NCBI GenBank assembly: GCA_902566305.1 | Contig: CACFIK010000001.1 | Coordinates: forward strand, 29,205 to 93,204 | Source: an uncultured SAR86 cluster bacterium | GTDB lineage: Bacteria > Pseudomonadota > Gammaproteobacteria > Magnimaribacterales > AG-339-G14 | Direction of reading: 5' to 3' | Length of the DNA: 64,000 bases | In this document: in pieces, positions 1-64,000 of the stretch | Numbering within the stretch: position 1 is the first letter of the stretch | How the letters are laid out: each line of letters begins with the position of its first letter | Position numbers and translations under genes: made by a program | Notes under the pieces: generated by a model | Seen by the model: the letters and a program-made list of their open reading frames with translations, nothing else | Database searches by the model: none | What the model was told of the DNA's origin: nothing

Positions 1-1
1 C

Positions 2-535
2 TTTATGAGCTTGAAAGCATTTAAAAAAATTTTTGATTTGTTAGGCCTAAATTCTAATCATATAGAAAATTCACTTAAGGCTTTAAGAAAAGTTTTTTTG
101 AACAAGACATCTAGATTTGATAGAAATTGGGACTCAAAGGAAAGATACAGCATGGATTGGTATTATCCAATTTTGGCAGGAATTTATGATAAATCAGAAG
201 CTATTAAAAAAATTAATTCCAAATGGGACATCTTTGTTAATGAAGAGTTTGGCTGTAGATGCGTGAGCGACAGACCTTGGATTACTGTAGCTGAAACATC
301 AGAATTAATAATAACGCTAAATAAAATAGATGAAACCAAAAAGGCTAAGGATCTCTTTGAAAAAGTAAGCGAATTAAAAGATCCCAAAGACAACATTTTC
401 TGGATGGGTTATGTTTTTGATGATGAGAAATACTGGCCAATTGAAAAACCTACTTGGACTGCAGCAGCATACATTCTCGCTGCGAATGCGTTGTGTGGAT
501 TTACTTCTACAGGTGACTTTTTTAAGAAGTTATAG
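2..535 (+). CDS. 3' part of a gene cut by the left window edge; hypothetical protein, possibly alpha/alpha-toroid fold (prenyltransferase / terpene-cyclase / glycoside-hydrolase-like)
   Basis: The frame is open from position 2 to the stop at 533-535 (track ORF 5..535). Aromatic-rich segments (DWYYPILAG, RPWITVAETSEL, PTWTAAAYILAANAL) resemble toroid-repeat proteins. The family guess is from memory only. Confidence 0.35.
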   Translation, partial: FMSLKAFKKIFDLLGLNSNHIENSLKALRKVFLNKTSRFDRNWDSKERYSMDWYYPILAGIYDKSEAIKKINSKWDIFVNEEFGCRCVSDRPWITVAETSELIITLNKIDETKKAKDLFEKVSELKDPKDNIFWMGYVFDDEKYWPIEKPTWTAAAYILAANALCGFTSTGDFFKKL

Positions 536-536
536 T

Positions 537-1154
537 TTAAATTTTTTTTAATATCCCCAAAGTTTTGTATAGCTCTATGAATTTAAATTGATTTGTTTCT
601 TTAACATATTCAAATAATTCATAGGGCGGCCTACCTCCATCATTAGGGTCTGGAAAAACATCATGTATGAGCAAATAACCATCTTTGCAAATGAAATCAC
701 TCCAGGCTTTAAAGTCTGAAAATGCTGATTTTTTGCTGTGACTGCCATCAATGAAGAGAAGGCCAATCTCGTAATTCTTTGGCCAAAGTGAACTTACTTC
801 TTTTGAATCACCTACTGCAGGCAATATGGATTCTTTGTGAGAAAAATTCTCAATATAAGACCTAAAAACAGGATAAGTATTAAATTTATCAATTCTTTTA
901 TCATAAAAATTTTTATCGAAATATTCTTCGCCAGGCTGGTGCTCTTCTGAACCTATATGATGATCGACTGTTATTAAATAAGTATCATTAGCTGCGCAGG
1001 CTTCAGCAATGACCAACGAAGACTTCCCACAATAAGTTCCGATTTCAAGACAAGGACCTTTTTTTGAGGCTTCTGATGCTATTTCAAAAAGTCTTTCTGC
1101 TTCAGAAAAATCAAGGAAACCTATATGATTATCAAAATTTTTAATCCAATTCAC
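537..1154 (-). CDS. class I SAM-dependent methyltransferase (O-methyltransferase-like)
   Basis: 205 aa. SAM-binding motif I LEIGTYCGKSS, followed by VDHH and the FIDGSHS acidic/post-II region, as in Methyltransf_24 / family-3 OMT-like proteins. Confidence 0.75.
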   Translation of the reverse strand: MNWIKNFDNHIGFLDFSEAERLFEIASEASKKGPCLEIGTYCGKSSLVIAEACAANDTYLITVDHHIGSEEHQPGEEYFDKNFYDKRIDKFNTYPVFRSYIENFSHKESILPAVGDSKEVSSLWPKNYEIGLLFIDGSHSKKSAFSDFKAWSDFICKDGYLLIHDVFPDPNDGGRPPYELFEYVKETNQFKFIELYKTLGILKKI

Positions 1155-1162
1155 TTTAAAAA

Positions 1163-2038
1163 ATGTTTACCAGAGAAGTCTACACGAATTCAAAAGGAGA
1201 AAATTTTTCCTATCTGACCCATGGAAACCAAGCAGCAGAAAACTTGATCTTTTTCTTTCATGCCACTGGTTTCAATGCAGAGACTTACAATAGCTTTTTA
1301 AGCAATCTATCAAAAAAATTAGGAGACAATTACAAAATAATTTCTTTAGATCAAAGAGGGCATGGATTATCTTTAGCAAATGCAGACCCTGGAAAACTTT
1401 CTACATGGAATTCATTTGTTGATGACGCAAAGGACTTTGTTCAAAAATTTTCCTCAAAGGAATTGTATTTTTCTGGTCATTCAATGGGAGCAATTATTGC
1501 ATTGAAGCTTTCAACAGAGTTCTCAGAAATTTCTAAATTATTTTTGATAGATCCTGTTTTACCAGGTCCCAAATTTTCTGCTTATGGAAGATTAAAAAAA
1601 TTTTTAAGATTGAATAAAACTTCTCATATGGTCTTGGCTGCAAAAAATAGAAGGTTTGAATTTGCATCAAAGCTAGAAGCATTCAATCACTTTAAAGGTA
1701 GAGGAGCCTATAAATCCTGGAATGATGATATTTTGCAAGATTACTTAAATGGAGGAATGATTGTTAAACATGACAAGGCTTATTTAAGCTGCCATCCTCA
1801 TTGGGAAGCAGAGGTTTTCAACACCGCATCTCTAGATACATGGAAATACATAAAAAAAGTAAAGTGCAAAGTATTCGTACCATATGCATTAATCGCATCA
1901 ACCATGGGAGATGGTGCAAGAAAAAGTCTCCAAAAAAACCATAATTTTAGGCTTAAACCATACGATGCTTCACATTTCCTGCCAATGGAAAAGGGCGATC
2001 AACTTAGTTCTGATATAGAATCTTTTATCCTGAGTTAA
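1163..2038 (+). CDS. alpha/beta-fold hydrolase
   Basis: 291 aa. Oxyanion region FFFHATGF, nucleophile elbow GHSMGA, and a C-terminal His (DASHF) consistent with a Ser-Asp-His triad. Confidence 0.8.
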   Translation: MFTREVYTNSKGENFSYLTHGNQAAENLIFFFHATGFNAETYNSFLSNLSKKLGDNYKIISLDQRGHGLSLANADPGKLSTWNSFVDDAKDFVQKFSSKELYFSGHSMGAIIALKLSTEFSEISKLFLIDPVLPGPKFSAYGRLKKFLRLNKTSHMVLAAKNRRFEFASKLEAFNHFKGRGAYKSWNDDILQDYLNGGMIVKHDKAYLSCHPHWEAEVFNTASLDTWKYIKKVKCKVFVPYALIASTMGDGARKSLQKNHNFRLKPYDASHFLPMEKGDQLSSDIESFILS

Positions 2039-2041
2039 AAA

Positions 2042-3385
2042 ATGAAAAAGAAAATAACTGTAATCGGTGATGTCATGATCGATTGGTATCTCCACGGAGA
2101 ATCTTCAAGAATTTCTCCAGAAGCACCTGTGCCAGTTGTTAATTTCAAAGAGTCTAAGTTTCAATTGGGCGGCGCTGCGAACGTTGCAAATAATTTAAAG
2201 CATCTTGAAATCGAACCTTTTCTTATAGGCGCTATTGGCAATGATCATTTTGGTTCCTTACTGAAAGAACATCTAAAGGCAGAAAAAATAAAGTTTAATT
2301 TATCAACAGAAAAAAGCTTTCAAACCATCTGTAAACAAAGGTTGATGTCTTCTAATCAGCAATTGGCAAGGATAGATTATGAGAAGTATTTTCATGGAAG
2401 TAAGCTAACCAATATATTTAACACATTTATTAGAAATATTGCTAAAACAGACTTAATAATAGTTTCAGACTATGGGAAGGGCACTATTTTTAACGCAAGA
2501 AAGCTCATCCAATCTGCCAAAAAACTCAAGAAAAAGATCCTTATTGATCCCAAAGGAAAAGATTTTACAAAGTACAAAGGTGCAAATTTAATTACTCCTA
2601 ATAAAGCTGAATTTGAAAATATTATGGGCAAGGTGGGCTCTAAAAGAGATTTAGCAAATAAAGCGAAGAAAATGCTGGAGGATTTGAATTTGGAGTCGCT
2701 AATAGTAACTTTAGGCTCAGAAGGAATGTATGTTCTAACAAAATCTAATAAAAAAATTACAGGAGACTTCATAAATGCTTATCCGCAAGAGGTATTTGAT
2801 GTATCAGGTGCAGGGGATACAACGATATCTGCTTTGGGTGCAGCCTTATCTGAGGGTAATGATATTTTTTCTGCCGCTGAGTTCGCTAATCTAGCAGCAT
2901 CTATTTCAGTTTCTAAGTTAGGAACTTCTACAGTAAGCAAAGATGAGGTTACCAGTTTGGAGGCCTCAAAAGGTAATAAAGAACAAGTTATTGTTTTTAC
3001 AAACGGTTGCTTCGATATTATCCACTCTGGTCATTTAGATTTACTTAAAGAAGCAAGAAGTTACGGAGACAAACTAATTGTTGGTCTTAACTCTGATAAA
3101 TCAATCAGCAAATTAAAAGGGTCTGATAGGCCAATAATTGGTCAGTCCGAAAGGAAAAAAATCCTTTCAGCATTAAAATTCGTTGATGAAGTAATTATTT
3201 TCAATGAAGAAAACCCTCTTAAATTAATCAAAAAACTGAAGCCCAGTATTTTAGTGAAAGGAGCAGACTATGCAAAAGAACAAGTTGTCGGCGGGGAATT
3301 TGTCGAATCTTACGGAGGTGAAATCAAGCTTGTTAAACTCACCAAAGGAAAGTCTTCTAGTAAAATAATTAATAAATTAAGTTGA
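2042..3385 (+). CDS. hldE: bifunctional D-glycero-beta-D-manno-heptose-7-phosphate kinase / heptose-1-phosphate adenylyltransferase
   Basis: 447 aa. An N-terminal PfkB/ribokinase-like kinase (DVSGAGDT) is fused to a C-terminal cytidylyltransferase-like domain (FTNGCFDIIHSGH, the HxGH motif). This architecture is diagnostic of HldE/RfaE. Confidence 0.93.
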   Translation: MKKKITVIGDVMIDWYLHGESSRISPEAPVPVVNFKESKFQLGGAANVANNLKHLEIEPFLIGAIGNDHFGSLLKEHLKAEKIKFNLSTEKSFQTICKQRLMSSNQQLARIDYEKYFHGSKLTNIFNTFIRNIAKTDLIIVSDYGKGTIFNARKLIQSAKKLKKKILIDPKGKDFTKYKGANLITPNKAEFENIMGKVGSKRDLANKAKKMLEDLNLESLIVTLGSEGMYVLTKSNKKITGDFINAYPQEVFDVSGAGDTTISALGAALSEGNDIFSAAEFANLAASISVSKLGTSTVSKDEVTSLEASKGNKEQVIVFTNGCFDIIHSGHLDLLKEARSYGDKLIVGLNSDKSISKLKGSDRPIIGQSERKKILSALKFVDEVIIFNEENPLKLIKKLKPSILVKGADYAKEQVVGGEFVESYGGEIKLVKLTKGKSSSKIINKLS

Positions 3386-3414
3386 TTAGATAATTTAAAA
3401 ATTTACTCGGTGAG

Positions 3415-4263
3415 TCATCTTTTTTCTCTCATTAAGCTTCGGTCATAAATTTCCAAATCATCTTTAGGCCTATGCTTGAATCTCCTATGTATCCATAGAT
3501 ATCTCTCTGGTTGTTGCCTTATAGATATTTCAATTTCTTGATTAAGCAAAGCTAAGTCTTCATAAAGATTTTCACCGCTCATATCTATTTTCTTTAAAAT
3601 TATTTTGTATCTATTTTTTATATCCTCCAAATAAAGGAAATAAATTTTGCACCCGGTTCTTTTTTTGGCAATTGAAGGAAATTTAACGGTTAACGTAGGT
3701 ATATTGAAATATGGCACAAAAATTGAGTGATCATATCCATAATCTTGATCTGGTAAATAAAGTAAATTTTCACCCTTTTGTAATAGTCTCATAGATTTTA
3801 ATGCTTCATTTGGGAACAGAATTTGTTTGAAATATTTTTCTCTCGAACTAAAAATAAAATTATTTACTAATCTACCTTTTTGTTTTTTTGCCATGGCATT
3901 CACATTAAACATTATTGCTGCTACTCGACCTGTGATTTCTAGGTCAGTTGTGTGAGGGATTAAAATTAGATTACCTTGTGATGATTTTTTGAGCTCATCT
4001 AAATCAAATTCATCGAGATTTATCAGAAGTCTCTTAAAATTTTCACTGCTAAGAACCCAAGCTTTAAGACCTTGAAAAATTGAGGCTCCAAGGTGAAGAT
4101 AATGCTTATTTAGAATTTTAGACCTATCTAATGCATTTAATTCAGGAAAACAAACTTCTAAATTCTTATCAGCTATTTTCCTTCTAATATTTCCAAAAGT
4201 CCTTAAGAGATAGGCAACAGATTTTGCAAAGAGAAATTCTACAAAGTTCAATAAATATAGCAT
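3415..4263 (-). CDS. lpxL: lipid A biosynthesis late (lauroyl/myristoyl) acyltransferase, LpxL/LpxM family
   Basis: 282 aa. Hx4(D/E) acyltransferase motif HTTDLE and family signature YLWIHRRFKHRP near the C-terminus. The gene is divergent from waaA. Confidence 0.82.
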   Translation of the reverse strand: MLYLLNFVEFLFAKSVAYLLRTFGNIRRKIADKNLEVCFPELNALDRSKILNKHYLHLGASIFQGLKAWVLSSENFKRLLINLDEFDLDELKKSSQGNLILIPHTTDLEITGRVAAIMFNVNAMAKKQKGRLVNNFIFSSREKYFKQILFPNEALKSMRLLQKGENLLYLPDQDYGYDHSIFVPYFNIPTLTVKFPSIAKKRTGCKIYFLYLEDIKNRYKIILKKIDMSGENLYEDLALLNQEIEISIRQQPERYLWIHRRFKHRPKDDLEIYDRSLMREKR

Positions 4264-4337
4264 TTAAGACATTTTAAATTTTTCCCATTATAGTAGCATT
4301 TGAATAAATCGAAGATTCGGAGCATTTTATTTTCTTT

Positions 4338-5582
4338 TTGTACAATTTTTTAATTTCTCTAATAATTCCTTTTGCTTTAGTGAGGCACATACTAAAAGCA
4401 AGTTCTTTCGGAGAAAAAAGACTTCAAGCTCTGGAAAAGATAGGATTTTTTAAAGGAGATAAAAACTCAAATAAATCAATCTGGATTCATGCTGTATCAG
4501 TCGGTGAGGTGAATGTCGCCCTAAAGTTAATTCAAGATTTAGAAGGGATCTTAGAAAATCCAAATTTTATTTTATCAACGACAACTTTAACTGGAGCAAG
4601 AAAAGCTAAAGAAAATCTTAATAAAAATTCAATACATGTTTATTTTCCATTCGATTTAAAATTTATTTGCAAGAAATTCATTAATTTTTATAAACCTTCA
4701 ATACTCTTACTCGTAGAGACAGAAATTTGGCCAAATCTCATTAATGTCTTCAATGAATTTAAGCTACCGGTAGTTTTAGTTAATGGAAGACTATCTAGTA
4801 AGTCCTTAAAGAAATATCAAAGACTGAATTTCTTCTTCAAAAGTAGTTTCAATAAAATTAATCATGCTTTTGTCCAATCAAAAAATGATTTTGAAAGATT
4901 TTATGAGGCTGGAGTTAAAGAAGATGCAATGAGTGTTACCGGCTCAATTAAGTTTGATGCGAACTTAGCATCTCCAAAAAATTTTAACGAAAATGAGATT
5001 AATTATTACAAGGAAAAATATGTATTCGTTTGCGGAAGTACACACCCCGGAGAGGAAGAAATACTCATTGAAAGTTTCATAGATTTAAAAAAAGAAAATA
5101 AGCATTTAGTTTTAGCACCTCGGCATCCAGAAAGGTTCAATGAGATCAAAGAATTATTAAAAGAAAAAAAATTAACAAGCATTTTTTATACTGAAATTTC
5201 TTCTAACCCTAATGACAAGAGTGACGTGACTATAGTTGATGTAATAGGGCGGCTATTAGATTTTTATGAGATTGCTGATTATGTCTTTATTGGAGGTACT
5301 TTAGTCGATCATGGAGGACAAAATTTTCTCGAACCAGCTTATTTTCATAAACCAATTATTTCAGGAAGAAGTACATATAACTTTGAAGAAATTTCAAAAA
5401 AGTTAGAAGATTTAGATTTATTGAGATTTGTCTCAAATAAAGATGAAATTACCTATGCAATTGAAAATATGGAAGCTATCTCTGATCCTTTGAAGCAGGA
5501 GATTGATCTTTGGTTAGATGAAAGCAGGGGCGCTTCAAAGTTAATAAGTCAAAAAATTTGTGAAAAATTTAAATTAATTTAA
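4338..5582 (+). CDS. waaA: 3-deoxy-D-manno-octulosonic acid (Kdo) transferase
   Basis: 414 aa with a TTG start. It has the IWIHAVSVGEV motif and a GT-B-type C-terminal half typical of WaaA/KdtA. Confidence 0.92.
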   Translation: MYNFLISLIIPFALVRHILKASSFGEKRLQALEKIGFFKGDKNSNKSIWIHAVSVGEVNVALKLIQDLEGILENPNFILSTTTLTGARKAKENLNKNSIHVYFPFDLKFICKKFINFYKPSILLLVETEIWPNLINVFNEFKLPVVLVNGRLSSKSLKKYQRLNFFFKSSFNKINHAFVQSKNDFERFYEAGVKEDAMSVTGSIKFDANLASPKNFNENEINYYKEKYVFVCGSTHPGEEEILIESFIDLKKENKHLVLAPRHPERFNEIKELLKEKKLTSIFYTEISSNPNDKSDVTIVDVIGRLLDFYEIADYVFIGGTLVDHGGQNFLEPAYFHKPIISGRSTYNFEEISKKLEDLDLLRFVSNKDEITYAIENMEAISDPLKQEIDLWLDESRGASKLISQKICEKFKLI

Positions 5583-5626
5583 TTTTTTTCAGAACATAGA
5601 GACAATTTCTTAAATTTTTATAGTAA

Positions 5627-5998
<372 letters not shown>

Positions 5999-6065
5999 AA
6001 ATATCTTTTTTACTATCAAGCCTCTGATTATCTATGTCCTCAGAGCTACAAGGATCTTTTGTAAA

Positions 6066-7685
6066 TTAGTTTAAAGAGGACTCAGCAAATTCCTTAGCCC
6101 ATTTATAATTGGCTTTTCCATTTGGTGCTCGCTTAACTTCTTCCGTAAGAAGAATACTTTTTGGAACTTTATAACCAGCTAAATTTGTTTTCAAAAAAGC
6201 AATTAGTTCCGCTTCGCTGGGATCATTGCCCTTCTCAGAAGATACAACTGCGACAACTTTTTGACCAAATTTCTCATCAGGCAAGCCAACCACAAGACAA
6301 TCGTAAACGCTAGCATTAAGCTTTAAGGCTTCTTCGACTTCCTCAGGGTAAACTTTCTCTCCTGCTGTATTAATGCAATTACTACCTCTTCCTAATAGAG
6401 TGATCGATCCATCTTCCTCAAGAAGAGCATAATCTCCAGGAAAGCTATACCTTATTCCGTTGAATTCTTTGAAGGTCTCAGCTGATTTCTCAGGATCTTT
6501 ATAGTAACCTTCTGGAACCAAGCCGCTTGTTCCTATTTTTCCTCTAACACCAGAGCCAGGCGAAACTTCTTTACCTTCATCATCAACAATAATTACTCCA
6601 GGATTGATATTAAATTTGGCTGTTTTAGCTGGGTTGTCTCTGGAAGATATTGATGATCCCATACCACCTTCTGTTGATCCCATGGTATCAATTAAAACCA
6701 TATCCTTATGTTTAAGAAGTCCATCTTTTACTTCAGAGCTCCACATAACTCCACTCGAAATAATTGTTTGTAAACTATCTATTGAATAAGCATCACCATC
6801 CGCTGAGGCTTTGTTCAATGAATCCAACATAGGTTTTGCAAATGCATCACCAACAATAACAACGCTTGTAGCTTTTTTAGATTCTACTTCCCTCCATAAA
6901 CGATCTGGATCAAATCCTAGAGAAGGCATTGTCACAACACTGCCACCGGAAAGATGAGGCAAAAACGCTCCTAACCACATTCCTGTCCCATGCATTAGAG
7001 GACATCCAACAAGACTGACAGGTAATTCATTAGACGCGGCTTTTTCCTTTATCAATGACTCAATATCTTCAAGGTCTTCAGGAACAGGAAAACCCATGGC
7101 AAAAGCCGTTTTCATCATTGAACCGAGAAATAAACCTTGTTTATACATTACTCCTTTAGGCATTCCGGTTGTGCCTCCTGTGTAAAGCATATAAAAATTC
7201 TCTTCAGATCTTTCTCTCTCTTTTTGTTTTTCTTCTTTTTGAATTATCTCTGAATACTCATCTGACCCTTCTAAAAGATCCTCGCTGCAATCCATTACTT
7301 GAATGAAAGCTTTAATTTTAGGAAGTTTATTTTTGATGGCTTTTATTCTGTCAGCGTAACAAGCTTGATAAAAAATGGCTTCTGCATCTGCGTTATCTAA
7401 TAAGTAAATTAATTCATCTTCTTGATAACGATAATTCACATTGATGGGAACACACTCATTTTTAAAAGTGGCAAATTGAGCTACGAGGTATTCATTTGAG
7501 TTATGAAGGTAAAGTCCAACTTTCGAATCAAAAGAAAGACCTTTACTCTCTAAGTAATTCGCTAACTTAGCGGCTTGATCTTCATACTCTTGCCAAGTTA
7601 CTACTCTATCTTCACAAACGAGAGCTGGTTCTTCCGGAATGATTCTTGAAATTTTTTCAAAAACAGATGCAAAATGCATGTTCAT
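6066..7685 (-). CDS. AMP-dependent acyl-CoA synthetase/ligase (fatty-acid-CoA ligase family)
   Basis: 539 aa. AMP-binding signature YTGGTTGMPKGV, then GDYALLEEDGSITLLGR and a C-terminal PNGK motif. Confidence 0.87.
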   Translation of the reverse strand: MNMHFASVFEKISRIIPEEPALVCEDRVVTWQEYEDQAAKLANYLESKGLSFDSKVGLYLHNSNEYLVAQFATFKNECVPINVNYRYQEDELIYLLDNADAEAIFYQACYADRIKAIKNKLPKIKAFIQVMDCSEDLLEGSDEYSEIIQKEEKQKERERSEENFYMLYTGGTTGMPKGVMYKQGLFLGSMMKTAFAMGFPVPEDLEDIESLIKEKAASNELPVSLVGCPLMHGTGMWLGAFLPHLSGGSVVTMPSLGFDPDRLWREVESKKATSVVIVGDAFAKPMLDSLNKASADGDAYSIDSLQTIISSGVMWSSEVKDGLLKHKDMVLIDTMGSTEGGMGSSISSRDNPAKTAKFNINPGVIIVDDEGKEVSPGSGVRGKIGTSGLVPEGYYKDPEKSAETFKEFNGIRYSFPGDYALLEEDGSITLLGRGSNCINTAGEKVYPEEVEEALKLNASVYDCLVVGLPDEKFGQKVVAVVSSEKGNDPSEAELIAFLKTNLAGYKVPKSILLTEEVKRAPNGKANYKWAKEFAESSLN

Positions 7686-7765
7686 ATTTCCCCCAAAAAT
7701 TTTCTTATGTTTTGAAGTGTTAAATTAGATAATAATTAACCAAAATACAATAGTTTGAAAATATT

Positions 7766-8680
7766 TTGAAAACCTTATCCCCAATCATTTGCATTCTAGG
7801 ACCAACGAATTCTGGAAAGACAGATTTATCGCTGAGACTTTTTGATGAAATAACCGCAGATTTGATAAGTGTTGATTCTGTTCAAATTTATAAACATGCA
7901 GACATTGGGAGCAATAAAATATCTAAGGAACTTCAAAATAAATACCCTCATGAGCTTATCGATATCATAGAGCCTAGTGAGGTTTACTCCGTAGGTGAAT
8001 TTTTAAAAGACCTAAAGAGCACTATAGATAAATCAGTCCAGTCAAATAAAGTACCGGTTTTAGTTGGCGGCTCGATGATGTATTTTTTTTCATATCTTGT
8101 TGGATTCGATGATCTTCCTAAGTCTGATCCTGATACCAGAAGAAAGATTCTTCAAGAAATTGATATAAAGGGAAAAGAAGCAGCATATAAAAGACTAAAA
8201 TCAAAAGATCCCGAAGCAGCAAAAAACATTCATCCTAATGATACTCAAAGACTGGTTAGAGCTTTGGAAGTTCTAGAAATTTCAAATAAACCCATGAGTT
8301 CTTTTTTTAAAAGGAAAGAAAATTCTAATTCAAATGTTTTCCCTATAGTGATTGATAAAGGTAAAGGTTCAAATTTTGATGAGGATCTAAAAAATAGAGT
8401 CGAAAATATGTTAAGAAAAGGCTTCATTAATGAAGTGGAAGAAATAATAAAAAATTATAAATCTAACAAATTACCCCTTCTTAATTCTGCTGGCTACAAG
8501 GAAGTTTCAATGTATTTAGATAATAAAATTAAAAAGGATGCTCTTATTGAAAAAATATTTTTTGCCCATAAGAAATTAGCAAAGCACCAAAGAACTTGGA
8601 TTAAAAAAATCCCTAACTTGAGAGCTTTTCAAAGTGCAGATACTGCGAAAAATGAAATAATGGAATATTTATCTTATTGA
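7766..8680 (+). CDS. miaA: tRNA dimethylallyltransferase
   Basis: 304 aa with a TTG start. P-loop GPTNSGKT, DSVQIYK, and the TQRLVRALEV motif. It sits upstream of hflKC as in other gammaproteobacteria. Confidence 0.93.
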   Translation: MKTLSPIICILGPTNSGKTDLSLRLFDEITADLISVDSVQIYKHADIGSNKISKELQNKYPHELIDIIEPSEVYSVGEFLKDLKSTIDKSVQSNKVPVLVGGSMMYFFSYLVGFDDLPKSDPDTRRKILQEIDIKGKEAAYKRLKSKDPEAAKNIHPNDTQRLVRALEVLEISNKPMSSFFKRKENSNSNVFPIVIDKGKGSNFDEDLKNRVENMLRKGFINEVEEIIKNYKSNKLPLLNSAGYKEVSMYLDNKIKKDALIEKIFFAHKKLAKHQRTWIKKIPNLRAFQSADTAKNEIMEYLSY

Positions 8681-8717
8681 GTATCTTTATACTAATCTTA
8701 TCTTTAGAATGTGATTT

Positions 8718-9842
8718 ATGTCTTGGAATAACAACGGAAATAACGGATCAAGAGATCCTTGGGGAGGGAAGGATGGCCCTCCAGATATTGATGAAGCTTT
8801 AAAAAAATTTAGAGAACAATTTAGTTTTCTTTTTGGAAAAAAATCCAGTTCAGGTGGCGGTGATTTTAAACCAAGGAAATTTCTCACTTCAACCTTAGCA
8901 GTTATCTCTATCTTATACGCAGCTTTGGGAATTTACACTGTAGATGCTCAAGAACAAGCAGTTGTCATGAGATTTGGTGAGTACGTTAACACCAAAGGAC
9001 CAGGCATACATTGGAATCCTCCCATTATCGATACGAGAACCATTGTAAATACTGAAAAATTATTCACTCATACAGCAACTTCTTCGATGTTAACTAAGGA
9101 TGAAAACATCGTGATTGTTGAGATTGGAGTTCAGTACAAAAAATCTAATCCAGTCAATTATCTTTTAGAAGCTTCAACTCCAGACGATAGTCTCGCACAA
9201 GCATCCGAGGCTGCCTTAAGACATGTCGTAGGTAGTAATATTATGGACGATGTCCTAACTACCGGAAGAGAGCAAATTGCATTTGACGTAAAAGATAGAT
9301 TACAACAAAGATTAGATGACTATTTAACTGGAATTGAGGTTGTAACAGTCAATGTTAAAGAATCTAAGCCACCCGATGCTGTGAGAGAGGCATTTGATGA
9401 TGTAGTAAAGGCTCGAGAGGATGAGGTTAGATTGAGAAACCAAGCTGAGACTTATGCAAATGAGGTGGTTCCAATAGCCAGAGGTGATGCGCAAAGAACC
9501 ATTCAGGATGCAGAGGGTTATAAAAATAAAGTGATAGCAGAGGCTGAGGGTGATGCATCTCGTTTTAGTCAGTTACTTGTTGAATATAAGAAAGCTCCGG
9601 AAGTTACCAGACAAAGGCTTTATTTGGATGCTGTTCAGTCAGTAATGGACAGTAGCACCAAAGTTATGATCGACGTACAAGATGGCAATAACATTCTCTA
9701 TTTGCCCTTAGATAAGATCGCATCTGCTGCAGTAGCTGCAGATAGAAATAATTCATCATCTGAAAACGAGCAAGATATTTCTATAGGTGATATCACAGAT
9801 CAAGTGATAGAAGAAATAAGAAAAAGACAGGAGAGAAGATAA
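8718..9842 (+). CDS. hflK: FtsH protease modulator HflK
   Basis: 374 aa. N-terminus MSWNNNGNNGSRDPWGG, as in E. coli HflK, then one TM segment and an SPFH/band-7 domain. Its stop overlaps the hflC start (ATAATG). Confidence 0.93.
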   Translation: MSWNNNGNNGSRDPWGGKDGPPDIDEALKKFREQFSFLFGKKSSSGGGDFKPRKFLTSTLAVISILYAALGIYTVDAQEQAVVMRFGEYVNTKGPGIHWNPPIIDTRTIVNTEKLFTHTATSSMLTKDENIVIVEIGVQYKKSNPVNYLLEASTPDDSLAQASEAALRHVVGSNIMDDVLTTGREQIAFDVKDRLQQRLDDYLTGIEVVTVNVKESKPPDAVREAFDDVVKAREDEVRLRNQAETYANEVVPIARGDAQRTIQDAEGYKNKVIAEAEGDASRFSQLLVEYKKAPEVTRQRLYLDAVQSVMDSSTKVMIDVQDGNNILYLPLDKIASAAVAADRNNSSSENEQDISIGDITDQVIEEIRKRQERR

Positions 9843-10717
9843 TGAGTAGGTTGGGTTTATTTATCGTTTCAGCAGTTGTTATCACTGTAGTGATCCTTGC
9901 TAATACACTCTACATAGTTACCGATAGAGAGACGGCAATCAAACTAAGATTTGGTGAGATTATTGATTCTTCAATTGAGCCAGGGTTACATTTCAAAGTT
10001 CCAATTCTTCACACCATTAAAAAATTCGATGAGAGAGTTTTAACTTTAGATAATTTACCTCAACCTTACTTTACTGCTGAGAAAAAAAGATTGATTGTTG
10101 ATTACTTTGTTAAGTGGAGAATTACTAACGATGAGCAGTTCTATATCACCACATCAGGCGGTCAACTTTCAGCCCTGAGAGCGCTTTTGACTCAAAGAGC
10201 CGATGAGGGTTTAAGAAACCAATTTGGTACAAGAAGCGTCCAAGAGGTTGTTTCTGGAGAAAGAGACGAGCTTATGGCTAATCTAACTACCAATCTTAAC
10301 CAAACAGTTGGGGACGAATTGGGTATCGAAGTAATTGATGTAAGGATAAAAAAGATTGAATTACCTAATGAGGTTAACGACTCAGTTTATAACAGAATGA
10401 GAACTGAGCGTGAAAGGTTAGCACAAGAACTAAGAGCTCAAGGAAATGAAATTGCTGAAGAATTAAGAGCTACTGCTGATAAAGAAAGGACAATAATTCT
10501 AGCTAATGCGTATAAAATTTCTGAAGAATTGAGAGGTGAGGGTGATGCAACCGCAGCTAACATCTATGCTGATGCATTTAATGAAGATCCAGAATTTTAT
10601 GAATTCACTAGAAGTCTAAAAGCTTATCAGATGTCTTTCAAAAACAAATCAGATGTTCTTTTAATTGATCCCGATAGCGATTTTTTCAAATACTTGGATA
10701 GCTCAAAAGGTAATTAA
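9842..10717 (+). CDS. hflC: FtsH protease modulator HflC
   Basis: 291 aa. N-terminal TM segment plus an SPFH/band-7 domain. Directly coupled to hflK. Confidence 0.93.
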   Translation: MSRLGLFIVSAVVITVVILANTLYIVTDRETAIKLRFGEIIDSSIEPGLHFKVPILHTIKKFDERVLTLDNLPQPYFTAEKKRLIVDYFVKWRITNDEQFYITTSGGQLSALRALLTQRADEGLRNQFGTRSVQEVVSGERDELMANLTTNLNQTVGDELGIEVIDVRIKKIELPNEVNDSVYNRMRTERERLAQELRAQGNEIAEELRATADKERTIILANAYKISEELRGEGDATAANIYADAFNEDPEFYEFTRSLKAYQMSFKNKSDVLLIDPDSDFFKYLDSSKGN

Positions 10718-10722
10718 TAGGT

Positions 10723-11703
10723 ATGTCAGATTTCTGGAATCTCCCGGATGGAGTCGAAGAAATCGTTCCTCCTCTTTCTTCTAACTTAGAAAAAACAAAA
10801 ACTGAGTTACTAGATTATTTTCAAAATAAAGGTTTTGATCTCATTTTTACTCCTTTGGTCGAATATTCTGATTCTATAGGAGGTCTAGCAAATGAAGAAT
10901 TATCAAGGTCGAGTTTTCAGTTTTCAGATACAAACTCGGAAAGATCTCTAGCTTTAAGACCTGATATTTCACAACAGGTAGCTAGAATAGACAGAAGATT
11001 TCTAACTGAAAAAAATAAAAAATACTGTTACTACGGCGAAGTTACAAAAAAACCACTTGGCTCTTTTACTAAAGCAATCAGCACCATGAAAGTTGGGCTA
11101 GAAATTTTTTACGAAAGCGAGAAAGGCGTCAAAGAGGATATTTTTAATGCCTTATCTGGAGCTCTTAAAAAATTAGGCCTCAAAGATTATGTCCTCACCA
11201 TTGGTGATATTTCTATTCTTGATGAAATACTAGATAAACTGAGATTCCCTTTAGATAAAAGAAATAAACTAAAGAGTATTTTATCCTCAAGATCAAAAAG
11301 TGATTTATCTGAATTTCTAAAGCAAGAAGGTAAAGGAAAAAGAACTTTAGTAATGTTGTCTAATTTACTCGACATTATTGGTGATTATGAGCAGGAATTT
11401 AAGAACCTTAATTTAATTTGCAAGGAATTAAAAATTGATCCTAAAAAATTAAGAAGCATCAAACAATCTTTCGATATTCTTGAAAAAAATAAAATTAAGA
11501 ATGTTTTAGTTGATATGGTTGATTTTCCTGGTTACTCGTATCACTCTGGTATAGTTTTTTCTATCTTTCAACCAAAGACGGGAGTGCCCTTAATTAATGG
11601 CGGGCAATATAAAACTCCTTTTTCAAAAGCAAATAAAAAAGAAAGAAAGGGTATGGGTTTTGATATAGATTTAATCTCTATTTTAAAATTACAAAGTAAA
11701 TGA
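10723..11703 (+). CDS. hisZ: ATP phosphoribosyltransferase regulatory subunit (HisRS paralogue)
   Basis: 326 aa with a class-II aaRS-like core (LPDGVEEIVPP..., ALRPDISQQVAR). It occupies the conserved hflC-hisZ-purA position and has a 4-nt overlap with purA. Confidence 0.85.
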   Translation: MSDFWNLPDGVEEIVPPLSSNLEKTKTELLDYFQNKGFDLIFTPLVEYSDSIGGLANEELSRSSFQFSDTNSERSLALRPDISQQVARIDRRFLTEKNKKYCYYGEVTKKPLGSFTKAISTMKVGLEIFYESEKGVKEDIFNALSGALKKLGLKDYVLTIGDISILDEILDKLRFPLDKRNKLKSILSSRSKSDLSEFLKQEGKGKRTLVMLSNLLDIIGDYEQEFKNLNLICKELKIDPKKLRSIKQSFDILEKNKIKNVLVDMVDFPGYSYHSGIVFSIFQPKTGVPLINGGQYKTPFSKANKKERKGMGFDIDLISILKLQSK

Positions 11704-12983
11704 CAAAAACGCAAAATTTTGCAGTTCTCGGTCTTCAATGGGGAGATGAGGGAAAAGGAAAAATAGTAAACTTCTTGTCCCCAAATTTTCATGCAACTTG
11801 TAGATTTCAAGGGGGTCATAACGCAGGCCATACTCTTATTGTGAATGGCAAAAAATTAATTCTTCATTTACTACCATCTTCTATCTGTGAAAAAGATGCT
11901 CTTTCGCTGATTGGCAAAGGTGTGGTTCTTTCACCCAATGACTTATTTGAGGAAATATCAGAAGCCAATACTTTTTTAGATGGTGTCGAAGATAGATTAA
12001 AAATAAGTTCTGCCTGCGTTCTTATCCTCGATCATCATAAAAAATTTGATCAATGCAGAGAAAAATCTAATTCATTTAAAACTATTGGAACCACTGGGAG
12101 AGGTATAGGTCCTGCATATGAAGATAAAGTAGGAAGGAGAGCAATTAGATTGGTTGATTGTTTTTACGAAAAGATTTTGGAAGAAAAATTAAGGGAAAAT
12201 TTAGATTTTTATAATTTTATGTTTAATAAACTTTTTTCAGTTGAAGAGGTTAGTTTTCAGGAAACCTTTGAAAAGGCCTTAAGTTATGGTGAAAGATTGA
12301 GACCTATGACGAAAGATATTTCTAAACTTATTATAGAAATGAACAATGATGGAAAGAAGGTTCTTTTTGAAGGTGCTCAAGGAGCTTTATTAGATGTCGA
12401 TAATGGAACTTATCCTTATGTTACTTCAAGTAACTCATCTGCAGCTGGTATTGCTTCTGGTTCTGGCTTAGGACCGCTATCGGTAAGTAATATTTTAGGT
12501 ATTGCAAAAGCCTATACTACTAGGGTCGGAGAGGGGCCAATGCCTACAGAATTGTTTGATGACATTGGTATTCATATTGCAAAGAAAGGTGGCGAGGTAG
12601 GGGCTACCACAGGAAGGCCAAGAAGATGTGGATGGTTTGATGCTGTTGCTATGAAAAAGGTTATTCAATCTAACAGCGTTAAAAGCCTTTGTATTACAAA
12701 ACTTGACGTATTTGATGGAATGGAAAGTATTAAAATTTGCGAAAGCTATGATAATTCAGATGAATTCTTTGAGGAATCTCTCAATCTAGATCACGTAAAG
12801 CCTCAATATATTGAGTTATCAGGATGGAAAAAACCCATTTATGGTTTAAAGACTTTGGATGATTTTCCAAACGAAGCCTTAGAATTTATTTCTAAAATCG
12901 AAGAGGTTTGCGGTGTATCTGTTGACATCATTTCAACTGGACCAGAAAGAGAAAGTACTATATTCAAAAACGATATTATCTAG
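11700..12983 (+). CDS. purA: adenylosuccinate synthase
   Basis: 427 aa. Motifs GLQWGDEGKGKIV, GGHNAGHT and TTGRGIGPAYEDK. Confidence 0.96.
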   Translation: MTKTQNFAVLGLQWGDEGKGKIVNFLSPNFHATCRFQGGHNAGHTLIVNGKKLILHLLPSSICEKDALSLIGKGVVLSPNDLFEEISEANTFLDGVEDRLKISSACVLILDHHKKFDQCREKSNSFKTIGTTGRGIGPAYEDKVGRRAIRLVDCFYEKILEEKLRENLDFYNFMFNKLFSVEEVSFQETFEKALSYGERLRPMTKDISKLIIEMNNDGKKVLFEGAQGALLDVDNGTYPYVTSSNSSAAGIASGSGLGPLSVSNILGIAKAYTTRVGEGPMPTELFDDIGIHIAKKGGEVGATTGRPRRCGWFDAVAMKKVIQSNSVKSLCITKLDVFDGMESIKICESYDNSDEFFEESLNLDHVKPQYIELSGWKKPIYGLKTLDDFPNEALEFISKIEEVCGVSVDIISTGPERESTIFKNDII

Positions 12984-13383
12984 CAGCAATATAAGAGTCT
13001 AGAACTCCATTTATAAATCTATAACTATCCTCTTGGCCAAATTTTTTGGCTAATTTTACAGCCTCATTAATTACTATTGGATAGTCTATATCTGAATTTT
13101 CAATTTCAAAGATAGATTGTCGAAGAATTGAAATTTCTATTTCACCGATTGACTTAATTTCAATGCTTGAGTTATCAGCGATACTTTTATTCAATGAATC
13201 ATTATTTTTATTTATTCCCTTTAAATTTTTGGCTACGTTGGAAATATCAAATTCTCTGTATGCTTTCTTGAATTGATTGATTAAATTTGTATTAGAAATA
13301 TCTGATATTTCTTTTTGATAAAGAGCCTGTAAAAGAATCTCTCTGGTTTTTGTGGGGGAAATCTTTTTTTTAACCAGCGGCAT
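12976..13383 (-). CDS. nusB: transcription antitermination factor NusB
   Basis: ATG at 13383 gives MPLVKKKISPTKTREILLQALYQ..., matching the NusB N-terminus. The track ORF starts 6 codons earlier at a TTG (13401). It is the last gene of the rib-nusB operon. Confidence 0.88.
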   Translation of the reverse strand: MPLVKKKISPTKTREILLQALYQKEISDISNTNLINQFKKAYREFDISNVAKNLKGINKNNDSLNKSIADNSSIEIKSIGEIEISILRQSIFEIENSDIDYPIVINEAVKLAKKFGQEDSYRFINGVLDSYIAAR

Positions 13384-13834
13384 CTTTAGAAAATAAGTCA
13401 ATCATCATAAGAAGACTTTTTGCATATTCAGATCCCTTGACCTCTGCTCTTTGTTTTGCCTGTAATTCGTTATTGGTAGTTAATACTCCAAAAATAACTG
13501 GTTTCTTATTTGAAATGCTTACTTGAGATAAAGACCTTGCGGTTTCATGAGCAAGCACTTCAAAGTGATAAGTTTCTCCCTTGATAATGACGCCTAAAGC
13601 TAAGACAGCATCGTATGAACTAATAAATTTTTCAGCAGCTTGTGATAACTCAAACGCACCTGGTACTTCAACACTATCAATATGATTTACGTTGAACCCT
13701 TTTAGTTCAGAAATTGCATCTTCTTGCATGACATCTATGACCTCCCGATTCCAAGAGGTTGAGACTATTAAAATACGATAGTTAGAATAATCTTTTTTAT
13801 CGACGTTAATTTCTGTTTTACTAAAGTCAGTCAT
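13370..13834 (-). CDS. ribH: 6,7-dimethyl-8-ribityllumazine synthase
   Basis: 154 aa. Motifs VPGAFEL, GVIIKGETYHFE and FGVLTT, typical of lumazine synthase. Confidence 0.93.
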   Translation of the reverse strand: MTDFSKTEINVDKKDYSNYRILIVSTSWNREVIDVMQEDAISELKGFNVNHIDSVEVPGAFELSQAAEKFISSYDAVLALGVIIKGETYHFEVLAHETARSLSQVSISNKKPVIFGVLTTNNELQAKQRAEVKGSEYAKSLLMMIDLFSKDAAG

Positions 13835-13836
13835 GA

Positions 13837-14910
13837 TTAATTTGAAATAAATTCAATAACTTCTAAATCAAATCCAGATAGCGATGGGTATTTAGCTTCT
13901 GCGCCAAGGAGTCTAATTTTTGACACGCCAAACTCTTTTAGTATTTGTGAACCAACACCTATCCTTCTTTTATCTGAATCTGAAGAATCATTTTTTTCTT
14001 CGATATCATCGTCAGGCTGAGTTAAATCTGAACTAATTAATACGATCAAACCATTTTCAGAAGCCGATATTTTTTTCATCGCATCCTCGAGAGACCATCT
14101 CTCACCAAAATCATTAGATTTAAAAATATCATGCTTTATATTGATTTGTTGGACTCTAACAAGGGTTGGTTCAGATGACTTTATTTCTCCCATTTTTAAA
14201 GCATAGTGGACTTCATTTAAAAGAGAGTCTTTGTAAACAAAAAAACTAAACTTTCCATATTTATTTTTTATAGATGATTCACTGATTAATTCAATGGATT
14301 TTTCATTCGTCAATCTGTAGTTAATTAAGTCCGCGATTGTCCCAATCTTAAGATCATGTTTTTTGCAGAATTTCTCCAAATCAGGTCTTCTGGACATTGA
14401 GCCGTCTTCATTCATTATTTCGCAAATTACTGCGGCAGGATGGAATCCTGATAATCTTGCTAGATCAATACTAGCTTCTGTATGTCCAGATCTATTCAAA
14501 ACTCCCCCATCTTCTGCTTTAAGTGGAAAAATATGCCCTGGTTGAACTATATCTGAACTTAGCGCTTGAGGGTTTGAAGCGACTTCAATTGTTTTTGATC
14601 TATCTTTGGCAGAGATGCCTGTTGTTATTCCACTTGCAGCTTCTATGGAAACTGTAAATGCCGTTTCATGCTTACTTTTATTAGTCTTAACCATTTGATC
14701 AAGTTTTAGTCTGTCGCAATGTTCTTCTGTTAATGCAAGACAAATGAGGCCTCTTCCATGCATTGCCATAAAATTAATGGCCTCGGGAGAAACATTTTCT
14801 GCAGGTAAAATTAAATCTCCTTCATTCTCTCTATCTTCATCATCCATTAACACAACCATCTTTCCTTTTTTAAGGTCAGACAGTAATTCACTTGTAGTAT
14901 TAAGAGGCAT
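13837..14910 (-). CDS. ribB: 3,4-dihydroxy-2-butanone-4-phosphate synthase fused to a degenerate GTP-cyclohydrolase-II-like domain (RibBX type)
   Basis: 357 aa. The N-terminal DHBP synthase motifs are intact (DDEDRENEGDL, SGHTEA). The C-terminal about 150 aa align with RibA in length but contain no cysteine at all, where RibA has its three zinc ligands. Confidence 0.85.
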   Translation of the reverse strand: MPLNTTSELLSDLKKGKMVVLMDDEDRENEGDLILPAENVSPEAINFMAMHGRGLICLALTEEHCDRLKLDQMVKTNKSKHETAFTVSIEAASGITTGISAKDRSKTIEVASNPQALSSDIVQPGHIFPLKAEDGGVLNRSGHTEASIDLARLSGFHPAAVICEIMNEDGSMSRRPDLEKFCKKHDLKIGTIADLINYRLTNEKSIELISESSIKNKYGKFSFFVYKDSLLNEVHYALKMGEIKSSEPTLVRVQQINIKHDIFKSNDFGERWSLEDAMKKISASENGLIVLISSDLTQPDDDIEEKNDSSDSDKRRIGVGSQILKEFGVSKIRLLGAEAKYPSLSGFDLEVIEFISN

Positions 14911-16006
14911 TTTTCTTTTTAAGCACTAATTTAAGGTCTCTTCCAATGGATTTTTCTTCAACGATTTTTAAATCAGGAGAATTTAATATACCTTCTAAAT
15001 TTTTATTTGTATAAAAACTATTTGCTTTATTACCTAAAACTTTAGGAGCAATGTAAAAAATATATTCATCAATAAGGTTTAAATCAATAAAACTTGAGAT
15101 CAATCTGGGACCTGCTTCTAGAAGAACATCTTTAATATTTATAGAACCGAGGTAGTTGAGCACCGAAGGAATAGATATCTGATTAGCATCAGATTCAACC
15201 TTAACTATCTCTGTATTAAAAGTTTCACCGATTTGCATTTCTAAATTTTCATTATTAGTAAAAATAATTTTTCTTGAATTATCTTGAAAGAACTTTTTAT
15301 TATTATCAATGTACGATTTTGTTGTGAACAAAGCTTTGAGAGGCTGTCTAAAGTCTTGATCATTGACTGCTTCTTCAAGTCTTACATTTAGAAGAGGGTC
15401 ATCTATCTCTAGAGTTCCTGATCCAGTAATAATTGCACCTGAGATGGCTCTATAATAATAACCATCTTTCCTTGATGCTTGAGTTGTTATCCATTGTTCA
15501 TTATTGTTTTTAAAAGCAATTTTCCCGTCCATAGAGCAAGCTATCTTAGCTCTAACATAGGGCTTTCCTTCCGCTAAATGTTTAAAAAAACCGCTATTTA
15601 GAACTGAGTTATTAAGACTTAACTTTTCAATCCCAAAACCTTTTTCTTTTAAAATATCTGATCCTTTTTGGGATGGATCGCTTTGCATATAGATAATTTC
15701 TTTAAAAGAATATTTTTGAATTAAATCTGTGCAAGGCGGTGTTCTTTTTTCTGTAGAACAGGGTTCAAGAGTTACGAATAAAGAACTCCCATCAAGTACA
15801 TCTTTTGTCGAATTCTTAAATTTTGACTCTGCATTGAGAATTGCATTTACTTCGGCATGGTTTGAGCCTGGGGATACATGCCATCCTTCTGAGAGTATCA
15901 TGCCGTTCTTATAAATAAGACATCCTACGTTAGGATTTTCTCTCGTTGTAAAACATCCTTTTAAGGCCAAATGGACAGCTCTTTCCATCAAAGCTGATTT
16001 ATTCAT
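14900..16006 (-). CDS. ribD: bifunctional diaminohydroxyphosphoribosylaminopyrimidine deaminase / 5-amino-6-(5-phosphoribosylamino)uracil reductase
   Basis: 368 aa. CDA-type zinc motifs NHAEVNA and LEPCSTEKRTPPC, followed by the reductase domain. Confidence 0.93.
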   Translation of the reverse strand: MNKSALMERAVHLALKGCFTTRENPNVGCLIYKNGMILSEGWHVSPGSNHAEVNAILNAESKFKNSTKDVLDGSSLFVTLEPCSTEKRTPPCTDLIQKYSFKEIIYMQSDPSQKGSDILKEKGFGIEKLSLNNSVLNSGFFKHLAEGKPYVRAKIACSMDGKIAFKNNNEQWITTQASRKDGYYYRAISGAIITGSGTLEIDDPLLNVRLEEAVNDQDFRQPLKALFTTKSYIDNNKKFFQDNSRKIIFTNNENLEMQIGETFNTEIVKVESDANQISIPSVLNYLGSINIKDVLLEAGPRLISSFIDLNLIDEYIFYIAPKVLGNKANSFYTNKNLEGILNSPDLKIVEEKSIGRDLKLVLKKKNAS

Positions 16007-16458
16007 TAATCGTTAGAAAGTTTTTTTACTTCTTCACTAAATTCAAGCGGATCTTGAAAGCTTCTGTATACAGAGGCAAATCTGACAAAGGCTACTTCAT
16101 CAATTTTTCTTAAATGCTTCATAACAGTTTCGCCAATAACTCTTGATGAAACTTCTCTTTCACCAAATCCCCTAATATCCCTTTTAATTTGCTCAATTAG
16201 TGTTTCAAAGTCTTCTTCACTTACTGGTCTTTTTTCTAAGGAACGCGAAATACCCTCTTTAAGTTTAATTTCATCAAAAGGGACTCTTGATTTATCTTGT
16301 TTAACAATTTTGGGCATAAGGAGTTCGGCGAGCTCAAAAGTAGTCCACCTTTCATTACACTTATTACATTCCCTTCGTCTTCTGATTTGACTGCTGTCTG
16401 CAACCAGCCTTGAATCAATTACTTTGCTTTCTTCGTATGAGCAAAAAGGACACTTCAT
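16006..16458 (-). CDS. nrdR: transcriptional repressor NrdR
   Basis: 150 aa. Zinc ribbon [17 protein letters not shown]...[12 protein letters not shown] plus an ATP-cone domain. Confidence 0.95.
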
Positions 16459-17723
16459 GGATTAATTTTAGATGATTCATAAACGGGAAAGGCAGCACAA
16501 AGATCCTTAACCTCTGATTTTGTGCTTTCTATTAAATTCTCGTTTTTCACATCTAAAATTATATTAGAAATCCAATCTGAAAGAATATCCATTTCATCTT
16601 CTTTAAAGCCTCTTCTTGTAACGGCTGGAGTTCCTATTCTTATACCCGAGGTGACAAAAGGAGATTTTGGATCATTTGGTACTGCATTCTTATTAACAGT
16701 TATGTTCGCTCTACCTAATGCGTTATCTACCTCCTTTCCTGTAAGATCTTTACTAACAAGATTGACAAGAAACATATGATTGTTTGTTCCATTGGAGACA
16801 ATATCGATACCTTTGTCCATTATTCTCTTACTTAAGTGTTGAGCATTTTTAAGAACTTGATTTTGATATTCTTTGAATTCAGGCTCCATTGCTTCTTTGA
16901 AACATACTGCCTTTGCCGCAATCACATGCATTAAAGGCCCTCCTTGAGAGCCGGGAAAGAGTGCTGAATTTAATTTTTTGTGAATATCCTCATTTTCTTT
17001 GGCTAGGATAAGCCCACCTCTAGGGCCTACAAGGGTCTTATGAGTTGTGGTTGTAACAACATCTGCATAAGGTACTGGTGATGGATAAATACCTGCAGCC
17101 ACTAATCCAGACACATGTGACATATCAGCCAATAAATATGCCCCAACCGAATCAGCTATTTCCCTGAACCTATCCCATTTAATAATTCCAGAAAATGCAC
17201 TAAACCCAGAGATAATAACTTTGGGTTTATGTTCCTCAGCTAAAGCTTGCACCTCATCGTAATTGATATCTCCACTTTCATCTAAACCATAGCTGAATGA
17301 CTCATAAATTTTTCCAGAAAAATTTACTTTAGCGCCATGCGTTAAATGACCTCCTTGATCAAGACTCATTCCAAGCACTTTATCTCCTGCGTCACATAAA
17401 GCTAAGAAAACTGCTGCATTAGCACTTGCCCCTGAATGAGGTTGTACATTGGCATAATCAGCTCCGAATAATTCTTTTGCTCTATCAATAGCAAGTTGTT
17501 CTGCTACATCAACAAATTCACATCCTCCGTAGTATCTTTTACCAGGATATCCTTCAGCATATTTATTTGTAAGAACTGAACCTTGTGCTTCTAAGACTCT
17601 TGGCGAAGTATAATTTTCTGAGGCTATAAGCTCTATGTGTTCTTCTTGACGTTTTTTTTCATTTTCCAAAGAACTCCAAAGTTCTTCATCAAAAGATTGG
17701 ATAGATAGATTTTCTGTGTACAT
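16455..17723 (-). CDS. glyA: serine hydroxymethyltransferase
   Basis: 422 aa. PLP-lysine motif [14 protein letters not shown], and [19 protein letters not shown]. Confidence 0.97.
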
Positions 17724-17753
17724 ATTTGAATTATAGCTTCTACAGCAAATTTT

Positions 17754-18407
17754 CTAAGCTTTATTGGTTATAACCTTCTTCTTTCTTTTTGGAAATAATT
17801 CGGTACACATGAAACATATGGTTCCATCGCATCCCCTGGCAGTACAAAATTGTCTTCCGTACAGAATAATTTGTATGTGCAATTTTCCCCAAAGTGATTT
17901 ATCAAAGAGATTTTTTAAATCTTTTTCAGTCTGGACTACGGATCTTCCATTTGTTAGATCCCACCTTTGCGCCAATCTATGAATATGAGTATCTACAGGA
18001 AATGTTTCTATTCCAAAAGCTTGATTTAGAACCACAGATGCAGTCTTGTGCCCAACTCCTGGAAGATCTTCTAATGCCTTTATATCTTTTGGAACTTTAG
18101 AGTTGTGCTGATCTATTAATATTTTTGAGGTTTCAACTATCGCCTTAGTTTTTTTGGGTGCAAGACCGCAACTTTTAATGTAGTTGTATATCTTGTCATG
18201 GCCAAGAGAGAGCATCTCTTCTGGGGAAGAAGCTACTTTAAAAAGTTCTTTAGTTACGATATTTACCCTTTCATCAGTGCATTGAGCGCTTAACAAGACG
18301 GCAATCAGAAGAGTAAATGAATTTTTATGGTTTAAAGGAACTTTAGGATTGGGGTACATTTCTTGCAACCTATTAGCAATAAAAACAGCTCTTTGTTTTC
18401 TATTCAT
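17754..18407 (-). CDS. nth: endonuclease III
   Basis: 217 aa. HhH-GPD motif LPGVGHKTASVVLNQAFG...PVDTHIHR and a C-terminal Cys cluster for the 4Fe-4S centre. Confidence 0.93.
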   Translation of the reverse strand: MNRKQRAVFIANRLQEMYPNPKVPLNHKNSFTLLIAVLLSAQCTDERVNIVTKELFKVASSPEEMLSLGHDKIYNYIKSCGLAPKKTKAIVETSKILIDQHNSKVPKDIKALEDLPGVGHKTASVVLNQAFGIETFPVDTHIHRLAQRWDLTNGRSVVQTEKDLKNLFDKSLWGKLHIQIILYGRQFCTARGCDGTICFMCTELFPKRKKKVITNKA

Positions 18408-18531
18408 AAATTTGCAGGAAGAATTACTTATACTTTCTTAAAAACTAGATTAGTATATGCTTTCGTCAAATAAAAATAAGTAAAATTTATATTTGTTTTA
18501 TTTTACGGTTCAATTAATTTAAGGAGAATTT

Positions 18532-19725
18532 ATGAGAAACGTAGTAATCGTTGATAGTGTAAGGACTGGTTTAGCAAAGTCCTTCAGAGGGGGGTTCAAC
18601 CAAACAAGAGCTGACAATATGACTGCTCACTTAGTGAATGCGCTTTTAGAAAGAAATCCATCACTCAAACCTGAAATGGTAGAAGATATGATTTTAGGAT
18701 GTGGAGCGCCTGAAGGTGCCCAAGGTCATAACATAGCAAGAAATGTCGCAGTATTATCAAATCTTCCAATTGAAGTTGGTGGAACAACAGTTAACAGATA
18801 CTGTTCATCAGGTTTACAAACTGTTGCAATGGCTGCTAACCAGGTTGCTAGTGGTTTTTCAGACTGCATCATGGCAGGAGGAGTAGAATCAATAAGCACC
18901 ACTCAAGGCCAAACTAACATGCATATGTATGTAAACGAAAAGTTAGCTGAAGACGTGCCAGGAATTTATCATGCCATGGGTCAGACAGCAGAGTGCGTAG
19001 CCAAAAGATACAACGTCACTAGAGAAGCTCAAGATGAGTACGCTTTATCCAGTCAGCAAAGAACCGCTGCAGCTCAGGAAGCTGGGTATTACGATGATGA
19101 AATTATACCAATGGATACAGTGATGAAACTAGTCAACAAGGAAACTGGTGAAGAGAAAGATGTTGAAATTACTGTAGACAAGGATGATTGCAACAGACCA
19201 GAAACTACCATTGAAGGTTTGTCATCTTTAAAGCCTGTTTTTGATCCTGAAAACGGTTCTGTTACTGCTGGTAATTCCTCCCAGTTATCTGATGGTGCAT
19301 CTGTTACTTTAGTCATGAGCGAGGATAAAGCTAAGGAACTTGGCTTGGAACCTAAACTCTACTTTAGAGGGTTTACCGTAGTAGGTTGTCAACCAGATGA
19401 AATGGGAATTGGTCCAGTTTATTCAATACCTAAGCTTTTGAAATCAGCCAATTTATCTATCGAAGATATTGATTTATGGGAACTTAATGAAGCTTTTGCT
19501 TCTCAAGTAGTATATATAAGAGATACCCTCGGATTACCTACTGAAAAGCTCAACGTAAATGGTGGTTCTATCTCTATTGGTCACCCCTTTGGAATGACTG
19601 GTTCTAGACAGGTAGGACATGTCGCTAGGGAGTTAAACAGACGAGGCGGCAAATACGGTATTGTCACTATGTGTGTTGGTGGCGGAATGGGTGCTACTGG
19701 TCTATTTGAAGCCTACAATTCTTAA
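18532..19725 (+). CDS. acetyl-CoA C-acyltransferase (thiolase)
   Basis: 397 aa, preceded by AAGGAG. Active-site Cys in NRYCSSGLQ, plus NEAFASQ, GHPFGMTG and the C-terminal CVGGGMG. Confidence 0.92.
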   Translation: MRNVVIVDSVRTGLAKSFRGGFNQTRADNMTAHLVNALLERNPSLKPEMVEDMILGCGAPEGAQGHNIARNVAVLSNLPIEVGGTTVNRYCSSGLQTVAMAANQVASGFSDCIMAGGVESISTTQGQTNMHMYVNEKLAEDVPGIYHAMGQTAECVAKRYNVTREAQDEYALSSQQRTAAAQEAGYYDDEIIPMDTVMKLVNKETGEEKDVEITVDKDDCNRPETTIEGLSSLKPVFDPENGSVTAGNSSQLSDGASVTLVMSEDKAKELGLEPKLYFRGFTVVGCQPDEMGIGPVYSIPKLLKSANLSIEDIDLWELNEAFASQVVYIRDTLGLPTEKLNVNGGSISIGHPFGMTGSRQVGHVARELNRRGGKYGIVTMCVGGGMGATGLFEAYNS

Positions 19726-19736
19726 TAAAAAAGTTA

Positions 19737-19779
19737 AATTCGTCTATCTGTAAATGTCACAGATAGACGAATTTTTTTT
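19737..19779 (+). terminator. rho-independent terminator downstream of the thiolase gene
   Basis: Perfect 15-bp stem AATTCGTCTATCTGT (19737-19751) / ACAGATAGACGAATT (19759-19773) with a 7-nt loop AAATGTC. The T run 19772-19779 begins with the last two stem bases. The stem starts 12 nt after the thiolase stop. The loop contains the thiL ATG (19754-19756). Confidence 0.75.
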
Positions 19780-20701
19780 AATTGAAAAATATTTTAAAAA
19801 TATTGGATCAAAATTTTTATCTAAAAAAAATTTTATTCTAGGTTCCGGTGATGATTCAGCTGTTTTCAAGAGCACAAATAATCTTTGTTACTCGGTTGAT
19901 CAAAATTATGAAGGAATTCATTTTCCCAAATCCTTACCTCCCGAATTTATAGCAACAAGATCAGTGCTTCGTTCTTTTAGCGACATATCGTCTATGGGAG
20001 CTAGACCTCTTTGGTTTAGTGTTGCTCTAGCATGTGATTTTGATGAGAAATTCATAAATGACTTCTCAAGGGGCCTAAATAAAGTATCAAACTTATTAAG
20101 GGTTCCTTTAATTGGTGGCGATTTAATAAAAACAAGTCAGAAGTCTGTGACTGTCTCGGTATCTGGAGAAACAAAGAATAACAGTCATCTTTCGAGATCT
20201 GGCGCCAAACATGATCAAAATATTTATCTAACTGGAGAATTGGGGCTTGCCAGAAAAGGTTTAGAGGAAATTAAAAAAAATTGTAATAAAAATATTTACA
20301 GAAAGAAAAATGTCAAAAGATTTATTTTTCCTGAGCTGAGATTAGAAATTTCCAATTCCATTTCACAGTTTGCTTCATCATGCATTGATGTTTCAGATGG
20401 ATTTATTGCAGATTTGGAGAAAATTCTAATTCCCAGTAATCAAGGAGCAGTAATCAATCTAGATAGGATTCCTAGACTTGATAAGTCATCTCTCGAAGAT
20501 TTTACATTTGGCGATGACCTCGAATTGATTTTCACTGCTGATAAAAAATATCATAAGAAAATTATGAAACTTTCCGATAACTCTGGAATTAAAATTTCCT
20601 TGCTTGGACAAACTAAAAAAAATGGTGGAATTAAATATCTTCTCAATAAAGACGAAGTACTATTTCCAAGAAAGAAGGGTTGGAACCATGGTAAAAAATA
20701 A
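19754..20701 (+). CDS. thiL: thiamine-monophosphate kinase
   Basis: 315 aa. N-terminal DEFFLIEKYF (compare E. coli GEFSLIARYF), GSGDDSAV, and an AIR-synthase-like fold. Overlaps pgpA. Confidence 0.9.
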   Translation: MSQIDEFFLIEKYFKNIGSKFLSKKNFILGSGDDSAVFKSTNNLCYSVDQNYEGIHFPKSLPPEFIATRSVLRSFSDISSMGARPLWFSVALACDFDEKFINDFSRGLNKVSNLLRVPLIGGDLIKTSQKSVTVSVSGETKNNSHLSRSGAKHDQNIYLTGELGLARKGLEEIKKNCNKNIYRKKNVKRFIFPELRLEISNSISQFASSCIDVSDGFIADLEKILIPSNQGAVINLDRIPRLDKSSLEDFTFGDDLELIFTADKKYHKKIMKLSDNSGIKISLLGQTKKNGGIKYLLNKDEVLFPRKKGWNHGKK

Positions 20702-21179
20702 TTTTCCTAATACTAAGAACATTTTCCACTTAATTGCTGTAGGTTTCGGTTCAGGACTAATTAGAATTGCTCCAGGAACTTGGGGGTCTACTCTCGCCTT
20801 AATTTTATTTATTGTTGCAGAGGCTTTTATCACTGATCTCTTACATCTATTTTTCTTCATCACTTCCTTGTTAATAATATTTTTGATTTCATGCATAGTT
20901 GCTTCTAGAGATGCAGATATAAAAGATGACTCAAGAATTGTTTCTGATGAAATGGGCGGAATGCTGCTCACCTTATTCATGGTGAGTATGATTTCAGATG
21001 GAATCTTTTTTTATCTTATAGGTTTTGCACTTTTTAGAGCTTTTGATATAGCCAAGCCCTGGCCTATTTCTTACGTAGACCAAAATTTAAAAAATGGATT
21101 TGGAGTTTTTTTAGATGATCTAATTGCAGGATTTTTGAGTTTTCTTGTGTTTTTTTGTTTTTATTTATTTCTTACTTAA
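20688..21179 (+). CDS. pgpA: phosphatidylglycerophosphatase A
   Basis: ATG at 20688, 14-nt overlap with thiL. The GFGSGLIRIAPGTWGS motif and a hydrophobic body match PgpA. The thiL-pgpA pairing is conserved. Confidence 0.88.
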   Translation: MVKNNFPNTKNIFHLIAVGFGSGLIRIAPGTWGSTLALILFIVAEAFITDLLHLFFFITSLLIIFLISCIVASRDADIKDDSRIVSDEMGGMLLTLFMVSMISDGIFFYLIGFALFRAFDIAKPWPISYVDQNLKNGFGVFLDDLIAGFLSFLVFFCFYLFLT

Positions 21180-23036
21180 TCTCTCTTTAATTTTCTTTAC
21201 TATTTTATCCTTGTCTAATTGATAGTCTTTTCTCTGTTCAGATATCCCTCCGATTGATGGGAAAAGGTCAGAAATTCCAAAATTAATTGTTTTAACTTTA
21301 ATATTTTCTTCCGAAATAAATTCATTGATGGCTGAACCGGCGCCCCCAGCAACAACATTATCTTCAAGAGTCACGATTAGCTCAGAATGGTTTGCACACT
21401 TGATTATGCAAGAAGTATCTAATGGTTTGACGAATCTCATATCAATCAAATTTGCTTCTAAATCTTTACTTATATCATCTGAGAGAGACAACATAGAACC
21501 GAAACTTAAGATAGAAATTTTATTTGTCTCGGAAAATTTAATTTCTTTAGATTTTCCAATCTCAATTTCTTCAAATTCAGTTGGTAGATCTGTTCCTAAT
21601 CCAAAGCCTTTGGGATATCTAACTGCAGCTGGGCCTTCAAATTTATAACCAGTTTCCAATAACCTCCAACATTCTTCTTCAGAGGAGGGCGTCATAATAA
21701 TCAAGTTTGGAATACACCTCATGAAAGATAAATCAAATATGCCAGAATGCGTTGCCCCATCCTCACCAACTAATCCAGCTCTATCTATGGCAATCAAGAG
21801 ATCAAGGTTTTGAATTGCTACATCATGAATTAATTGATCATATGCTCTTTGTAAGAAGGTAGAGTATATAGCTAGAACAGGCTTTTTCCCTTCGCAGGCA
21901 AGTCCGGCAGCAAAAGTCATAGCATGTTGTTCGGCGATTGCTACATCGTAGAAACGCGATGGGAATTTATCCGCAAATTCAACCATTCCTGAACCTTCTT
22001 TCATAGCAGGAGTGATTGCAATAAGGGAAGGATCAACATTTGCTTTTGAAGTTAGCCAAGAACCAAAAACATCTGAATATTTCATGCCAACATTTTTCTT
22101 CTTTGATGAATTTGGATTTTCCATTTTTGTGATTGCGTGGAATCCAATTGGATCGTCCTCTGCAGGTTTAAATCCTTTTCCTTTTTTAGTAATTAAATGA
22201 AGAAGCTTAGGACCAGAGGTATCGTTAAGATTTCTTAAAGTTCTTATTATTTCATTGACATTATGCCCATCCATGGGTCCAACATAGTTAAAGCCAAGTT
22301 CTTCGAATAGTGTTCCTGGTGCAACCATACCTTTGATATGCTCTTCAGCTTTACTAGCAAAGTTTTTTGCAGAAGGTATCAATCTTAGCGCCATTTTTCC
22401 TCCCTCTCTAATCTGCGTATACCATCGACTCGACCAAATTCTTGCCAAGTAATTAGATAACCCGCCAATATTTTTCGAAATTGACATATTGTTATCATTA
22501 AGGATTACCAACAAATCTTTATTTAGATTGCCAGAATGACTCAAGGCTTCAAACGCCATTCCAGCAGTTAATGCACCATCACCTATAACTGCTATTGCTT
22601 TTTCATTTGAACCGACTGTCATACCAAGAGCTGCGCTAATAGAAGTACTTGAATGGCCTACACCGAAAGTATCAAAGATGCTTTCTTCCCTAGAGGGGAA
22701 GGGATGCAAACCATCTTTTTGTCGCATGGATGACATCAAGCTTTTTCTCCCAGTAATAATTTTATGAGGATAGGTCTGATGACCAACATCCCAAACTATC
22801 TTATCTTTAGGAGAATCGAAGACATAATGAAGAGCAACGGTTAGCTCTACAACACCTAATCCAGCCCCGAAATGTCCACCTGTTTGTCCAACTGTGTATA
22901 GGAGAAATTCTCTAAGTTCATCACAGAAATCTCCTAATTGATTTTCTTTTAGCTGTTTTAAGTCTGAAGGTGAATTTACTCTGTCTAGTAAAGGTGTTTC
23001 AGGGCATTTATCTGGAATGGAATCAAATACTTTCAC
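21165..23036 (-). CDS. dxs: 1-deoxy-D-xylulose-5-phosphate synthase
   Basis: 623 aa. Motifs GHSSTSISAALGM and the TPP motif GDGALTAGMAFEALSHSG. Member of the xseB-ispA-dxs operon. Confidence 0.97.
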   Translation of the reverse strand: MKVFDSIPDKCPETPLLDRVNSPSDLKQLKENQLGDFCDELREFLLYTVGQTGGHFGAGLGVVELTVALHYVFDSPKDKIVWDVGHQTYPHKIITGRKSLMSSMRQKDGLHPFPSREESIFDTFGVGHSSTSISAALGMTVGSNEKAIAVIGDGALTAGMAFEALSHSGNLNKDLLVILNDNNMSISKNIGGLSNYLARIWSSRWYTQIREGGKMALRLIPSAKNFASKAEEHIKGMVAPGTLFEELGFNYVGPMDGHNVNEIIRTLRNLNDTSGPKLLHLITKKGKGFKPAEDDPIGFHAITKMENPNSSKKKNVGMKYSDVFGSWLTSKANVDPSLIAITPAMKEGSGMVEFADKFPSRFYDVAIAEQHAMTFAAGLACEGKKPVLAIYSTFLQRAYDQLIHDVAIQNLDLLIAIDRAGLVGEDGATHSGIFDLSFMRCIPNLIIMTPSSEEECWRLLETGYKFEGPAAVRYPKGFGLGTDLPTEFEEIEIGKSKEIKFSETNKISILSFGSMLSLSDDISKDLEANLIDMRFVKPLDTSCIIKCANHSELIVTLEDNVVAGGAGSAINEFISEENIKVKTINFGISDLFPSIGGISEQRKDYQLDKDKIVKKIKERLSKK

Positions 23037-23042
23037 TCTATT

Positions 23043-23936
23043 TTAATTTGTTCTCTCAACTATGAATTTTGTTAATTTAATTAATTTTTCAGTATTGTAT
23101 GGGAGAGATTTTAAACACTGAATAGCTTCATTGCATAAAGAGTCTGCTCTTGAATTAGATTCTTCTAAGCCAATTAATTTTGGGTATGTATTTTTTTTTA
23201 AATTTTCGTCGGAATTTGCTGGCTTACCAAGATCCTCTGTTGATGAGGTGCAATCTAAAATATCATCTTTTATCTGAAAGGCTAGACCAATACATTCTGC
23301 AAACTTAATGAATGCTTTCATATCATTTTCAGGTAAATCCTCCTTCAAAAGACAAGTGGCATGAACGCAGGCAGAAATTAATTTGCCTGTCTTTAGAATA
23401 TGAATCTTATCCAGTTCTTCTAGAGAGATATCAATATTTTCAGATTTAATATCTCTGTTTTGCCCTTCTACCATTCCAAAGGGACCACAAGCCTTTGAAA
23501 AAATACTGATAATTTTAATTTTGGTTTCAGCAGATAAATTAGGATCATCAATGTCAGTAATTATTTCCAATGCTAGAGGTTGGATAGCATCACCAGCAAG
23601 AATAGCTGATGCCTCACCAAATTTTATGTGACAAGAAGGTTTGCCTCTTCTCAAATCATCGTTGTCCATGGCAGGCAGATCATCATGGATCAAAGAGTAA
23701 CAATGAATTAGTTCTCCAGATGCTGCCATAGCATCAATAGTTTCATCTTTGAGATTTAAATTAAGGGAATCTGCAACAAGATATATTAGTTGCGGTCTTA
23801 TTCTTTTACCGCCATCAAGAACAGAATAATGTATTGCCTCAGTGATATTTGAAAAATCTTTTGCAGGCAAGGCTTTGTTTAAAGCTTTCTCAATTCTTTT
23901 TTGATTTTTTTCCAAAAAAGAGAAATCATCAATCAT
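23043..23936 (-). CDS. ispA: (2E,6E)-farnesyl diphosphate synthase
   Basis: First aspartate-rich motif LIHDDLPAMDNDDLRRG and second motif FQIKDDILD. ATG at 23936 overlaps the xseB stop by 8 nt. An alternative ATG lies at 23960. Confidence 0.93.
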   Translation of the reverse strand: MIDDFSFLEKNQKRIEKALNKALPAKDFSNITEAIHYSVLDGGKRIRPQLIYLVADSLNLNLKDETIDAMAASGELIHCYSLIHDDLPAMDNDDLRRGKPSCHIKFGEASAILAGDAIQPLALEIITDIDDPNLSAETKIKIISIFSKACGPFGMVEGQNRDIKSENIDISLEELDKIHILKTGKLISACVHATCLLKEDLPENDMKAFIKFAECIGLAFQIKDDILDCTSSTEDLGKPANSDENLKKNTYPKLIGLEESNSRADSLCNEAIQCLKSLPYNTEKLIKLTKFIVERTN

Positions 23937-24171
23937 TCGATATATCCTCAAAAGAAACATCTTCTCCTTCTTTAGAGGATAATTTTTTAATTTTTAACTC
24001 TGCATCTGAGAGCATCTTTTGACAAGCTTTAGTTAGAGATATGCCTTTCTCGTAAGCTTCTATTGAATCTTCTAAAGTTAAGTTTCCATCTTCTAAGCTC
24101 TCAATAATTTTTTCTATTTCATCGAGAGTAGATTCAAAATTGAGTGATTTTTTTTTATTGTTGCTGGACAT
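23929..24171 (-). CDS. xseB: exodeoxyribonuclease VII small subunit
   Basis: 80 aa. FESTLDEIEKIIESLEDGNLTLEDSIEAYEKGISL is typical of XseB. It sits upstream of ispA-dxs as in E. coli. Confidence 0.9.
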   Translation of the reverse strand: MSSNNKKKSLNFESTLDEIEKIIESLEDGNLTLEDSIEAYEKGISLTKACQKMLSDAELKIKKLSSKEGEDVSFEDISND

Positions 24172-27100
24172 TTACTTTTTTATTGAATATTTCAAATTTT
24201 GAAAAGATTTCCCTCAGTCTCGAAGGCAAAATTAGCCATGCTGGGGTCACAAAGAGAGTTAGTATAGTAGCAAAAGATAAGCCCCAAACTAAACCAAAGG
24301 CAAGGGGTTGCCAGTAAATAGCTACTCTTCCGCCAACACCAATTTCTCTTGTAATAAAATCTATACCAATACTGCTAGCGAGAGGCAATAATCCGACTAC
24401 AGTGGTGAAGGAGGTCAAAAAGACAGGCCTTAATCTCTGCGCGCAGGTTCTAATAAGGATATCTTTCTCTTTTAAATTTATGGAGTTTCTTTTTAGGACA
24501 TTATAGGTATCAACAAGCACGATATTGTTATTGACAACGATTCCAGCTAAAGCCACAACTGATAATCCAGTAAATAAAACACTGGTAAGTGACTGAGTGA
24601 CTAACAAGCCTAATTGTACGCCTGCAGTTGATAGAACTATGGCAAATACAATGACAAAAGCCTGATAAAAACTATTTAATTGAGTAACAAGAAGCATAGC
24701 CATAAGGAAAATTGAGATCATTCCAGCCGTAGCAAAAAAAGCAGCAGCTTCTTCGGTTTCCTCTTGCTCTCCACCAAAATTAAAACTAATTTGGTTAAAT
24801 TCGATATTTTCATCTATCCAAGTATTAATCTGAGAAATCACGTTCGAAGGAACTGCATTTTCCAAGTAATCTGCTGTTACTGTATAAGCTCTTTCCCCAT
24901 CAACTCTTCTTATTGAAGGAACATCGAGTTTTGGAACCACTTCAACAAAACTACTAAGAGGCATCAATCCTTCTCGAGTAGGAATATTTAATTCTCCAAG
25001 TTGATCTAGTCTTCTTTCAGACTCAGGATATCTAACTCTTATTTCGACTTCATCTTCAACGTCTTCCGGTCTGTATTCACCTAGCCTGAGGCCATTTGTG
25101 ACAAATTGAACAGCCGCTCCAATTTCAGAAGTTGAGACCCCAAACAACGAAGCTTTTTCTTTATCAATATCCATTGCCCATTCAATTTTTCTTACTGGAA
25201 TTGTTGTTTTAACGTTATCTACTCCATCAATTGAAGACTTCATGAACTCTTCAAGAGCTATAGTAGCTTCGTAAACAACTCTGGAATTTTGTCCTGATAT
25301 ATCAATTTCAATTGGAGCATCTATAGGTGGTCCTCCTTCTTCTCTTCTTACATTAAACTTAAGGCCCGGAAATTCTTTGCTTATCTCTCTGATCTGATCA
25401 AGAACTTGATAGCCATTAAGACCTCCAATAATTTCATCTTCTTCAAGAAATGCAAGCTCGACCATAAATCCACCGATACCGTCAGACGAGCCTCTACTTC
25501 TGGGATCTCCTGCAGAGTTTCCACCTGTAAAGGTTGATAACTTTATAATTTCTGGAATTTGAACAAGTTCATCTTCAATCTGCTCAATGAGTTCTAATTT
25601 TTCATTAGCATTTAAATTTCCTCTGGCTTCAACATTAACACTGACGAAGGTGGGTTCACCCTCAGCAAAAAAAGTTGAGCCGGCACCATGTCTTGCCTGC
25701 AGAAGGAAGATTGTATAAACAAGCAGGATAACAAAAAATAAAACTTGAATAGGCCTAGAAAGAATAAAGTTCAATGATCTAGCATAAGCACCGGTTATTC
25801 CAGGAAGCTCTGTGGGATCTCCGTTTTCTAACTTTGAGGTGTTTTGAATTGACTCTTGGCTTCTATTACCAATGCTGCCAAACAAAGATCCTATGGCCGG
25901 AGTAAATAGAAGAGCATAGATTAGCGAACCACCCAAAACTGCAAATACTGTGACAATAAGAGTTCTCAGGAAGCTTCCAGAAAGAGAGTCCCAAAAAAGG
26001 AGCGGAAAAAAGGCAGCTAAGGTCGTCAGATTGGATGCTATTACTGGCCAAAACATCCTTCTTGCAGCAAGTTTATAAGCTGTTGTTTTATCCAATCCCT
26101 CTGCCATCTTTCTATCGGCAAATTCAATTACAACCACAGCTCCATCAATCAGCATTCCCAATGAAATCAGTATTCCAAAACAGACTAAAAAGTTAAATGA
26201 TGTTCCATATGCATTTAGAATTATCATTCCAAAGAAGAAACACAGTGGGATTGCAGCGCCGACCATTAATGAAGATCTAACACCCATAGTAGCCAAGGCA
26301 ACTGCCATTACTAACACTAAGGCAGTAATTACGTTACCCATGAGTTCTTCCAACATAACCGTATTCCAGGCAGTTCTATCTTCTGTAATGACTATTTCAA
26401 GAGAAGGAGGATAAAGCTCTTTTTTCTGATCCAAAAGTTTATTAATGGCTTCGACTGCATCAAGTTCATTGGCATCCGTTCTTTTCACAACTTCTATGGC
26501 AACGGTATTCTTGCCATTGACCTTTGCATAAGTTTCTTGATCTTTATATGACCTTCGAATCTCAGCTACATCTTCTATTCTTATTACAGCGTTTCCTCTT
26601 TTAATAAGTGGAATTTTTCTTACATCACTGACATCTTCAAAAATCGAAGGAACTTTAACTGCAAATGTGCCGGTGCCTGTTGTTATTAAACCAGCAGGAA
26701 TTACCCTATTGTTTTGAGAGATTGCATTATAAAAATCTTGCGCTGTTATACCGAAACTCTCTAATCTAGTTCTATCAACTTCTACTACTAGAAGGTCTTC
26801 CGGAACCCCAGCCAAATTTGCTTCAAGTACGAGCGGGATACTTTCAACATCTGATCTTAAATCTTTAGCAATATAATTAAGTTCTCTTTTTGATAATTCG
26901 TTGGATACAAGATTTATTCGCATTATTGGGAATCTTGAAAAATTAAAGTTACTGACCATTGGCTCTTCAGCATCAGTAGGTAATTTAAAAGCTACTTCAT
27001 CTACAGCATCTCGGACATTTGTTTTTGCGATGTCTGGGTCAAAATCATTGGGGAACTCAACGATCACAGTGGAGAAATCCAATCTACTATAAGATTGAAC

Positions 27101-27340
27101 TCCTTTAACATCATCTACTGTTAAAAGTCTTTTCTCTAGTGGTCTCGATATGAGTCTTTCTGCATCTTCTGGTGAAACACCTTCGTAAAAGGTGCTGACC
27201 ATCACAAAGGGAACATCTATATCTGGTTCGGAGGCATTAGGAATTTGGCCATAAGAAAAAATGCCCCACGTTAAAACGAGGAACATCATTGTTAAGGTAG
27301 TTCTGTATCGATCTACAAAAAAATCAATTAATCCTTTCAT
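24155..27340 (-). CDS. RND efflux transporter permease (AcrB/HAE family)
   Basis: 1061 aa. The architecture shows 12 predicted TM segments and two large periplasmic loops. The N-terminus reads FFVDRYRTTLTMMFLVL...VSTFYEGVSPEDAE. Its stop overlaps the xseB start by 17 nt. Confidence 0.9.
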   Translation of the reverse strand: MKGLIDFFVDRYRTTLTMMFLVLTWGIFSYGQIPNASEPDIDVPFVMVSTFYEGVSPEDAERLISRPLEKRLLTVDDVKGVQSYSRLDFSTVIVEFPNDFDPDIAKTNVRDAVDEVAFKLPTDAEEPMVSNFNFSRFPIMRINLVSNELSKRELNYIAKDLRSDVESIPLVLEANLAGVPEDLLVVEVDRTRLESFGITAQDFYNAISQNNRVIPAGLITTGTGTFAVKVPSIFEDVSDVRKIPLIKRGNAVIRIEDVAEIRRSYKDQETYAKVNGKNTVAIEVVKRTDANELDAVEAINKLLDQKKELYPPSLEIVITEDRTAWNTVMLEELMGNVITALVLVMAVALATMGVRSSLMVGAAIPLCFFFGMIILNAYGTSFNFLVCFGILISLGMLIDGAVVVIEFADRKMAEGLDKTTAYKLAARRMFWPVIASNLTTLAAFFPLLFWDSLSGSFLRTLIVTVFAVLGGSLIYALLFTPAIGSLFGSIGNRSQESIQNTSKLENGDPTELPGITGAYARSLNFILSRPIQVLFFVILLVYTIFLLQARHGAGSTFFAEGEPTFVSVNVEARGNLNANEKLELIEQIEDELVQIPEIIKLSTFTGGNSAGDPRSRGSSDGIGGFMVELAFLEEDEIIGGLNGYQVLDQIREISKEFPGLKFNVRREEGGPPIDAPIEIDISGQNSRVVYEATIALEEFMKSSIDGVDNVKTTIPVRKIEWAMDIDKEKASLFGVSTSEIGAAVQFVTNGLRLGEYRPEDVEDEVEIRVRYPESERRLDQLGELNIPTREGLMPLSSFVEVVPKLDVPSIRRVDGERAYTVTADYLENAVPSNVISQINTWIDENIEFNQISFNFGGEQEETEEAAAFFATAGMISIFLMAMLLVTQLNSFYQAFVIVFAIVLSTAGVQLGLLVTQSLTSVLFTGLSVVALAGIVVNNNIVLVDTYNVLKRNSINLKEKDILIRTCAQRLRPVFLTSFTTVVGLLPLASSIGIDFITREIGVGGRVAIYWQPLAFGLVWGLSFATILTLFVTPAWLILPSRLREIFSKFEIFNKKVNVQQQ

Positions 27341-28394
27341 TAGAATCCGTAAATCTGCTATCTAAAGCTATACCTACTTTTTCTCCTTGGGATACGTAAT
27401 CTTGCCCGACTGTAATGATTGTTGAAATAGTATCAAGACCAATTATCCATGCTCCAAAGCTGGTGTCTTCAATTAGTTCAATTGATTTGAAGGCAACTAA
27501 GCCATCCTCATCAATGGTTCTAATACCTAAATCGCCATTAGCATCTAAACGCAAAACTGAAACTGGTACCAAATGAGCTAATCTTTCTGTTCCCTTAAGA
27601 GTTACTTCAGAAGTCATCCCATCTTTTATTTCAGACTCTGGGTTGGGAACTGATATTTCTACTCTAAAAGTTCTAGTGACTGGGTTGGCTGATGAAGAAA
27701 TGAATTTAACATCCCCTTCAAAAACTTTTCCATTGTTTAATTCAACCTTCGCTTTAGAATCTAGAGAAATTTCTGACATATCGTTTTCAGATATCTCTGC
27801 CGAAATAAGAATTGGATTAAGATCTAATACAGTCGCGCAAATACCTTGTCTTGGCAGAAAGTCTCCTACATCCAGATCAATCCTGTCCACTATTCCGTCA
27901 AAAGGTGCTTTTACAGATGCAAAGTCTAGATCTTGAAAAGCCCTTTCATATCTGGCTTTTGCAGCTTGCAGCTGGCTATTCGAATAAAGCCCCTCATCAA
28001 ATAATTTTTTTGCAGTTTCGTAATTCAAAGAAGCTTCCTTAGCTACTTCGTCTTTATCCCCGACAAAAATTTGGCATATTGGACTTCCTTTTTTGACAAA
28101 TTGTCCTTGGGCAACTGGAAGGCCAATGACTTGACCTGAGGTCTCAGCTCTTAATTGAACATTTTTATCTGCCTCCGCAGAACCTTTCAAAATAATATTT
28201 CTGGCAAAAGGCTGAGCAGATTGTTTCATCACTCTGACAGTGGTTTCTTCAATGACAACTTGCTTGGTAGGAATTTCTTTTTCCACAAAAAAACCTGAAA
28301 TCATCCAGATGGATGCAAAAAATAAAAAGATTCCTGCAGATTGTAAGTTTGAAATCGAAAGTATCGATTTTAAGATTGAGCTTAAAAATTTCAT
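27324..28394 (-). CDS. RND efflux periplasmic adaptor (membrane fusion protein)
   Basis: 356 aa. N-terminal TM/signal anchor, then coiled-coil, lipoyl and beta-barrel regions typical of AcrA/HlyD-family adaptors. 17-nt overlap with the RND permease gene. Confidence 0.85.
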   Translation of the reverse strand: MKFLSSILKSILSISNLQSAGIFLFFASIWMISGFFVEKEIPTKQVVIEETTVRVMKQSAQPFARNIILKGSAEADKNVQLRAETSGQVIGLPVAQGQFVKKGSPICQIFVGDKDEVAKEASLNYETAKKLFDEGLYSNSQLQAAKARYERAFQDLDFASVKAPFDGIVDRIDLDVGDFLPRQGICATVLDLNPILISAEISENDMSEISLDSKAKVELNNGKVFEGDVKFISSSANPVTRTFRVEISVPNPESEIKDGMTSEVTLKGTERLAHLVPVSVLRLDANGDLGIRTIDEDGLVAFKSIELIEDTSFGAWIIGLDTISTIITVGQDYVSQGEKVGIALDSRFTDSNERIN

Positions 28395-28481
28395 GTATTT
28401 AATATGGAGACGAAAGGGATTATATCAACTTAGCTATGTATTACATGCTTTTTTATCTTATGACAGTAAGCATGTCAATAA

Positions 28482-29069
28482 TTAACCAGAATGTTTTTCT
28501 TTTAATTTTTCAAGAAGGTGAATTTGTTCTTCTTGAGATAGATTAGTTTTGCTTTCTTTTATTGCATTTAATTCTGGAAGATAAAAGTTGCTGGCATCGC
28601 ATAGGTAGTCCTTTATTGAATCGGACATTAGAGATTGAAACTTTTCAAAACCTTCTCTTTCTTCGGAGCGCCTGAGATCAGCCCAACCAAAGTTTTTAGC
28701 CGTTTCATATATCAAAGGATGTGACCATTTGAAATTTTCAGGCTCATCTGACCCTAAACAGGCCTCTGCAAAAGCCGACTCAATAGACTGAATTCCCTCT
28801 TTTTTTAGGTAATGACTTTTAATTTCTTCTAATGTTTGACTCAGCGATGGAAGATATTTTGATTTTGAAGTCAATTCATCAATTGCTTCGAATATCAAAT
28901 CCAAAGAGAAGATTTCTAATTTTTTGAGCCACAATTGTTTTGCTAAATTTAAACTAACTTCATCCTTAAAAGCTTTATGAAATTGATTGTGATAAGTAAT
29001 TTCCAATTGAGCAAAAATTAGATTAACCAACTCTATGTGATTATTTGGAATTTTTATTTTTTCGCCCAT
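28482..29069 (-). CDS. phage lambda replication protein P-like protein (putative DnaB helicase loader/operator)
   Basis: 195 aa. It aligns by eye with lambda P over most of its length: LVNLIFAQLEITY vs lambda IINGVFSQLLATF; KYLPSLSQT vs PFLPSPGQF; FKWSHPLIYE vs YPWKSNAHYW. It overlaps the upstream DnaT-repeat gene by 16 nt. The lambda P sequence is recalled from memory. Confidence 0.6.
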   Translation of the reverse strand: MGEKIKIPNNHIELVNLIFAQLEITYHNQFHKAFKDEVSLNLAKQLWLKKLEIFSLDLIFEAIDELTSKSKYLPSLSQTLEEIKSHYLKKEGIQSIESAFAEACLGSDEPENFKWSHPLIYETAKNFGWADLRRSEEREGFEKFQSLMSDSIKDYLCDASNFYLPELNAIKESKTNLSQEEQIHLLEKLKEKHSG

Positions 29070-29965
29070 TCGGTATTAGAAAGCCTTTCCAATATATTAG
29101 AACTTTTTTTTGAATCCTTTTCCCAAGAATTCTTTATAAAGTTTATAAATTTATTGTTCCAGTTTGGCGAAATTTCTCCAGCATCAATCCAATAAAGTCT
29201 AAATTCAGGTATTTTTGATTCTATGAAATCGACTGGAATATTTGTTACCTCCAAAACCTTTATGCAATCCTCACTGGGTAGCCAATCTTTTGACATAGGT
29301 TGATCTTCTTTATCACTATCAAGCTTAAAGTTTTTTCTAGCCCACTGTTTTTTTGCATGATTTAAAAAAGTGGAATTCCAAGAGTTGGATTTAATCCTTT
29401 TTTCTTTCCAAAATAAAATAAACTCCGGCAGCAGGCTTTCAATGAAAGAATCACTTATTTCTAAACCTTTAAGAATTGACCTGGCATCCTCTGAGGGCTG
29501 CCAGTTCTTATCTATGAGAACTTTCTTCGATTCTTGATATTCAATTTTTTCCTTTTCTCTCCAATTTTTCAAAGCGTATTGAAGAAATTTTGCCTCTTTT
29601 AAATGCGGCTTTAAATCTTTTCCTTTCCAAAATAAATTAAAACTTGGAAGCTGATCTCCTAAGAAATCCTGTTCGATTCCTAAATTGCATGCCTGTTTAA
29701 CTAAATCTTCACTAGGATAAAAATTCATGGACTCATCTGAATTGGAAGCATTGTCCTTGGCAGAAATATTGTTGAAAAGGCCTAAATTATTAAGTTTTTG
29801 ATAAGAATTTTCTATTTGCGAAACATCCAAGAACCTAAATTCATCCTTCAGAATACTCAAGGAAAAGTTTTCTCGATTGTTTTGGAAAAAGTCTAGGATG
29901 ATTGCTTCAGTAATTCCAAGAGATTCTGCAATTTCTTTTGAGAAAGTGTATTTTTTCCCTGACAT
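29054..29965 (-). CDS. protein with a putative N-terminal HTH and three tandem DnaT-type (primosomal protein DnaT C-terminal, ssDNA-binding) modules
   Basis: 303 aa. The N-terminus FSKEIAESLGITEAIILDFF looks like an HTH. A module W/Y-x-P-S-E-D...L...(G)I...F(I/L)...LP.F.L(F/Y)W...W...F...W recurs three times with a 73-aa period. It matches E. coli DnaT DWQPDADFIRLAALWGV...FIAYWQAEGK...WQQKL. Confidence 0.6.
   Translation of the reverse strand: MSGKKYTFSKEIAESLGITEAIILDFFQNNRENFSLSILKDEFRFLDVSQIENSYQKLNNLGLFNNISAKDNASNSDESMNFYPSEDLVKQACNLGIEQDFLGDQLPSFNLFWKGKDLKPHLKEAKFLQYALKNWREKEKIEYQESKKVLIDKNWQPSEDARSILKGLEISDSFIESLLPEFILFWKEKRIKSNSWNSTFLNHAKKQWARKNFKLDSDKEDQPMSKDWLPSEDCIKVLEVTNIPVDFIESKIPEFRLYWIDAGEISPNWNNKFINFIKNSWEKDSKKSSNILERLSNTEWAKK
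29123..29722 (-). repeat. three tandem in-frame copies of a DnaT-like module with a 219-nt period (29561-29722, 29342-29503, 29123-29284)
   Basis: Protein-level repeats: FYPSEDLVKQACNLGIEQDFLGDQLPSFNLFWKG...; WQPSEDARSILKGLEISDSFIESLLPEFILFWKE...; WLPSEDCIKVLEVTNIPVDFIESKIPEFRLYWID.... The DNA copies have diverged. Confidence 0.8.
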
Positions 29966-31036
29966 TTATGCTGAAACCTTCATATTCTGTCTTCTATTTT
30001 TGACAGCACTTGAAAGCAAATTCAGCATAATTTCTGTATCTTCCCAGCCAACGCAAGCGTCGGTGATACTTTGTCCGTATTCGAGTTTATTTTTATTATC
30101 GGAGCTTTGGTTTCCCTCAATTAAATTGCTTTCAATCATGACTCCAACGATATTTCTAGATCCAGATGATATCTGGTTACAAAGGTCTTGATTTACAATC
30201 AACTGTTTTTTGAACTGTTTGCTGCTATTCCCATGACTCATATCAACCATGACAGAATCTATTAATCCATTTTCTTTAAGTATTTTTGATGTTTCTTTTA
30301 TGTCTTTGTCTTTGTAATTAGGCTCGCTTCCTCCTCTAAGGATCACATGACAATCTTGATTTCCCGCTGAGTTGAAGATAGCTGACTTACCCTCTTTAGT
30401 GATGGATAAGAAGATGTGTGAATGACTAGCAGCCTTTAGTGCATCAACGGCTACCTTTACTGACCCATTAGTGCTGTTTTTAAATCCAACAGGACAAGAT
30501 AACCCAGAAGCTAATTCTCTATGAATCTGACTCTCAGTGGTTCTAGCTCCAATAGCTCCCCAAGATATTAAATCTGAGATATATTGCGGAGTGATAATAT
30601 CGAGGTATTCTGTACCTGCAGGCAATCCTAATTCATTTATTTCCAAAAGAAGTTTTCTGGCAGTTTTTAACCCCTTATTTATGTTGAAGCTGTTATCAAT
30701 ATCTGGATCGTTTATCAAACCTTTCCATCCAATTGTGGTTCTAGGTTTTTCAAAATAAACCCTCATCACTATTTTGAGTTCTTTCGATAAATCATCAGCA
30801 AGCGGCTTTAATTTTTTTGCATATTCTATGGCAGCCTTTGGGTCATGAATGGAACAAGGACCTACTACAACTAATAAACGGTCATCTTCTTGCTTAAGAA
30901 TTGAGGATAATTCATTTCTTGATTCGTAAACCAGCTTCGATGCTTTTGAAGACAGGGGTAACTTGTCAATTAGCTTGATTGGAGGTGTGACCTCCAAAAG
31001 TCCTTTAATCCTAGTATTGTCTGTTAAATATTGCAT
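29966..31036 (-). CDS. aroG: 3-deoxy-7-phosphoheptulonate (DAHP) synthase, class I
   Basis: 356 aa. Motifs GPCSIHD and KPRTTIGWKGLINDP, nearly identical to the E. coli AroF/G/H signature. Isozyme specificity is unknown. Confidence 0.92.
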   Translation of the reverse strand: MQYLTDNTRIKGLLEVTPPIKLIDKLPLSSKASKLVYESRNELSSILKQEDDRLLVVVGPCSIHDPKAAIEYAKKLKPLADDLSKELKIVMRVYFEKPRTTIGWKGLINDPDIDNSFNINKGLKTARKLLLEINELGLPAGTEYLDIITPQYISDLISWGAIGARTTESQIHRELASGLSCPVGFKNSTNGSVKVAVDALKAASHSHIFLSITKEGKSAIFNSAGNQDCHVILRGGSEPNYKDKDIKETSKILKENGLIDSVMVDMSHGNSSKQFKKQLIVNQDLCNQISSGSRNIVGVMIESNLIEGNQSSDNKNKLEYGQSITDACVGWEDTEIMLNLLSSAVKNRRQNMKVSA

Positions 31037-31102
31037 AATTCTTTAAGTGAAAGCATTTTATATATAATCTCTTCAATTTAAAGGTTTTAATCTAAATATA
31101 CA

Positions 31103-32704
31103 GTGAAAATTTCTCTAGTACAGGAAAATCCCGTTGTTGGCGATATAGAAGGTAATACTTCTATAGCAAAAGATTACATTTTGAAATTTGAATCATCTGG
31201 TTCAGATCTCATTGTATTTAGTGAGCTATTTATTACAGGTTATCCTCCAGAAGATTTATTATTGAGAGACGATTTTCTTATTTCTGCACAAAAAAGTGTT
31301 GAAAATTTGTCATCATCAATAAAAAAATCAAAAGTTTTAATTGGACTGCCAACAAAGAAAGATGGCAAAAGATACAATTCTGCTGCTTTAATCGATAAGT
31401 CTGGAATCATTCAAATCTATGATAAACATGTTCTTCCAAACTATATCGAATTTGATGAAAAGAGATATTTTTCTAATGGCAGCTCCAAGAACTTCTTTCA
31501 ATTAAATGATCTCAAAGTAGGACTTTCAATTTGCGAAGATATTTGGGATGAAGGATTTATAGATTTGCAAAAAGAAAATAATCTTGACCTTCTCATAAAT
31601 CTGAGTGCTTCGCCATTCACCACCAGCAAGAAAGAAGAGAGAGGCAATGTTTTTGCCAAGATCTCTGAAAAGTTAAACATTCCTTTGATTTACGTAAATC
31701 AAACAGGAGGACAAGATGAACTGGTTTTTGATGGCACTTCCTCAGTAATCAATAAACAAGGTGATGTGACTATTGAACTTAAAAGCTTTGCGACTGATTC
31801 TATTCAATTTAATCATGAAGATTTAAATAATAGTTCAATCAAAGAAAAAACATCAAACAGATTGAAAGATCTTTATGATTCATTAGTGCTAGCTACAAAA
31901 GACTACGTAGAAAAAAATAACTTCAAAGGAGTGCTAATTGGTTCATCCGGCGGTATTGACTCTGCTTTGACAGCAACGATTGCAACAGATGCTCTTGGTT
32001 CAGAAAAAGTTAGAACGATAATGATGCCTTTTAAATATACTGCAGACATTAGTATCAATGATGCTGCTCTTTTGGCAAAGAATTTAGAAATCAATCATCA
32101 AGAAATTCCAATAGAGAAGGTTTATGACGCTCACATGAGCAAGCTTTCTGAAATTTTTAACAATAAAAAAATTGATAAAACCGAAGAAAATTTGCAGTCA
32201 AGAATCAGAGGAGTGACTCTGATGGCAATTTCAAATAAAGACGGTTTATTAGTTCTCACAACGGGGAATAAAAGTGAAACTGCAGTTGGCTACTCGACGT
32301 TATACGGCGATACTGCGGGAGGATTTGCAGTTTTAAAAGATGTGTCAAAGACATTGGTTTATGAACTATCAAAATATAGAAATGGATTAAATGAAGTGAT
32401 TCCAGAAAGAATCATTACAAGACCCCCAAGCGCTGAACTAGCTCCAGATCAAAAAGATTCTGATTCCCTGCCAGATTATGAAATATTGGATCCAATAATA
32501 GAGCTCTACGTAGAAAAGGATTTTTCTGTAAAAGAGATAATTCAAGAAGGTTTTGATGAGAAGACTGTAGAAAAAATAATCGGACTTATTGATTTCAATG
32601 AGTACAAAAGAAGGCAGGCTCCATTGGGAGTGAAAATATCCGATAGAAATTTTGACAAGGGTAGAAGATATCCTATTACCAATTTATGGAAACCCAATAT
32701 ATAG
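31103..32704 (+). CDS. nadE: glutamine-dependent NAD+ synthetase
   Basis: 533 aa with a GTG start. N-terminal CN-hydrolase domain (catalytic Cys in LSICEDIW) plus a C-terminal PP-loop synthetase domain (GSSGGIDSALTA). Confidence 0.92.
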   Translation: MKISLVQENPVVGDIEGNTSIAKDYILKFESSGSDLIVFSELFITGYPPEDLLLRDDFLISAQKSVENLSSSIKKSKVLIGLPTKKDGKRYNSAALIDKSGIIQIYDKHVLPNYIEFDEKRYFSNGSSKNFFQLNDLKVGLSICEDIWDEGFIDLQKENNLDLLINLSASPFTTSKKEERGNVFAKISEKLNIPLIYVNQTGGQDELVFDGTSSVINKQGDVTIELKSFATDSIQFNHEDLNNSSIKEKTSNRLKDLYDSLVLATKDYVEKNNFKGVLIGSSGGIDSALTATIATDALGSEKVRTIMMPFKYTADISINDAALLAKNLEINHQEIPIEKVYDAHMSKLSEIFNNKKIDKTEENLQSRIRGVTLMAISNKDGLLVLTTGNKSETAVGYSTLYGDTAGGFAVLKDVSKTLVYELSKYRNGLNEVIPERIITRPPSAELAPDQKDSDSLPDYEILDPIIELYVEKDFSVKEIIQEGFDEKTVEKIIGLIDFNEYKRRQAPLGVKISDRNFDKGRRYPITNLWKPNI

Positions 32705-32750
32705 GGTTATAGTAAGAAAAAATCACTACATTTTGTGCTTTTGAAGGCAA

Positions 32751-33596
32751 TTGAGCTATAATTCGCTCAAAACAGCTGTGGATACAATAAAAGACATCAA
32801 TAAAGCTGAACAACAAGAATTGCCTCTAAAATTGCAAGGCGAGAATATATCTGACCTTCCCGAAGATTTATACATCCCACCTAATTCTCTAAGAATATTT
32901 TTAGATTCATTTGAAGGCCCGTTAGACCTCCTTTTGTATTTTATTAAGAAGCAGAACCTTGATATTGCCAACATTGATGTTTCTTTAATTACTGATCAAT
33001 ATATTTCATACATAAACCTCATGGAAGAACTTCAGTTTGATTTGGCTGGTGAATACCTAGTCATGTCTGCTTATCTTGCAGAAATAAAATCTAGGATTTT
33101 GTTACCTTCACTATCTGAAGATGATGAGGTAGAAGACGACCCGAGATCAGAATTAATTAGAAGACTTCAAGAATACGAGAGATATAAAAAAGCATCTGAA
33201 AGCTTAAATGATATTCCAATGGTAAACAGAGATTTTTATCTCGCTAGTGCAGCAAAACCTGAATTTGAAGCATCAAAAGAAAAACCAAAAATTACAGGAG
33301 AAGACTTAGTGCTTATTTTTAATGAGCTTAAAGAAAGAATAAGTCTTAATAAAAGTCATGTTATTGATTTTGAAGAACTTTCTACAAGAGAAAGGATGAC
33401 CGAAATTCTTGAATTACTCCAACAAAGTGACTTAATAGCTTTCAATGATTTGATAAAGAAGTCAGAAGGAAAGATGGGCGTTGCAGTTGTCTTGTTAGCA
33501 ATCATGGAGTTGCTTAAAGATTCACTAATAAAGGGGATTCAAAACGAACCTTTCGGAAAAATTCATCTTTCAAAAAAAATTGCAGGCGTCCACTAA
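32751..33596 (+). CDS. scpA: segregation and condensation protein A
   Basis: 281 aa with a TTG start. Has the FEGPLDLLLYFIKKQNLDI signature of ScpA. Confidence 0.88.
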   Translation: MSYNSLKTAVDTIKDINKAEQQELPLKLQGENISDLPEDLYIPPNSLRIFLDSFEGPLDLLLYFIKKQNLDIANIDVSLITDQYISYINLMEELQFDLAGEYLVMSAYLAEIKSRILLPSLSEDDEVEDDPRSELIRRLQEYERYKKASESLNDIPMVNRDFYLASAAKPEFEASKEKPKITGEDLVLIFNELKERISLNKSHVIDFEELSTRERMTEILELLQQSDLIAFNDLIKKSEGKMGVAVVLLAIMELLKDSLIKGIQNEPFGKIHLSKKIAGVH

Positions 33597-34196
33597 ATGA
33601 ATACGATCACACTTTCAAAAATTATTGAGGCGATACTTCTATCGTCTGGCAGACCTTTAAGCGAAAAAGAGATCACTAACCTATTCGACGAAGAAGAAAA
33701 ACCATCTCATACAGAATTTAAAGATGCTTTAGATTTGATTGAGCAAAATTCTCAAAATAATTCTTTTACTTTATCTAGGGTTGCAAGTGGATTTAGACTT
33801 CAGGTTGATCAAGCTTATGCCCCTTATATTGCTAAAATTTGGCAAGAGAAGAATCAAAGATATTCCAGAGCGTTAATGGAGACAATAACTTTGATAGCCT
33901 ACAAGCAGCCCATAACAAGAAGCGAGATAGAGGAAGTTAGAGGAGTTTCAGTAAGTAGTAATTTAATTAAGAATTTATTTGAAAAGGGATGGATTAAAGT
34001 TGTCGGTATTAGAGATGTTCCTGGAAAACCAAGTTTGCTAGGTACTACAAAAGAGTTTCTTGATGACTTGGGGCTCAAGAAACTATCGGATTTGCCTTCT
34101 TTACCAGAAATAAATATTTCTACTAAATCTACCATGCCATTACCTTTGGAGGATCCAGACCAAAATTCCATTGAGAGAAATGAGATAATCCAGTGA
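33597..34196 (+). CDS. scpB: segregation and condensation protein B
   Basis: 199 aa. IIEAILLSSGRPLS plus tandem winged-helix regions. Starts directly after scpA. Confidence 0.88.
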   Translation: MNTITLSKIIEAILLSSGRPLSEKEITNLFDEEEKPSHTEFKDALDLIEQNSQNNSFTLSRVASGFRLQVDQAYAPYIAKIWQEKNQRYSRALMETITLIAYKQPITRSEIEEVRGVSVSSNLIKNLFEKGWIKVVGIRDVPGKPSLLGTTKEFLDDLGLKKLSDLPSLPEINISTKSTMPLPLEDPDQNSIERNEIIQ

Positions 34197-34918
34197 AAGA
34201 AAGAATCCAAAAGGTTCTTTCCGATTCAGGCATCGCATCTCGACGGCAAATAGAAAAGTTCATTCAAGAAAAAAGAATCTTTGTTGGCGACAGACTAGCC
34301 AAGCTTGGAGAGAAAATTTCAAGAGATGATCAAATTTTCCTGGATGGAAAAAAAATTACTCTAAATGTTAATAATAAGTTAAGAGTATTAGCTTTAAACA
34401 AACCTGAAGGGTTTGAATGCACTAGATCAGAAAAAAGCTCTAAGAAAAAAATATTTGATTTGTTGCCGCCTGAAAAAAACTTCAGATGGATATCAGTAGG
34501 TAGATTGGACTTAAACACCTCAGGCCTTCTTTTGCTTACAAATAATGGGCATGTTGCCAATCAACTAATGCATCCCTCATCAATGCTTGATAGAGAATAC
34601 ATTGCTCGTATAAGGGGAGAAGTTGAACCAGCTGATTTAGAAAAATTAAAAAAAGGCCTTCAAATTGATGGAAATAGAATGAAATTCAATGATTTAGTTG
34701 AAGGCAGGATAACCAAATCCCACTCTTGGTTTGCTCTTGTTATGCAAGAGGGAAAAAATAGAGAAGTCAGAAAGCTATGGAATGCATTAGGCTACGAAGT
34801 AAGTCGCCTTAAAAGAGTAAGGTACGCAAATATTTTTTTACCCTCCACGTTAAAGCAGGGCTCCTATAAGGAACTGAGCCAAAAAGAAATTGATAACTTA
34901 ATCAAGAATCTCTCTTAG
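34193..34918 (+). CDS. rluB: 23S rRNA pseudouridine synthase, RsuA/RluB family
   Basis: 241 aa. N-terminal S4 domain (RIQKVLSDSGIASRR) and catalytic motif VGRLDLNTSGLLLLTN. Conserved scpB-rluB adjacency. Confidence 0.87.
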   Translation: MKERIQKVLSDSGIASRRQIEKFIQEKRIFVGDRLAKLGEKISRDDQIFLDGKKITLNVNNKLRVLALNKPEGFECTRSEKSSKKKIFDLLPPEKNFRWISVGRLDLNTSGLLLLTNNGHVANQLMHPSSMLDREYIARIRGEVEPADLEKLKKGLQIDGNRMKFNDLVEGRITKSHSWFALVMQEGKNREVRKLWNALGYEVSRLKRVRYANIFLPSTLKQGSYKELSQKEIDNLIKNLS

Positions 34919-35557
34919 GGATTTAATTTTAACAACATCGTTTAAATCCTCATCTTTAATGGAGTTATTATGATAGCCGTATTCTGCAAATATAAATGAG
35001 GTTTTCGCACGTTTTGAGGCCTCGAAATCTTTGAAATGGTCTCCAAAAAAAAGAGTATTTTCAGGAGAACAATTTAACTTCTTCATGGCTAAATTTATAC
35101 CGCTTGGATCAGGTTTTCTTCTGTTCTCAGCATCTTCTGGAGAGATAACTATATCTGCTACTTCATCCCATTTATAAAAATTTGAGATTTTATCAGTGAG
35201 GAATTTAGGTTTATTTGTAACTATCCCCCACTTTTTATTATTATCTTTGATGAATTTTATAAGTTCTTCAAAGCCTCCAAATGTTTTGGAGTCAGTACAT
35301 ATTTTTTCGTACTCCTCAATAAGCTCTTTTCTTAGAATTTCGAAATTGGCATCATTATCTAAAATTGAGAATCCAAGTGAAATCAAGGCTCCAGCACCCT
35401 CAGAAACAATTTGTCTTACAGATGAAAATTCTTTTTCAATTAACTCCTTTTGCTGAAGCAAAAAATTAAGAGACAGATGAAATTCTTTAGCAGTATCCAG
35501 AATGGTGCCATCTAAATCAAAGAGGTACAGGTCTATATCACTGTGGTTTATGAGCAT
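34898..35557 (-). CDS. HAD-IA family phosphatase (phosphoglycolate phosphatase / MupP-like)
   Basis: 219 aa. Motif I FDLDGTILDT, motif II VTNK, motif IV FGDHFKD. It lies downstream of ubiG as in Pseudomonas. Confidence 0.8.
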   Translation of the reverse strand: MLINHSDIDLYLFDLDGTILDTAKEFHLSLNFLLQQKELIEKEFSSVRQIVSEGAGALISLGFSILDNDANFEILRKELIEEYEKICTDSKTFGGFEELIKFIKDNNKKWGIVTNKPKFLTDKISNFYKWDEVADIVISPEDAENRRKPDPSGINLAMKKLNCSPENTLFFGDHFKDFEASKRAKTSFIFAEYGYHNNSIKDEDLNDVVKIKSLREILD

Positions 35558-36230
35558 GAACTAAATAGTTAACTGTAACATCATCGCCTAACCAATAGTT
35601 GCCTGAAAGTGGGTTGTAGCTCATTCCAATGATTTCTTTAACTTCTAACCCCGACCTTGTCATAAAACCATGAAGTTCTGATGGTTTTATGAACTTATTA
35701 AAATCATGAGTACCTTTGGGTAATAAATTAAGAATGTATTCAGCACCAATAATTGCAAAAAGAAAGGATTTTGGATTTCTATTGATAGTTGAAAAAAACA
35801 CTTCGCCGCCCGGTTTACATAAATCTGAGCAAGTCTTAACGAGCAATTCAGGATCGGGAACATGTTCTATCGCTTCAAGGCAAGAAACGATATCAAAAGC
35901 TTTCTTTTCAACAAGCAAGCTTTCAGCTTCCCCAAGGATATAGCTTATATCTTTGTTGCTTTTTGAAGCATGAAGTTTCGCTGTTTCTATTGCGACTTCT
36001 GATATATCAACTCCTGTGACTTGCGCTCCAAAATCGTACAAAGCTTCTGTTAATAATCCGCCACCACAAGCAACATCAAGAACCTCTAAATTATTTACGT
36101 TTTTTTTGTCATTAATATAATTTGAACGTAGAGGATTAATTTTATGTAGAGGTGCAAATTTTCCAGAAGGATCCCACCACTCTTCTGCTATTTTATTAAA
36201 CTTATCTTTTTCTGCTTGATCGATATTCAT
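35538..36230 (-). CDS. ubiG: bifunctional 3-demethylubiquinol / 2-polyprenyl-6-hydroxyphenol O-methyltransferase
   Basis: 230 aa. Motifs FNKIAEEWWDPSGKFAPLHKINPLR and SAM motif VLDVACGGGLL. Confidence 0.92.
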   Translation of the reverse strand: MNIDQAEKDKFNKIAEEWWDPSGKFAPLHKINPLRSNYINDKKNVNNLEVLDVACGGGLLTEALYDFGAQVTGVDISEVAIETAKLHASKSNKDISYILGEAESLLVEKKAFDIVSCLEAIEHVPDPELLVKTCSDLCKPGGEVFFSTINRNPKSFLFAIIGAEYILNLLPKGTHDFNKFIKPSELHGFMTRSGLEVKEIIGMSYNPLSGNYWLGDDVTVNYLVHAHKPQ

Positions 36231-36349
36231 ATTTCTGACAATCTGAGTTCAGTATATTGAATTACATTGTAAAAAAAAGTTAAAGCTTCATTTATATTAA
36301 GCTTAATACTTTGTTTAAAATTAATTCTTATTTTTATTTAAAACTTGAA

Positions 36350-37468
36350 ATGAAAATATTCTTTCCAAAGGAATCTGAAAAAGAAACGAGATCTGCTCTG
36401 GATCTTGCTTCTGCTAAGAGGTTGATCGATCTTGGAATAGAAGTTTCGTTTGAATCAGGAGTCACTCAAAAGATAGATATCGCAGATCAAGATTTAGAAG
36501 ATATAGGATGCAAAAACGAATCTAGGTCAGAAGGTTTATCTAATTCAGAAATTATTTCCTCAGTAAATCATTTGCCTTTATCAGACTTGGATTCAGTTTC
36601 TGAAAATACTTTAACTATAAGTTTTCTTGATGTGTTCAATGAGAAAGAATTTTTAGAGAAGCTAAAACAAAGAAAGATCATTTCTATCAGTATGGAATTA
36701 ATTCCAAGAATCACAAGAGCTCAAAAAATGGATGCATTATCATCTCAAGCTAATTTAGCAGGGTATTCAGCAGTAATGTTGGCCTCATCTGAAATGAATA
36801 AAGCAATGCCGATGATGATGACAGCTGCAGGAACAATTTCTCCCGCAAGAGTTTTTGTAATTGGTGTTGGAGTTGCGGGACTTCAAGCCATGGCAACTGC
36901 AAAAAGACTTGGAGCTCGCGTTGAAGCATTTGACACCAGACCAGCAGTTGAAGAACAAGTGAAGTCTTTAGGAGCAAGATTTATAAAAATAGATATCGGT
37001 GAAACTGAAGAGACTGATCAAGGCTATGCAAAAGAATTAACAGAGAAACAATTAGAGTTACAAAGAGAAGGAATGAAAAAGGTTTGTGGATACTCAGATA
37101 TTGTAATAACTACGGCACAAGTTTTTGGTAAGCCAGCTCCTAGAATTTTATCTGAAGATATGATCTCTAGCATGCAGCCAGGAAGTGTTATCGTTGATAT
37201 GGCTGTCACCTCAGGTGGAAATGTCGAAGGTTCTGTCTTAGGTGAGACTGTCGAAAAAAATGGGGTGAAAATAATAGGGCATGAAAATCTTCCAGGGTAT
37301 GTTCCGGAACATTCCACTCAAGTATATGCAAGCAATATCTATAATTTAATTGAAGAGTTTTGGGATAAAGATGCAAAAAAACTCCAATTAGATGAATCAG
37401 ATGAAATTTTAAAAAGCTGCATAGTCACAAAAGATGGTAATTTCATATCAGAAATTCTAAGGAGTTAA
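36350..37468 (+). CDS. pntAA: NAD(P) transhydrogenase subunit alpha, part 1 (dI)
   Basis: ATG at 36350 gives MKIFFPKESEKETR (compare E. coli MRIGIPRERLTNETR). Rossmann motif VIGVGVAGLQA. The track ORF has a 13-codon upstream extension. Confidence 0.9.
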   Translation: MKIFFPKESEKETRSALDLASAKRLIDLGIEVSFESGVTQKIDIADQDLEDIGCKNESRSEGLSNSEIISSVNHLPLSDLDSVSENTLTISFLDVFNEKEFLEKLKQRKIISISMELIPRITRAQKMDALSSQANLAGYSAVMLASSEMNKAMPMMMTAAGTISPARVFVIGVGVAGLQAMATAKRLGARVEAFDTRPAVEEQVKSLGARFIKIDIGETEETDQGYAKELTEKQLELQREGMKKVCGYSDIVITTAQVFGKPAPRILSEDMISSMQPGSVIVDMAVTSGGNVEGSVLGETVEKNGVKIIGHENLPGYVPEHSTQVYASNIYNLIEEFWDKDAKKLQLDESDEILKSCIVTKDGNFISEILRS

Positions 37469-37472
37469 TTTA

Positions 37473-37748
37473 ATGGAAATGATGCTGCTACTGTTTGTCC
37501 TTGTCCTTTCAATATTTTTGGGTTTTGAGCTCATTAATAAGGTTCCATCTACTCTTCACACTCCTTTGATGTCAGGTGCTAATGCAATTTCTGGAATAAC
37601 CCTTGTTGGAGCAATATTATCTTCGGGGGGCGACTCTTCAAGCATTACTATTGCCTTAGGCACAATAGCTGTTTTCTTGGCAAGTCTAAATGTTGTTGGC
37701 GGATATCTAGTTACAAATAGAATGCTTAGAATGTTTAAGAAAAAATGA
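37473..37748 (+). CDS. pntAB: NAD(P) transhydrogenase subunit alpha, part 2 (membrane)
   Basis: 91 aa, three hydrophobic helices, located between the dI and beta genes. Confidence 0.88.
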   Translation: MEMMLLLFVLVLSIFLGFELINKVPSTLHTPLMSGANAISGITLVGAILSSGGDSSSITIALGTIAVFLASLNVVGGYLVTNRMLRMFKKK

Positions 37749-39175
37749 TTTTAGAAGCCTTTCAGAATAATACTTTTATCAACCTAAGTTACATCTTAGC
37801 TTCTGTCTTATTTATATTTGGTTTAAAAATGTTGAGCTCACCCGATACTGCTCAAAGAGGAAATTTTGTATCTTCTTTAGGGATGCTTCTTGCTGTGGTT
37901 GTGACTTTATTAAGCAAAGAAATAGTTTCATTTCAATTTATCTTGATAGGTCTTATTGGAGGCGGGGCAGTTGGAGCAATTGCCGCAATAAGAATAAAAA
38001 TGACATCAATGCCCGAATTAGTTGCTTTATTGAATGGTTTCGGTGGAGCATCAAGCCTTCTGGTTGCCTCTGCAGAATTATTTGCTTTAACAACTTCTAA
38101 TCTAGTTGCAATGATTGCAATAGGAATAGCAACTATCATCGGAGGGGTAACTTTCTCAGGAAGCTTAATAGCGTTTGGGAAACTTTCAGAAATTATGCCC
38201 GGCAAACCTTATTTGTTTATCGGTCAAAAAATCCTCACTGGATTAGTAATTTTATTACTTCTTCTATTACTTTTTCAGTTTTGTTCGGGTATTTTCTTTG
38301 CTGAAATTCTTTTTGGTTTTGATTGGATTAACCCGCAATATGCATTAATTCTTCTAATAGTATTATCTCTTTTACTAGGAATTTTATTAGCCATACCTAT
38401 AGGTGGTGCTGATATGCCTGTAATCATTGCTCTTCTTAACAGTTATTCTGGCCTTGCTGCATGTGCAGCAGGATTTGTAATAGGGAACAATGTATTGATT
38501 GTTGCTGGTTCTTTAGTAGGGGCGAGCGGATTGATCCTTACTAATATAATGTGTAAGGCAATGAACAGATCATTGCTTAATGTTCTTTTTGGAGGTTTTG
38601 GTGCAACTGACTCCTCCTCGTCTTCGGGTGAAGGAAAGGTTCAAGGTGATGTAAAGCCTATCAACATTACAGATTCTTACCTCATATTAGAGGCTGCTTC
38701 ATCGGTTCTTATCGTTCCTGGTTATGGGATGGCTGTTTCTCAAGCACAACACTCTGTAAGGGAGTTAGGAGAGTTGCTTCAAGATAATGGTTGTGAAGTT
38801 AAGTATGCAATTCATCCAGTTGCTGGCAGGATGCCAGGACATATGAATGTACTGTTAGCAGAAGCAAATGTTTCATACGATGTTCTTGTTGAGCCTCAAG
38901 ATGTAAATCCTATTATGGATACCATAGATGTATGCATTGTCATTGGTGCAAATGATGTTGTGAATCCTGATGCTAGAGAGGACGAATCAAGCCCTATATA
39001 TGGCATGCCCGTCATAGAGGTTGATAGAGCTAAAACAGTCTTTGTCCTAAAAAGATCCATGGCTTCTGGTTTCGCAGGAATAGAAAATAGTTTATTTTTT
39101 AAACAAAATACTCGTATGCTTTTTGGTGACGCAAAAGAGTCTGTAAGTGGCTTAGTTTCTGAGTTTAAGTCATAA
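37745..39175 (+). CDS. pntB: NAD(P) transhydrogenase subunit beta
   Basis: 476 aa. Polytopic N-terminal half plus the C-terminal dIII NADP(H) domain (VPGYGMAVSQAQH, HPVAGRMPGHMNVLLAEA). Confidence 0.94.
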   Translation: MILEAFQNNTFINLSYILASVLFIFGLKMLSSPDTAQRGNFVSSLGMLLAVVVTLLSKEIVSFQFILIGLIGGGAVGAIAAIRIKMTSMPELVALLNGFGGASSLLVASAELFALTTSNLVAMIAIGIATIIGGVTFSGSLIAFGKLSEIMPGKPYLFIGQKILTGLVILLLLLLLFQFCSGIFFAEILFGFDWINPQYALILLIVLSLLLGILLAIPIGGADMPVIIALLNSYSGLAACAAGFVIGNNVLIVAGSLVGASGLILTNIMCKAMNRSLLNVLFGGFGATDSSSSSGEGKVQGDVKPINITDSYLILEAASSVLIVPGYGMAVSQAQHSVRELGELLQDNGCEVKYAIHPVAGRMPGHMNVLLAEANVSYDVLVEPQDVNPIMDTIDVCIVIGANDVVNPDAREDESSPIYGMPVIEVDRAKTVFVLKRSMASGFAGIENSLFFKQNTRMLFGDAKESVSGLVSEFKS

Positions 39176-39202
39176 AATAAACCCCTAAAAATACGTCAGA
39201 AA

Positions 39203-39211
39203 TGCTATAAT
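39203..39211 (+). promoter_or_regulatory. candidate extended -10 promoter element for gyrA
   Basis: TGCTATAAT (TG-n-TATAAT) lies 57 nt upstream of the gyrA ATG. No good -35 is seen. In an AT-rich genome such matches occur by chance. Confidence 0.3.
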
Positions 39212-39267
39212 TTACATGGTATTTTGAACTTATTTTCTATTGATTTTTCTGAGTATCATTTCATTGA

Positions 39268-41796
39268 ATGACAGACATTTTTGACGATAAAGATTCCACT
39301 ATAAGTATTGAGGAAGAGCTTAAATCTTCCTATATGGATTACGCAATGAGCGTAATTGTAGGAAGAGCATTGCCTGATGCTAGAGATGGGCTTAAGCCAG
39401 TTCATAGAAGAACATTATTTGCCATGAATGTAGAAGGCAATGATTGGAATAGGGCTTATAAAAAGTCAGCAAGAATAGTTGGTAACGTCATAGGTAAATA
39501 TCATCCTCATGGAGACGCTGCCGTCTATCACACGCTTGTTAGAATGGCGCAAGACTTTGCTCTTCGTTATACCTTAGTTGATGGCCAAGGAAATTTTGGA
39601 TCTATGGATGGAGATCCGCCAGCAGCAATGAGATATACCGAAGTCAGACTTTCAAAAATTGCTCATGAACTACTTGCAGATTTAAATAAAGATACAGTTA
39701 ATTTTGTGGAAAATTATGACGGCACTGAGTTAATGCCCGAAGTTCTTCCAACAAAAATCCCAAATCTTCTTGTTAACGGCTCTTCTGGAATTGCAGTAGG
39801 CATGGCTACAAACATGCTTCCTCATAATTTAACTGAGTCTATAGAAGCATGCTTGTTGCTTATTGATAATCCGGATGCTGATATTGATTCGCTTTTAGAG
39901 ATTATTCCTGGTCCAGATTTTCCAACCGGCGGGTTCATCAATGGAAGAGCTGGCCTGATAGAAGCAGCAAAAACTGGCAAGGGCAGAGTCTATCTCAGAG
40001 CAAAAGCCGATATAGAAACTGACAAGAAAGATCGTAGCAAAATCATAGTTTCTGAAATTCCTTACCAAGTAGATAAATCAAGATTGGTAGAGAAAATTGC
40101 TGAACTTTCCAAAGAAAAAAGAATTGAGGGAATTTCTGAAATAAGAGACGAATCTAATAAAGATGGCGTCAGAATAGTAATTGAAATTAGATCTGGTCAA
40201 TCTCCAGAAGTTATTCTTAATAACTTATATGCTCTTACTCCTTTAGAAAATGTTTACGGTATCAATAACGTAGCATTAATAAACAACGTCCCAAAACTTT
40301 TAAATTTAAAACAAATTCTTGAAGTATTTATTGATCATAGGAAAGAGGTAGTTACCAGAAGAACCAAATTTGATCTAGAAAAAGCAAAAAATAGATCTCA
40401 TGTTCTCGAGGGTCTTACCGTAGCTTTAGAAAATATAGATCCTGTTATAGATCTGATTAAAAAATCAAAGGATGGACAAGAAGCTAAGAAAAAATTGTTA
40501 TCAAAATCATGGAAAGCCTCTAATGTGGTTAAGCTTCTAAAAGCATCTGGCGCTGATATATCCGGAAGTAAAAAAAATGATTTTGGATTATCCGGAAATA
40601 AATACCAACTATCGGATCATCAGGCACAGGCAATATTAGATCTCAGACTTCAAAGACTTACTGGACTTGAACAGGAATCATTAAAAGAAGAGTATGCTGA
40701 AATATTAGATCAGATAAAAAAATTACAAGAAATTCTTTCTGATAAAAATAAGCTCATAAGTGTTATCAAAACAGAGCTAAATGAGATTAAAGAAGAGTAT
40801 GGAGACACTAGAAAGACTCCTATCGAGGATAAGTTAGATCTAACAGATGAGGATTTGATCAAGCAGGAAGATATGGTTGTGACTATCTCCCACCTAGGCT
40901 ATGCAAAAACTCAGTCTCTTGAAGTTTACAGATCTCAACGAAGAGGCGGTGTAGGTAAAACGGCTGCATCTGTTAAAGATGAGGATTTTGTAGAGCAGCT
41001 TATAGTTGCAAATACTCATTCAACTCTTTTATGTTTTTCTAATTTAGGCAAAGTGTATTGGCTTAAGGTTTATCAAATCCCTGCAGCATCAAGAGTTGCC
41101 AAAGGTAGGCCTCTAATAAACTTAATAAATTTAGATGAAGGGGAGAGAATAACAAGTTTATTGAATGTTGAATCTTTTGAAGAGCCAGGATTTGTTTTTA
41201 TGGCAACGAAAAAAGGCGTGGTAAAGAAAACTTCTTTAGATGAATTTAAAAGACAATGGAAAGTTGGAAAAAGAGCTATAAAACTTGATCCTGATGATGA
41301 ATTAGTAGGCTCAACTTTAACCGATGGAGAAAAATTCATCATGCTAGTTTCTCAATCTGGTAAAGCAGTTTTTTTTGATGAAAAGGAAGCTAGATCAATG
41401 GGAAGGGCTGCTAGGGGAGTTAAAGGAATCAATTTGGCGAAAGATGATCAGGTCATATCTCTTCTTGTTCCCGAGAAAGAAAATACAATCTTCACTGTTT
41501 CTGAAAACGGTTATGGGAAAAGAACAAACGTCGATGACTTCAGAAAAACTAGGAGAGGAGCAAAAGGTGTTATTGCAATGCAAACCTCTGATAGGAATGG
41601 ATTACTTATTGGCGCAAACCAGGTTATCGAAGACCAAGAAATAATGTTGATAAGTAACAAAGGTACCTTAGTCAGAACTAAAGTTGATCAAATTAACGTT
41701 ATCGGAAGAAATACTCAAGGAGTTACTGTTATAAAACTTAAAGACTCAGAAAAGCTTGTGGGACTAGCTTCTATAATTGAAGATACAGATGACTAG
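39268..41796 (+). CDS. gyrA: DNA gyrase subunit A
   Basis: 842 aa. Active-site region [28 protein letters not shown], and C-terminal beta-pinwheel repeats. Confidence 0.97.
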
Positions 41797-42868
41797 GGCA
41801 TTTAATTTTTGTGCAGGTCCAGCTGCTCTTCCTGAAGAAGTCTTGAAGGAGTTACAAGAAGAAACTTTAGATTATAAAAATCATGGTTTAGCGGTTATGG
41901 AAATGAGTCATAGAAGTAAAGAGTTTGTATCAATAGCGGAGCAAGCAAAACATGATTTCATTGATTTATTATCTATACCTGATGAGTACGATGTTTTATT
42001 TATTCAAGGAGGTGCCAGTCTACAATTTTCAATGATTCCAATGAATCTCGGAAATAAGAACCAAAAAGTAGATTATTTAGAAGTCGGATCGTGGTCTAAA
42101 AAAGCTATAGCTGAAGCTAAGAAATTTCATGACGTTAATATAGCCGCATCTTCAAAAGATATTTCATTCAAAAAATATCCTTCAATAAATGATTGGAATA
42201 TTTCAGATGATTCCTCCTACATACATATGGTGATGAATGAGACAATTGAAGGAGTTGCTTGCAGATCGTTATATAATTTACCAGAAAAAGTAATAGTTTC
42301 GGACTGTTCTTCCAACATACTCTCTGAGCCACTAGATGTAAAAAAGTTTGGACTCATTTATGCGGGCGCTCAAAAAAATATTGGCCCAGCCGGGTTAGCA
42401 ATTGTAATTATTCGAAAAGACTTAATTCAAAAAAGAGATGATCTTCCCGCTTTAATGAGTTATCAGACATATGCAGATTCAGAATCAATGTACAACACGC
42501 CTCCAACATTTGCTTGGTATCTTTCAGGTAAAGTTTTTTCTTGGCTTAAAAGGAATGGTGGTCTTGAATCAATTGAAGAAATTAATCTGAGAAAAGCAAA
42601 AAAACTATATGATTACATAGACAACAGTGACTTTTACTACAACGATGTATCTATCGAGAGTAGGTCTATCATGAATGTTCCATTCTTATTGAACGATGAT
42701 TCCCTAAATGATTCATTTCTCAAAGATAGCGAAAAGGAAGGTTTACTAAATCTTGCTGGTCATAGATCAGTTGGAGGGATGAGAGCTAGCATATACAATG
42801 CTGTGCCAGAAGAAGCTATAGATGCTCTAGTTTCTTTTATGGAAGTATTTGCAAATAAGTATGGCTAA
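41789..42868 (+). CDS. serC: 3-phosphoserine/phosphohydroxythreonine aminotransferase
   Basis: ATG at 41789 gives [19 protein letters not shown] (E. coli: MAQIFNFSSGPAMLPAEVL). 8-nt overlap with gyrA. The track start at 41777 is a TTG. Confidence 0.93.
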
Positions 42869-43952
42869 CTCAAAATTAGAAAAATCATTAGGTTTAATTC
42901 GTAAGAAAATTGATTTAATTGATGACCAAATGCTCTCTTTACTTGAAGATAGGGTCTCTTTGGTTATTGATGCTGAGAATTTAAAAAAAAATACATCGAA
43001 AGGCCCTTTTTATCGTCCAGATAGAGAGAAAGAAATTATTAGGCGTTTACAATCTTTGAATAACTCGCCGCTAGAGAATAATAAAATCCAAACAATTTTT
43101 CAGGATATTATATCGGCCTGTTTTTCAACAGCATTTGAAATTAAGGTTGCATATTTGGGGCCTGAAGGTTCATTTTCAGAAAAAGCTGCAAAAAAACATT
43201 TCGGGTCTTCTACAAATTTTGTTTCCTGTGGTTCTATCCGAGAAATTATAGATTCAGTTGCAGATAATTCAGAATATTACGGCGTTTTGCCAATTGAAAA
43301 CTCAACTGAAGGCCTTGTTAATTCGACTTTAGATGAAATCATTGAAAGTAATCTTAAGATTTGCAGCGAGATAAGCATTCCAATTAATTTAAGTCTTTTA
43401 TCAAAGAAAAACATTGCTCTTTCAAGTATTAAAACTATCTTCGCGCACAGTCAGGCTTTTGCACAGTCCCAATCTTGGTTGAATAAAAATTTACCCAAAG
43501 TTATAAAAAAAGATGCGACAAGTAATTCTCAAGGAGTAATGCAGTCAAAAAGAACAAATTATTCCGCTGCTATAGCTTCTATTGAGGCTGCAAAAAAGTA
43601 TGACATGAAAGTTTTAAAGCGAAATATTCAAGATTATAAAAATAATAAAACAAGATTTATCATTGTCGGAAATCATGACGTCTCAGCTACAAAAGAGGAT
43701 AAAACTAGCGTAAGCATAATAACAAAAAATAAGTCTGGAGCACTTTCAGATATCTTAGAAAAGTTTAAAGAACAAAAAATCAATCTCACAAACATTCAAT
43801 CGAGACCAACCAAAAAGAACAACTGGGAGTATATGTTTTTTATAGAATTGGACGGTCACAAGACTGATAAGAATGTAGACATTGCCTTAAAAAAAATATC
43901 ACGACTTTCACTAAATTTAAAAGTTTTGGGATCCTATCCCAAAGGAATTTAA
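42861..43952 (+). CDS. pheA: bifunctional chorismate mutase / prephenate dehydratase (P-protein)
   Basis: ATG at 42861. Chorismate mutase helix region (IRKKIDLIDDQMLSLLEDR), prephenate dehydratase domain (VAYLGPEGSFSE), and ACT domain with the QSRP motif. Confidence 0.92.
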   Translation: MANSKLEKSLGLIRKKIDLIDDQMLSLLEDRVSLVIDAENLKKNTSKGPFYRPDREKEIIRRLQSLNNSPLENNKIQTIFQDIISACFSTAFEIKVAYLGPEGSFSEKAAKKHFGSSTNFVSCGSIREIIDSVADNSEYYGVLPIENSTEGLVNSTLDEIIESNLKICSEISIPINLSLLSKKNIALSSIKTIFAHSQAFAQSQSWLNKNLPKVIKKDATSNSQGVMQSKRTNYSAAIASIEAAKKYDMKVLKRNIQDYKNNKTRFIIVGNHDVSATKEDKTSVSIITKNKSGALSDILEKFKEQKINLTNIQSRPTKKNNWEYMFFIELDGHKTDKNVDIALKKISRLSLNLKVLGSYPKGI

Positions 43953-45061
43953 TGAAAAAGACATTTCCCGAAGATAGAGTAAATATCGGCGTAAATAAGA
44001 TAACTCCTTATCAACCTGGAAAATCATCCGATAGCTTAAACATAAGCAAAGAAAAGCTGATAAAGCTTGCAAGCAACGAGAATCCTATAGGTCCTAGTAA
44101 GTTAGCTACCAAAGCAATTAGTCATATTGTTGAAGAAGCGCATAGATATCCCGATGGAAATGGCACAAAACTAAAACAAAAAATCTCAAAGTTAGAAGGA
44201 GTTCCACTTGATAGCATAACGTTAGGAAACGGATCCAATGATTTGATTGAGTTTTCAGCCAGAGCTTTTTTAACGAATGGAGATAATGCACTTTATTTTA
44301 AGCATGGATTTGCAATATATCCCCTTGCCATCCTAGCTACAGGAGCAGATTTAAGAGAGTTGCCTGTGACTGAGAATTATCATCAAGACTTAACTTCGGT
44401 AATTAATTTCGTTGATAAAAAATCTAAAGTAGTTTTCATAGCATCGCCAAATAATCCTACAGGATCAGCGAATACATTTTCTGAAATTGAATCAATGTTA
44501 AATGATTTACCGAATGATTTAATTGTCTTTCTCGATCAGGCTTACTTTGAATATATTGAAGATGAACAATACAAATTACCTTTTGATTTAATCGATAAGT
44601 ATCAAAATTTGATAATTTCCAGGAGTTTTTCAAAGGCTCACGGTCTTGCGGCTTATAGACTTGGTTACAGCATATCATCTCAAAAAATCGCAGATTATTT
44701 AAATCGTGTTAGACAGCCATTCAATGTAAGTTCTTTTGCTCTTGAGGCGGGTATTGCATCTTTAAATGATAAGGAGCATTTAAGAAAATCTGTCGATTTA
44801 AACCAAAGAGAAAAAAATAAATTAATGCAATTCTTTAAAAAAGAAAATATTGAATATCTGCCCACTCAGGGTAATTTCTTTTCTTTTAGTTTGGATACAG
44901 ATTCTGATGAAACCTTTGAAGCCTTTTTAAATGAAGGAATCATATTGAGATCACTCAAATCATACAATATGGATAGATTTGTAAGAGTAAGCATTGGTCA
45001 AGAATTTGAAAACGATGCTTTTATTGAAGCTGCAAAAAAGATTAAAGGTTCAAGGAATTGA
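43952..45061 (+). CDS. hisC: histidinol-phosphate / aromatic aminotransferase
   Basis: 369 aa. Motifs LASNENPIGPS and PLP-lysine motif SFSKAHGLAAYRLGY. Position between pheA and tyrA as in Pseudomonas (hisC2). Confidence 0.88.
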   Translation: MKKTFPEDRVNIGVNKITPYQPGKSSDSLNISKEKLIKLASNENPIGPSKLATKAISHIVEEAHRYPDGNGTKLKQKISKLEGVPLDSITLGNGSNDLIEFSARAFLTNGDNALYFKHGFAIYPLAILATGADLRELPVTENYHQDLTSVINFVDKKSKVVFIASPNNPTGSANTFSEIESMLNDLPNDLIVFLDQAYFEYIEDEQYKLPFDLIDKYQNLIISRSFSKAHGLAAYRLGYSISSQKIADYLNRVRQPFNVSSFALEAGIASLNDKEHLRKSVDLNQREKNKLMQFFKKENIEYLPTQGNFFSFSLDTDSDETFEAFLNEGIILRSLKSYNMDRFVRVSIGQEFENDAFIEAAKKIKGSRN

Positions 45062-45888
45062 AAGAACAAATACTAATATTCGGCTTAGGTCATATTGGAG
45101 GATCAATAGCTAAATCTCTTTGCAAACAGGGAATTAAAGTCTACGCAGAGGATTTGAGTAAAAAAACAATCACATATGCAATAAAAAATAAAATTATTAA
45201 AGGAACATTCTCAAATTTAGACCTTTTAAAACCCTATTCAGTTATTTTCTCAACTCCGCCAATTGTCACCAATAAATTAGTTAACGAAAATAAAGATCTC
45301 ATTAAAAATGCTGTTTTATTTACTGAGACATCTAGCTCTAAAAATAAGATAAAAAAGAATGCTTTCATCAACAAAATTGAGAATGCTATTCTTTCACATC
45401 CAATTGCAGGGAACGAAGGAAGTGGGATAGATGCATCTGACATAAAACTTTTTGAAAACAAAATTTGTATTCTTTCTCCGTTGAAAATGACGTCAAAAAA
45501 TTCAATTACAAAGGCCCAAAAATTATGGGGATCTTTAGGCTCTAATTGCATAAAAATGGACTTAAACTCTCACGATAAAATATTAGCAGCAACAAGCCAC
45601 TTACCTCATGTAATTAGTTTTAGCTTAATGAGATATATCGAAAAATCCTCAAATATAAAGAATAAAGTCCTAATGGGAGGTGGACTAAAAGACTTCACTA
45701 GAATTTCTTCAAGTGACCCAGAAATGTGGAGTGATATTTTTGATCTAAATAAAAAGGAAATTTTAAATTCAATAAAAGGTTTTAAGAAAGAATTAGAGGT
45801 AATGGAAAAAAATATCTTAAACAGCCGCTCTAAAACTAAAAACTTAATTGCTGAATCCAATAAGGCAAGAAAAAAAATTATTGATTGA
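45058..45888 (+). CDS. tyrA: prephenate (cyclohexadienyl) dehydrogenase
   Basis: 276 aa with a TTG start. Rossmann motif IFGLGHIGGS, plus LSHPIAG and ATSHLPH. Abuts aroA (stop TGA followed directly by ATG). Confidence 0.85.
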   Translation: MKEQILIFGLGHIGGSIAKSLCKQGIKVYAEDLSKKTITYAIKNKIIKGTFSNLDLLKPYSVIFSTPPIVTNKLVNENKDLIKNAVLFTETSSSKNKIKKNAFINKIENAILSHPIAGNEGSGIDASDIKLFENKICILSPLKMTSKNSITKAQKLWGSLGSNCIKMDLNSHDKILAATSHLPHVISFSLMRYIEKSSNIKNKVLMGGGLKDFTRISSSDPEMWSDIFDLNKKEILNSIKGFKKELEVMEKNILNSRSKTKNLIAESNKARKKIID

Positions 45889-47199
45889 ATGACTACATCA
45901 TTAAAGTCATCAAAGAAAAATAATCTTTCAGGAGAGGTTGTTATTCCAGGTGATAAATCAATCTCGCACAGAGCAATTTTATTTGGACTTTTAAGCAAAG
46001 GAAAAACGCAAATTCACGGCTCACAAAATAGCGAAGATGTTCTTAATTCGCTTAACGTAGCTAGATTTCTTGGAATCAAAACCAAGGTTAAAAGCTCCGT
46101 TATTTTTCTTGATTCTCCTGGCATAGAAGGTTTGTCTGCTCCAACAAAAGATCTTTATTTTGGAAACTCTGGAACAGGTATGAGACTTTTTGCAGGATTC
46201 TTGAGCTCGTTAAACTTTTCATCCACATTAACCGGTGACGCCTCTCTTTCAAATCGGCCTATGATGAGAATCATTGACCCTTTGCAAAAAATGGGAGCAA
46301 AAATTTCTGCGACTAATGAAGAAAATCCTCCTCTTAAGATTAGTCCGTCAACAGGTTTAAAAGGTATTACTTACGAAATGCCAATTGCAAGTGCGCAAGT
46401 AAAATCCTCAATTTTATTAGCGGGATTAAACGCGGAAGGTAAAACTCAGGTTAAAGAAAAATATCCAACCAGAGACCATACAGAAAAGATGATGAAAACT
46501 TTTGAAGCTAACATTTCTTTTTCTAAAGGGATTGTTGAAATTGAAAGAAGTGTTTTAAAAACTCCAGGGCAAATTGAAGTTCCTGGAGATTTCTCATCAT
46601 CAGCCTTTTTTATAGGGGCATGCTTAATTTCAGAAAACTCTGAAATAAAAATTAAAAATGTTGGAATAAATAAGACTAGAAAAGCTTTTCTTGATTGTCT
46701 TTTAGACATGAATGCAAATATTGATCTTACAAATATAAGACAATTAGGAAACGAAGAAGTGGCAGATTTAATTATAAAGTCATCGGACTTATTACCTGCA
46801 AAAATAATGGAAGATATCGTTCCTAATTTAATTGATGAGCTCCCATTATTTTTCTTGATTGCTAGTTTAATAGAAGGAGAATCAGAATTTAATGGTTTAT
46901 CAGAATTGAAGCATAAAGAGAGCGACAGACTTTCAATCATGATCAATAACCTCCAAAAACTTGATGTTGAAGTCCATTTAAATAAGGATAGTCTAAAAAT
47001 AATTGGTAAAAAGGATAGAATTTTTTCTGATGGAGTATTTGATTCGCATGGAGACCACAGAATTGCGATGACAATGTTGGTAGCAGGGCTGAGATCTTCT
47101 GAAGGCCTTGTAGTGAAAAATGTAGATTGTATCAATACCTCTTTTCCAGAATTTATCGATCAAGCAAAAATTTTGGGATTCAGTTTCAAAAATGGATAA
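45889..47199 (+). CDS. aroA: 3-phosphoshikimate 1-carboxyvinyltransferase (EPSP synthase), class II-type motifs
   Basis: 436 aa. Motifs PGDKSISHR, GNSGTGMRL, SAQVKSSILLAGL, TRDHTEKM, NKTR and GDHRIAM. Confidence 0.94.
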   Translation: MTTSLKSSKKNNLSGEVVIPGDKSISHRAILFGLLSKGKTQIHGSQNSEDVLNSLNVARFLGIKTKVKSSVIFLDSPGIEGLSAPTKDLYFGNSGTGMRLFAGFLSSLNFSSTLTGDASLSNRPMMRIIDPLQKMGAKISATNEENPPLKISPSTGLKGITYEMPIASAQVKSSILLAGLNAEGKTQVKEKYPTRDHTEKMMKTFEANISFSKGIVEIERSVLKTPGQIEVPGDFSSSAFFIGACLISENSEIKIKNVGINKTRKAFLDCLLDMNANIDLTNIRQLGNEEVADLIIKSSDLLPAKIMEDIVPNLIDELPLFFLIASLIEGESEFNGLSELKHKESDRLSIMINNLQKLDVEVHLNKDSLKIIGKKDRIFSDGVFDSHGDHRIAMTMLVAGLRSSEGLVVKNVDCINTSFPEFIDQAKILGFSFKNG

Positions 47200-47842
47200 T
47201 TTAATAACCATTGACGGCCCAGGCGGTTCTGGAAAGGGAACAGTAGCTAAATTGTTAGCAGCTAAATTAGGATGGAATATTCTAGATAGCGGAGCTCTTT
47301 ATAGATTAATAGCCCTGATTTCTGAGAATATTAAAGAAACTGATCCAGACATAATTGGAATAGAACTTAAAGATAAGAACATCTTTTTTAAGCTTAAAGG
47401 AGACCAATATCATCTTATTTTTGATGGTAAGGATATTACTGACACCATTAGAAGAGAAGAGATAGGGATAAAAGCTTCAGACTTGGCACATAATCAAAAT
47501 ATTCGAGATCTTATTAAAGATACTCAAAGGTCCTTTTACGATCCAAATATTGGTTTAATAGCTGATGGAAGAGATATGGGATCGGTAGTTTTTCCTGAAG
47601 CTGGAATTAAAATATATTTGGATGCATCAATCGAAGAGAGAGCAAAAAGACGTCAAATTCAGTTGAAAGAAAAGGGTATGGAGGTTAACATGCGCAACCT
47701 TATCTCAAGCTTAGAAGATAGAGACTTAAAGGATAAAAATAGAGATGTATCTCCTCTTTTGATTCCACAAGGGGCAAAAGTGATTGATTCCACAAATCTA
47801 TCAATAGATGAGGTAGTAAATAAAATAATGGATTTAACTTAA
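47192..47842 (+). CDS. cmk: (d)CMP kinase
   Basis: 216 aa. P-loop ITIDGPGGSGKGT and LDSGALYR. Confidence 0.94.
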   Translation: MDNLITIDGPGGSGKGTVAKLLAAKLGWNILDSGALYRLIALISENIKETDPDIIGIELKDKNIFFKLKGDQYHLIFDGKDITDTIRREEIGIKASDLAHNQNIRDLIKDTQRSFYDPNIGLIADGRDMGSVVFPEAGIKIYLDASIEERAKRRQIQLKEKGMEVNMRNLISSLEDRDLKDKNRDVSPLLIPQGAKVIDSTNLSIDEVVNKIMDLT

Positions 47843-47845
47843 ATT

Positions 47846-49519
47846 ATGGAACAAGCAAACTTCGGAAAACTTCTAGACGAGAGTCTATCGACATTAGATT
47901 TTCAAATAGGAACTATCATTACCGGAGTTATAGTAGACCTGAAACCCGACTGGGTTACTGTTCACGTTGGTCTAAAATCAGAGCCGGTTCTCGCTAGAAG
48001 TGAATTTTTAGCTGACGAATCTGATAAGGAGCTTGAGATAGGTGATGAAGTAAAAGTTACTTTAGAGGCTGTCGAAGACGGTTATGGCGAGACCAGGGTT
48101 TCAAGATTACGTGCAATGCACGATGAAAGTTGGCTTAATTTAGAGGAATCACTCAAAACAGGCTCAATAGTCAAAGGATACATAACCGGCAAAGTTAGAG
48201 GCGGAATGACCGTAGACGTAGCAGGAGTTAGAGCTTTTCTGCCTGGTTCTCTTGTCGATTCAAAACAACTTGAAAGTTTTGATCAATTAGAAAAAACTTT
48301 TCAAGACTTTAAGGTCATCAAATTAGACAAAGATAAGTCTAATGTAGTTCTATCTAGAAAAGCTGTTCAAGAAGATATTAATTCTGAGGAAAGAGAGAAG
48401 CTATTTGCAACTATTGAAGAAGGTTCGACAATAGAAGGTACCGTTAAAAATCTAACAGATTATGGAGCCTTTATTGATTTAGGAGGTATTGATGGCCTCC
48501 TGCACATCACTGACATTACATGGAAAAGAATTAATCATCCATCTGAGGTTCTTAGTATTGGAGATCAACTTAATTTAAAGGTCACAAATTTTGATAAGGA
48601 GAAATCAAGAATTTCTTTAGGATTGAAGCAAATGTCTTCAGATCCTTGGGAGACAATCGAAACCCTTTATCCAGTTAATTCAGTACATAAAGCCAAAGTT
48701 TCAACTCTTACAGATTATGGTTTCTTTGCTGAGCTTGATAAAGATACTGAAGGTTTGGTGCATGTTTCTGAAATTGATTGGACCAACAAAAACATTCATC
48801 CATCTAAGGTTGTATCTCCAGGGGACGAGGTAGATGTTATGGTTTTAGAACTTGACCTAGAAAAAAGAAGGATTTCCTTAGGAATGAAGCAGTGTCAGGA
48901 AAATCCTTGGCTGATCTTCTCCGAAAACAATTCTGTAGGAGATACTGTCAATGGTTCTGTTAAATCCATAACTGATTTCGGAATGTTCGTTGGTCTTGAC
49001 GGTGATATTGATGGATTAGTTCATCTATCGGACTTGTCTTGGACAGAAGCAGAAGAAAATGCGGTTCAAAATTTTCAAAAAGGCCAAGATGTTCAAGCTC
49101 TTATTTTAGCCATGGATCCATTAAAAGAGAGGATATCTTTAGGCATCAAACAATTAGAAGATGACCCGGTTGAAAACTTCATTAAAGATCATCCAAAAGG
49201 AACTTCTGTTACAGGAACAATCTCAAATATTGAGGATGATATTTTAAAACTAACCGTAAAAGAAAGTATTTCTGTTTTAATGAGAAAAAGAGACTTTATT
49301 GAAGACGAAAGCTCTACACTTGAAGAAGGTAATCAAATTAACTTTTTGATTTCAAACATAGACAGAAAAGAGAGAAAAATCTGGGGCTCCATGAAAGCAC
49401 TTGAAAAAAGTAAAGAAAAAGAAATCTTGAAAGAAAACGAAATGAAAAATAAAGAGATTGAAGAGAGTTCTAAATCTTCAATTGGTGACCTCATTAAAGA
49501 GGAGCTTGAAGATAAGTGA
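47846..49519 (+). CDS. rpsA: 30S ribosomal protein S1
   Basis: 557 aa, six S1 domains (repeated G-x-V...YGAFIDLGG.DGLLHISD-type units). Conserved cmk-rpsA-ihfB order. Confidence 0.97.
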   Translation: MEQANFGKLLDESLSTLDFQIGTIITGVIVDLKPDWVTVHVGLKSEPVLARSEFLADESDKELEIGDEVKVTLEAVEDGYGETRVSRLRAMHDESWLNLEESLKTGSIVKGYITGKVRGGMTVDVAGVRAFLPGSLVDSKQLESFDQLEKTFQDFKVIKLDKDKSNVVLSRKAVQEDINSEEREKLFATIEEGSTIEGTVKNLTDYGAFIDLGGIDGLLHITDITWKRINHPSEVLSIGDQLNLKVTNFDKEKSRISLGLKQMSSDPWETIETLYPVNSVHKAKVSTLTDYGFFAELDKDTEGLVHVSEIDWTNKNIHPSKVVSPGDEVDVMVLELDLEKRRISLGMKQCQENPWLIFSENNSVGDTVNGSVKSITDFGMFVGLDGDIDGLVHLSDLSWTEAEENAVQNFQKGQDVQALILAMDPLKERISLGIKQLEDDPVENFIKDHPKGTSVTGTISNIEDDILKLTVKESISVLMRKRDFIEDESSTLEEGNQINFLISNIDRKERKIWGSMKALEKSKEKEILKENEMKNKEIEESSKSSIGDLIKEELEDK

Positions 49520-49522
49520 TTT

Positions 49523-49810
49523 ATGCAAAAATCAGATCTTCTTGAACAACTTACTACTCAAAATACATCTTTTTCTACCTCCGATTCAAAGATTGCTCTT
49601 GATTCTCTAATTGATCATCTATCAAACCTCCTTTCTGAAAAGCAAAGAATTGAAATAAGAGGTTTTGGGGCATTTTCAGTCAGAGAGAGAAATCCAATCA
49701 GGGGAAGAAACCCAAAATCAGGAAAAGCGATAGAACTAGATAGCAGATCTTTAATTTACTTTAGACCTTCAAAGCTGATTAAAAATAGAATAAATAAATT
49801 GACCTCATAA
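49523..49810 (+). CDS. ihfB: integration host factor subunit beta
   Basis: 95 aa. IEIRGFGAFSVRERNPIRGRNPKSG matches the IHF/HU beta-arm motif. Confidence 0.93.
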   Translation: MQKSDLLEQLTTQNTSFSTSDSKIALDSLIDHLSNLLSEKQRIEIRGFGAFSVRERNPIRGRNPKSGKAIELDSRSLIYFRPSKLIKNRINKLTS

Positions 49811-49836
49811 CTGATATAATTTTTAAAGTTTTTTAA

Positions 49837-50538
49837 ATGGAAAAATTTATCAAGCAGGGGCAAATTATAGTCGGATTAGATTTTGATAATTCGCAAAGTG
49901 CTCTCGAAATAACCAAACTCCTCAATCCCGAAAATTACAAAGTAAAGGTTGGAAACCAACTTTTTACAGCTTGTGGGCCACAAATTTTAGAAGATCTAAA
50001 GAAGCAAGGCTTTGATATTTTTTTAGACTTAAAATATCACGATACACCAAATACAGTTGAGAAAGCTATTTTAGAAGCTTGCAAACATAATGTATGGATG
50101 ACAAACATTCATCTTTCAGGAGGGATGAACATGATTGAGGCTGCAGTAAATGCAAAGAAATCAATTTCATCTGAAATTCTTTTAATAGGAGTTACTGTTT
50201 TAACAAGCCTTGATCAAAAAGATTTATCAGACATTGGAGTCAGAAACGATCTGAGGGATCAAATTATCTCTCTTTTTAATCTAGGAAAAAAGGGAGGAAT
50301 AGATGGAATTGTTTGCTCTCCCAATGACCTTGAATATTTAAAGAAGGAAGAAATGGATTCTTTTATAACTGTTTGTCCAGGAATAAGAGTTAAAGCAGAG
50401 AGCGGGGGTCAAAAAAGAACTTCAACTATTCGTGATGCTATTAATATAGGTGCAGACTACTTGGTAGTAGCGAGAGAAATAATTTCATCCTCAGATCCGC
50501 ATAAAGTTATTAATGAAATTGATTCTTACTTTATTTAA
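49837..50538 (+). CDS. pyrF: orotidine-5'-phosphate decarboxylase
   Basis: 233 aa. Motifs VGLDF and DLKYHDTPNT (E. coli: DLKFHDIPNT). Confidence 0.93.
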   Translation: MEKFIKQGQIIVGLDFDNSQSALEITKLLNPENYKVKVGNQLFTACGPQILEDLKKQGFDIFLDLKYHDTPNTVEKAILEACKHNVWMTNIHLSGGMNMIEAAVNAKKSISSEILLIGVTVLTSLDQKDLSDIGVRNDLRDQIISLFNLGKKGGIDGIVCSPNDLEYLKKEEMDSFITVCPGIRVKAESGGQKRTSTIRDAINIGADYLVVAREIISSSDPHKVINEIDSYFI

Positions 50539-52192
50539 TAGAAATTTATTAATTTTTCTTTTTCTTATTTCTTTGATTAGTTTTTCAAGCTTATCTCTTT
50601 CAAAACATAATGCGGTTGTTGTAACGAGACATCACTTAGCAACTGAAGTTGGTTCAAAAATACTCCAAGAAGGTGGCAACGCTTTTGATGCAGCTATTTC
50701 GGTTGCTTTCGCTTTGGCAGTTGTAAATCCCTCTGCAGGAAATATTGGAGGTGGAGGATTTGCACTACTTTACGATGCGAATAAAAAAACTATCGAATCC
50801 ATAGACTATAGAGAAAGAGCTCCAATTAATGCTAAAGAAGACATGTTTCTTGATGAAAATGGTAATGTCATAAAAGGTTTAAGTACGACATCTTTCTTGG
50901 CTTCTGGAATTCCGGGAACAGTAGATGGCATGTATAACATCCATAAAAAATATGGATCATTTCCCATTAGTAAATTAATCTCACCTGCAATAGATCTTGC
51001 TGAAAAAGGATTTACATTATCGAAATTTCAAGCAAATTACTTTAATAAAAATAGAGATAAATTTTCAAAAAATCCTGAAACAAAGAAAATTTTTGTAAAA
51101 AAGGAAATGTGGAAAAAAGGTGATCTTTTTAAGCAAAAGGACTTAGCAAAAACCCTAAGAAGAATATCCAAGTTTGGAAGAGATGAATTTTATTCAGGCG
51201 AGACAGCAAAAAAAATTATTAGTTATTTTAAAAAAAATGGTGGTATTTTTACTCAAAATGATTTTTTAAATTACCAGTCCAAATTCAAGCCTCCTCTTTG
51301 TTCAACCTTCATAGACTATGATATCTGTTCAATGTCACTCCCAAGCTCAGGAGGTATTGTTCTATCACAATCTCTAAATATTCTAGAAAATTTCGATTTA
51401 ACTTCTTACGACCATGACTCTCTTGAATACAATAGACTTTTAACTGAGGCAATGAGATTTTCATTTGCAGATAGGTCAGAATTTTTAGGAGATGCAGATT
51501 TTAATAATTTTGATATAGGCAAGATAATTTCTAAAAAGTATGCAAAAACCATAGCATCAATAATTAAAAGCTCTAAAAGCAAAGTTAATATTGATTCCCC
51601 AGGAAAATATTTTTTTGAAAGTGAAGAAACAACTCACTTTTCAATAATAGATTCAAACGGAAATGCTGTTTCTAATACCTATACATTAAATACAGCTTAT
51701 GGCTCCGGGATAATTGCAAAAGGAACTGGGATCTTAATGAATAATGAGATGGATGATTTTTCAATAAAACCAGGATTTCCAAATTTCTTTGGTCTAGTAG
51801 GTTCAGATGCAAATAAGGTTGAATCCAGGAAAGCGCCGCTTTCATCTATGACGCCAACAATCGTTTTTCAAGAAGGAAAGCCCCTTTTAATTACTGGCTC
51901 CCCTGGAGGATCTACAATTATATCTACAGTGCTTCAGCTTTTATTAAATGTTTTAATTTTTAATATGGAAATTGATGAGGCATCTAAAGCTAAACGTATT
52001 CATCACCAATGGAAGCCTGATGTTTTATTTATCGAGAAAGAAAAATACTTAAAAGATATTGATGAATTAGGATTTGATACTATTTATAGAGAAAGAATTG
52101 GCGAAACTCATTCTATACTTTTTCAAGAGAATAGATACGAAGGTTTTGCCGACTTAAGAAGACCAGATGGCAAAGCAATATCAGTACACTAA
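50513..52192 (+). CDS. ggt: gamma-glutamyltransferase
   Basis: 559 aa. N-terminal signal-like hydrophobic segment, autoprocessing/nucleophile site EETTHFSIIDSNGNAV, and the GSPGGSTII motif. Confidence 0.92.
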   Translation: MKLILTLFNRNLLIFLFLISLISFSSLSLSKHNAVVVTRHHLATEVGSKILQEGGNAFDAAISVAFALAVVNPSAGNIGGGGFALLYDANKKTIESIDYRERAPINAKEDMFLDENGNVIKGLSTTSFLASGIPGTVDGMYNIHKKYGSFPISKLISPAIDLAEKGFTLSKFQANYFNKNRDKFSKNPETKKIFVKKEMWKKGDLFKQKDLAKTLRRISKFGRDEFYSGETAKKIISYFKKNGGIFTQNDFLNYQSKFKPPLCSTFIDYDICSMSLPSSGGIVLSQSLNILENFDLTSYDHDSLEYNRLLTEAMRFSFADRSEFLGDADFNNFDIGKIISKKYAKTIASIIKSSKSKVNIDSPGKYFFESEETTHFSIIDSNGNAVSNTYTLNTAYGSGIIAKGTGILMNNEMDDFSIKPGFPNFFGLVGSDANKVESRKAPLSSMTPTIVFQEGKPLLITGSPGGSTIISTVLQLLLNVLIFNMEIDEASKAKRIHHQWKPDVLFIEKEKYLKDIDELGFDTIYRERIGETHSILFQENRYEGFADLRRPDGKAISVH

Positions 52193-53963
52193 GACAAAAG
52201 AAATTTTCTCTAAAGAAAAGGAATTACCACAACTTCCGGGTGTCTATAAATTTTATGATGAAAATAATAAAATTCTTTACATTGGCAAAGCAAAGAGTCT
52301 ATCAAACAGGCTGAAGTCATATCTTTCTTTATCAAAAGAAAGAAAAAAAAATGAACTAATTGACAAGATTAAATTTCTTGAAATATTCATCACAAAAACT
52401 GAAAGTGATGCTTTGCTTTTAGAACAAAACTTAATTAGAAAGCTTAAGCCACCTTTCAATGTTCAATTTAGAGATGATAAATCGTTTCCTGCTATTTATT
52501 TTTCTTCTGGTCATGATTTTCCAGGAATTTATTTAACTAGAAATAAAAAACTTAAAGGTGTAAAACTTGGCCCCTATGCAAATGTAACTGCAGCAAGACA
52601 ATCAATTGACCTGACGAGAACATTATTCGGCGTGAGAAATTGTTCGGATATGGTTTTCCAAAACCGAACAAGACCATGTATACAACATCAAATTGGTAAA
52701 TGTTCTGCACCTTGTGTGGAAAAAATATCAAAAAAAAATTATCTTGAAGAAGTAGATGCAGCTATCAAATTTATTGAAGGAAAAGATAAATCTTTTCTGA
52801 ACATCCTGTACTCAAAAATGGATGAATACTCATCTCTAAAAGAGTTTGAAAGAGCAGCACTTTATAGGGATAAGATCAAAGCCTATAGAGATATCCAAAA
52901 AGATCAATCAGTCTTTACCATGTACGATAATGCAGTTGCGATAACTAAGAAATCTAATGAATATGTTTATTGTATTTCTATTTTAGAAATAAAAGATGGT
53001 TGGCTTACAAATGCAGAGAACTATTTTTCAAAAAAAGATAAGCACGTCTCAGAAGAGGAGCTCATGGAAAGCTTTCTTTCAAAGATTTTGATAGAAAAGA
53101 ACTTAGAGAATTTAACTTTATTATCAGATTTTAAGTTTAGTAATTTAAGTTCGCAGCTCAAAAATAAAAAAATAAAATTAGAGGACAAGAATCATAAAAA
53201 TAAAAAAATCTTTGAGTTGGCTTCAATACAATCAGATGATGGTTTACAACGCCAATATAATTATCCTTGGATAACTGAAGCACTTTCTTTAATTGAAGAT
53301 AAAACTCTATCAAAAATAAACAGGATAGAGGGCTTTGATGTTAGTCATTTGTCTGGCGATAATGTTACAGCTTCATGCGTGGTATTCGACAAAGAGGGAC
53401 CGCAAAAAAAACAATATCGAACTTTTAATATAAAAATTAATAAAAATGATGATTACCTCGCAATGAAAGAGGTTTTATCAAGGAGATTCAAAAGACTTGA
53501 AAAAAATGGAAATAATTTCCCAGATTTAGTTGTCATAGACGGTGGTAAAGGACAACTTTCTTCAGCAATAAAGGAAATTGAAAAGTATCAAGATTGCAAC
53601 ACCAAAATACTTTCACTGGTTAAAGGTCCAGACAGAAATTCTAAATACGATGACGTTCTTTATCTTTATGATGGAAAGATTATAAGAATGGATCTTGAAC
53701 TAGAAGGCAAACGCCTTCTTCAATTTGTGAGAGACGAATCGCATAGATTTGCTTTATCTAGGAGCAAAAAAAGGAGAAAAAATGTTACACATTCAACCCT
53801 CGATGAGATTAAAGGGATTGGAAGTAAAAATAAAAAAGTTCTGTTAAGACATTTTGGCGGCATAGAATCCCTTAGGAAAGCAAGCATAGATCAGATAAAA
53901 TCTATCAAAGGCATTGGATCGACGAGAGCTAAATTAATTTACGATCACTTTAATGGACAATGA
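52167..53963 (+). CDS. uvrC: excinuclease ABC subunit C
   Basis: 598 aa. GIY-YIG domain (PGVYKFYDENNKILYIGKAKSL), UVR domain, RNase-H-like endonuclease domain and C-terminal (HhH)2. Confidence 0.95.
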   Translation: MAKQYQYTKTKEIFSKEKELPQLPGVYKFYDENNKILYIGKAKSLSNRLKSYLSLSKERKKNELIDKIKFLEIFITKTESDALLLEQNLIRKLKPPFNVQFRDDKSFPAIYFSSGHDFPGIYLTRNKKLKGVKLGPYANVTAARQSIDLTRTLFGVRNCSDMVFQNRTRPCIQHQIGKCSAPCVEKISKKNYLEEVDAAIKFIEGKDKSFLNILYSKMDEYSSLKEFERAALYRDKIKAYRDIQKDQSVFTMYDNAVAITKKSNEYVYCISILEIKDGWLTNAENYFSKKDKHVSEEELMESFLSKILIEKNLENLTLLSDFKFSNLSSQLKNKKIKLEDKNHKNKKIFELASIQSDDGLQRQYNYPWITEALSLIEDKTLSKINRIEGFDVSHLSGDNVTASCVVFDKEGPQKKQYRTFNIKINKNDDYLAMKEVLSRRFKRLEKNGNNFPDLVVIDGGKGQLSSAIKEIEKYQDCNTKILSLVKGPDRNSKYDDVLYLYDGKIIRMDLELEGKRLLQFVRDESHRFALSRSKKRRKNVTHSTLDEIKGIGSKNKKVLLRHFGGIESLRKASIDQIKSIKGIGSTRAKLIYDHFNGQ

Positions 53964-54523
53964 AAGAAAACACTTTTTTGAAGAGATCAAAAATACTTGA
54001 AGAAAATCAGGATTATTTAACTGAATCTGTTAAAACTATTTCACAGGAGTTTATAGAGGTTATAAATCAAGGAGGAAAGCTAATTTTTGCCGGCAATGGT
54101 GGAAGCGCAGCCGAGGCTCAACATATGTCAGCAGAGTACGTTGGAACGCTAGTAACATCGAATAAAAGAAATCCCATCCCTTCTATTGCTTTATCTGTTG
54201 ATACTTCTTTTTTGACTGCTTGGTCAAATGATCACGGATACGAAGACATTTTCAGAAGACAATTACAAGCGTTAGCGAGAGAAAATGACTGTTTCATTTC
54301 ATATTCAACTTCAGGCGAAAGTATAAATATTCTTAACGCAATTGATTATGCTAATTCTATGAATATAAAAACAATCTCTTTTACGGGAATAAATGAATCT
54401 AGAGCATCTCAAAAGTCTTTTTTTACTTTTAAAGCACCTTCAAGTGAGACAGCAATAATTCAGGAATTGCACACCATAGTAGGTCATGAAATCTGTTCTA
54501 TAATCGATAAAGAATTTTCATGA
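53960..54523 (+). CDS. gmhA: D-sedoheptulose-7-phosphate isomerase (SIS domain)
   Basis: 187 aa. Motifs GNGGSAAEAQHMSAEYVG, STSGES and QELH, matching GmhA. ATGA overlaps with both uvrC and pgsA. Confidence 0.85.
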   Translation: MKENTFLKRSKILEENQDYLTESVKTISQEFIEVINQGGKLIFAGNGGSAAEAQHMSAEYVGTLVTSNKRNPIPSIALSVDTSFLTAWSNDHGYEDIFRRQLQALARENDCFISYSTSGESINILNAIDYANSMNIKTISFTGINESRASQKSFFTFKAPSSETAIIQELHTIVGHEICSIIDKEFS

Positions 54524-55032
54524 TCCCAAATTTAATATCTCTATCAAGGATATTTTTTATATTTCCTATCATCTTATTTCTTGTAATGAATGATGTTCAT
54601 TTAGCTCTTCTATTCTTTTTGATAGCAAGTTTCACTGATTTTTTAGATGGATATGCTGCAAGATATCTAAAACAAGAATCTGTTTTAGGTGCTAACTTAG
54701 ACCTTTTGGCAGATAAAATTTTTGTTAGCAGTTTATTAATTTTTATATCTTTTCATTTCGATAATCTTATTTTTTTAATGATGACAATATTAATCATTGC
54801 CAGAGAAATCTCTATTGGAATCATACGCCAACACTCATTGGAGACAAGTAACGAAAATAAAGCTAAAGTTAATTTTCTTGGCAAATTCAAAACTTTTTTT
54901 CAAATTTTTACCATCGGGCTTGCAATGATCTTCTTGGATTCTAAATTTGATCAAATTGTAGAGATCTTTGTGATTATTACAGCTGTTTTGTCTTGGTTAT
55001 CTCTTCTTAACTACTCTTATGCCAAAAGTTAG
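54520..55032 (+). CDS. pgsA: CDP-diacylglycerol--glycerol-3-phosphate 3-phosphatidyltransferase
   Basis: 170 aa. CDP-alcohol phosphatidyltransferase motif DFLDGYAARYLKQESVLGANLDLLADK. Conserved position downstream of uvrC and upstream of tRNA genes. Confidence 0.9.
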   Translation: MIPNLISLSRIFFIFPIILFLVMNDVHLALLFFLIASFTDFLDGYAARYLKQESVLGANLDLLADKIFVSSLLIFISFHFDNLIFLMMTILIIAREISIGIIRQHSLETSNENKAKVNFLGKFKTFFQIFTIGLAMIFLDSKFDQIVEIFVIITAVLSWLSLLNYSYAKS

Positions 55033-56131
55033 AAATATCCCTTTCATTGATCTTAGTCTAAAGAAAACAGACCTAGACAAAACAATTAGCAATATTTCTA
55101 AACTTATCAAAGAAAAAAATTTTATCGGAGGCAACGAAGTTAAAGGTTTCCAAGAAAATTTTTCAAAGTTTAACAAAAGTAAATATTGTCTTGGGGTAGC
55201 AAATGGAACAGATGCCTTAGAAATTGCTTTAGAAAGTTTAGATATTCCCAAAAACTCTGAAGTCATAGTCCCAAATTTTACCTTCTTATCTCCTGCGGAG
55301 GCTGTTGTGAGAGGGGGTTATAAATTAGTCCTAGCCGATATAAATCTAGATGATTTCACAATTTCAATAGAATCTCTTAAGAAGCTTGTAACAAAAAAAA
55401 CTAGCGCTTTGATAGTAGTGCATTTATTTGGAAACCCATGCGATATGATCGAAATTAAAAAAATTACTGATGAATATGGTATTAAAATTATTGAAGATTG
55501 CTCTCAGGCTCATGGTGCGCAATTCAAAGGAAAAATTGTAGGTAATTTTGGAGATATTGGAACATTCAGCTTTTACCCTACAAAAAATTTAGGAGCATTT
55601 GGAGATTCTGGAGCTATAGTTACAAACAAGAAAAGTCTTTATGAAAAAGTTCAAAAAATAGCCAATCATGGAAGAGTGGCAACTTATGATCACGTGCTTG
55701 CAGGAAGAAATTCAAGACTGGATTCAATTCAAGCTTCGGTGTTAAATTTTAAAATTCAAAATTTAAATAAACATAATGAATTAAGAATTGAACAAGCCTC
55801 TTATTTAATAAAGGCAATCAACTCATCAAACATAAGAACTCCTAAATTAACATCAGATCAGTGGTCTGTATTTCATCAGTTTCCAATTTTATCTAGAGAC
55901 AGAAAATCTCTAATGTCTTTTTTAAGAAAAAAAGGAATTAATTGTGGAATCTATTATCCAAAGCCATTAAGTAAAATGAAGGCCTTTAGCAATATCGATT
56001 CGAGAAGAAAAGTTCATTCAAAAAACTCTGAAATAGCATGCAATAGAATTTTAAGCCTTCCCATCGGTCCTCATTTGAATATAAAAGATTCAGAATACAT
56101 AGCTAATGCTATACAATCATTTTCGAAATAA
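55019..56131 (+). CDS. DegT/DnrJ/EryC1/StrS-family PLP-dependent sugar aminotransferase
   Basis: 370 aa. Motifs NGTDALEIAL, EDCSQAHGA and PLP-lysine motif FSFYPTKNLGAFGDSGA. Ends 2 nt before tRNA-Cys. Confidence 0.9.
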   Translation: MPKVRNIPFIDLSLKKTDLDKTISNISKLIKEKNFIGGNEVKGFQENFSKFNKSKYCLGVANGTDALEIALESLDIPKNSEVIVPNFTFLSPAEAVVRGGYKLVLADINLDDFTISIESLKKLVTKKTSALIVVHLFGNPCDMIEIKKITDEYGIKIIEDCSQAHGAQFKGKIVGNFGDIGTFSFYPTKNLGAFGDSGAIVTNKKSLYEKVQKIANHGRVATYDHVLAGRNSRLDSIQASVLNFKIQNLNKHNELRIEQASYLIKAINSSNIRTPKLTSDQWSVFHQFPILSRDRKSLMSFLRKKGINCGIYYPKPLSKMKAFSNIDSRRKVHSKNSEIACNRILSLPIGPHLNIKDSEYIANAIQSFSK

Positions 56132-56133
56132 AT

Positions 56134-56207
56134 GGCTGAGTGGCAGAGTGGTTATGCAGCGGACTGCAAATCCGTGTACGCCGGTTCGATTCCGACCTCA
56201 GCCTCCA
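56134..56207 (+). tRNA. cysT: tRNA-Cys (anticodon GCA)
   Basis: 74 nt. Acceptor stem GGCTGAG/CTCAGCC, anticodon loop CTGCAAA, T-arm GGTTCGATTCC, encoded CCA end. Layout closely matches E. coli tRNA-Cys. Confidence 0.95.
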
Positions 56208-56233
56208 ATTAATTAGAGAGATTAGTAAGCAAG

Positions 56234-57094
56234 ATGTATAAAATTGGAATAATAGGAAAAGGTTTTGTTGGGTCAGCAGTAGCTCATGGATTTTCTGAAA
56301 GCGTAGGCTATAAAGCTGAAATAAGAATACATGATAAAGATCCATCTAAATCACAAAATTCCCTCGAGGAAGTTATTCGAGAATCTGATTTCATTTTTAT
56401 ATCTGTCCCAACTCCATCAAAAAGCGATGGATCTATCAGTTTAAAAATTCTTACAGGCTGTTTAAGTGATATTTCTTCTATTGCTGAGAAAACAAATTCA
56501 TCTCCAATTATTTTACTCAGATCAACAATTATTCCTGGAACATCTTCAGAAATGCAGAAAAGATTTCCACATCTAAAAATTGTTTTCAATCCAGAGTTTC
56601 TAACAGAAAGATCTGCATATTTTGATTTTCTCAGTCAAACTAGATTTGTGCTCGGAGGAGAAAAAGAAAATGTTGAGAAAGTTGAAACTCTTTATAAACA
56701 TCGTTTTGGAAGAGAAATCGCAGTTATCAAAACAGATTTTGAATCCGCAGAGTTGATAAAATATGTCTGTAATAATTATTTTGCTACTAAAGTTTCTTTT
56801 TTAAATGAGATGAAACTAATTTCAGATAAAATAGATGCAAATTGGGATCATGTGATGGAAGGCTTTCTCCGTGATGGCCGAGTAGGCCATTCTCATACCC
56901 AAGTTCCAGGCCCAGATGGAAAGAGGGGTTTTGGAGGAAGCTGTTTTCCAAAGGACATACAAGCAATGATTAAATTTAGTGAGTCAATAGGTATTGAGCC
57001 GAACGTTTTAAGAGGTTCTTGGAAAACAAACTTAGAAGTAAGGCCTGAAAAAGATTGGGAAAATTTAAAAGGGAGAGCCATAGAAGATGATTGA
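56234..57094 (+). CDS. UDP-glucose/GDP-mannose dehydrogenase-family protein lacking the C-terminal UDP-binding domain
   Basis: 286 aa. Rossmann motif IGIIGKGFVGSAV, NPEFLTERSA, and catalytic Cys motif GFGGSCFPKD at residue 237. The protein ends 49 aa after that Cys, and the stop lies 6 nt before tRNA-Leu. Confidence 0.75.
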   Translation: MYKIGIIGKGFVGSAVAHGFSESVGYKAEIRIHDKDPSKSQNSLEEVIRESDFIFISVPTPSKSDGSISLKILTGCLSDISSIAEKTNSSPIILLRSTIIPGTSSEMQKRFPHLKIVFNPEFLTERSAYFDFLSQTRFVLGGEKENVEKVETLYKHRFGREIAVIKTDFESAELIKYVCNNYFATKVSFLNEMKLISDKIDANWDHVMEGFLRDGRVGHSHTQVPGPDGKRGFGGSCFPKDIQAMIKFSESIGIEPNVLRGSWKTNLEVRPEKDWENLKGRAIEDD

Positions 57095-57100
57095 TTATTT

Positions 57101-57187
57101 GCCCGGGTGGTGGAATTGGTAGACACAAGGGACTTAAAATCCCTCGAAGGCGACTTCGTGCCGGTTCAAGTCCGGCCCCGGGTACCA
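57101..57187 (+). tRNA. leuZ: tRNA-Leu (anticodon UAA)
   Basis: 87 nt. Acceptor GCCCGGG/CCCGGGT, D-arm GGTGGAATTGGTAGACAC, anticodon loop CTTAAAA, long variable arm, T-arm GGTTCAAGTCC, encoded CCA. Very similar to E. coli leuZ. Confidence 0.95.
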
Positions 57188-57199
57188 CTTATCTAAGTT

Positions 57200-58042
57200 A
57201 TGAATGACAATATTGATTCAAATGAAACTATCATAAACTTGATAGATGAGATTAAGTTTCTGAACGAGTTTAGAAAACTTCTTATTATCTCTTCAATTTT
57301 TTTTGGGGTAATTTCTTTTATTTATGGCTTAACTTTGCCTAAAGAGTATGTTTCTAAAGTTACTTTCATTCCAACTGATACCAATTCCACAAGCGGCTCA
57401 TCAAGCGCACTATCTGGAATCGCAGGTTTGGTTGGGGTTACTGTAAGTGAAGGACCAACGAAAAAGGCGATAGCCTTAGCAGTATTGAAATCTAATATTT
57501 TTCTTGAAGAATTTGCAGATAAAAACGATATCACTAGGTATCTTTTTCCGGAAGCTTGGGATAAAAAAAATAGAAAATGGAAAACTGAAAAACCTTCTGG
57601 AGATTCAATTGGCTCTAAATTGAGAGATTTATTTAGTGTTTCTGGGTCCCAGTATGATATTTATGAATTGAATTTTGAGTGGACGGATTCTTCACAAGCC
57701 TCAAGTTGGTCAAACCTAATAATTTCAGAATTAAATAATCATCTAAGGACTCAAGATATAGAAGAAGGTCAAAAAACAATTTCTTATTTAAAAAATCAAC
57801 TTAAGATTAACGATGTCAAAACAATAGATAATGTTTTCTTTCAAGTCATGGAAGAACAAATAAAAAGTAATATGCTTTCAAATGTGAAGGACGACTATAT
57901 CTTTAAAGTACTTGATAAAGCCATCCCCGCACAGAATCCGTCTAAGCCAAAACTTCTTCAGATGTTTTTTGTTGGAAGTATAATTGGATTATTCCTAACA
58001 ATTATTTTTATTTACACAAGGCGTAGACTTTTTAAAAGTTAG
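57200..58042 (+). CDS. Wzz-like polysaccharide chain-length determinant (polysaccharide co-polymerase)
   Basis: 280 aa. N-terminal Wzz motif region (ETIINLIDEIKFLNEFRKLLII plus a TM segment), a periplasmic helical middle, and a C-terminal TM segment (LLQMFFVGSIIGLFLTIIFIY) followed by basic residues. Confidence 0.7.
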   Translation: MNDNIDSNETIINLIDEIKFLNEFRKLLIISSIFFGVISFIYGLTLPKEYVSKVTFIPTDTNSTSGSSSALSGIAGLVGVTVSEGPTKKAIALAVLKSNIFLEEFADKNDITRYLFPEAWDKKNRKWKTEKPSGDSIGSKLRDLFSVSGSQYDIYELNFEWTDSSQASSWSNLIISELNNHLRTQDIEEGQKTISYLKNQLKINDVKTIDNVFFQVMEEQIKSNMLSNVKDDYIFKVLDKAIPAQNPSKPKLLQMFFVGSIIGLFLTIIFIYTRRRLFKS

Positions 58043-58057
58043 GAACTTAATTTTCTA

Positions 58058-59839
58058 ATGTATTCTGATCTAAAGTATCTTTTTAAAAAGAAAGAAAATT
58101 TTCAAATTTCACTGTTATTGGTTGGTTCAATAATCATGGCCTTTTTTGAGGTAGTGGGGGTTGCATCTATTCTGCCATTTATGAGTATGGTTCTTGATCC
58201 AGATCAAATTTCATCTAACCAAGTCTTGAGCTTTCTTTTTAATTTTTTTAATTTTAATGATGTCGAAACTTTTCTATTTTATTCAGGTGTAGCTGTATTA
58301 GTCCTTCTGGCTTTTTCAAACTTCTTTAGTGCTTTCATGTATTGGGCAATTACTTATTTTTCTAAGATGCAAGGACACATTATCTCTATGAGATTGCTAA
58401 AACACTATCTCTCAAATAATTATTTATTTTTTTTGGAGAGAAATTCATCTGATTTAGGAAAGAATATTCTTTCTGAAATTGATAGGGTAGTTAAAGGCGT
58501 CGTTTTACAGGCATTACAAGCCATCTCTAAGGCTATTTTAACCATAGTAGTTTTAGCTTTTCTGATATACATAAATCCCGTTATTGCCATCATGACCATT
58601 TTGAGCATAGGAGGAGCTTATTTATTTTTTTACATCATTACTAGATCCTACTTATCAAGAATTGGAGAAAAACAATCCATAGCTCTTTTCAATAGATTCA
58701 GGACTGTCGATGAAGCAATGATGGGAATAAAAGATATAAAGCTTAAATCTTTAGAAAGAAATTTTATTGGCAGATTTAGACAACCTTCAATAGATAATGC
58801 AAGATTTTCTGCACAAAGCCTTGTAATAGCAATTTTGCCTAGGTATCTCCTAGAGACAGTTGCTTTTGGAGGAATTATATCTATTATTTTGATCTTGCTT
58901 TCCAATGATGTCCTGATTTCAGAAATAATTCCTGTCTTATCGCTCTATGCAGTGGCTGGATATAGGTTACTGCCCGCTGTGCAAAATATTTACTCTGCTC
59001 AATCAATGATCAAATACAATCATCCAGCTTTGATGATAATCATCAATGATTTAAAAGAAATTGAAGACGCAGGAAAGAATAAGCAATCAAATAAAGAAGA
59101 TCAAAAGATCATATTTGATAAAAAAATTACTTTAGATAATATCCTTTTCAAATATCCTAAATCTAAAAAAAATGTCATTGATGGCGTTTCATTATCAATA
59201 AAGAAAAATACATCCGTTGGGTTTGCAGGATCCACAGGCTCAGGAAAAACAACTTTGATTGATATCATCTTAGGTTTGCTAAATCCTATAGATGGCAAAT
59301 TTATGATCGATGATATTGTCATTAACAATAATAATCTATTGTCTTGGCAAAATAAGATTTCTTTCGTGCCTCAAATGATTTTTTTGATAGATGAATCTAT
59401 AAGATCAAACATAGCTTTTGGAATTGAACCCAACGACATTGATCAGGATAAAGTGGTAAAAGCAGCTAAACTAGCCAATTTGGATAGTTTTGTGAGTGAC
59501 TTACCTGAAAAATATAATACTTTGGTCGGAGAGAATGGTGTGAAACTTAGTGGAGGTCAGAGACAAAGAATTGGAATTGCTAGGGCTTTATATAATGAAC
59601 CAGAAGTATTGGTTTTAGATGAGGCTACAAGCGCTCTTGATGGAATTACTGAAAACTACGTAATGGAAGCCATAGAATCCCTGTCAAATAAATTAACTTT
59701 AATTACAGTGGCGCATAGAATATCAACTATCGAAAATTGTGACATGATCTATTTTTTGGAAGATGGAAAAATAAAGGATTATGGAAATTTTAGTCAATTG
59801 ATCAGCAAAAATGCTCAATTTAAAGAGATGGCTTCATGA
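58058..59839 (+). CDS. fused permease/ATPase ABC exporter (type I exporter; candidate lipid-linked glycan flippase, PglK/MsbA-like)
   Basis: 593 aa. Six-TM N-terminal half, Walker A GSTGSGKTT, signature LSGGQRQR, Walker B LVLDEATSALD. Confidence 0.85.
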   Translation: MYSDLKYLFKKKENFQISLLLVGSIIMAFFEVVGVASILPFMSMVLDPDQISSNQVLSFLFNFFNFNDVETFLFYSGVAVLVLLAFSNFFSAFMYWAITYFSKMQGHIISMRLLKHYLSNNYLFFLERNSSDLGKNILSEIDRVVKGVVLQALQAISKAILTIVVLAFLIYINPVIAIMTILSIGGAYLFFYIITRSYLSRIGEKQSIALFNRFRTVDEAMMGIKDIKLKSLERNFIGRFRQPSIDNARFSAQSLVIAILPRYLLETVAFGGIISIILILLSNDVLISEIIPVLSLYAVAGYRLLPAVQNIYSAQSMIKYNHPALMIIINDLKEIEDAGKNKQSNKEDQKIIFDKKITLDNILFKYPKSKKNVIDGVSLSIKKNTSVGFAGSTGSGKTTLIDIILGLLNPIDGKFMIDDIVINNNNLLSWQNKISFVPQMIFLIDESIRSNIAFGIEPNDIDQDKVVKAAKLANLDSFVSDLPEKYNTLVGENGVKLSGGQRQRIGIARALYNEPEVLVLDEATSALDGITENYVMEAIESLSNKLTLITVAHRISTIENCDMIYFLEDGKIKDYGNFSQLISKNAQFKEMAS

Positions 59840-61563
59840 AGATAAGTATTTTGGCAGTAATTCAAGCACGAGGTGGTTCGAAAGGAATTCCGAAGAAAAA
59901 TATTTATCCTATAGGAGGATATCCGCTGATTTCTTACACTATTGCAGCCGCAAAAAAATCAAAATTTATCACAGATCTTGTAGTCTCAACTGATTCAGAA
60001 GAAATAGCAGAAGTAAGTAGATCTTATGGAGCAGATGTACCTTTTAAAAGACCAAAGAAATTGGCTGGAGATAAAGTTTTTTCTGTTGACTCCCTTCATC
60101 ATGCGGTTCTTGAAACTGAAAAAATTTATAAAAAAAAATATGATTTTATTATTGAGTTACCTTGTGTTGCTCCATTAAGAGATAGTCATGATATTGATGG
60201 TGCGTTGAGTATGCTAATCGAAAAAGGTTCTGATTCAGTAATTAGTGTTGTTGGAACGGGTGAAAAACATCCAGTTAGATTAAAAAAAATAATTAAAGGG
60301 AGAATTCGTGATATGACTGTAGAGTTTCCAGAGCCAGGTCAGAATTCAAGAAGGCAAGATCTTTTTCCGCCCTCATATATAAGAAATGGTGCAATTTATG
60401 CTATGAAAAGAGAAGTGCTTATTGAAGAATTCTCTAGACATGGGTCTGATAGCCTTGCCTTTGTAATGGATGAGAATAAGTCCGTGAATATAGATACTGT
60501 TGAAGATTTAACAATAGCAGATTTTAAAATTAACAATGGGGAGTGCAACAATAATCCTTGGGAAGTAAAGCAAAACAAAATTGAATTCTTTAGAAATAAA
60601 GATAAGAAAATTTTATTGGTAACAACTCCTTTACATTTTATTCCTAAAATTAAAGAAAAATTAAAAGAAAAATACTCATGCATTTTTGCAGCAGAAGCCA
60701 AAGAAAAAGATATTATTGACTTACTTAAATCTGAAAAAGTAGAAGCTTGGATATGCAGCCCAAGCCCAAAGTACAAAATTGATAAAAAAATTCTTAATAA
60801 TTCTAAAAATATAAAACTTATTATTACCCCATCAACAGGTTCCAATCATATAGATAAAGAATATTGCAAAAAAAGGAGGATTACTGTTTCTAGTTTGAAA
60901 GATACAAGCTTTGTAAAGGAAATCTATGCCTCATCTGAGTACGCTTTTTCTTTAATTTTATCTGTCGTAAGAAATCTACCTCAAGCATCAAGAAGTTCTT
61001 TAGCTTATAAATGGAGAGAAGTTGAAGATAACTTCAGAGGAGTTGAACTGAGAGGTAAAAACCTTGGAATAGTTGGGTTTGGAAGAATAGGATCTAATGT
61101 TGCAAAGTATGCTATCGCAATGGGCATGAATGTCGTTGCATATGACCCTCAAAAAGTTATCAAAGGTAAGGTAAAACAATACAAGTCAATAAAGCAACTT
61201 TTAAATCACTCAGATATTGTTCTTATCGCCGTTCATTTAGATAGTAAAACTAAAGATATGGTTGATAAAAAATGGTTTGATTCAATGAAAGACGGTGTTT
61301 ACTTTATCAACATCTCCAGAGGAGAAATTGTTGTAGAAAAAGATTTGATCAAGGCCCTTAGTTCTGGAAAAATCAAATCAGCAGGGCTTGATGTTATAAG
61401 AAATGAAATTTCAAATGATATAAAAAGAAGTAAAGTAATAGATTACGCTAGAAACAATGAAAATTTAATCATTACTCCTCATATTGCAGGTCTGACTATT
61501 GATTCAGAACTTAAGGCAGCAGAATTTGCTATCAAAATGTTATTTAGAAATTTAAGGCCCTAA
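59836..61563 (+). CDS. fusion protein: N-acylneuraminate (nonulosonate) cytidylyltransferase domain + D-isomer-specific 2-hydroxyacid dehydrogenase domain
   Basis: 575 aa. Residues 1 to about 230 carry [19 protein letters not shown] and the CMP-NeuAc-synthetase-like fold. Residues from about 255 to 575 form a complete 2-HADH domain with [13 protein letters not shown] (NAD binding) and the catalytic Arg/Asp/His contexts NISRGE, GLDV and TPHIAG. Confidence 0.8.
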
Positions 61564-61565
61564 TT

Positions 61566-62228
61566 GTGAAAGCCAAATCTATCTCAGTAATTGTTTGTAC
61601 TTATAATCATGCTAAATGGATCGAGAGATGTTTAAGAAGTCTTTTGAATCAAGACTTTATAAACGAAAATGATTTTGAAGTGATATTAGTTGATGATTGC
61701 AGTGAAGATTCAACATCTTCAATTTTAGAAAAATTTTCAAATGAGAAAAATTTAAAAATTATCTTCAATGAACAGAATATGGGTTTGCCATCATCTATCA
61801 ATAAAGCAATGCAGGAGTCTGTTGGGAGATATATTGTTAGAGTTGATTCAGATGATTACGTTCAGAGAACATTTCTTTTTCACATGAAATTTTTTCTTGA
61901 TTTTAATAGATTCTATCAAGCAGTCTGTGTTGATTATTACAAAGTAGATGAAAATGAAGAGATAATATCCAGAAAAAATGGTTTAGAAGATGAGATAGCT
62001 TGCGGTGTTATGTTTAGAAGAGAATGTCTATTTGACATAGGTTTATATAATGAAAACTATTCTATGAGAGAAGGTCATGAATTACGAAAAAGATTTCTTA
62101 AAAAATTCTCTTTGGGCCACTTAGAACTTCCTCTTTATAAGTATAGAGATCATGCAAATAACAGAACGAAACAGTCGAAATTATTGAAGAAATTCGACCA
62201 TAAATTATCAGAGGATTTTAAAGAATAA
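61566..62228 (+). CDS. family 2 glycosyltransferase
   Basis: 220 aa with a GTG start. Motifs [27 protein letters not shown] and the DxD-like RVDSDD. Confidence 0.85.
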
Positions 62229-62272
62229 CCTCTCCATTAAATTGTTATAATTTGAAATCTAAAAATTAAAAA

Positions 62273-62968
62273 ATGATATTCGTAGCTGAAATAGGATTGA
62301 ATCATGAAGGAAATTTTGATCTAGCCCTTGAGATTATTCGGCAAGCTAAAAAATCTGGTGCCGATATAGCAAAATTTCAATTAGGCTGGCGAGATGGAAA
62401 AAATGAAATTAATCATATTGATCTTGACACTGCTCTGAAGTTAAAAGAATTCTGCGATTTCGTTGATATTGAGTTCATGGCATCCATTATCACACCAAGC
62501 GCATTTGAGCTTGCTCAAAAACTAAACTTTAATAGATACAAAATTGCATCAAGAACAGTAGTTGATCATCCTAAATTATGTGAAGAGATTATTTCTTCTG
62601 GTAAAGAGGTATTTTGTTCATTGGGGTTTTGGGAGGGAGTTGAATTCCCCTTTGGGGCTCCAAATTCAAAGCTGAGATATATTCATTGCGTGTCAAACTA
62701 TCCAAATACTCCTGAGGATTTAAGAAAAATGCCACCTAACTTTTCTGAAAAATCTTATTTTGGTTACAGCGATCATTTTTTAGGCAATTCTGCATCTTAT
62801 GTCGCAATATCAAGAGGAGCAAAATTTATTGAGAAACATCTGACTCTAAATAAGGCATCTCAATCTATAAGAGATCATACTTTAAGCATTACACCTGACG
62901 AATTTAGAGAGCTAGTTGATATTGGGAGAGAGATTTCAAAAACTCATCCATTTACAGAAAAAAATTAA
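62273..62968 (+). CDS. NeuB-family (N-acetylneuraminate/nonulosonate synthase-like) PEP-condensing enzyme without a SAF domain
   Basis: 231 aa. Motifs VAEIGLNHEGNFDLALEIIRQAKKSGADIAKFQ, YKIASR, HCVSNYP, GYSDH and IEKHLTL match the NeuB TIM-barrel domain. The canonical C-terminal SAF (antifreeze-like) domain of roughly 80-100 aa is absent. Confidence 0.75.
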   Translation: MIFVAEIGLNHEGNFDLALEIIRQAKKSGADIAKFQLGWRDGKNEINHIDLDTALKLKEFCDFVDIEFMASIITPSAFELAQKLNFNRYKIASRTVVDHPKLCEEIISSGKEVFCSLGFWEGVEFPFGAPNSKLRYIHCVSNYPNTPEDLRKMPPNFSEKSYFGYSDHFLGNSASYVAISRGAKFIEKHLTLNKASQSIRDHTLSITPDEFRELVDIGREISKTHPFTEKN

Positions 62969-63028
62969 CTGTTTATGCAATTAGTAATCATTGCGTTGGA
63001 TTAGGCTGTATTATTTATCTTCAAGAAA

Positions 63029-64000
63029 ATGAAGGATTCAGAGATAAAAAACTTTAGTTTATTGCCAGTTACCATCTTGAGTAGTTTTGGACATAATGGC
63101 CTAGACTGGATTCATAGTCTGCTTGATGGGCATGATGAAATAGTTTTGATGCCAGCATATAGTTTTTTTAGAACTCTAGATTTTTATGAAAAAGAAAAAG
63201 GTAAAAATTTAATTGAGAATCAAAAAAGAAGATCTATTTCAAAAGAATTTACAGAATATGTATTCAATAATCCCTCTTATCAGGTCGTAAGAAGAAAGTT
63301 TTTATTTAGCGAGAAAAATGCTAAAAGATTTGAATTTTATCTAAATGAATACCTTCAAAGAACAGAAGAAAAGAGTAATTTAAAGGCTCTTTTTTTTGGC
63401 ATTAATTTCTCTTACTGTAAAGTTTTCAATATAAATATTTCAAATATAAAGACAATAATTTCACAAGAACATGTTTCTTGGCACACTGAAAAGTATAAAA
63501 ATATATTTAATGCAAATTTTATCTTTATGATGAGAGACCCAAGAGCAGGTTTGGCTGGGGGCTGGAAAAGACAAGTTGAAAATGCAGGCTATCCTTCAAT
63601 AAATCCTTACGATTTTGATAAAGGTATTTTAGCTGGAACTTATTTAGAGCATTTTTGTAAAAAGCATAAGAAATATATTGATGAAAAAGCTCGCATAATG
63701 GTAAATGAAAAAATGCATCAAAACCTAAAAAAAGAAATGCAAGACTTATGTTCTTGGCTGAAATTAGATTTCTTAGATTCTTGTCTAGAAGAAACTTTTT
63801 TAGGCAAAGAATGGTTAGGTGAAAGCTCTTATCTAGGAATAGATGAACTCTCCGAAAGGCCTCCCATAGATTTTTATACGGAAGAAAATGTAGAGAAACG
63901 ATGGAGAAAAAGATTAAATGAAAATGAAATAATAATGATTGAATATCTATTTAAGTATTCTTTTCACGTCTTTGGTTATTCTAGAGATACGCAGAATGAT
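63029..64000 (+). CDS. sulfotransferase-like protein (5' part; runs off the right window edge)
   Basis: Open frame from the ATG at 63029 to the window end (324 codons, no stop; not in the supplied track). It begins MKDSEIKNFSLLPVTILSSFGHNGLDWIHSLLDGHDEIVLMP, a P-loop-like 5'-PSB region, and has MMRDPRAGLAGGW, a 3'-PB-like RDPR motif. Confidence 0.5.
   Translation, partial: MKDSEIKNFSLLPVTILSSFGHNGLDWIHSLLDGHDEIVLMPAYSFFRTLDFYEKEKGKNLIENQKRRSISKEFTEYVFNNPSYQVVRRKFLFSEKNAKRFEFYLNEYLQRTEEKSNLKALFFGINFSYCKVFNINISNIKTIISQEHVSWHTEKYKNIFNANFIFMMRDPRAGLAGGWKRQVENAGYPSINPYDFDKGILAGTYLEHFCKKHKKYIDEKARIMVNEKMHQNLKKEMQDLCSWLKLDFLDSCLEETFLGKEWLGESSYLGIDELSERPPIDFYTEENVEKRWRKRLNENEIIMIEYLFKYSFHVFGYSRDTQND

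Follow-up and report, generated by a model that had tools for sequence, protein, structure and literature searches.

A dopC-dopE-type gene pair resident in the SAR86 chromosome: a lambda-P-family protein and a triple-DnaT-module companion as candidate helicase-loading proteins

Results

Layout of the dopC-dopE locus

The 64-kb window (the whole stretch of SAR86 DNA that was analyzed) carries two minus-strand genes, dopC and dopE, encoding proteins of 303 and 195 amino acids (aa), respectively. Their positions, and those of the features discussed below, are given in Table 1. The ORF listing returned the same coordinates that the earlier note had given for the two ORFs and their overlap, and of the flanking genes that it had named, aroG, an RND pump, ispA and dxs were confirmed, the RND pump being accompanied by its adaptor. 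The ATG of dopE sits within the GAA-TGG (E-W) codons of the DopC C-terminal tail, so the tail region includes the dopE start codon. In all SAR86 loci the two ORFs overlap or abut, and the 16-nt overlap probably represents translational coupling.

There are zero intergenic bases between the end of aroG (29966) and the start of dopC, and this adjacency is kept in every SAR86 locus that reaches upstream of dopC. Scanning of positions 27800-31400 revealed no terminator-like sites and one promoter-like site (31082-31055), which lies upstream of aroG. It is probable that aroG is the first gene of an aroG-dopC-dopE transcript.

Table 1 Features of the dopC-dopE locus, in window coordinates
Feature	Position	Strand	Basis
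dopE (195-aa lambda-P-family helicase loader, predicted)	28482..29069	-	ORF listing; PF06992, PHROG 109, PDB, Foldseek
DopE C-terminal region, predicted lasso-type helix on tether	28485..28598	-	AlphaFold2; profile alignment
DopE equivalent of lambda P domain III, aa ~91-157	28599..28799	-	Alignments, profile, AlphaFold2
DopE equivalent of lambda P domain II, aa ~10-90	28800..29042	-	Alignment to lambda P 35-~119; AlphaFold2
dopC/dopE overlap, 16 nt, probable translational coupling	29054..29069	-	ORF coordinates
dopC (303-aa DopE companion)	29054..29965	-	ORF listing; 3x PF17948, E 3.5e-50
DopC C-terminal tail '...NILERLSNTEWAKK', core D/N-x-S/E-W-A, candidate docking peptide	29054..29092	-	Alignments, ORF scan
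DnaT-type module 3, aa 224-291	29093..29296	-	Pfam, module HMM, module alignment, AlphaFold2
DnaT-type module 2, aa 151-219	29309..29515	-	Module HMM, module alignment, AlphaFold2
DnaT-type module 1, aa 79-148	29522..29731	-	Module HMM (E 1.2e-34), module alignment, AlphaFold2
DopC N-terminal domain, aa 1-~65, HTH-like	29771..29965	-	Alignments, AlphaFold2 (four helices), hhalign
aroG (context)	29966..31036	-	NCBIfam AroG, E 2e-170

DopE is a homolog of lambda P

DopE belongs to the family of phage lambda replication protein P. The earlier note had aligned the two by eye; the relationship is borne out by PHROG, by a broad profile and by the predicted fold, and as a direct sequence match it is weak. 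DopE matched PHROG 109, annotated as 'P-like helicase loader', with an E-value of 2.2e-13 and scored 25.4 bits (E 1.4e-5) against PF06992 (Phage_lambda_P), marginally below the gathering score of 26. A profile built from SAR86 DopE sequences only gave E 0.054 against lambda P and did not reach lambda P in the PDB. Reaching it required a broader profile, to which Cellvibrionales, Pseudohongiella and PAJU2 sequences were added; this profile matched lambda P (PDB 8v9t_V) at E 2.1e-5, with residues 10-191 aligned to 35-225. Searches of PDB sequences with phmmer returned nothing relevant for DopC or DopE, and neither protein is covered by an NCBIfam model. When the AlphaFold2 model of DopE (pLDDT 84.9) was submitted to Foldseek, the sole confident matches were the lambda P chains of 9oa1 (probability 1.00, TM 0.52-0.55), at 13-14% identity in the structural alignment.

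The region equivalent to domain II, which drives self-assembly of lambda P (PMC12661323), is modeled as helices spanning residues 11-90 with a pLDDT of about 90 and contains the invariant motifs HNQFHKA and AKQLWL. It also resembles the N-domain of SPP1 G39P (1no1). An invariant W115-S-H117-P motif marks the region equivalent to domain III, the domain through which lambda P binds at the subunit interfaces of the DnaB CTD (PMC12661323). Beyond it, the AlphaFold2 model shows a linker with pLDDT of 60-72 over aa 161-180 (below 50 at 169-173) and then a helix at 179-193, and in the profile alignment DopE 170-191 is paired with lambda P 203-225. DopE is thereby predicted to have a C-terminal lasso helix on a flexible tether, the function of the lasso having been defined in lambda P (PMC12661323). 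[quoted passage not shown]

DopC contains three DnaT-type modules behind a putative HTH-like N-terminal domain

That DopC contains three copies of the DnaT ssDNA-binding-type domain, as proposed from the sequence by eye, is confirmed by Pfam, which detected PF17948 three times (E 3.5e-50; best stretch aa 222-287). The module boundaries in Table 1 were set with a purpose-built module HMM. AlphaFold2 predicted a three-helix bundle for each module (residues 86-146, 159-214 and 232-296 for modules 1, 2 and 3, respectively), and the DopC profile matched the DnaT CTD structures 4ou7 and 9zbu in the PDB. Module 1 is the most degenerate copy and has F in place of the first W. At the DNA level, a 49-nt direct repeat with 219-nt spacing links modules 1 and 2. 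With its pTM of 0.38, the DopC model does not predict how the three modules are placed relative to one another. Foldseek with the full-length model gave nothing significant, which we attribute to a flexible multi-domain chain with this pTM; matches to wHTH folds were weak (probability ≤0.33).

The N-terminal domain displays a conserved S..IA.SlG(I/L).EAI motif, in which S9, A13 and G17 are invariant in two DopC alignments, and is modeled as four helices (10-16, 18-29, 36-42 and 48-60). No Pfam HTH family was detected in the window DopC. When aligned by hhalign, the N-domain together with module 1 matched the replication initiation protein of Xanthomonas phage HXX_Dennis (probability 99.3%, E 9e-21). 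The likely HTH character that had been suggested for this domain is therefore supported indirectly, through phage-initiator homology and the four-helix model, and not by a Pfam HTH match.

DopC ends in a tail similar to that of O-type initiators

In 69 of 70 DopC ORFs the last 15 aa contain the tail core motif, which 3 of 3506 other ORFs also have at this position. W300 is invariant in both DopC alignments, while A301 is invariant in one and nearly so in the other. Similar tails occur on lambda O, on the PAJU2 O-like protein and on an O-like protein of a viral contig (L085), and judged by sequence the motif appears specific to DopC and O-type proteins. Lambda O ends in '...LTNTDWIYGVDL', resembling the DopC tail '...LSNTEWAKK', a likeness to lambda O itself that rests on 5-7 residues. 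Two-module DnaT proteins with a DopC-type tail are also encoded on Mu-like viral contigs, where no P-like gene lies next to them, and the partner of the tail might therefore not be a loader.

The pair is a conserved resident of the SAR86 chromosome

Every SAR86 locus that includes sufficient flanking sequence has the gene order aroG-dopC-dopE-MFP-RND-ispA (loci L001-L043, three of them truncated). DopE identity across these loci goes as low as about 42%, compared with near 72% for aroG. Both genes are under purifying selection, with dN/dS of 0.10-0.12 for dopC and 0.05-0.13 for dopE, similar to nadE. Among all 80 fetched loci, a dopC ortholog lies directly upstream of dopE in 69 and the P-like gene is solo in 11. 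Proteins with three DnaT modules are paired with a P-like gene in SAR86, Pseudohongiella, Litorivivens, Spongiibacteraceae and Cellvibrionales genomes; two modules rather than three were detected in a few divergent SAR86 DopC proteins and in truncated copies. In a neighbor-joining tree (100 bootstraps), chromosomal DopE proteins were monophyletic relative to phage P in 98% of bootstraps and the SAR86 clade was recovered in 100%, although with only three phage P proteins as outgroups and no maximum likelihood tree the support for the DopE grouping is moderate.

No integrase, repressor, structural or recombination genes were found among 50 flanking ORFs scanned, and all window ORFs examined are housekeeping genes. 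The nearest tRNAs in the window are 27 kb from the pair, whose GC content is the same as that of the flanks. The locus is resident in the SAR86 chromosome: the earlier note's description of a chromosomal, non-prophage module holds up in view of the constant synteny, the dN/dS of about 0.1 and the housekeeping neighbors. The scanned ORFs of the 64-kb window include no member of the DUF721 or IstB/DnaC families.

Origin and defense readings

Iterons are absent from dopC, where the sole direct repeats are those of the module duplication at 219-nt spacing. DnaA boxes number 19 in the window, compared with 18.4 expected, and zero in dopCE. Lacking both iterons and a DnaA-box cluster, dopC does not appear to have an origin function. 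A GC-skew sign change at ~31 kb was also considered as an origin and rejected, since skew tracks gene strand across the profiled 20-38 kb, the aroG-nadE spacer is just 66 bp and DnaA boxes are at chance level. PADLOC gave one insignificant match, to a restriction-enzyme model (E 0.016), and nothing else; a defense-gene reading of dopCE was rejected on this result, on the constant synteny and on the housekeeping-level selection.

Comparison with known systems

The dopC-dopE pair was proposed in 2017, by sequence analysis only, as the helicase loader of bacteria lacking the usual loaders (PMC5509034). Among 13 complete Cellvibrionales and Oceanospirillales genomes, dopE was the sole gene to track the loss of dciA and dnaC; DopC was described as having an N-terminus of HTH (HTH_36 or O-like) type and, where lambda O has its own C-terminal part, a DnaT C-terminal domain, and four genomic-context classes were given for dopCE (PMC5509034). 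The earlier note had described dopC/dopE as a purely bioinformatic proposal, which agrees with this description, and no experimental work on DopC or DopE was found in the literature searched. Likewise, no literature connecting SAR86 with DciA or helicase loaders was found. The DnaT content and triple architecture of DopC, which the note had treated as new, are not new, as the DnaT domain of DopC was already reported in 2017 (PMC5509034), and three modules are standard in Litorivivens, Pseudohongiella, Spongiibacteraceae and Cellvibrionales MAGs as well as in every SAR86 clade examined.

The SAR86 pair shares with the published one a dopC directly upstream of dopE, a lambda-P-like DopE, a putatively HTH-type N-terminal domain followed by DnaT-type domains, and a housekeeping chromosomal context with neither iterons nor DnaA boxes. 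Cellvibrionales and Pseudohongiella DopC likewise have three DnaT modules and the C-terminal tail, and in the neighbor-joining tree SAR86 DopE clusters with Cellvibrionales/Oceanospirillales DopE and not with phage P. The SAR86 pair differs in its host, classified at NCBI as Gammaproteobacteria incertae sedis and outside the coverage of the 2017 paper, and in size. The published DopC proteins run to about 360-420 aa and the DopE proteins to about 215-250 aa; in the 303-aa SAR86 DopC the N-domain and linker are both reduced, and the 195-aa SAR86 DopE is missing an N-terminal extension. Identity to the published counterparts is just 26-40%.

DopE resembles lambda P (PF06992; PDB 8v9t, 9oa1 and 9oa2) in the fold of domains II and III (Foldseek probability 1.00), in an aligned span that covers lambda P 35-225, and in being encoded directly downstream of an initiator-type gene. 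Unlike lambda P, it is chromosomal, lacks the domain I lasso, has a partner that is not of the lambda O type and is only 13-14% identical. DopC shares with E. coli DnaT the three-helix ssDNA-binding CTD module (Pfam; 4ou7 and 9zbu), and its gene, like dnaT in the dnaT-dnaC operon, lies ahead of a helicase-loader gene. However, DnaT has one CTD per chain and forms filaments by oligomerization, whereas DopC has three in tandem. DopC also lacks the DnaT N-terminal oligomerization domain and PriB-docking linker, the matches covering only DnaT ~76-144 (9zbu, 9zbt), and the downstream loader is P-type and not the AAA+ DnaC.

Gp50 of HXX_Dennis represents a group of initiators from Xanthomonas and Stenotrophomonas phages (PHROG 1408) that, like DopC, have a DopC-type N-domain followed by a DnaT module; DopC matches PHROG 1408 at E 6.5e-12. 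Gp50 differs in its single DnaT module, the missing '...DxSWA' tail and a next gene that is rusA and not a P-like loader. Lambda O shares with DopC its position upstream of P and a similar C-terminal tail. In contrast, DopC has no match to PF04492, which the PAJU2 O-like protein matches at E 3.9e-19, and hhalign did not match DopC to lambda O (E 0.83). By these comparisons, a PHROG 1408-type phage initiator is a much better match to DopC than lambda O. A derivation of the DopC body from lambda O is not endorsed on the basis of the hhalign value.

No matches were obtained when the window DopC and DopE were searched by tblastn against 50,697 phage records. The phage relatives were instead reached through the less AT-biased Litorivivens orthologs, which retrieved P-like loaders in Pseudomonas phages. 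Phage initiators that combine a DopC-type N-domain with one DnaT module, and the C-terminal '...DxSWA' tail common to DopC and phage O-type initiators, are modest additions to the known picture. One viral contig bears an O-like/P-like pair.

Discussion

Few heterotrophs of the surface ocean are as abundant as SAR86 bacteria, whose genomes are streamlined. The pair described here largely rediscovers the published dopCE prediction, and one addition is the extension of its host range to SAR86. For the loading of the replicative helicase in bacteria without DnaC/DnaI or DciA, DopCE is the standing candidate. The fixation of the pair in SAR86 under purifying selection makes this candidate relevant beyond two orders of cultivable gammaproteobacteria. 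The compact SAR86 versions, at 195 and 303 aa, delimit what may be a minimal functional core: on the DopE side, lambda P domains II to IV minus the N-terminal lasso, and on the DopC side, a short N-domain, three DnaT modules and the tail. Read alongside the lambda P-DnaB structures of 2025 and the DnaT-filament structures of 2026, the features of this core yield direct, testable biochemical predictions.

We interpret the pair as the SAR86 ortholog of dopC-dopE, a lambda-P-type loader together with a DnaT-module adaptor that would load DnaB, and put the probability of this reading at roughly 0.7. DopE would be a trimmed lambda-P-family loader that keeps the equivalents of domains II and III, and it would bind DnaB. 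DopC would be the adaptor, with a small HTH-like N-domain that probably came from one class of phage replication initiators. The DnaT-CTD filament wraps lagging-strand ssDNA, with two nucleotides per CTD-CTD interface, and by analogy the three tandem modules of DopC would act on exposed ssDNA as a filament seed whose units are covalently linked. We infer that the DopC tail docks DopE, or DopE-DnaB. Together the two proteins would bring DnaB to ssDNA at a DnaA-opened origin, at abandoned forks or at both. They would replace DnaC or DciA, and possibly DnaT too, in a SAR86 genome from which the other loaders are presumably absent.

A more far-reaching version is held only tentatively, and we would sooner bet against it than for it. 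According to it, DopC is a self-contained adaptor made of a covalent DnaT filament and an O-type docking tail, and DopCE is the sole DnaB-loading route in SAR86. The three modules would then seed on any exposed ssDNA, the DxSWA tail would serve generally as the peptide on which P-type loaders or DnaB dock, and DopCE would act at both oriC and abandoned forks, merging the roles of DnaC/DciA, DnaT and perhaps PriB.

An unlikely alternative, to which we nevertheless give some weight, is that DopCE acts in restart only, returning DnaB to D-loops and to forks that have stalled or collapsed while another loader (DciA or other) serves oriC. Mu replication relies on host restart proteins, and the two-module DnaT proteins with the same tail are encoded on Mu-like viral contigs. 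The E. coli DnaT CTD, of which DopC has three copies, is a restart-specific former of ssDNA filaments, and a link to fork reactivation was also raised by the 2017 authors (PMC5509034). Yet the tracking of dciA and dnaC loss by dopE alone in the 13 complete genomes (PMC5509034) argues that DopE serves oriC too, and the sequence offers nothing by which loading at the origin could be told from loading at restart.

Two further readings concern the phage ancestry of the pair. We find it barely credible that the locus is a prophage or mobile-element remnant, an O/P-type replication module left behind without a function in the cell. Both proteins do have phage relatives, in the P-like loaders of Pseudomonas phages and in the initiators with N-domain and DnaT module, and there is the O-like/P-like pair of the viral contig. 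A remnant would nonetheless have to occupy the same aroG/RND-pump site across SAR86 clades that are only about 42% identical in DopE and to evolve at a dN/dS of about 0.1, like nadE. It would also have to do so with none of the 50 scanned flanking ORFs being an integrase, repressor, structural or recombination gene, no tRNA closer than 27 kb, a GC content equal to that of the flanks and no tblastn match of the window proteins in the 50,697 phage records. Very improbable as well is a domesticated P-type protein that holds DnaB from incoming phages, the pair being mainly an immunity device. This idea draws on the speculation in the 2017 paper that some phages may be hindered once a viral loader has been domesticated (PMC5509034), and on the ability of lambda P to out-compete DnaC for DnaB (PMC5509034; PMC12661323). 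It sits poorly with the lack of a significant PADLOC match (the restriction-enzyme model reaching E 0.016 only), with purifying selection at housekeeping levels and with strict single-copy vertical inheritance in a housekeeping operon, unlike defense islands. If DopCE loads DnaB as proposed, phage exclusion would be at best a side benefit of that role.

The dopCE pair and its identity

The minus-strand gene pair of the window is, on sequence grounds, the predicted helicase-loading module dopCE, and the earlier note's reading of it as a domesticated P-type module was right in substance. The pair was published by Brezellec et al. 2017 (PMC5509034), in which dopE is a domesticated lambda-P-like gene and dopC its companion directly upstream, whose product begins with an HTH domain and has a domain of the DnaT C-terminal type where lambda O has its own C-terminal domain; similarity between O and DopC was stated to be confined to the N-terminus (PMC5509034). 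The gene names and their purely bioinformatic status had been given correctly: no experimental characterisation of DopC or DopE was found, and papers up to 2026 cite DopE solely through PMC5509034. The novelty claimed was overstated, since both the pair and the DnaT domain of DopC, which had been presented as unusual, are in that description (PMC5509034), and the triple-DnaT architecture taken to be special is the norm across the DopC family. New here are the occurrence in SAR86, the compactness of DopC and DopE in this host, the family-wide count of three modules, a closer phage relative of DopC and a common tail motif. SAR86, placed at NCBI in Gammaproteobacteria incertae sedis, adds to the hosts published for dopCE; the literature searched contained no paper linking SAR86 to a helicase loader.

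Features of the dopCE region, the wider window and related phage loci
Feature	Position	Strand	Description
dopC	29054-29965	minus	ORF, 303 aa
dopE	28482-29069	minus	ORF, 195 aa
dopE ATG	29067-29069	minus	
DopC DnaT modules	aa 79-148, 151-219, 224-291		module HMM, built from the three DopC copies
DopC tail	29054-29092	minus	ILERLSNTEWAKK; core D/N-x-S/E-W-A
DopE domain-II-like part	28800-29042 (aa ~10-90)	minus	
SIS-domain protein	53960-54523	plus	187 aa, GmhA/DiaA-like
tRNA-flanked region	56134-58042		
HXX_Dennis gp50	L082:2551-3417		Xanthomonas phage
O-like protein	L085:4274-4972		HTH_36; viral contig
Two-module DnaT protein	L087:5019-5552		example from an IMG/VR contig

Gene organization and chromosomal setting

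Both of the overlapping ORFs that the earlier note had claimed were found exactly as placed, sharing 16 nt (Table). The dopE ATG sits within GAA-TGG, which encodes the E-W pair conserved in the DopC tail, so that tail conservation and the probable translational coupling are physically linked. The end of aroG lies at 29966, leaving a spacer of 0 to dopC; no terminator-like site was found between aroG, dopC and dopE, and promoter-like sites around the three genes occur at chance level.

The 50 flanking ORFs scanned are housekeeping genes except for two without a Pfam family, and include dxs, ispA, an RND pump and its adaptor, aroG, nadE, scpA, scpB, rluB, pntAB, gyrA, serC, pheA, hisC, tyrA, aroA, cmk, rpsA, pyrF, uvrC, pgsA, the rib operon, nusB, nrdR, glyA, purA, hflKC and miaA. 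None of the 50 is an integrase, repressor or structural gene, which bears out the claim that nothing else phage-like is nearby, and none in this 64-kb window belongs to the DUF721 (DciA) or IstB/DnaC families. GC content is ~32-39% over the profiled 20-38 kb, with no step at dopCE. For both proteins, close homologues carry the annotation SAR86 cluster bacterium, and a SAR86 single-cell genome (L001) carries the pair at 99% identity in unchanged gene order. Every SAR86 locus with enough flank (three are shortened by contig ends) has the arrangement scpB-scpA-nadE / aroG-dopC-dopE-MFP-RND-ispA. Between SAR86 clades, identity is 40-47% for DopE, 31-40% for DopC and 69-74% for aroG. Against close relatives, dN/dS is 0.10-0.12 for dopC and 0.05-0.13 for dopE, compared with 0.02-0.06 for aroG and 0.07-0.11 for nadE.

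Other roles for the locus were considered and rejected. An origin of replication at dopCE is contradicted by its direct repeats, which are solely the module duplication (49 nt, 219-nt spacing), and by the chance frequency of DnaA-box-like sites in the window (19 observed vs 18.4 expected), none of which falls inside dopCE. The sign of the GC skew flips at ~31 kb, at the divergent aroG/nadE junction (profiled 20000-38000), and this flip was rejected as an origin because the skew tracks the coding strand over 20-38 kb. A defence role was rejected because PADLOC returned no significant match, the sole match being to a restriction-enzyme model (E 0.016).

Elsewhere in the window, the SIS-domain protein is encoded between uvrC and pgsA; DiaA-type proteins help DnaA in E. 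coli. The only tRNAs of the window lie at 56.1 and 57.1 kb, where tRNA-Cys and tRNA-Leu flank an apparently truncated 286-aa UDP-glucose/GDP-mannose dehydrogenase-like ORF, followed by a 280-aa ORF without a Pfam family and then ABC transporter genes; the segment is possibly a small variable region.

DopE belongs to the lambda P family

DopE scores 25.4 bits against Pfam PF06992 (lambda replication protein P), marginally below the curated cut-off of 26, and matches PHROG 109 ('P-like helicase loader') at E 2.2e-13. A broader profile of SAR86, Cellvibrionales, Pseudohongiella and phage PAJU2 sequences matches lambda P (PDB 8v9t) at E 2.1e-5, aligning DopE 10-191 with P 35-225. For the AlphaFold2 model (mean pLDDT 84.9), the sole confident Foldseek matches are the chains of lambda P in its complex with DnaB, 9oa1 (probability 1.00, TM 0.52-0.55). 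Membership of DopE in the lambda P family is thus solid. The earlier note's family assignment stands on the broader profile and the fold; its by-eye alignment alone does not carry it, as a SAR86-only profile reaches lambda P at E 0.054 and matches no lambda P chain in the PDB.

In the 2025 cryo-EM structure, lambda P has four parts, among them domain I (residues 1-29, an N-terminal lasso), domain II (about 30-119, which makes the loader spiral) and domain III (about 120-192, which contacts DnaB CTD interfaces) (PMC12661323). The DopE model has five helices at 11-90, four at 96-157 and a terminal one at 179-193, with a low-confidence linker at 161-180 (pLDDT 60-72). This layout, with an alignment that begins at P residue 35 and ends at 225, indicates that DopE keeps equivalents of domains II, III and IV but, unlike lambda P, is without domain I. 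Most non-SAR86 DopE ORFs and 'solo' P-like proteins are ~20-70 residues longer at the N-terminus, by predicted starts. By analogy, DopE would bind DnaB and open its ring in the manner of lambda P.

The domain-II-like part of DopE also resembles the N-domain of the SPP1 helicase loader/inhibitor G39P, 1no1 (profile E 0.0088; Foldseek probability 0.97, TM 0.77, 69 columns), and a short P-like protein of viral contig L085 matches Pfam Inhibitor_G39P at E 0.0014. These similarities hint at a common ancestral domain in lambda P and G39P.

DopC carries three DnaT modules

The three DnaT-type modules proposed for the 303-aa protein were borne out by Pfam (three PF17948 DnaT DNA-binding domains, E 3.5e-50). 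Its AlphaFold2 model (pLDDT 77.5, pTM 0.38) comprises a four-helix N-domain (10-60), a disordered linker and three three-helix bundles whose mutual arrangement is not predicted, and a fold search with full-length DopC returned nothing significant. With the DopC profile, the C-terminal domain of DnaT is matched in four structures (4ou7, 4ou6, 9zbu and 9zbt) at E about 1e-3, the aligned part being confined to DnaT residues about 76-144. In a 2026 preprimosome structure, DnaT filamentation captures DNA from PriB; DnaT is suspected of recruiting DnaB-DnaC, and dnaT and dnaC share one operon (PMC13377028). By analogy, a DopC chain with three such modules would bring its own filament seed to ssDNA.

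The DopC N-domain has no detectable similarity to that of lambda O (no PF04492 match in Pfam; hhalign E 0.83). It is clearly homologous to the N-domain of the 'replication initiation protein' of Xanthomonas/Stenotrophomonas phages (hhalign probability 99.3%, E 9e-21), and DopC also matches the family of that initiator, PHROG 1408. In Xanthomonas phage HXX_Dennis, gp50 has an N-terminal domain of DopC type followed by a DnaT module; it differs from DopC in having one module and no tail, and the next gene is rusA, not one for a P-like loader. From these profile matches, a PHROG 1408-type initiator is a better model of the DopC ancestor than lambda O.

Distribution and descent

Across 80 related loci, three DnaT modules are encoded by the ORF that directly precedes the P-like gene in SAR86, Pseudohongiella, Litorivivens, Spongiibacteraceae and Cellvibrionales/Pseudomonadales MAGs; module 1 is degenerate in a few SAR86 lineages, and Pfam itself reports three domains in Litorivivens, Pseudohongiella and one Pseudomonadales MAG. 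An exhaustive single-module profile search of 1.84 billion representative proteins retrieved 673 at E <= 1e-3, of which 90 reached E <= 1e-30. Most of the strongest matches measure 350-420 aa and are matched in three stretches, which places them in the DopC class; many shorter proteins have two. A few DopC-like proteins of 372-542 aa (P0336, P0337, P0345, P0354, P0368) show four stretches and are either true four-module proteins or split matches.

In a neighbour-joining DopE tree with 100 bootstraps, chromosomal DopE is monophyletic against the three phage P outgroups, lambda, Pseudomonas phage PAJU2 and Halomonas phage QHHSV-1 (98/100), as is SAR86 DopE (100/100). The non-SAR86 group was recovered in 17% of replicates only, and the position of SAR86 relative to other carriers is weakly supported. 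Together with the common, unusual DopC architecture, this distance tree with three outgroups tentatively favours a single domestication that was passed down to SAR86 and to the Cellvibrionales/Pseudohongiella lineages.

'Solo' P-like genes without an upstream dopC were seen at L044, L045, L047, L051, L053, L057, L060, L062, L070, L072 and L077. Their N-terminally extended ORFs are about 215-250 aa or longer by predicted starts, adjoin an ABC-F (EttA-like) ATPase gene in four of the six loci examined for context, and group as a clade close to Pseudohongiella DopE (80% bootstrap). Two such contigs are labelled as Enterobacteriaceae/Klebsiella MAGs; their context, identical to that of other solo loci, suggests mis-binning.

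A common C-terminal tail

All DopC proteins end in a conserved tail with the consensus (F/L)xRL(T/S)DRSWA, in which W300 is invariant and A301 nearly so in alignments. The tail core is found no more than 15 residues from the C-terminus in 69/70 DopC ORFs vs 3/3506 other ORFs of the same loci. Lambda O has a comparable tail (...LTNTDWIYGVDL), and that of the PAJU2 O-like protein (...NDTSWAVGLEQDLF) is near a Spongiibacteraceae DopC tail (...TDRSWAAGLVEDL). The L085 O-like protein ends in ...ITDRSWAE, and the tail alone aligns with DopC (hhalign E 2e-4); its gene is directly followed by the short P-like gene, with YqaJ and ERF recombination genes adjacent.

Lambda O binds P through its C-terminal part. 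By analogy, we propose, as a lead rather than a result, that the DopC tail docks DopE or the DopE-DnaB complex. DnaB or a host factor is an alternative candidate for its partner, since Mu-like viral contigs encode two-module DnaT proteins with DopC-type tails and no adjacent P-like gene. The DopC-type tail may be a peptide onto which P-type loaders or DnaB dock. The Mu-like proteins (L087-L090, IMG/VR contigs) are 169-195 aa long, with two DnaT modules and a DxSWA tail, and their genes lie directly upstream of GemA and Mor homologues; they may stand in for DnaT, as a phage-borne version, in replicative transposition.

Follow-up and report, generated by a model that had tools for sequence, protein, structure and literature searches.

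Background

Bacterial surfaces are recognised by phage, grazers and complement, and in serotyping, to a large extent through their nonulosonic and octulosonic acids. Some enzymes that activate these acids carry a second domain beside the cytidylyltransferase (CT): NeuA of E. coli K1 and of group B Streptococcus joins CT to an O-acetylesterase, and vertebrate CMAS joins it to a HAD-like domain. Non-catalytic C-terminal domains have been acquired by CMP-sialate synthetases, the vertebrate one being inactive. Bcs1 and TarI-TarJ couple a cytidylyltransferase with a nicotinamide-dependent oxidoreductase that shares its metabolite, and in Haemophilus influenzae the two are fused. The Arn pathway, which leads to L-Ara4N, consists of Ugd, ArnA, ArnB, ArnC (a GT2 glycosyltransferase), ArnD (a deformylase) and ArnT. 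A 2-hydroxyacid dehydrogenase (DH) as partner of a CMP-sialate synthetase was not described in anything that our literature searches retrieved. These searches likewise returned no characterised pathway, and no paper assigning a function, for the CT-DH fusion and gene module considered here, although the fusion has been remarked on in passing in Leptospira santarosai (PMC4758666).

The fusion gene and its neighbours

The window, by which we mean the whole stretch of 64,000 nucleotides that was analysed, comes from an uncultured SAR86 cluster bacterium and encodes CT and DH on a single polypeptide of 575 aa (Table 1). As an earlier note on this DNA had claimed, the ORF runs from an ATG to its stop codon without interruption, and Pfam identifies both parts: CTP_transf_3 at residues 7-159 (E 2e-20), 2-Hacid_dh at 269-356 and 2-Hacid_dh_C at 371-551 (E 8e-50), the latter two upholding the dehydrogenase assignment of the C-terminal half. 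The fusion is a genuine gene and not a frameshift artefact, the possibility that had been of concern, as the same ORF, at 99-100% identity, turns up in a SAR86 single-cell genome and in an independently assembled metagenome contig, and as its architecture recurs at 49-70% identity in more than 120 protein clusters with lengths of 557-612 aa. There are 1055 database matches at E<=1e-5, the best 120 of which are full length; the family corresponds to about 13-15 clusters at 50% identity, and single-ORF CT-DH fusions are spread over at least four phyla. The combination of domains, which had seemed unfamiliar, is indeed missing from the characterised pathways and papers found in our searches, but the architecture itself is not rare. 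AlphaFold2 predicts the fusion confidently as a two-domain protein (mean pLDDT 89.4, pTM 0.77).

Table 1. Features in and around the fusion gene (positions in the window)
Feature	Position	Strand	Evidence and remarks
DegT-family sugar aminotransferase, start of glycan operon	55019..56131	+	Pfam DegT_DnrJ_EryC1, E 1e-96
UGD-like nucleotide-sugar dehydrogenase, 286 aa	56234..57094	+	Pfam UDPG_MGDP_dh_N and central domain only
Wzz-like chain-length determinant, weak match	57200..58042	+	Pfam Wzz, GNVR, E 3e-4, below cut-off
PglK/MsbA-like ABC exporter	58058..59839	+	NCBIfam PglK, E 1e-107, below cut-off
CT-DH fusion gene	59836..61563	+	575 aa, one ORF; Pfam CTP_transf_3, 2-Hacid_dh, 2-Hacid_dh_C
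CT domain, aa 1-235	59836..60540	+	NeuA/PseF-like CMP-ulosonate synthetase, DH-partnered subfamily
Conserved inter-domain linker, aa 236-258	60541..60609	+	N239, P241 invariant in 30 diverse homologues; block pLDDT 77-90
DH domain, aa 259-575	60610..61560	+	SerA/PHGDH-like NAD-dependent D-2-hydroxyacid dehydrogenase; Pfam, PDB, Foldseek
Small soluble GT2, 220 aa, GTG start	61566..62228	+	Pfam Glycos_transf_2, E 2e-30
Short NeuB-only synthase (NeuBs), 231 aa, without SAF domain	62273..62968	+	Pfam NeuB, E 1e-33
5' part of 379-aa ORF, weak sulfotransferase similarity, leaves window	63029..64000	+	Sulfotransfer_1/_3, E about 0.015

The described gene order is present in full, with a 4-nt overlap between the start of the fusion and the upstream ABC exporter gene and with a GT2 and a NeuB-like gene downstream. 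Homologous ABC exporters recur beside the module defined below. The UGD-like protein lacks the C-terminal UDP-binding domain, and is found with the same length and 96-97% identity in two other SAR86 genomes. NeuBs has retained counterparts of the residues that make up the PEP and metal site in N. meningitidis NeuB, and it belongs to a family of 1140 clusters, all of about 230 aa. The sulfotransferase-like ORF is complete in locus L001 (8713-9852), where an APS kinase is encoded further downstream.

The two domains

Both halves of the fusion look catalytically competent. DH clears both Pfam gathering scores (PF00389/PF02826; 169.1 and 38.2 bits vs 25.1 and 24.6), has sequence matches in the PDB (3kb6, 1wwk), and in Foldseek reaches TM 0.86-0.88 to PHGDH (6cwa) and to the PGDH of P. 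horikoshii (1wwk). Glyoxylate and hydroxypyruvate reductases are among its best matches, and it stays under the SerA equivalog cut-offs (TIGR01327, 174.5 vs 454 bits; PRK11790, 151 vs 404 bits). R495, E524 and H549, which are catalytic, do not vary in 120 homologues, nor do the NAD motif and the residues of the substrate loop; the dinucleotide motif GxGxxG reads G414-x-G416-R-I-G419, and D437 specifies NAD. All sequence motifs quoted in the earlier note, TPHIAG among them, occur in the fusion, and the Arg/acid/His triad is intact as stated there, but alignment to solved family members identifies the acid as Glu524 of ‘RNE’ and not as the Asp of GLDV. In a hand alignment to human PHGDH, phosphate-binding R54 and R75 presumably correspond to Ser308 and Thr331 of DH, and R394, which follows the conserved Trp393, presumably lies near PHGDH R135.

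CT scores 73.8 bits against a CTP_transf_3 (PF02348) gathering score of 22.6. The NCBIfam PseF model (TIGR03584) aligns with it end to end (residues 6-231), at a score below the equivalog cut-off (142.6 vs 205.7 bits), and the closest PDB relative is a Vibrio CMP-NeuAc synthetase (6ifd, E 1e-32). The CTP-binding P-loop (A-R-x-x-S-K-G-x-P-x-K-N) is present, and among 30 homologues K16, K21 and N22 do not vary while R12, G14 and S15 hardly do; also invariant in this set are R72, E107-L-P-C110, K144-H-P146, R148, K150, R173-Q174, R183-N-G185, N218 and D220. At the C-terminal D-x-D metal motif (Asp209/Asp211 in N. meningitidis), CT reads N218-I-D220, and this Asn is invariant across the fusion family, while canonical unpartnered CTs have D-I-D. 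The first Asp is replaced in 16 of 18 DH-partnered CTs but in none of 7 unpartnered ones (Fisher p 7e-5). The partnered enzymes also bear HPxR(L/M/I)K, so that a signature of N-x-D plus HPxRxK tracks DH partnership. Judged by sequence, the DH-partnered CTs form a distinct subfamily, with N-x-D in place of D-x-D and extra Arg/Lys. Relative to their canonical counterparts, both CT and NeuBs have gained invariant Arg/Lys and lost acidic residues, a charge shift whose reading draws partly on the residue roles presumed for N. meningitidis NeuA/NeuB and human PHGDH.

A four-part module in other genomes

CT, DH, a small GT2 and the short NeuB-only synthase NeuBs make up a conserved, uncharacterised module, which we define here as the occurrence of these parts together within a few kb and of which the fusion is one arrangement. 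The window holds all four. Wherever a fused locus has enough flank, a GT2 with 53-81% identity lies directly 3' of the fusion, and NeuBs co-occurs in all such loci except L011. In many other lineages CT and DH are separate genes, adjacent or overlapping, and fusions in the reversed order, DH-CT, also occur. The GT2 of the module elsewhere bears a degenerate CT-like tail (CT'), and the window GT2 is homologous to the GT2 half of these GT2+CT' proteins (28% identity, E 6e-28). Among 38 informative metagenome loci with NeuBs, a GT2 lies within 3.5 kb of it in 32; DH is present in 25 and immediately beside NeuBs in 23. About one third of the NeuBs loci have no DH, and no obvious substitute was found there. 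With more than 1000 database members, the module occurs in SAR86, Pelagibacteraceae, Flavobacteriaceae, Magnetococcales, Burkholderiales, Halobacteriovorax and the O-antigen loci of Leptospira.

Comparative genomics shows CT and DH to be functionally coupled, through fusions in at least four phyla, adjacent separate genes, DH-CT fusions and the position of DH beside NeuBs. A further arrangement has a LarA-type 2-hydroxyacid epimerase in the place of DH, fused to the same CT subfamily, in a locus that encodes an ABC exporter, CT-LarA, GT2+CT' (E 2e-112), a formyltransferase, a deacetylase and NeuB, and that has no reductase. As LarA is fused to the same CT subfamily in a homologous locus, the job of the partner would be chemistry at an alpha-hydroxy-acid carbon. 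The signature of the module appears to be a subfamily of CMP-sugar-acid synthetases obligatorily partnered with a 2-hydroxyacid dehydrogenase (2-HADH) or a nickel-pincer LarA homologue.

The pair of a SAF-bearing synthase and a hydrolysing epimerase or UDP-sugar hydrolase, which characterises canonical nonulosonic acid clusters, is not present in the window: there, as in the fused loci, the only synthase is the 230-aa NeuB-only protein, and neither Epimerase_2 nor PseG was found. Distant unfused CT and DH pairs are located in ordinary NeuC/NeuB(+SAF) nonulosonate clusters, have UGD nearby in 2 of 18 cases, and differ from the fusion clade in the DH substrate loop. UGD-like genes are near 19 of 37 loci with NeuBs and DH vs 3 of 38 ordinary nonulosonate loci (p 3.6e-5), and two of them adjoin CT-LarA in locus L170. 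Enzymes of the acid-sugar type (MR/MLE) and MocA oxidoreductases occur in 6 of 19 unfused loci, and AsnB-type amidotransferases in several module loci. In Prochlorococcus, the next gene after DH encodes a TPP-dependent 2-ketoacid enzyme. In the loci examined, the conserved gene set includes no acyl-activating enzyme, ligase, acyl carrier or acyltransferase.

Proposed pathway and alternatives

The product of the module is probably a cell-surface sugar that is acidic and unusual, and the gene neighbourhood supports the earlier suggestion that fusion and context point to an unusual CMP-activated sugar acid. Of several possible explanations, we favour one to which we give nearly an even chance, namely that the fusion is a bifunctional enzyme and serves a conserved module for cell-surface glycan, in which a NeuBs/CT/GT2 pathway is joined by DH working on a shared intermediate. 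NeuBs, given its retained PEP and metal site, would condense PEP with an aldehyde to a 3-deoxy-2-ulosonic acid. CT, with its full-length NeuA/PseF homology and conserved catalytic motifs, would convert this acid and CTP to a CMP ester, the GT2 or a neighbouring transferase would place the sugar acid on a lipid-linked glycan, and the adjacent ABC exporter would flip the glycan. DH would be an active NAD-dependent SerA-like enzyme that acts on the same putative intermediate as CT.

The most coherent reading of these sequences would be that a 3-deoxy-2-ulosonic acid with a second alpha-hydroxy-carboxylate, the target of DH, is produced by the module and activated there as its CMP ester. Only at this distal position would DH spare the anomeric centre needed by CT, and it would there set the oxidation state or configuration. 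The likeliest specific version, which we put forward tentatively as it is more doubtful than the bifunctional enzyme as such, is a dicarboxylic ‘ulosaric’ acid, derived for example from a UDP-uronic-acid-derived aldose, with a distal stereocentre set by the 2-hydroxyacid dehydrogenase or, in sister systems, by the nickel-pincer LarA epimerase. It would sit on the surface of abundant marine groups (SAR86, SAR11 relatives, Flavobacteriaceae) and of some Leptospira serovars, and may be aminated and transiently N-formylated. A dicarboxylate is suggested by the enrichment of UGD near NeuBs and DH and its position beside CT-LarA in L170, by the charge shift in CT and NeuBs, by the MR/MLE, MocA and AsnB-type genes, and by the placement of DH in the SerA/PHGDH/McyI clade, the known substrates of which are dianionic. 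Against it, UGD and SDR together could instead supply xylose or an Ara4N-like sugar, as the formyltransferase and deacetylase of Leptospira-type loci would favour. Also, on the L-configured alpha-carbon of a uronate-derived sugar an epimerase could strictly stand in for a D-specific dehydrogenase only if another oxidase acts first. Both the NeuBs loci that lack DH and the distant unfused pairs in ordinary clusters with little UGD count against the favoured explanation.

The rival that we take most seriously, though we consider it unlikely, is that DH makes a free D-2-hydroxy acid from pyruvate, hydroxypyruvate, oxaloacetate or 2-oxoglutarate, to serve as a substituent of the glycan or nonulosonate (glyceroyl, lactoyl, malyl or 2-hydroxyglutaryl) or as an aglycone, while LarA in sister systems racemises the common L-isomer to the same D-product. 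The D-isomer is a natural meeting point of a D-specific reductase and an alpha-hydroxyacid racemase, the SerA/McyI clade uses malate, 2-oxoglutarate and 3-PG, and the 2-ketoacid enzyme of Prochlorococcus would fit. N-glyceroyl nonulosonates provide a precedent in Tannerella, where the responsible gene is reported as unknown; however, that cluster is described with only hypothetical ORFs beside pseF, and no dehydrogenase is mentioned (PMC6120980). The glycerate- or lactate-type acyl substituent of the earlier note belongs to this rival, but the conserved set offers no ligase, acyl carrier or acyltransferase for it. The CMP ester of a simple hydroxy acid would have no plausible transfer chemistry, and neither the three separate ways of fusion to CT specifically nor the distinct subfamily of the partnered CTs would be explained. 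It is more improbable again that DH feeds NeuBs, by oxidising glycolate or D-glycerate to glyoxylate, or to hydroxypyruvate in equilibrium with tartronate semialdehyde, the aldehyde being condensed with PEP to a short dicarboxylic 2-keto-3-deoxy acid (e.g. 3-deoxy-hex-2-ulosaric) for activation by CT. This would make the module self-contained and suit the position of DH immediately beside NeuBs in most loci, the reductases among the best DH matches, and a NeuBs that, without the SAF cap and a loop of ~25 residues and with three invariant Arg gained, fits a small anionic aldehyde. However, thermodynamics disfavour the oxidation of glycolate or glycerate with NAD, a C5 product is unable to form the ring hemiketal needed by a NeuA-type CT, the exchange of DH for LarA is left unexplained as LarA generates no oxo-acid, and so is the UGD enrichment.

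The other mechanism suggested in the earlier note was action of DH on the ulosonic acid itself, as ulosonic acids are 2-keto acids. At C2, DH would convert the keto acid to a 3-deoxy-aldonic acid or back, for salvage, for proofreading or to give a reduced residue. Some 2-HADH members do reduce 2-ketoaldonates (9m0t, a probable 2-ketogluconate reductase), and the order NeuBs then DH is common. We nevertheless regard it as very unlikely, as the reduction would remove the anomeric hydroxyl which the fused CT must cytidylylate, and as LarA, which performs no net redox reaction and needs a pre-existing alpha-hydroxy acid, replaces DH in a homologous reductase-free system. We also know of no glycan with such a 3-deoxy-aldonic acid residue. 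Least probable of all is a mainly structural or regulatory DH, an oligomerisation platform or NAD(H) sensor for CT in the manner of the C-terminus of vertebrate CMP-sialic acid synthetase or of CtBP. The non-catalytic domains of other CMP-sialate synthetases and the apparently non-catalytic CT-like domain on the GT2 partner in the same system would be parallels, but Arg495, Glu524, His549, the NAD motif and the substrate loop would hardly be invariant across 120 homologues, and the domain is also a free-standing gene beside NeuBs and can be replaced by a different catalytic family.

If this widespread gene module, defined here, makes a new activated sugar acid, the range of sugars known to be activated with CMP would become wider, LarA homologues would gain a first role in glycan biosynthesis, and a surface structure that belongs to the hypervariable glycan islands of ocean-dominating bacteria and to serovar loci of Leptospira would have a genetic marker. 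With only three or four genes in the module, its function is directly testable in vitro.

Comparison with known systems

CT resembles the CMP-nonulosonate and CMP-Kdo synthetases (NeuA, PseF, LegF, KdsB; PF02348) in its full-length homologous fold, its P-loop and the region of the C-terminal metal motif. It differs from them in the Asn at the first D-x-D residue, in ELPCVxPLR where theirs reads LQPTSPLR, in the extra invariant R148 and K150, in its score below the PseF cut-off and in being fused to a dehydrogenase. NeuBs shares the TIM-barrel PEP/metal site of canonical NeuB/PseI/LegI, with equivalents of E25, K53, Q55, K129, S132, S154, Y186, H215, E234, H236 and D247; unlike these it has only about 230 aa without a SAF (antifreeze-like) domain, a deletion of ~25 residues after strand 2, Thr for Nm E134 and new invariant R40, R94 and R200, and it falls well under the equivalog cut-offs. 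The closest relatives of DH in sequence and structure are the SerA-type D-3-phosphoglycerate dehydrogenases and McyI, with which it has in common the Arg/Glu/His triad, GxGxxG and the NAD-specifying Asp, but unlike the SerA-type enzymes it has neither an ACT nor an ASB regulatory domain and lies in a glycan locus rather than the serine pathway.

By domain content, many module loci are like the Arn pathway in having UGD, SDR, a DegT aminotransferase, a formyltransferase, a polysaccharide-deacetylase-family protein and a GT2, locus L171 also having a PMT_2/ArnT-like protein; the Arn pathway, however, has neither NeuB nor CT, and the GT2 of the module is soluble and short or has a CT-like tail. 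Bifunctional NeuA and CMAS are likewise CMP-sialate synthetases with an extra tailoring or scaffolding domain at the C-terminus, while the domain appended here has another fold and other chemistry. The Bcs1/TarI-TarJ CDP-ribitol synthase also pairs an oxidoreductase with a cytidylyltransferase, fused or separate depending on the lineage. There, the folds are unrelated to those of the fusion, the CT being of the IspD type and the reductase an SDR or MDR, and an alditol phosphate becomes a CDP-linked product, whereas here a NeuA-type CT is combined with a 2-HADH and the predicted product is the CMP ester of a sugar acid.

A synthetase and a dehydrogenase in one polypeptide

Translation of the fusion gene gives a single unbroken ORF of 575 aa, in which Pfam domains define a NeuA/PseF-like CMP-sugar-acid synthetase domain (CT) and a SerA-like D-2-hydroxyacid dehydrogenase domain (DH), so bearing out the earlier note's observation of a synthetase-like domain and a complete dehydrogenase in one protein. 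The frameshift or assembly artefact against which that note had advised a check can be excluded, as two independent assemblies give an identical ORF, of equal length in more than 120 homologues; the protein is 99% identical in the SAR86 single-cell genome AG-461-A21 and has a 100% match in a metagenome contig.

Residues 6–231 align end to end with the NCBIfam PseF model at a score below the equivalog cut-off, and the C-terminal half likewise scores below the cut-offs of the NCBIfam PGDH and glyoxylate reductase models. These curated cut-offs rule out a true PseF, NeuA or SerA orthologue. The DH triad (R495, E524, H549), the GxGRIG motif, the D437 that specifies NAD and the family-specific pocket of the CT half do not vary across 120 homologues, and the inter-domain linker also holds invariant residues in the homologue alignment. 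The motifs quoted earlier from the sequence are all present, but the catalytic acid is Glu524 (in 'RNE') and not the Asp of GLDV. The AlphaFold2 model of the fusion has a pLDDT of 89.4 and a pTM of 0.77. By Foldseek, the nearest structures to the DH belong to the SerA/PHGDH/McyI clade, and no solved structure covering CT and DH together was found.

Table. Coordinates of the fusion, its domains and features of the window and of homologous loci
Feature	Sequence	Positions	Strand	Basis
CT-DH fusion gene	window	59836–61563	+	ORF translation
CTP_transf_3	fusion protein	aa 7–159		Pfam, above gathering score
2-Hacid_dh	fusion protein	aa 269–356		Pfam, above gathering score
2-Hacid_dh_C	fusion protein	aa 371–551		Pfam, above gathering score
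UGD-like gene	window	56234–57094	+	
ORF after the NeuB-like gene	window	63029–64000	+	
Same ORF, continued	L001	8713–9852		
APS kinase	L001	11663–12190		
CT-LarA	L170	9001–10977		
CT-LarA	L171	9001–11025		
GT2 with CT-like tail	L086	12479–13915		
GT2 with CT-like tail	L017	13729–15093		
NeuB+SAF–cytidylyltransferase fusion	L088	4845–6617		
Wzm/Wzt exporter	L003	4327–6434		
Wzm/Wzt exporter	L017	4734–9095		
Phosphonate cassette	L087	1–3258		
Phosphonate cassette	L089	9691–15397		

The glycan operon of the window

A PglK-like ABC exporter gene precedes the fusion, its stop and the ATG of the fusion overlapping by 4 nt; 2 nt past the fusion stop begins a 220-aa GT2, and a 231-aa NeuB-only gene comes next, an arrangement that had been described correctly. 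The genes of this glycan operon are all on the + strand, where neighbours overlap or are separated by up to 105 nt, and the region 55000–64000 is slightly more AT-rich than 1–54500 (GC 0.320 vs 0.343). Strand, spacing and base composition fit one operon at the margin of a variable glycan island.

The window also encodes a 286-aa protein of the UDP-glucose/GDP-mannose-dehydrogenase family (UGD-like) without the C-terminal UDP-binding domain. It is probably functional rather than a pseudogene, because the same length is kept in two other SAR86 genomes at 96–97% identity. Beyond the NeuB-like gene lies an ORF weakly similar to sulfotransferases, with an APS kinase farther downstream, and in two homologous loci (L017, L018) clear sulfotransferases flank CT and DH or sit between them; taken together, these suggest a sulfated glycan or sugar acid.

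Distribution of the fusion and alternative partners of the synthetase

The combination, which the earlier note had not matched to characterised sialic, legionaminic or pseudaminic acid pathways, is common to more than 120 protein clusters (557–612 aa, 49–70% identity), with about 13–15 full-length fusion clusters at 50% clustering, down to 35% identity; these counts rule out a rare or unique architecture. Carriers include SAR86, Pelagibacteraceae, Burkholderiales, Magnetococcales, Halobacteriovorax, Flavobacteriaceae and Leptospira. The order is reversed (DH-CT) in the homologous proteins P0257 and P0347, implying that these two families were joined on at least two separate occasions; the CT half of P0257 retains D-I-D, unlike the CT-DH clade. 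Adjacent and often overlapping CT and DH genes occur in Bacteroidota, Acidobacteriota, Actinomycetota, Prochlorococcus, Coxiellaceae and an Asgard archaeon. The canonical D-x-D is N-x-D in 16 of the 18 DH-partnered NeuA-type CTs vs none of seven unpartnered CTs, the latter taken from ordinary nonulosonate loci (p 7e-5). Fusion-clade CTs additionally carry HPxR(L/M/I)K, which never occurs in those unpartnered CTs.

In the protein P0310, a CT closely related to this subfamily is joined to Lar_N, of the nickel-pincer 2-hydroxyacid racemase/epimerase family, and such CT-LarA proteins form at least 27 clusters. One homologous locus consists of an ABC exporter, CT-LarA, a GT2 with a CT-like tail (40% identity, E 2e-112), a formyltransferase, a deacetylase and NeuB, the formyltransferase and deacetylase being 35–41% identical to Leptospira genes; a second shows translational coupling to a NeuB-only gene and has two UGD-like genes nearby. 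Among the loci gathered around CT-DH or the short NeuB there were no LarA homologues, which surfaced only in an exhaustive representative search. Some loci with separate CT and DH genes also hold an enolase-superfamily MR/MLE protein and three MocA oxidoreductases. Three unrelated families whose chemistry is at the alpha-carbon of alpha-hydroxy acids have thus been recruited beside CT. Judged from sequence, CT and DH are predicted to work together, as indicated by both fusion orders, the adjacent genes, the CT subfamily signature and the LarA swap. Fusions of the same CT subfamily to SAM-dependent methyltransferase domains also occur (P0495–P0503, 482–531 aa, 51–54% identity to the CT of P0310).

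The distant loci with unfused genes that were selected and annotated directly are ordinary nonulosonate clusters (NeuC, NeuB+SAF, WbuX/HisH/HisF amidino genes, BFO_1060 or TagF-like transferases), in which the DH-partnered CT is the sole CT. The DH substrate may differ there, since the substrate loop differs from that of the fusion clade.

A conserved module with variable gene order

In fused-clade loci with enough flank, a small GT2 directly follows the fusion (53–81% identity), and a short NeuB is present in all except L011 (43–54% identity). Also frequent are a PglK-like ABC exporter, UGD with SDR, a TylF methyltransferase, the NCBIfam 'LIC12162 family transferase', MBOAT, and a formyltransferase with a polysaccharide deacetylase. 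A second survey, seeded on the short NeuB, comprised 1140 clusters, all of about 230 aa, and 80 metagenome loci, 38 of them informative. Among the 80, the layout of the window is a minority permutation; the commonest is GT2 with CT-like tail, short NeuB and DH, or DH and short NeuB, with CT separate upstream. GT2 was present in 32 of the 38 informative loci, DH in 25 (directly adjacent in 23) and the CT-DH fusion in two. No stand-in reductase was found in the DH-less loci.

The GT2 of the module usually bears a C-terminal CT-like domain of about 230 aa (L086, L017, L088, L089 and about 30 metagenome loci), which the window GT2 lacks. The P-loop and metal motif have been lost from this tail, which conserves almost no residue, so that it is probably non-catalytic and unlikely to be an active cytidylyltransferase; its role may be in CMP-sugar binding or docking.

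In some loci (L088, L100, L109, L126; also P0295) a full NeuB+SAF synthase is fused to a cytidylyltransferase (588–666 aa), directly upstream of the tailed GT2 and short NeuB and mostly where DH is missing; such loci thus possess two NeuB paralogues. L003 and L017 encode Wzm/Wzt exporters in which the C-terminal domain of Wzt binds carbohydrate, and methyl-, carbamoyl- or sulfotransferase genes lie alongside. This context hints that the sugar acid may cap and so terminate the chain where O-antigen is made by the ABC-transporter-dependent route. Two marine loci (L087, L089) have phosphonate biosynthesis genes right beside the module (PEP mutase fused to a CTP_transf_like domain, TPP decarboxylase, Fe-ADH). 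A phosphonate link to the module was rejected, as these are separate cassettes absent from the window.

Possible chemistry

The proposal that DH acts on the ulosonic 2-keto group itself is unlikely: for CT to work, its 2-keto-3-deoxy acid must keep the hemiketal hydroxyl at C2, and reduction there would be self-defeating. The relevant alpha-hydroxy-carboxylate would also have to exist independently of DH, because LarA, which brings about no net redox change, can act only on an alpha-hydroxy acid that is already there. The chemically simplest reconciliation, which we infer only tentatively, would be a sugar acid that bears two carboxylates. UGD-like genes occur near 19 of 37 loci with short NeuB and DH vs 3 of 38 ordinary nonulosonate loci (p 3.6e-5), and this enrichment, the SerA-like DH, the basic shift of CT and short NeuB, and the acid-sugar-type neighbours are consistent with such a compound, although UGD with SDR, DegT and formyltransferase could instead make a separate Ara4N-like residue.

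The main rival, close to the acyl-substituent supply also suggested in the earlier note, is that DH provides a free D-2-hydroxy acid. While this would make DH and LarA naturally equivalent, it explains neither the fusion to CT nor the absence of acyl-transfer machinery, and we consider it unlikely. The earlier interpretation is supported in part.

Comparison with known systems

None of the literature searched, which included papers on the LarA superfamily, 2HADH classification, the Tannerella glycan and the comparative genomics of Leptospira, assigns a function to the fusion or the module, and the LarA papers among it, which cover sugar-acid epimerases, contained no description of a CT-LarA fusion. 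The CT-DH fusion itself appeared there only in a single line on Leptospira santarosai (PMC4758666). The Tannerella work gives the gene responsible for the glyceroyl group as unknown (PMC6120980), and the E. coli K15 paper is no precedent, as serA is merely a flanking marker there. The fusion would be a new form of ulosonic-acid activation within a widespread, uncharacterised module.

A solved short NeuB-like protein from Leptospira borgpetersenii (PDB 6ncs, 290-residue chain), distant from the short NeuB of the module (59 bits), shows that SAF-less NeuB proteins fold independently. In alignment with N. meningitidis NeuB, the module's short NeuB retains the PEP and metal site but lacks the SAF domain and one loop, has Thr in place of E134, and possesses three new invariant arginines.
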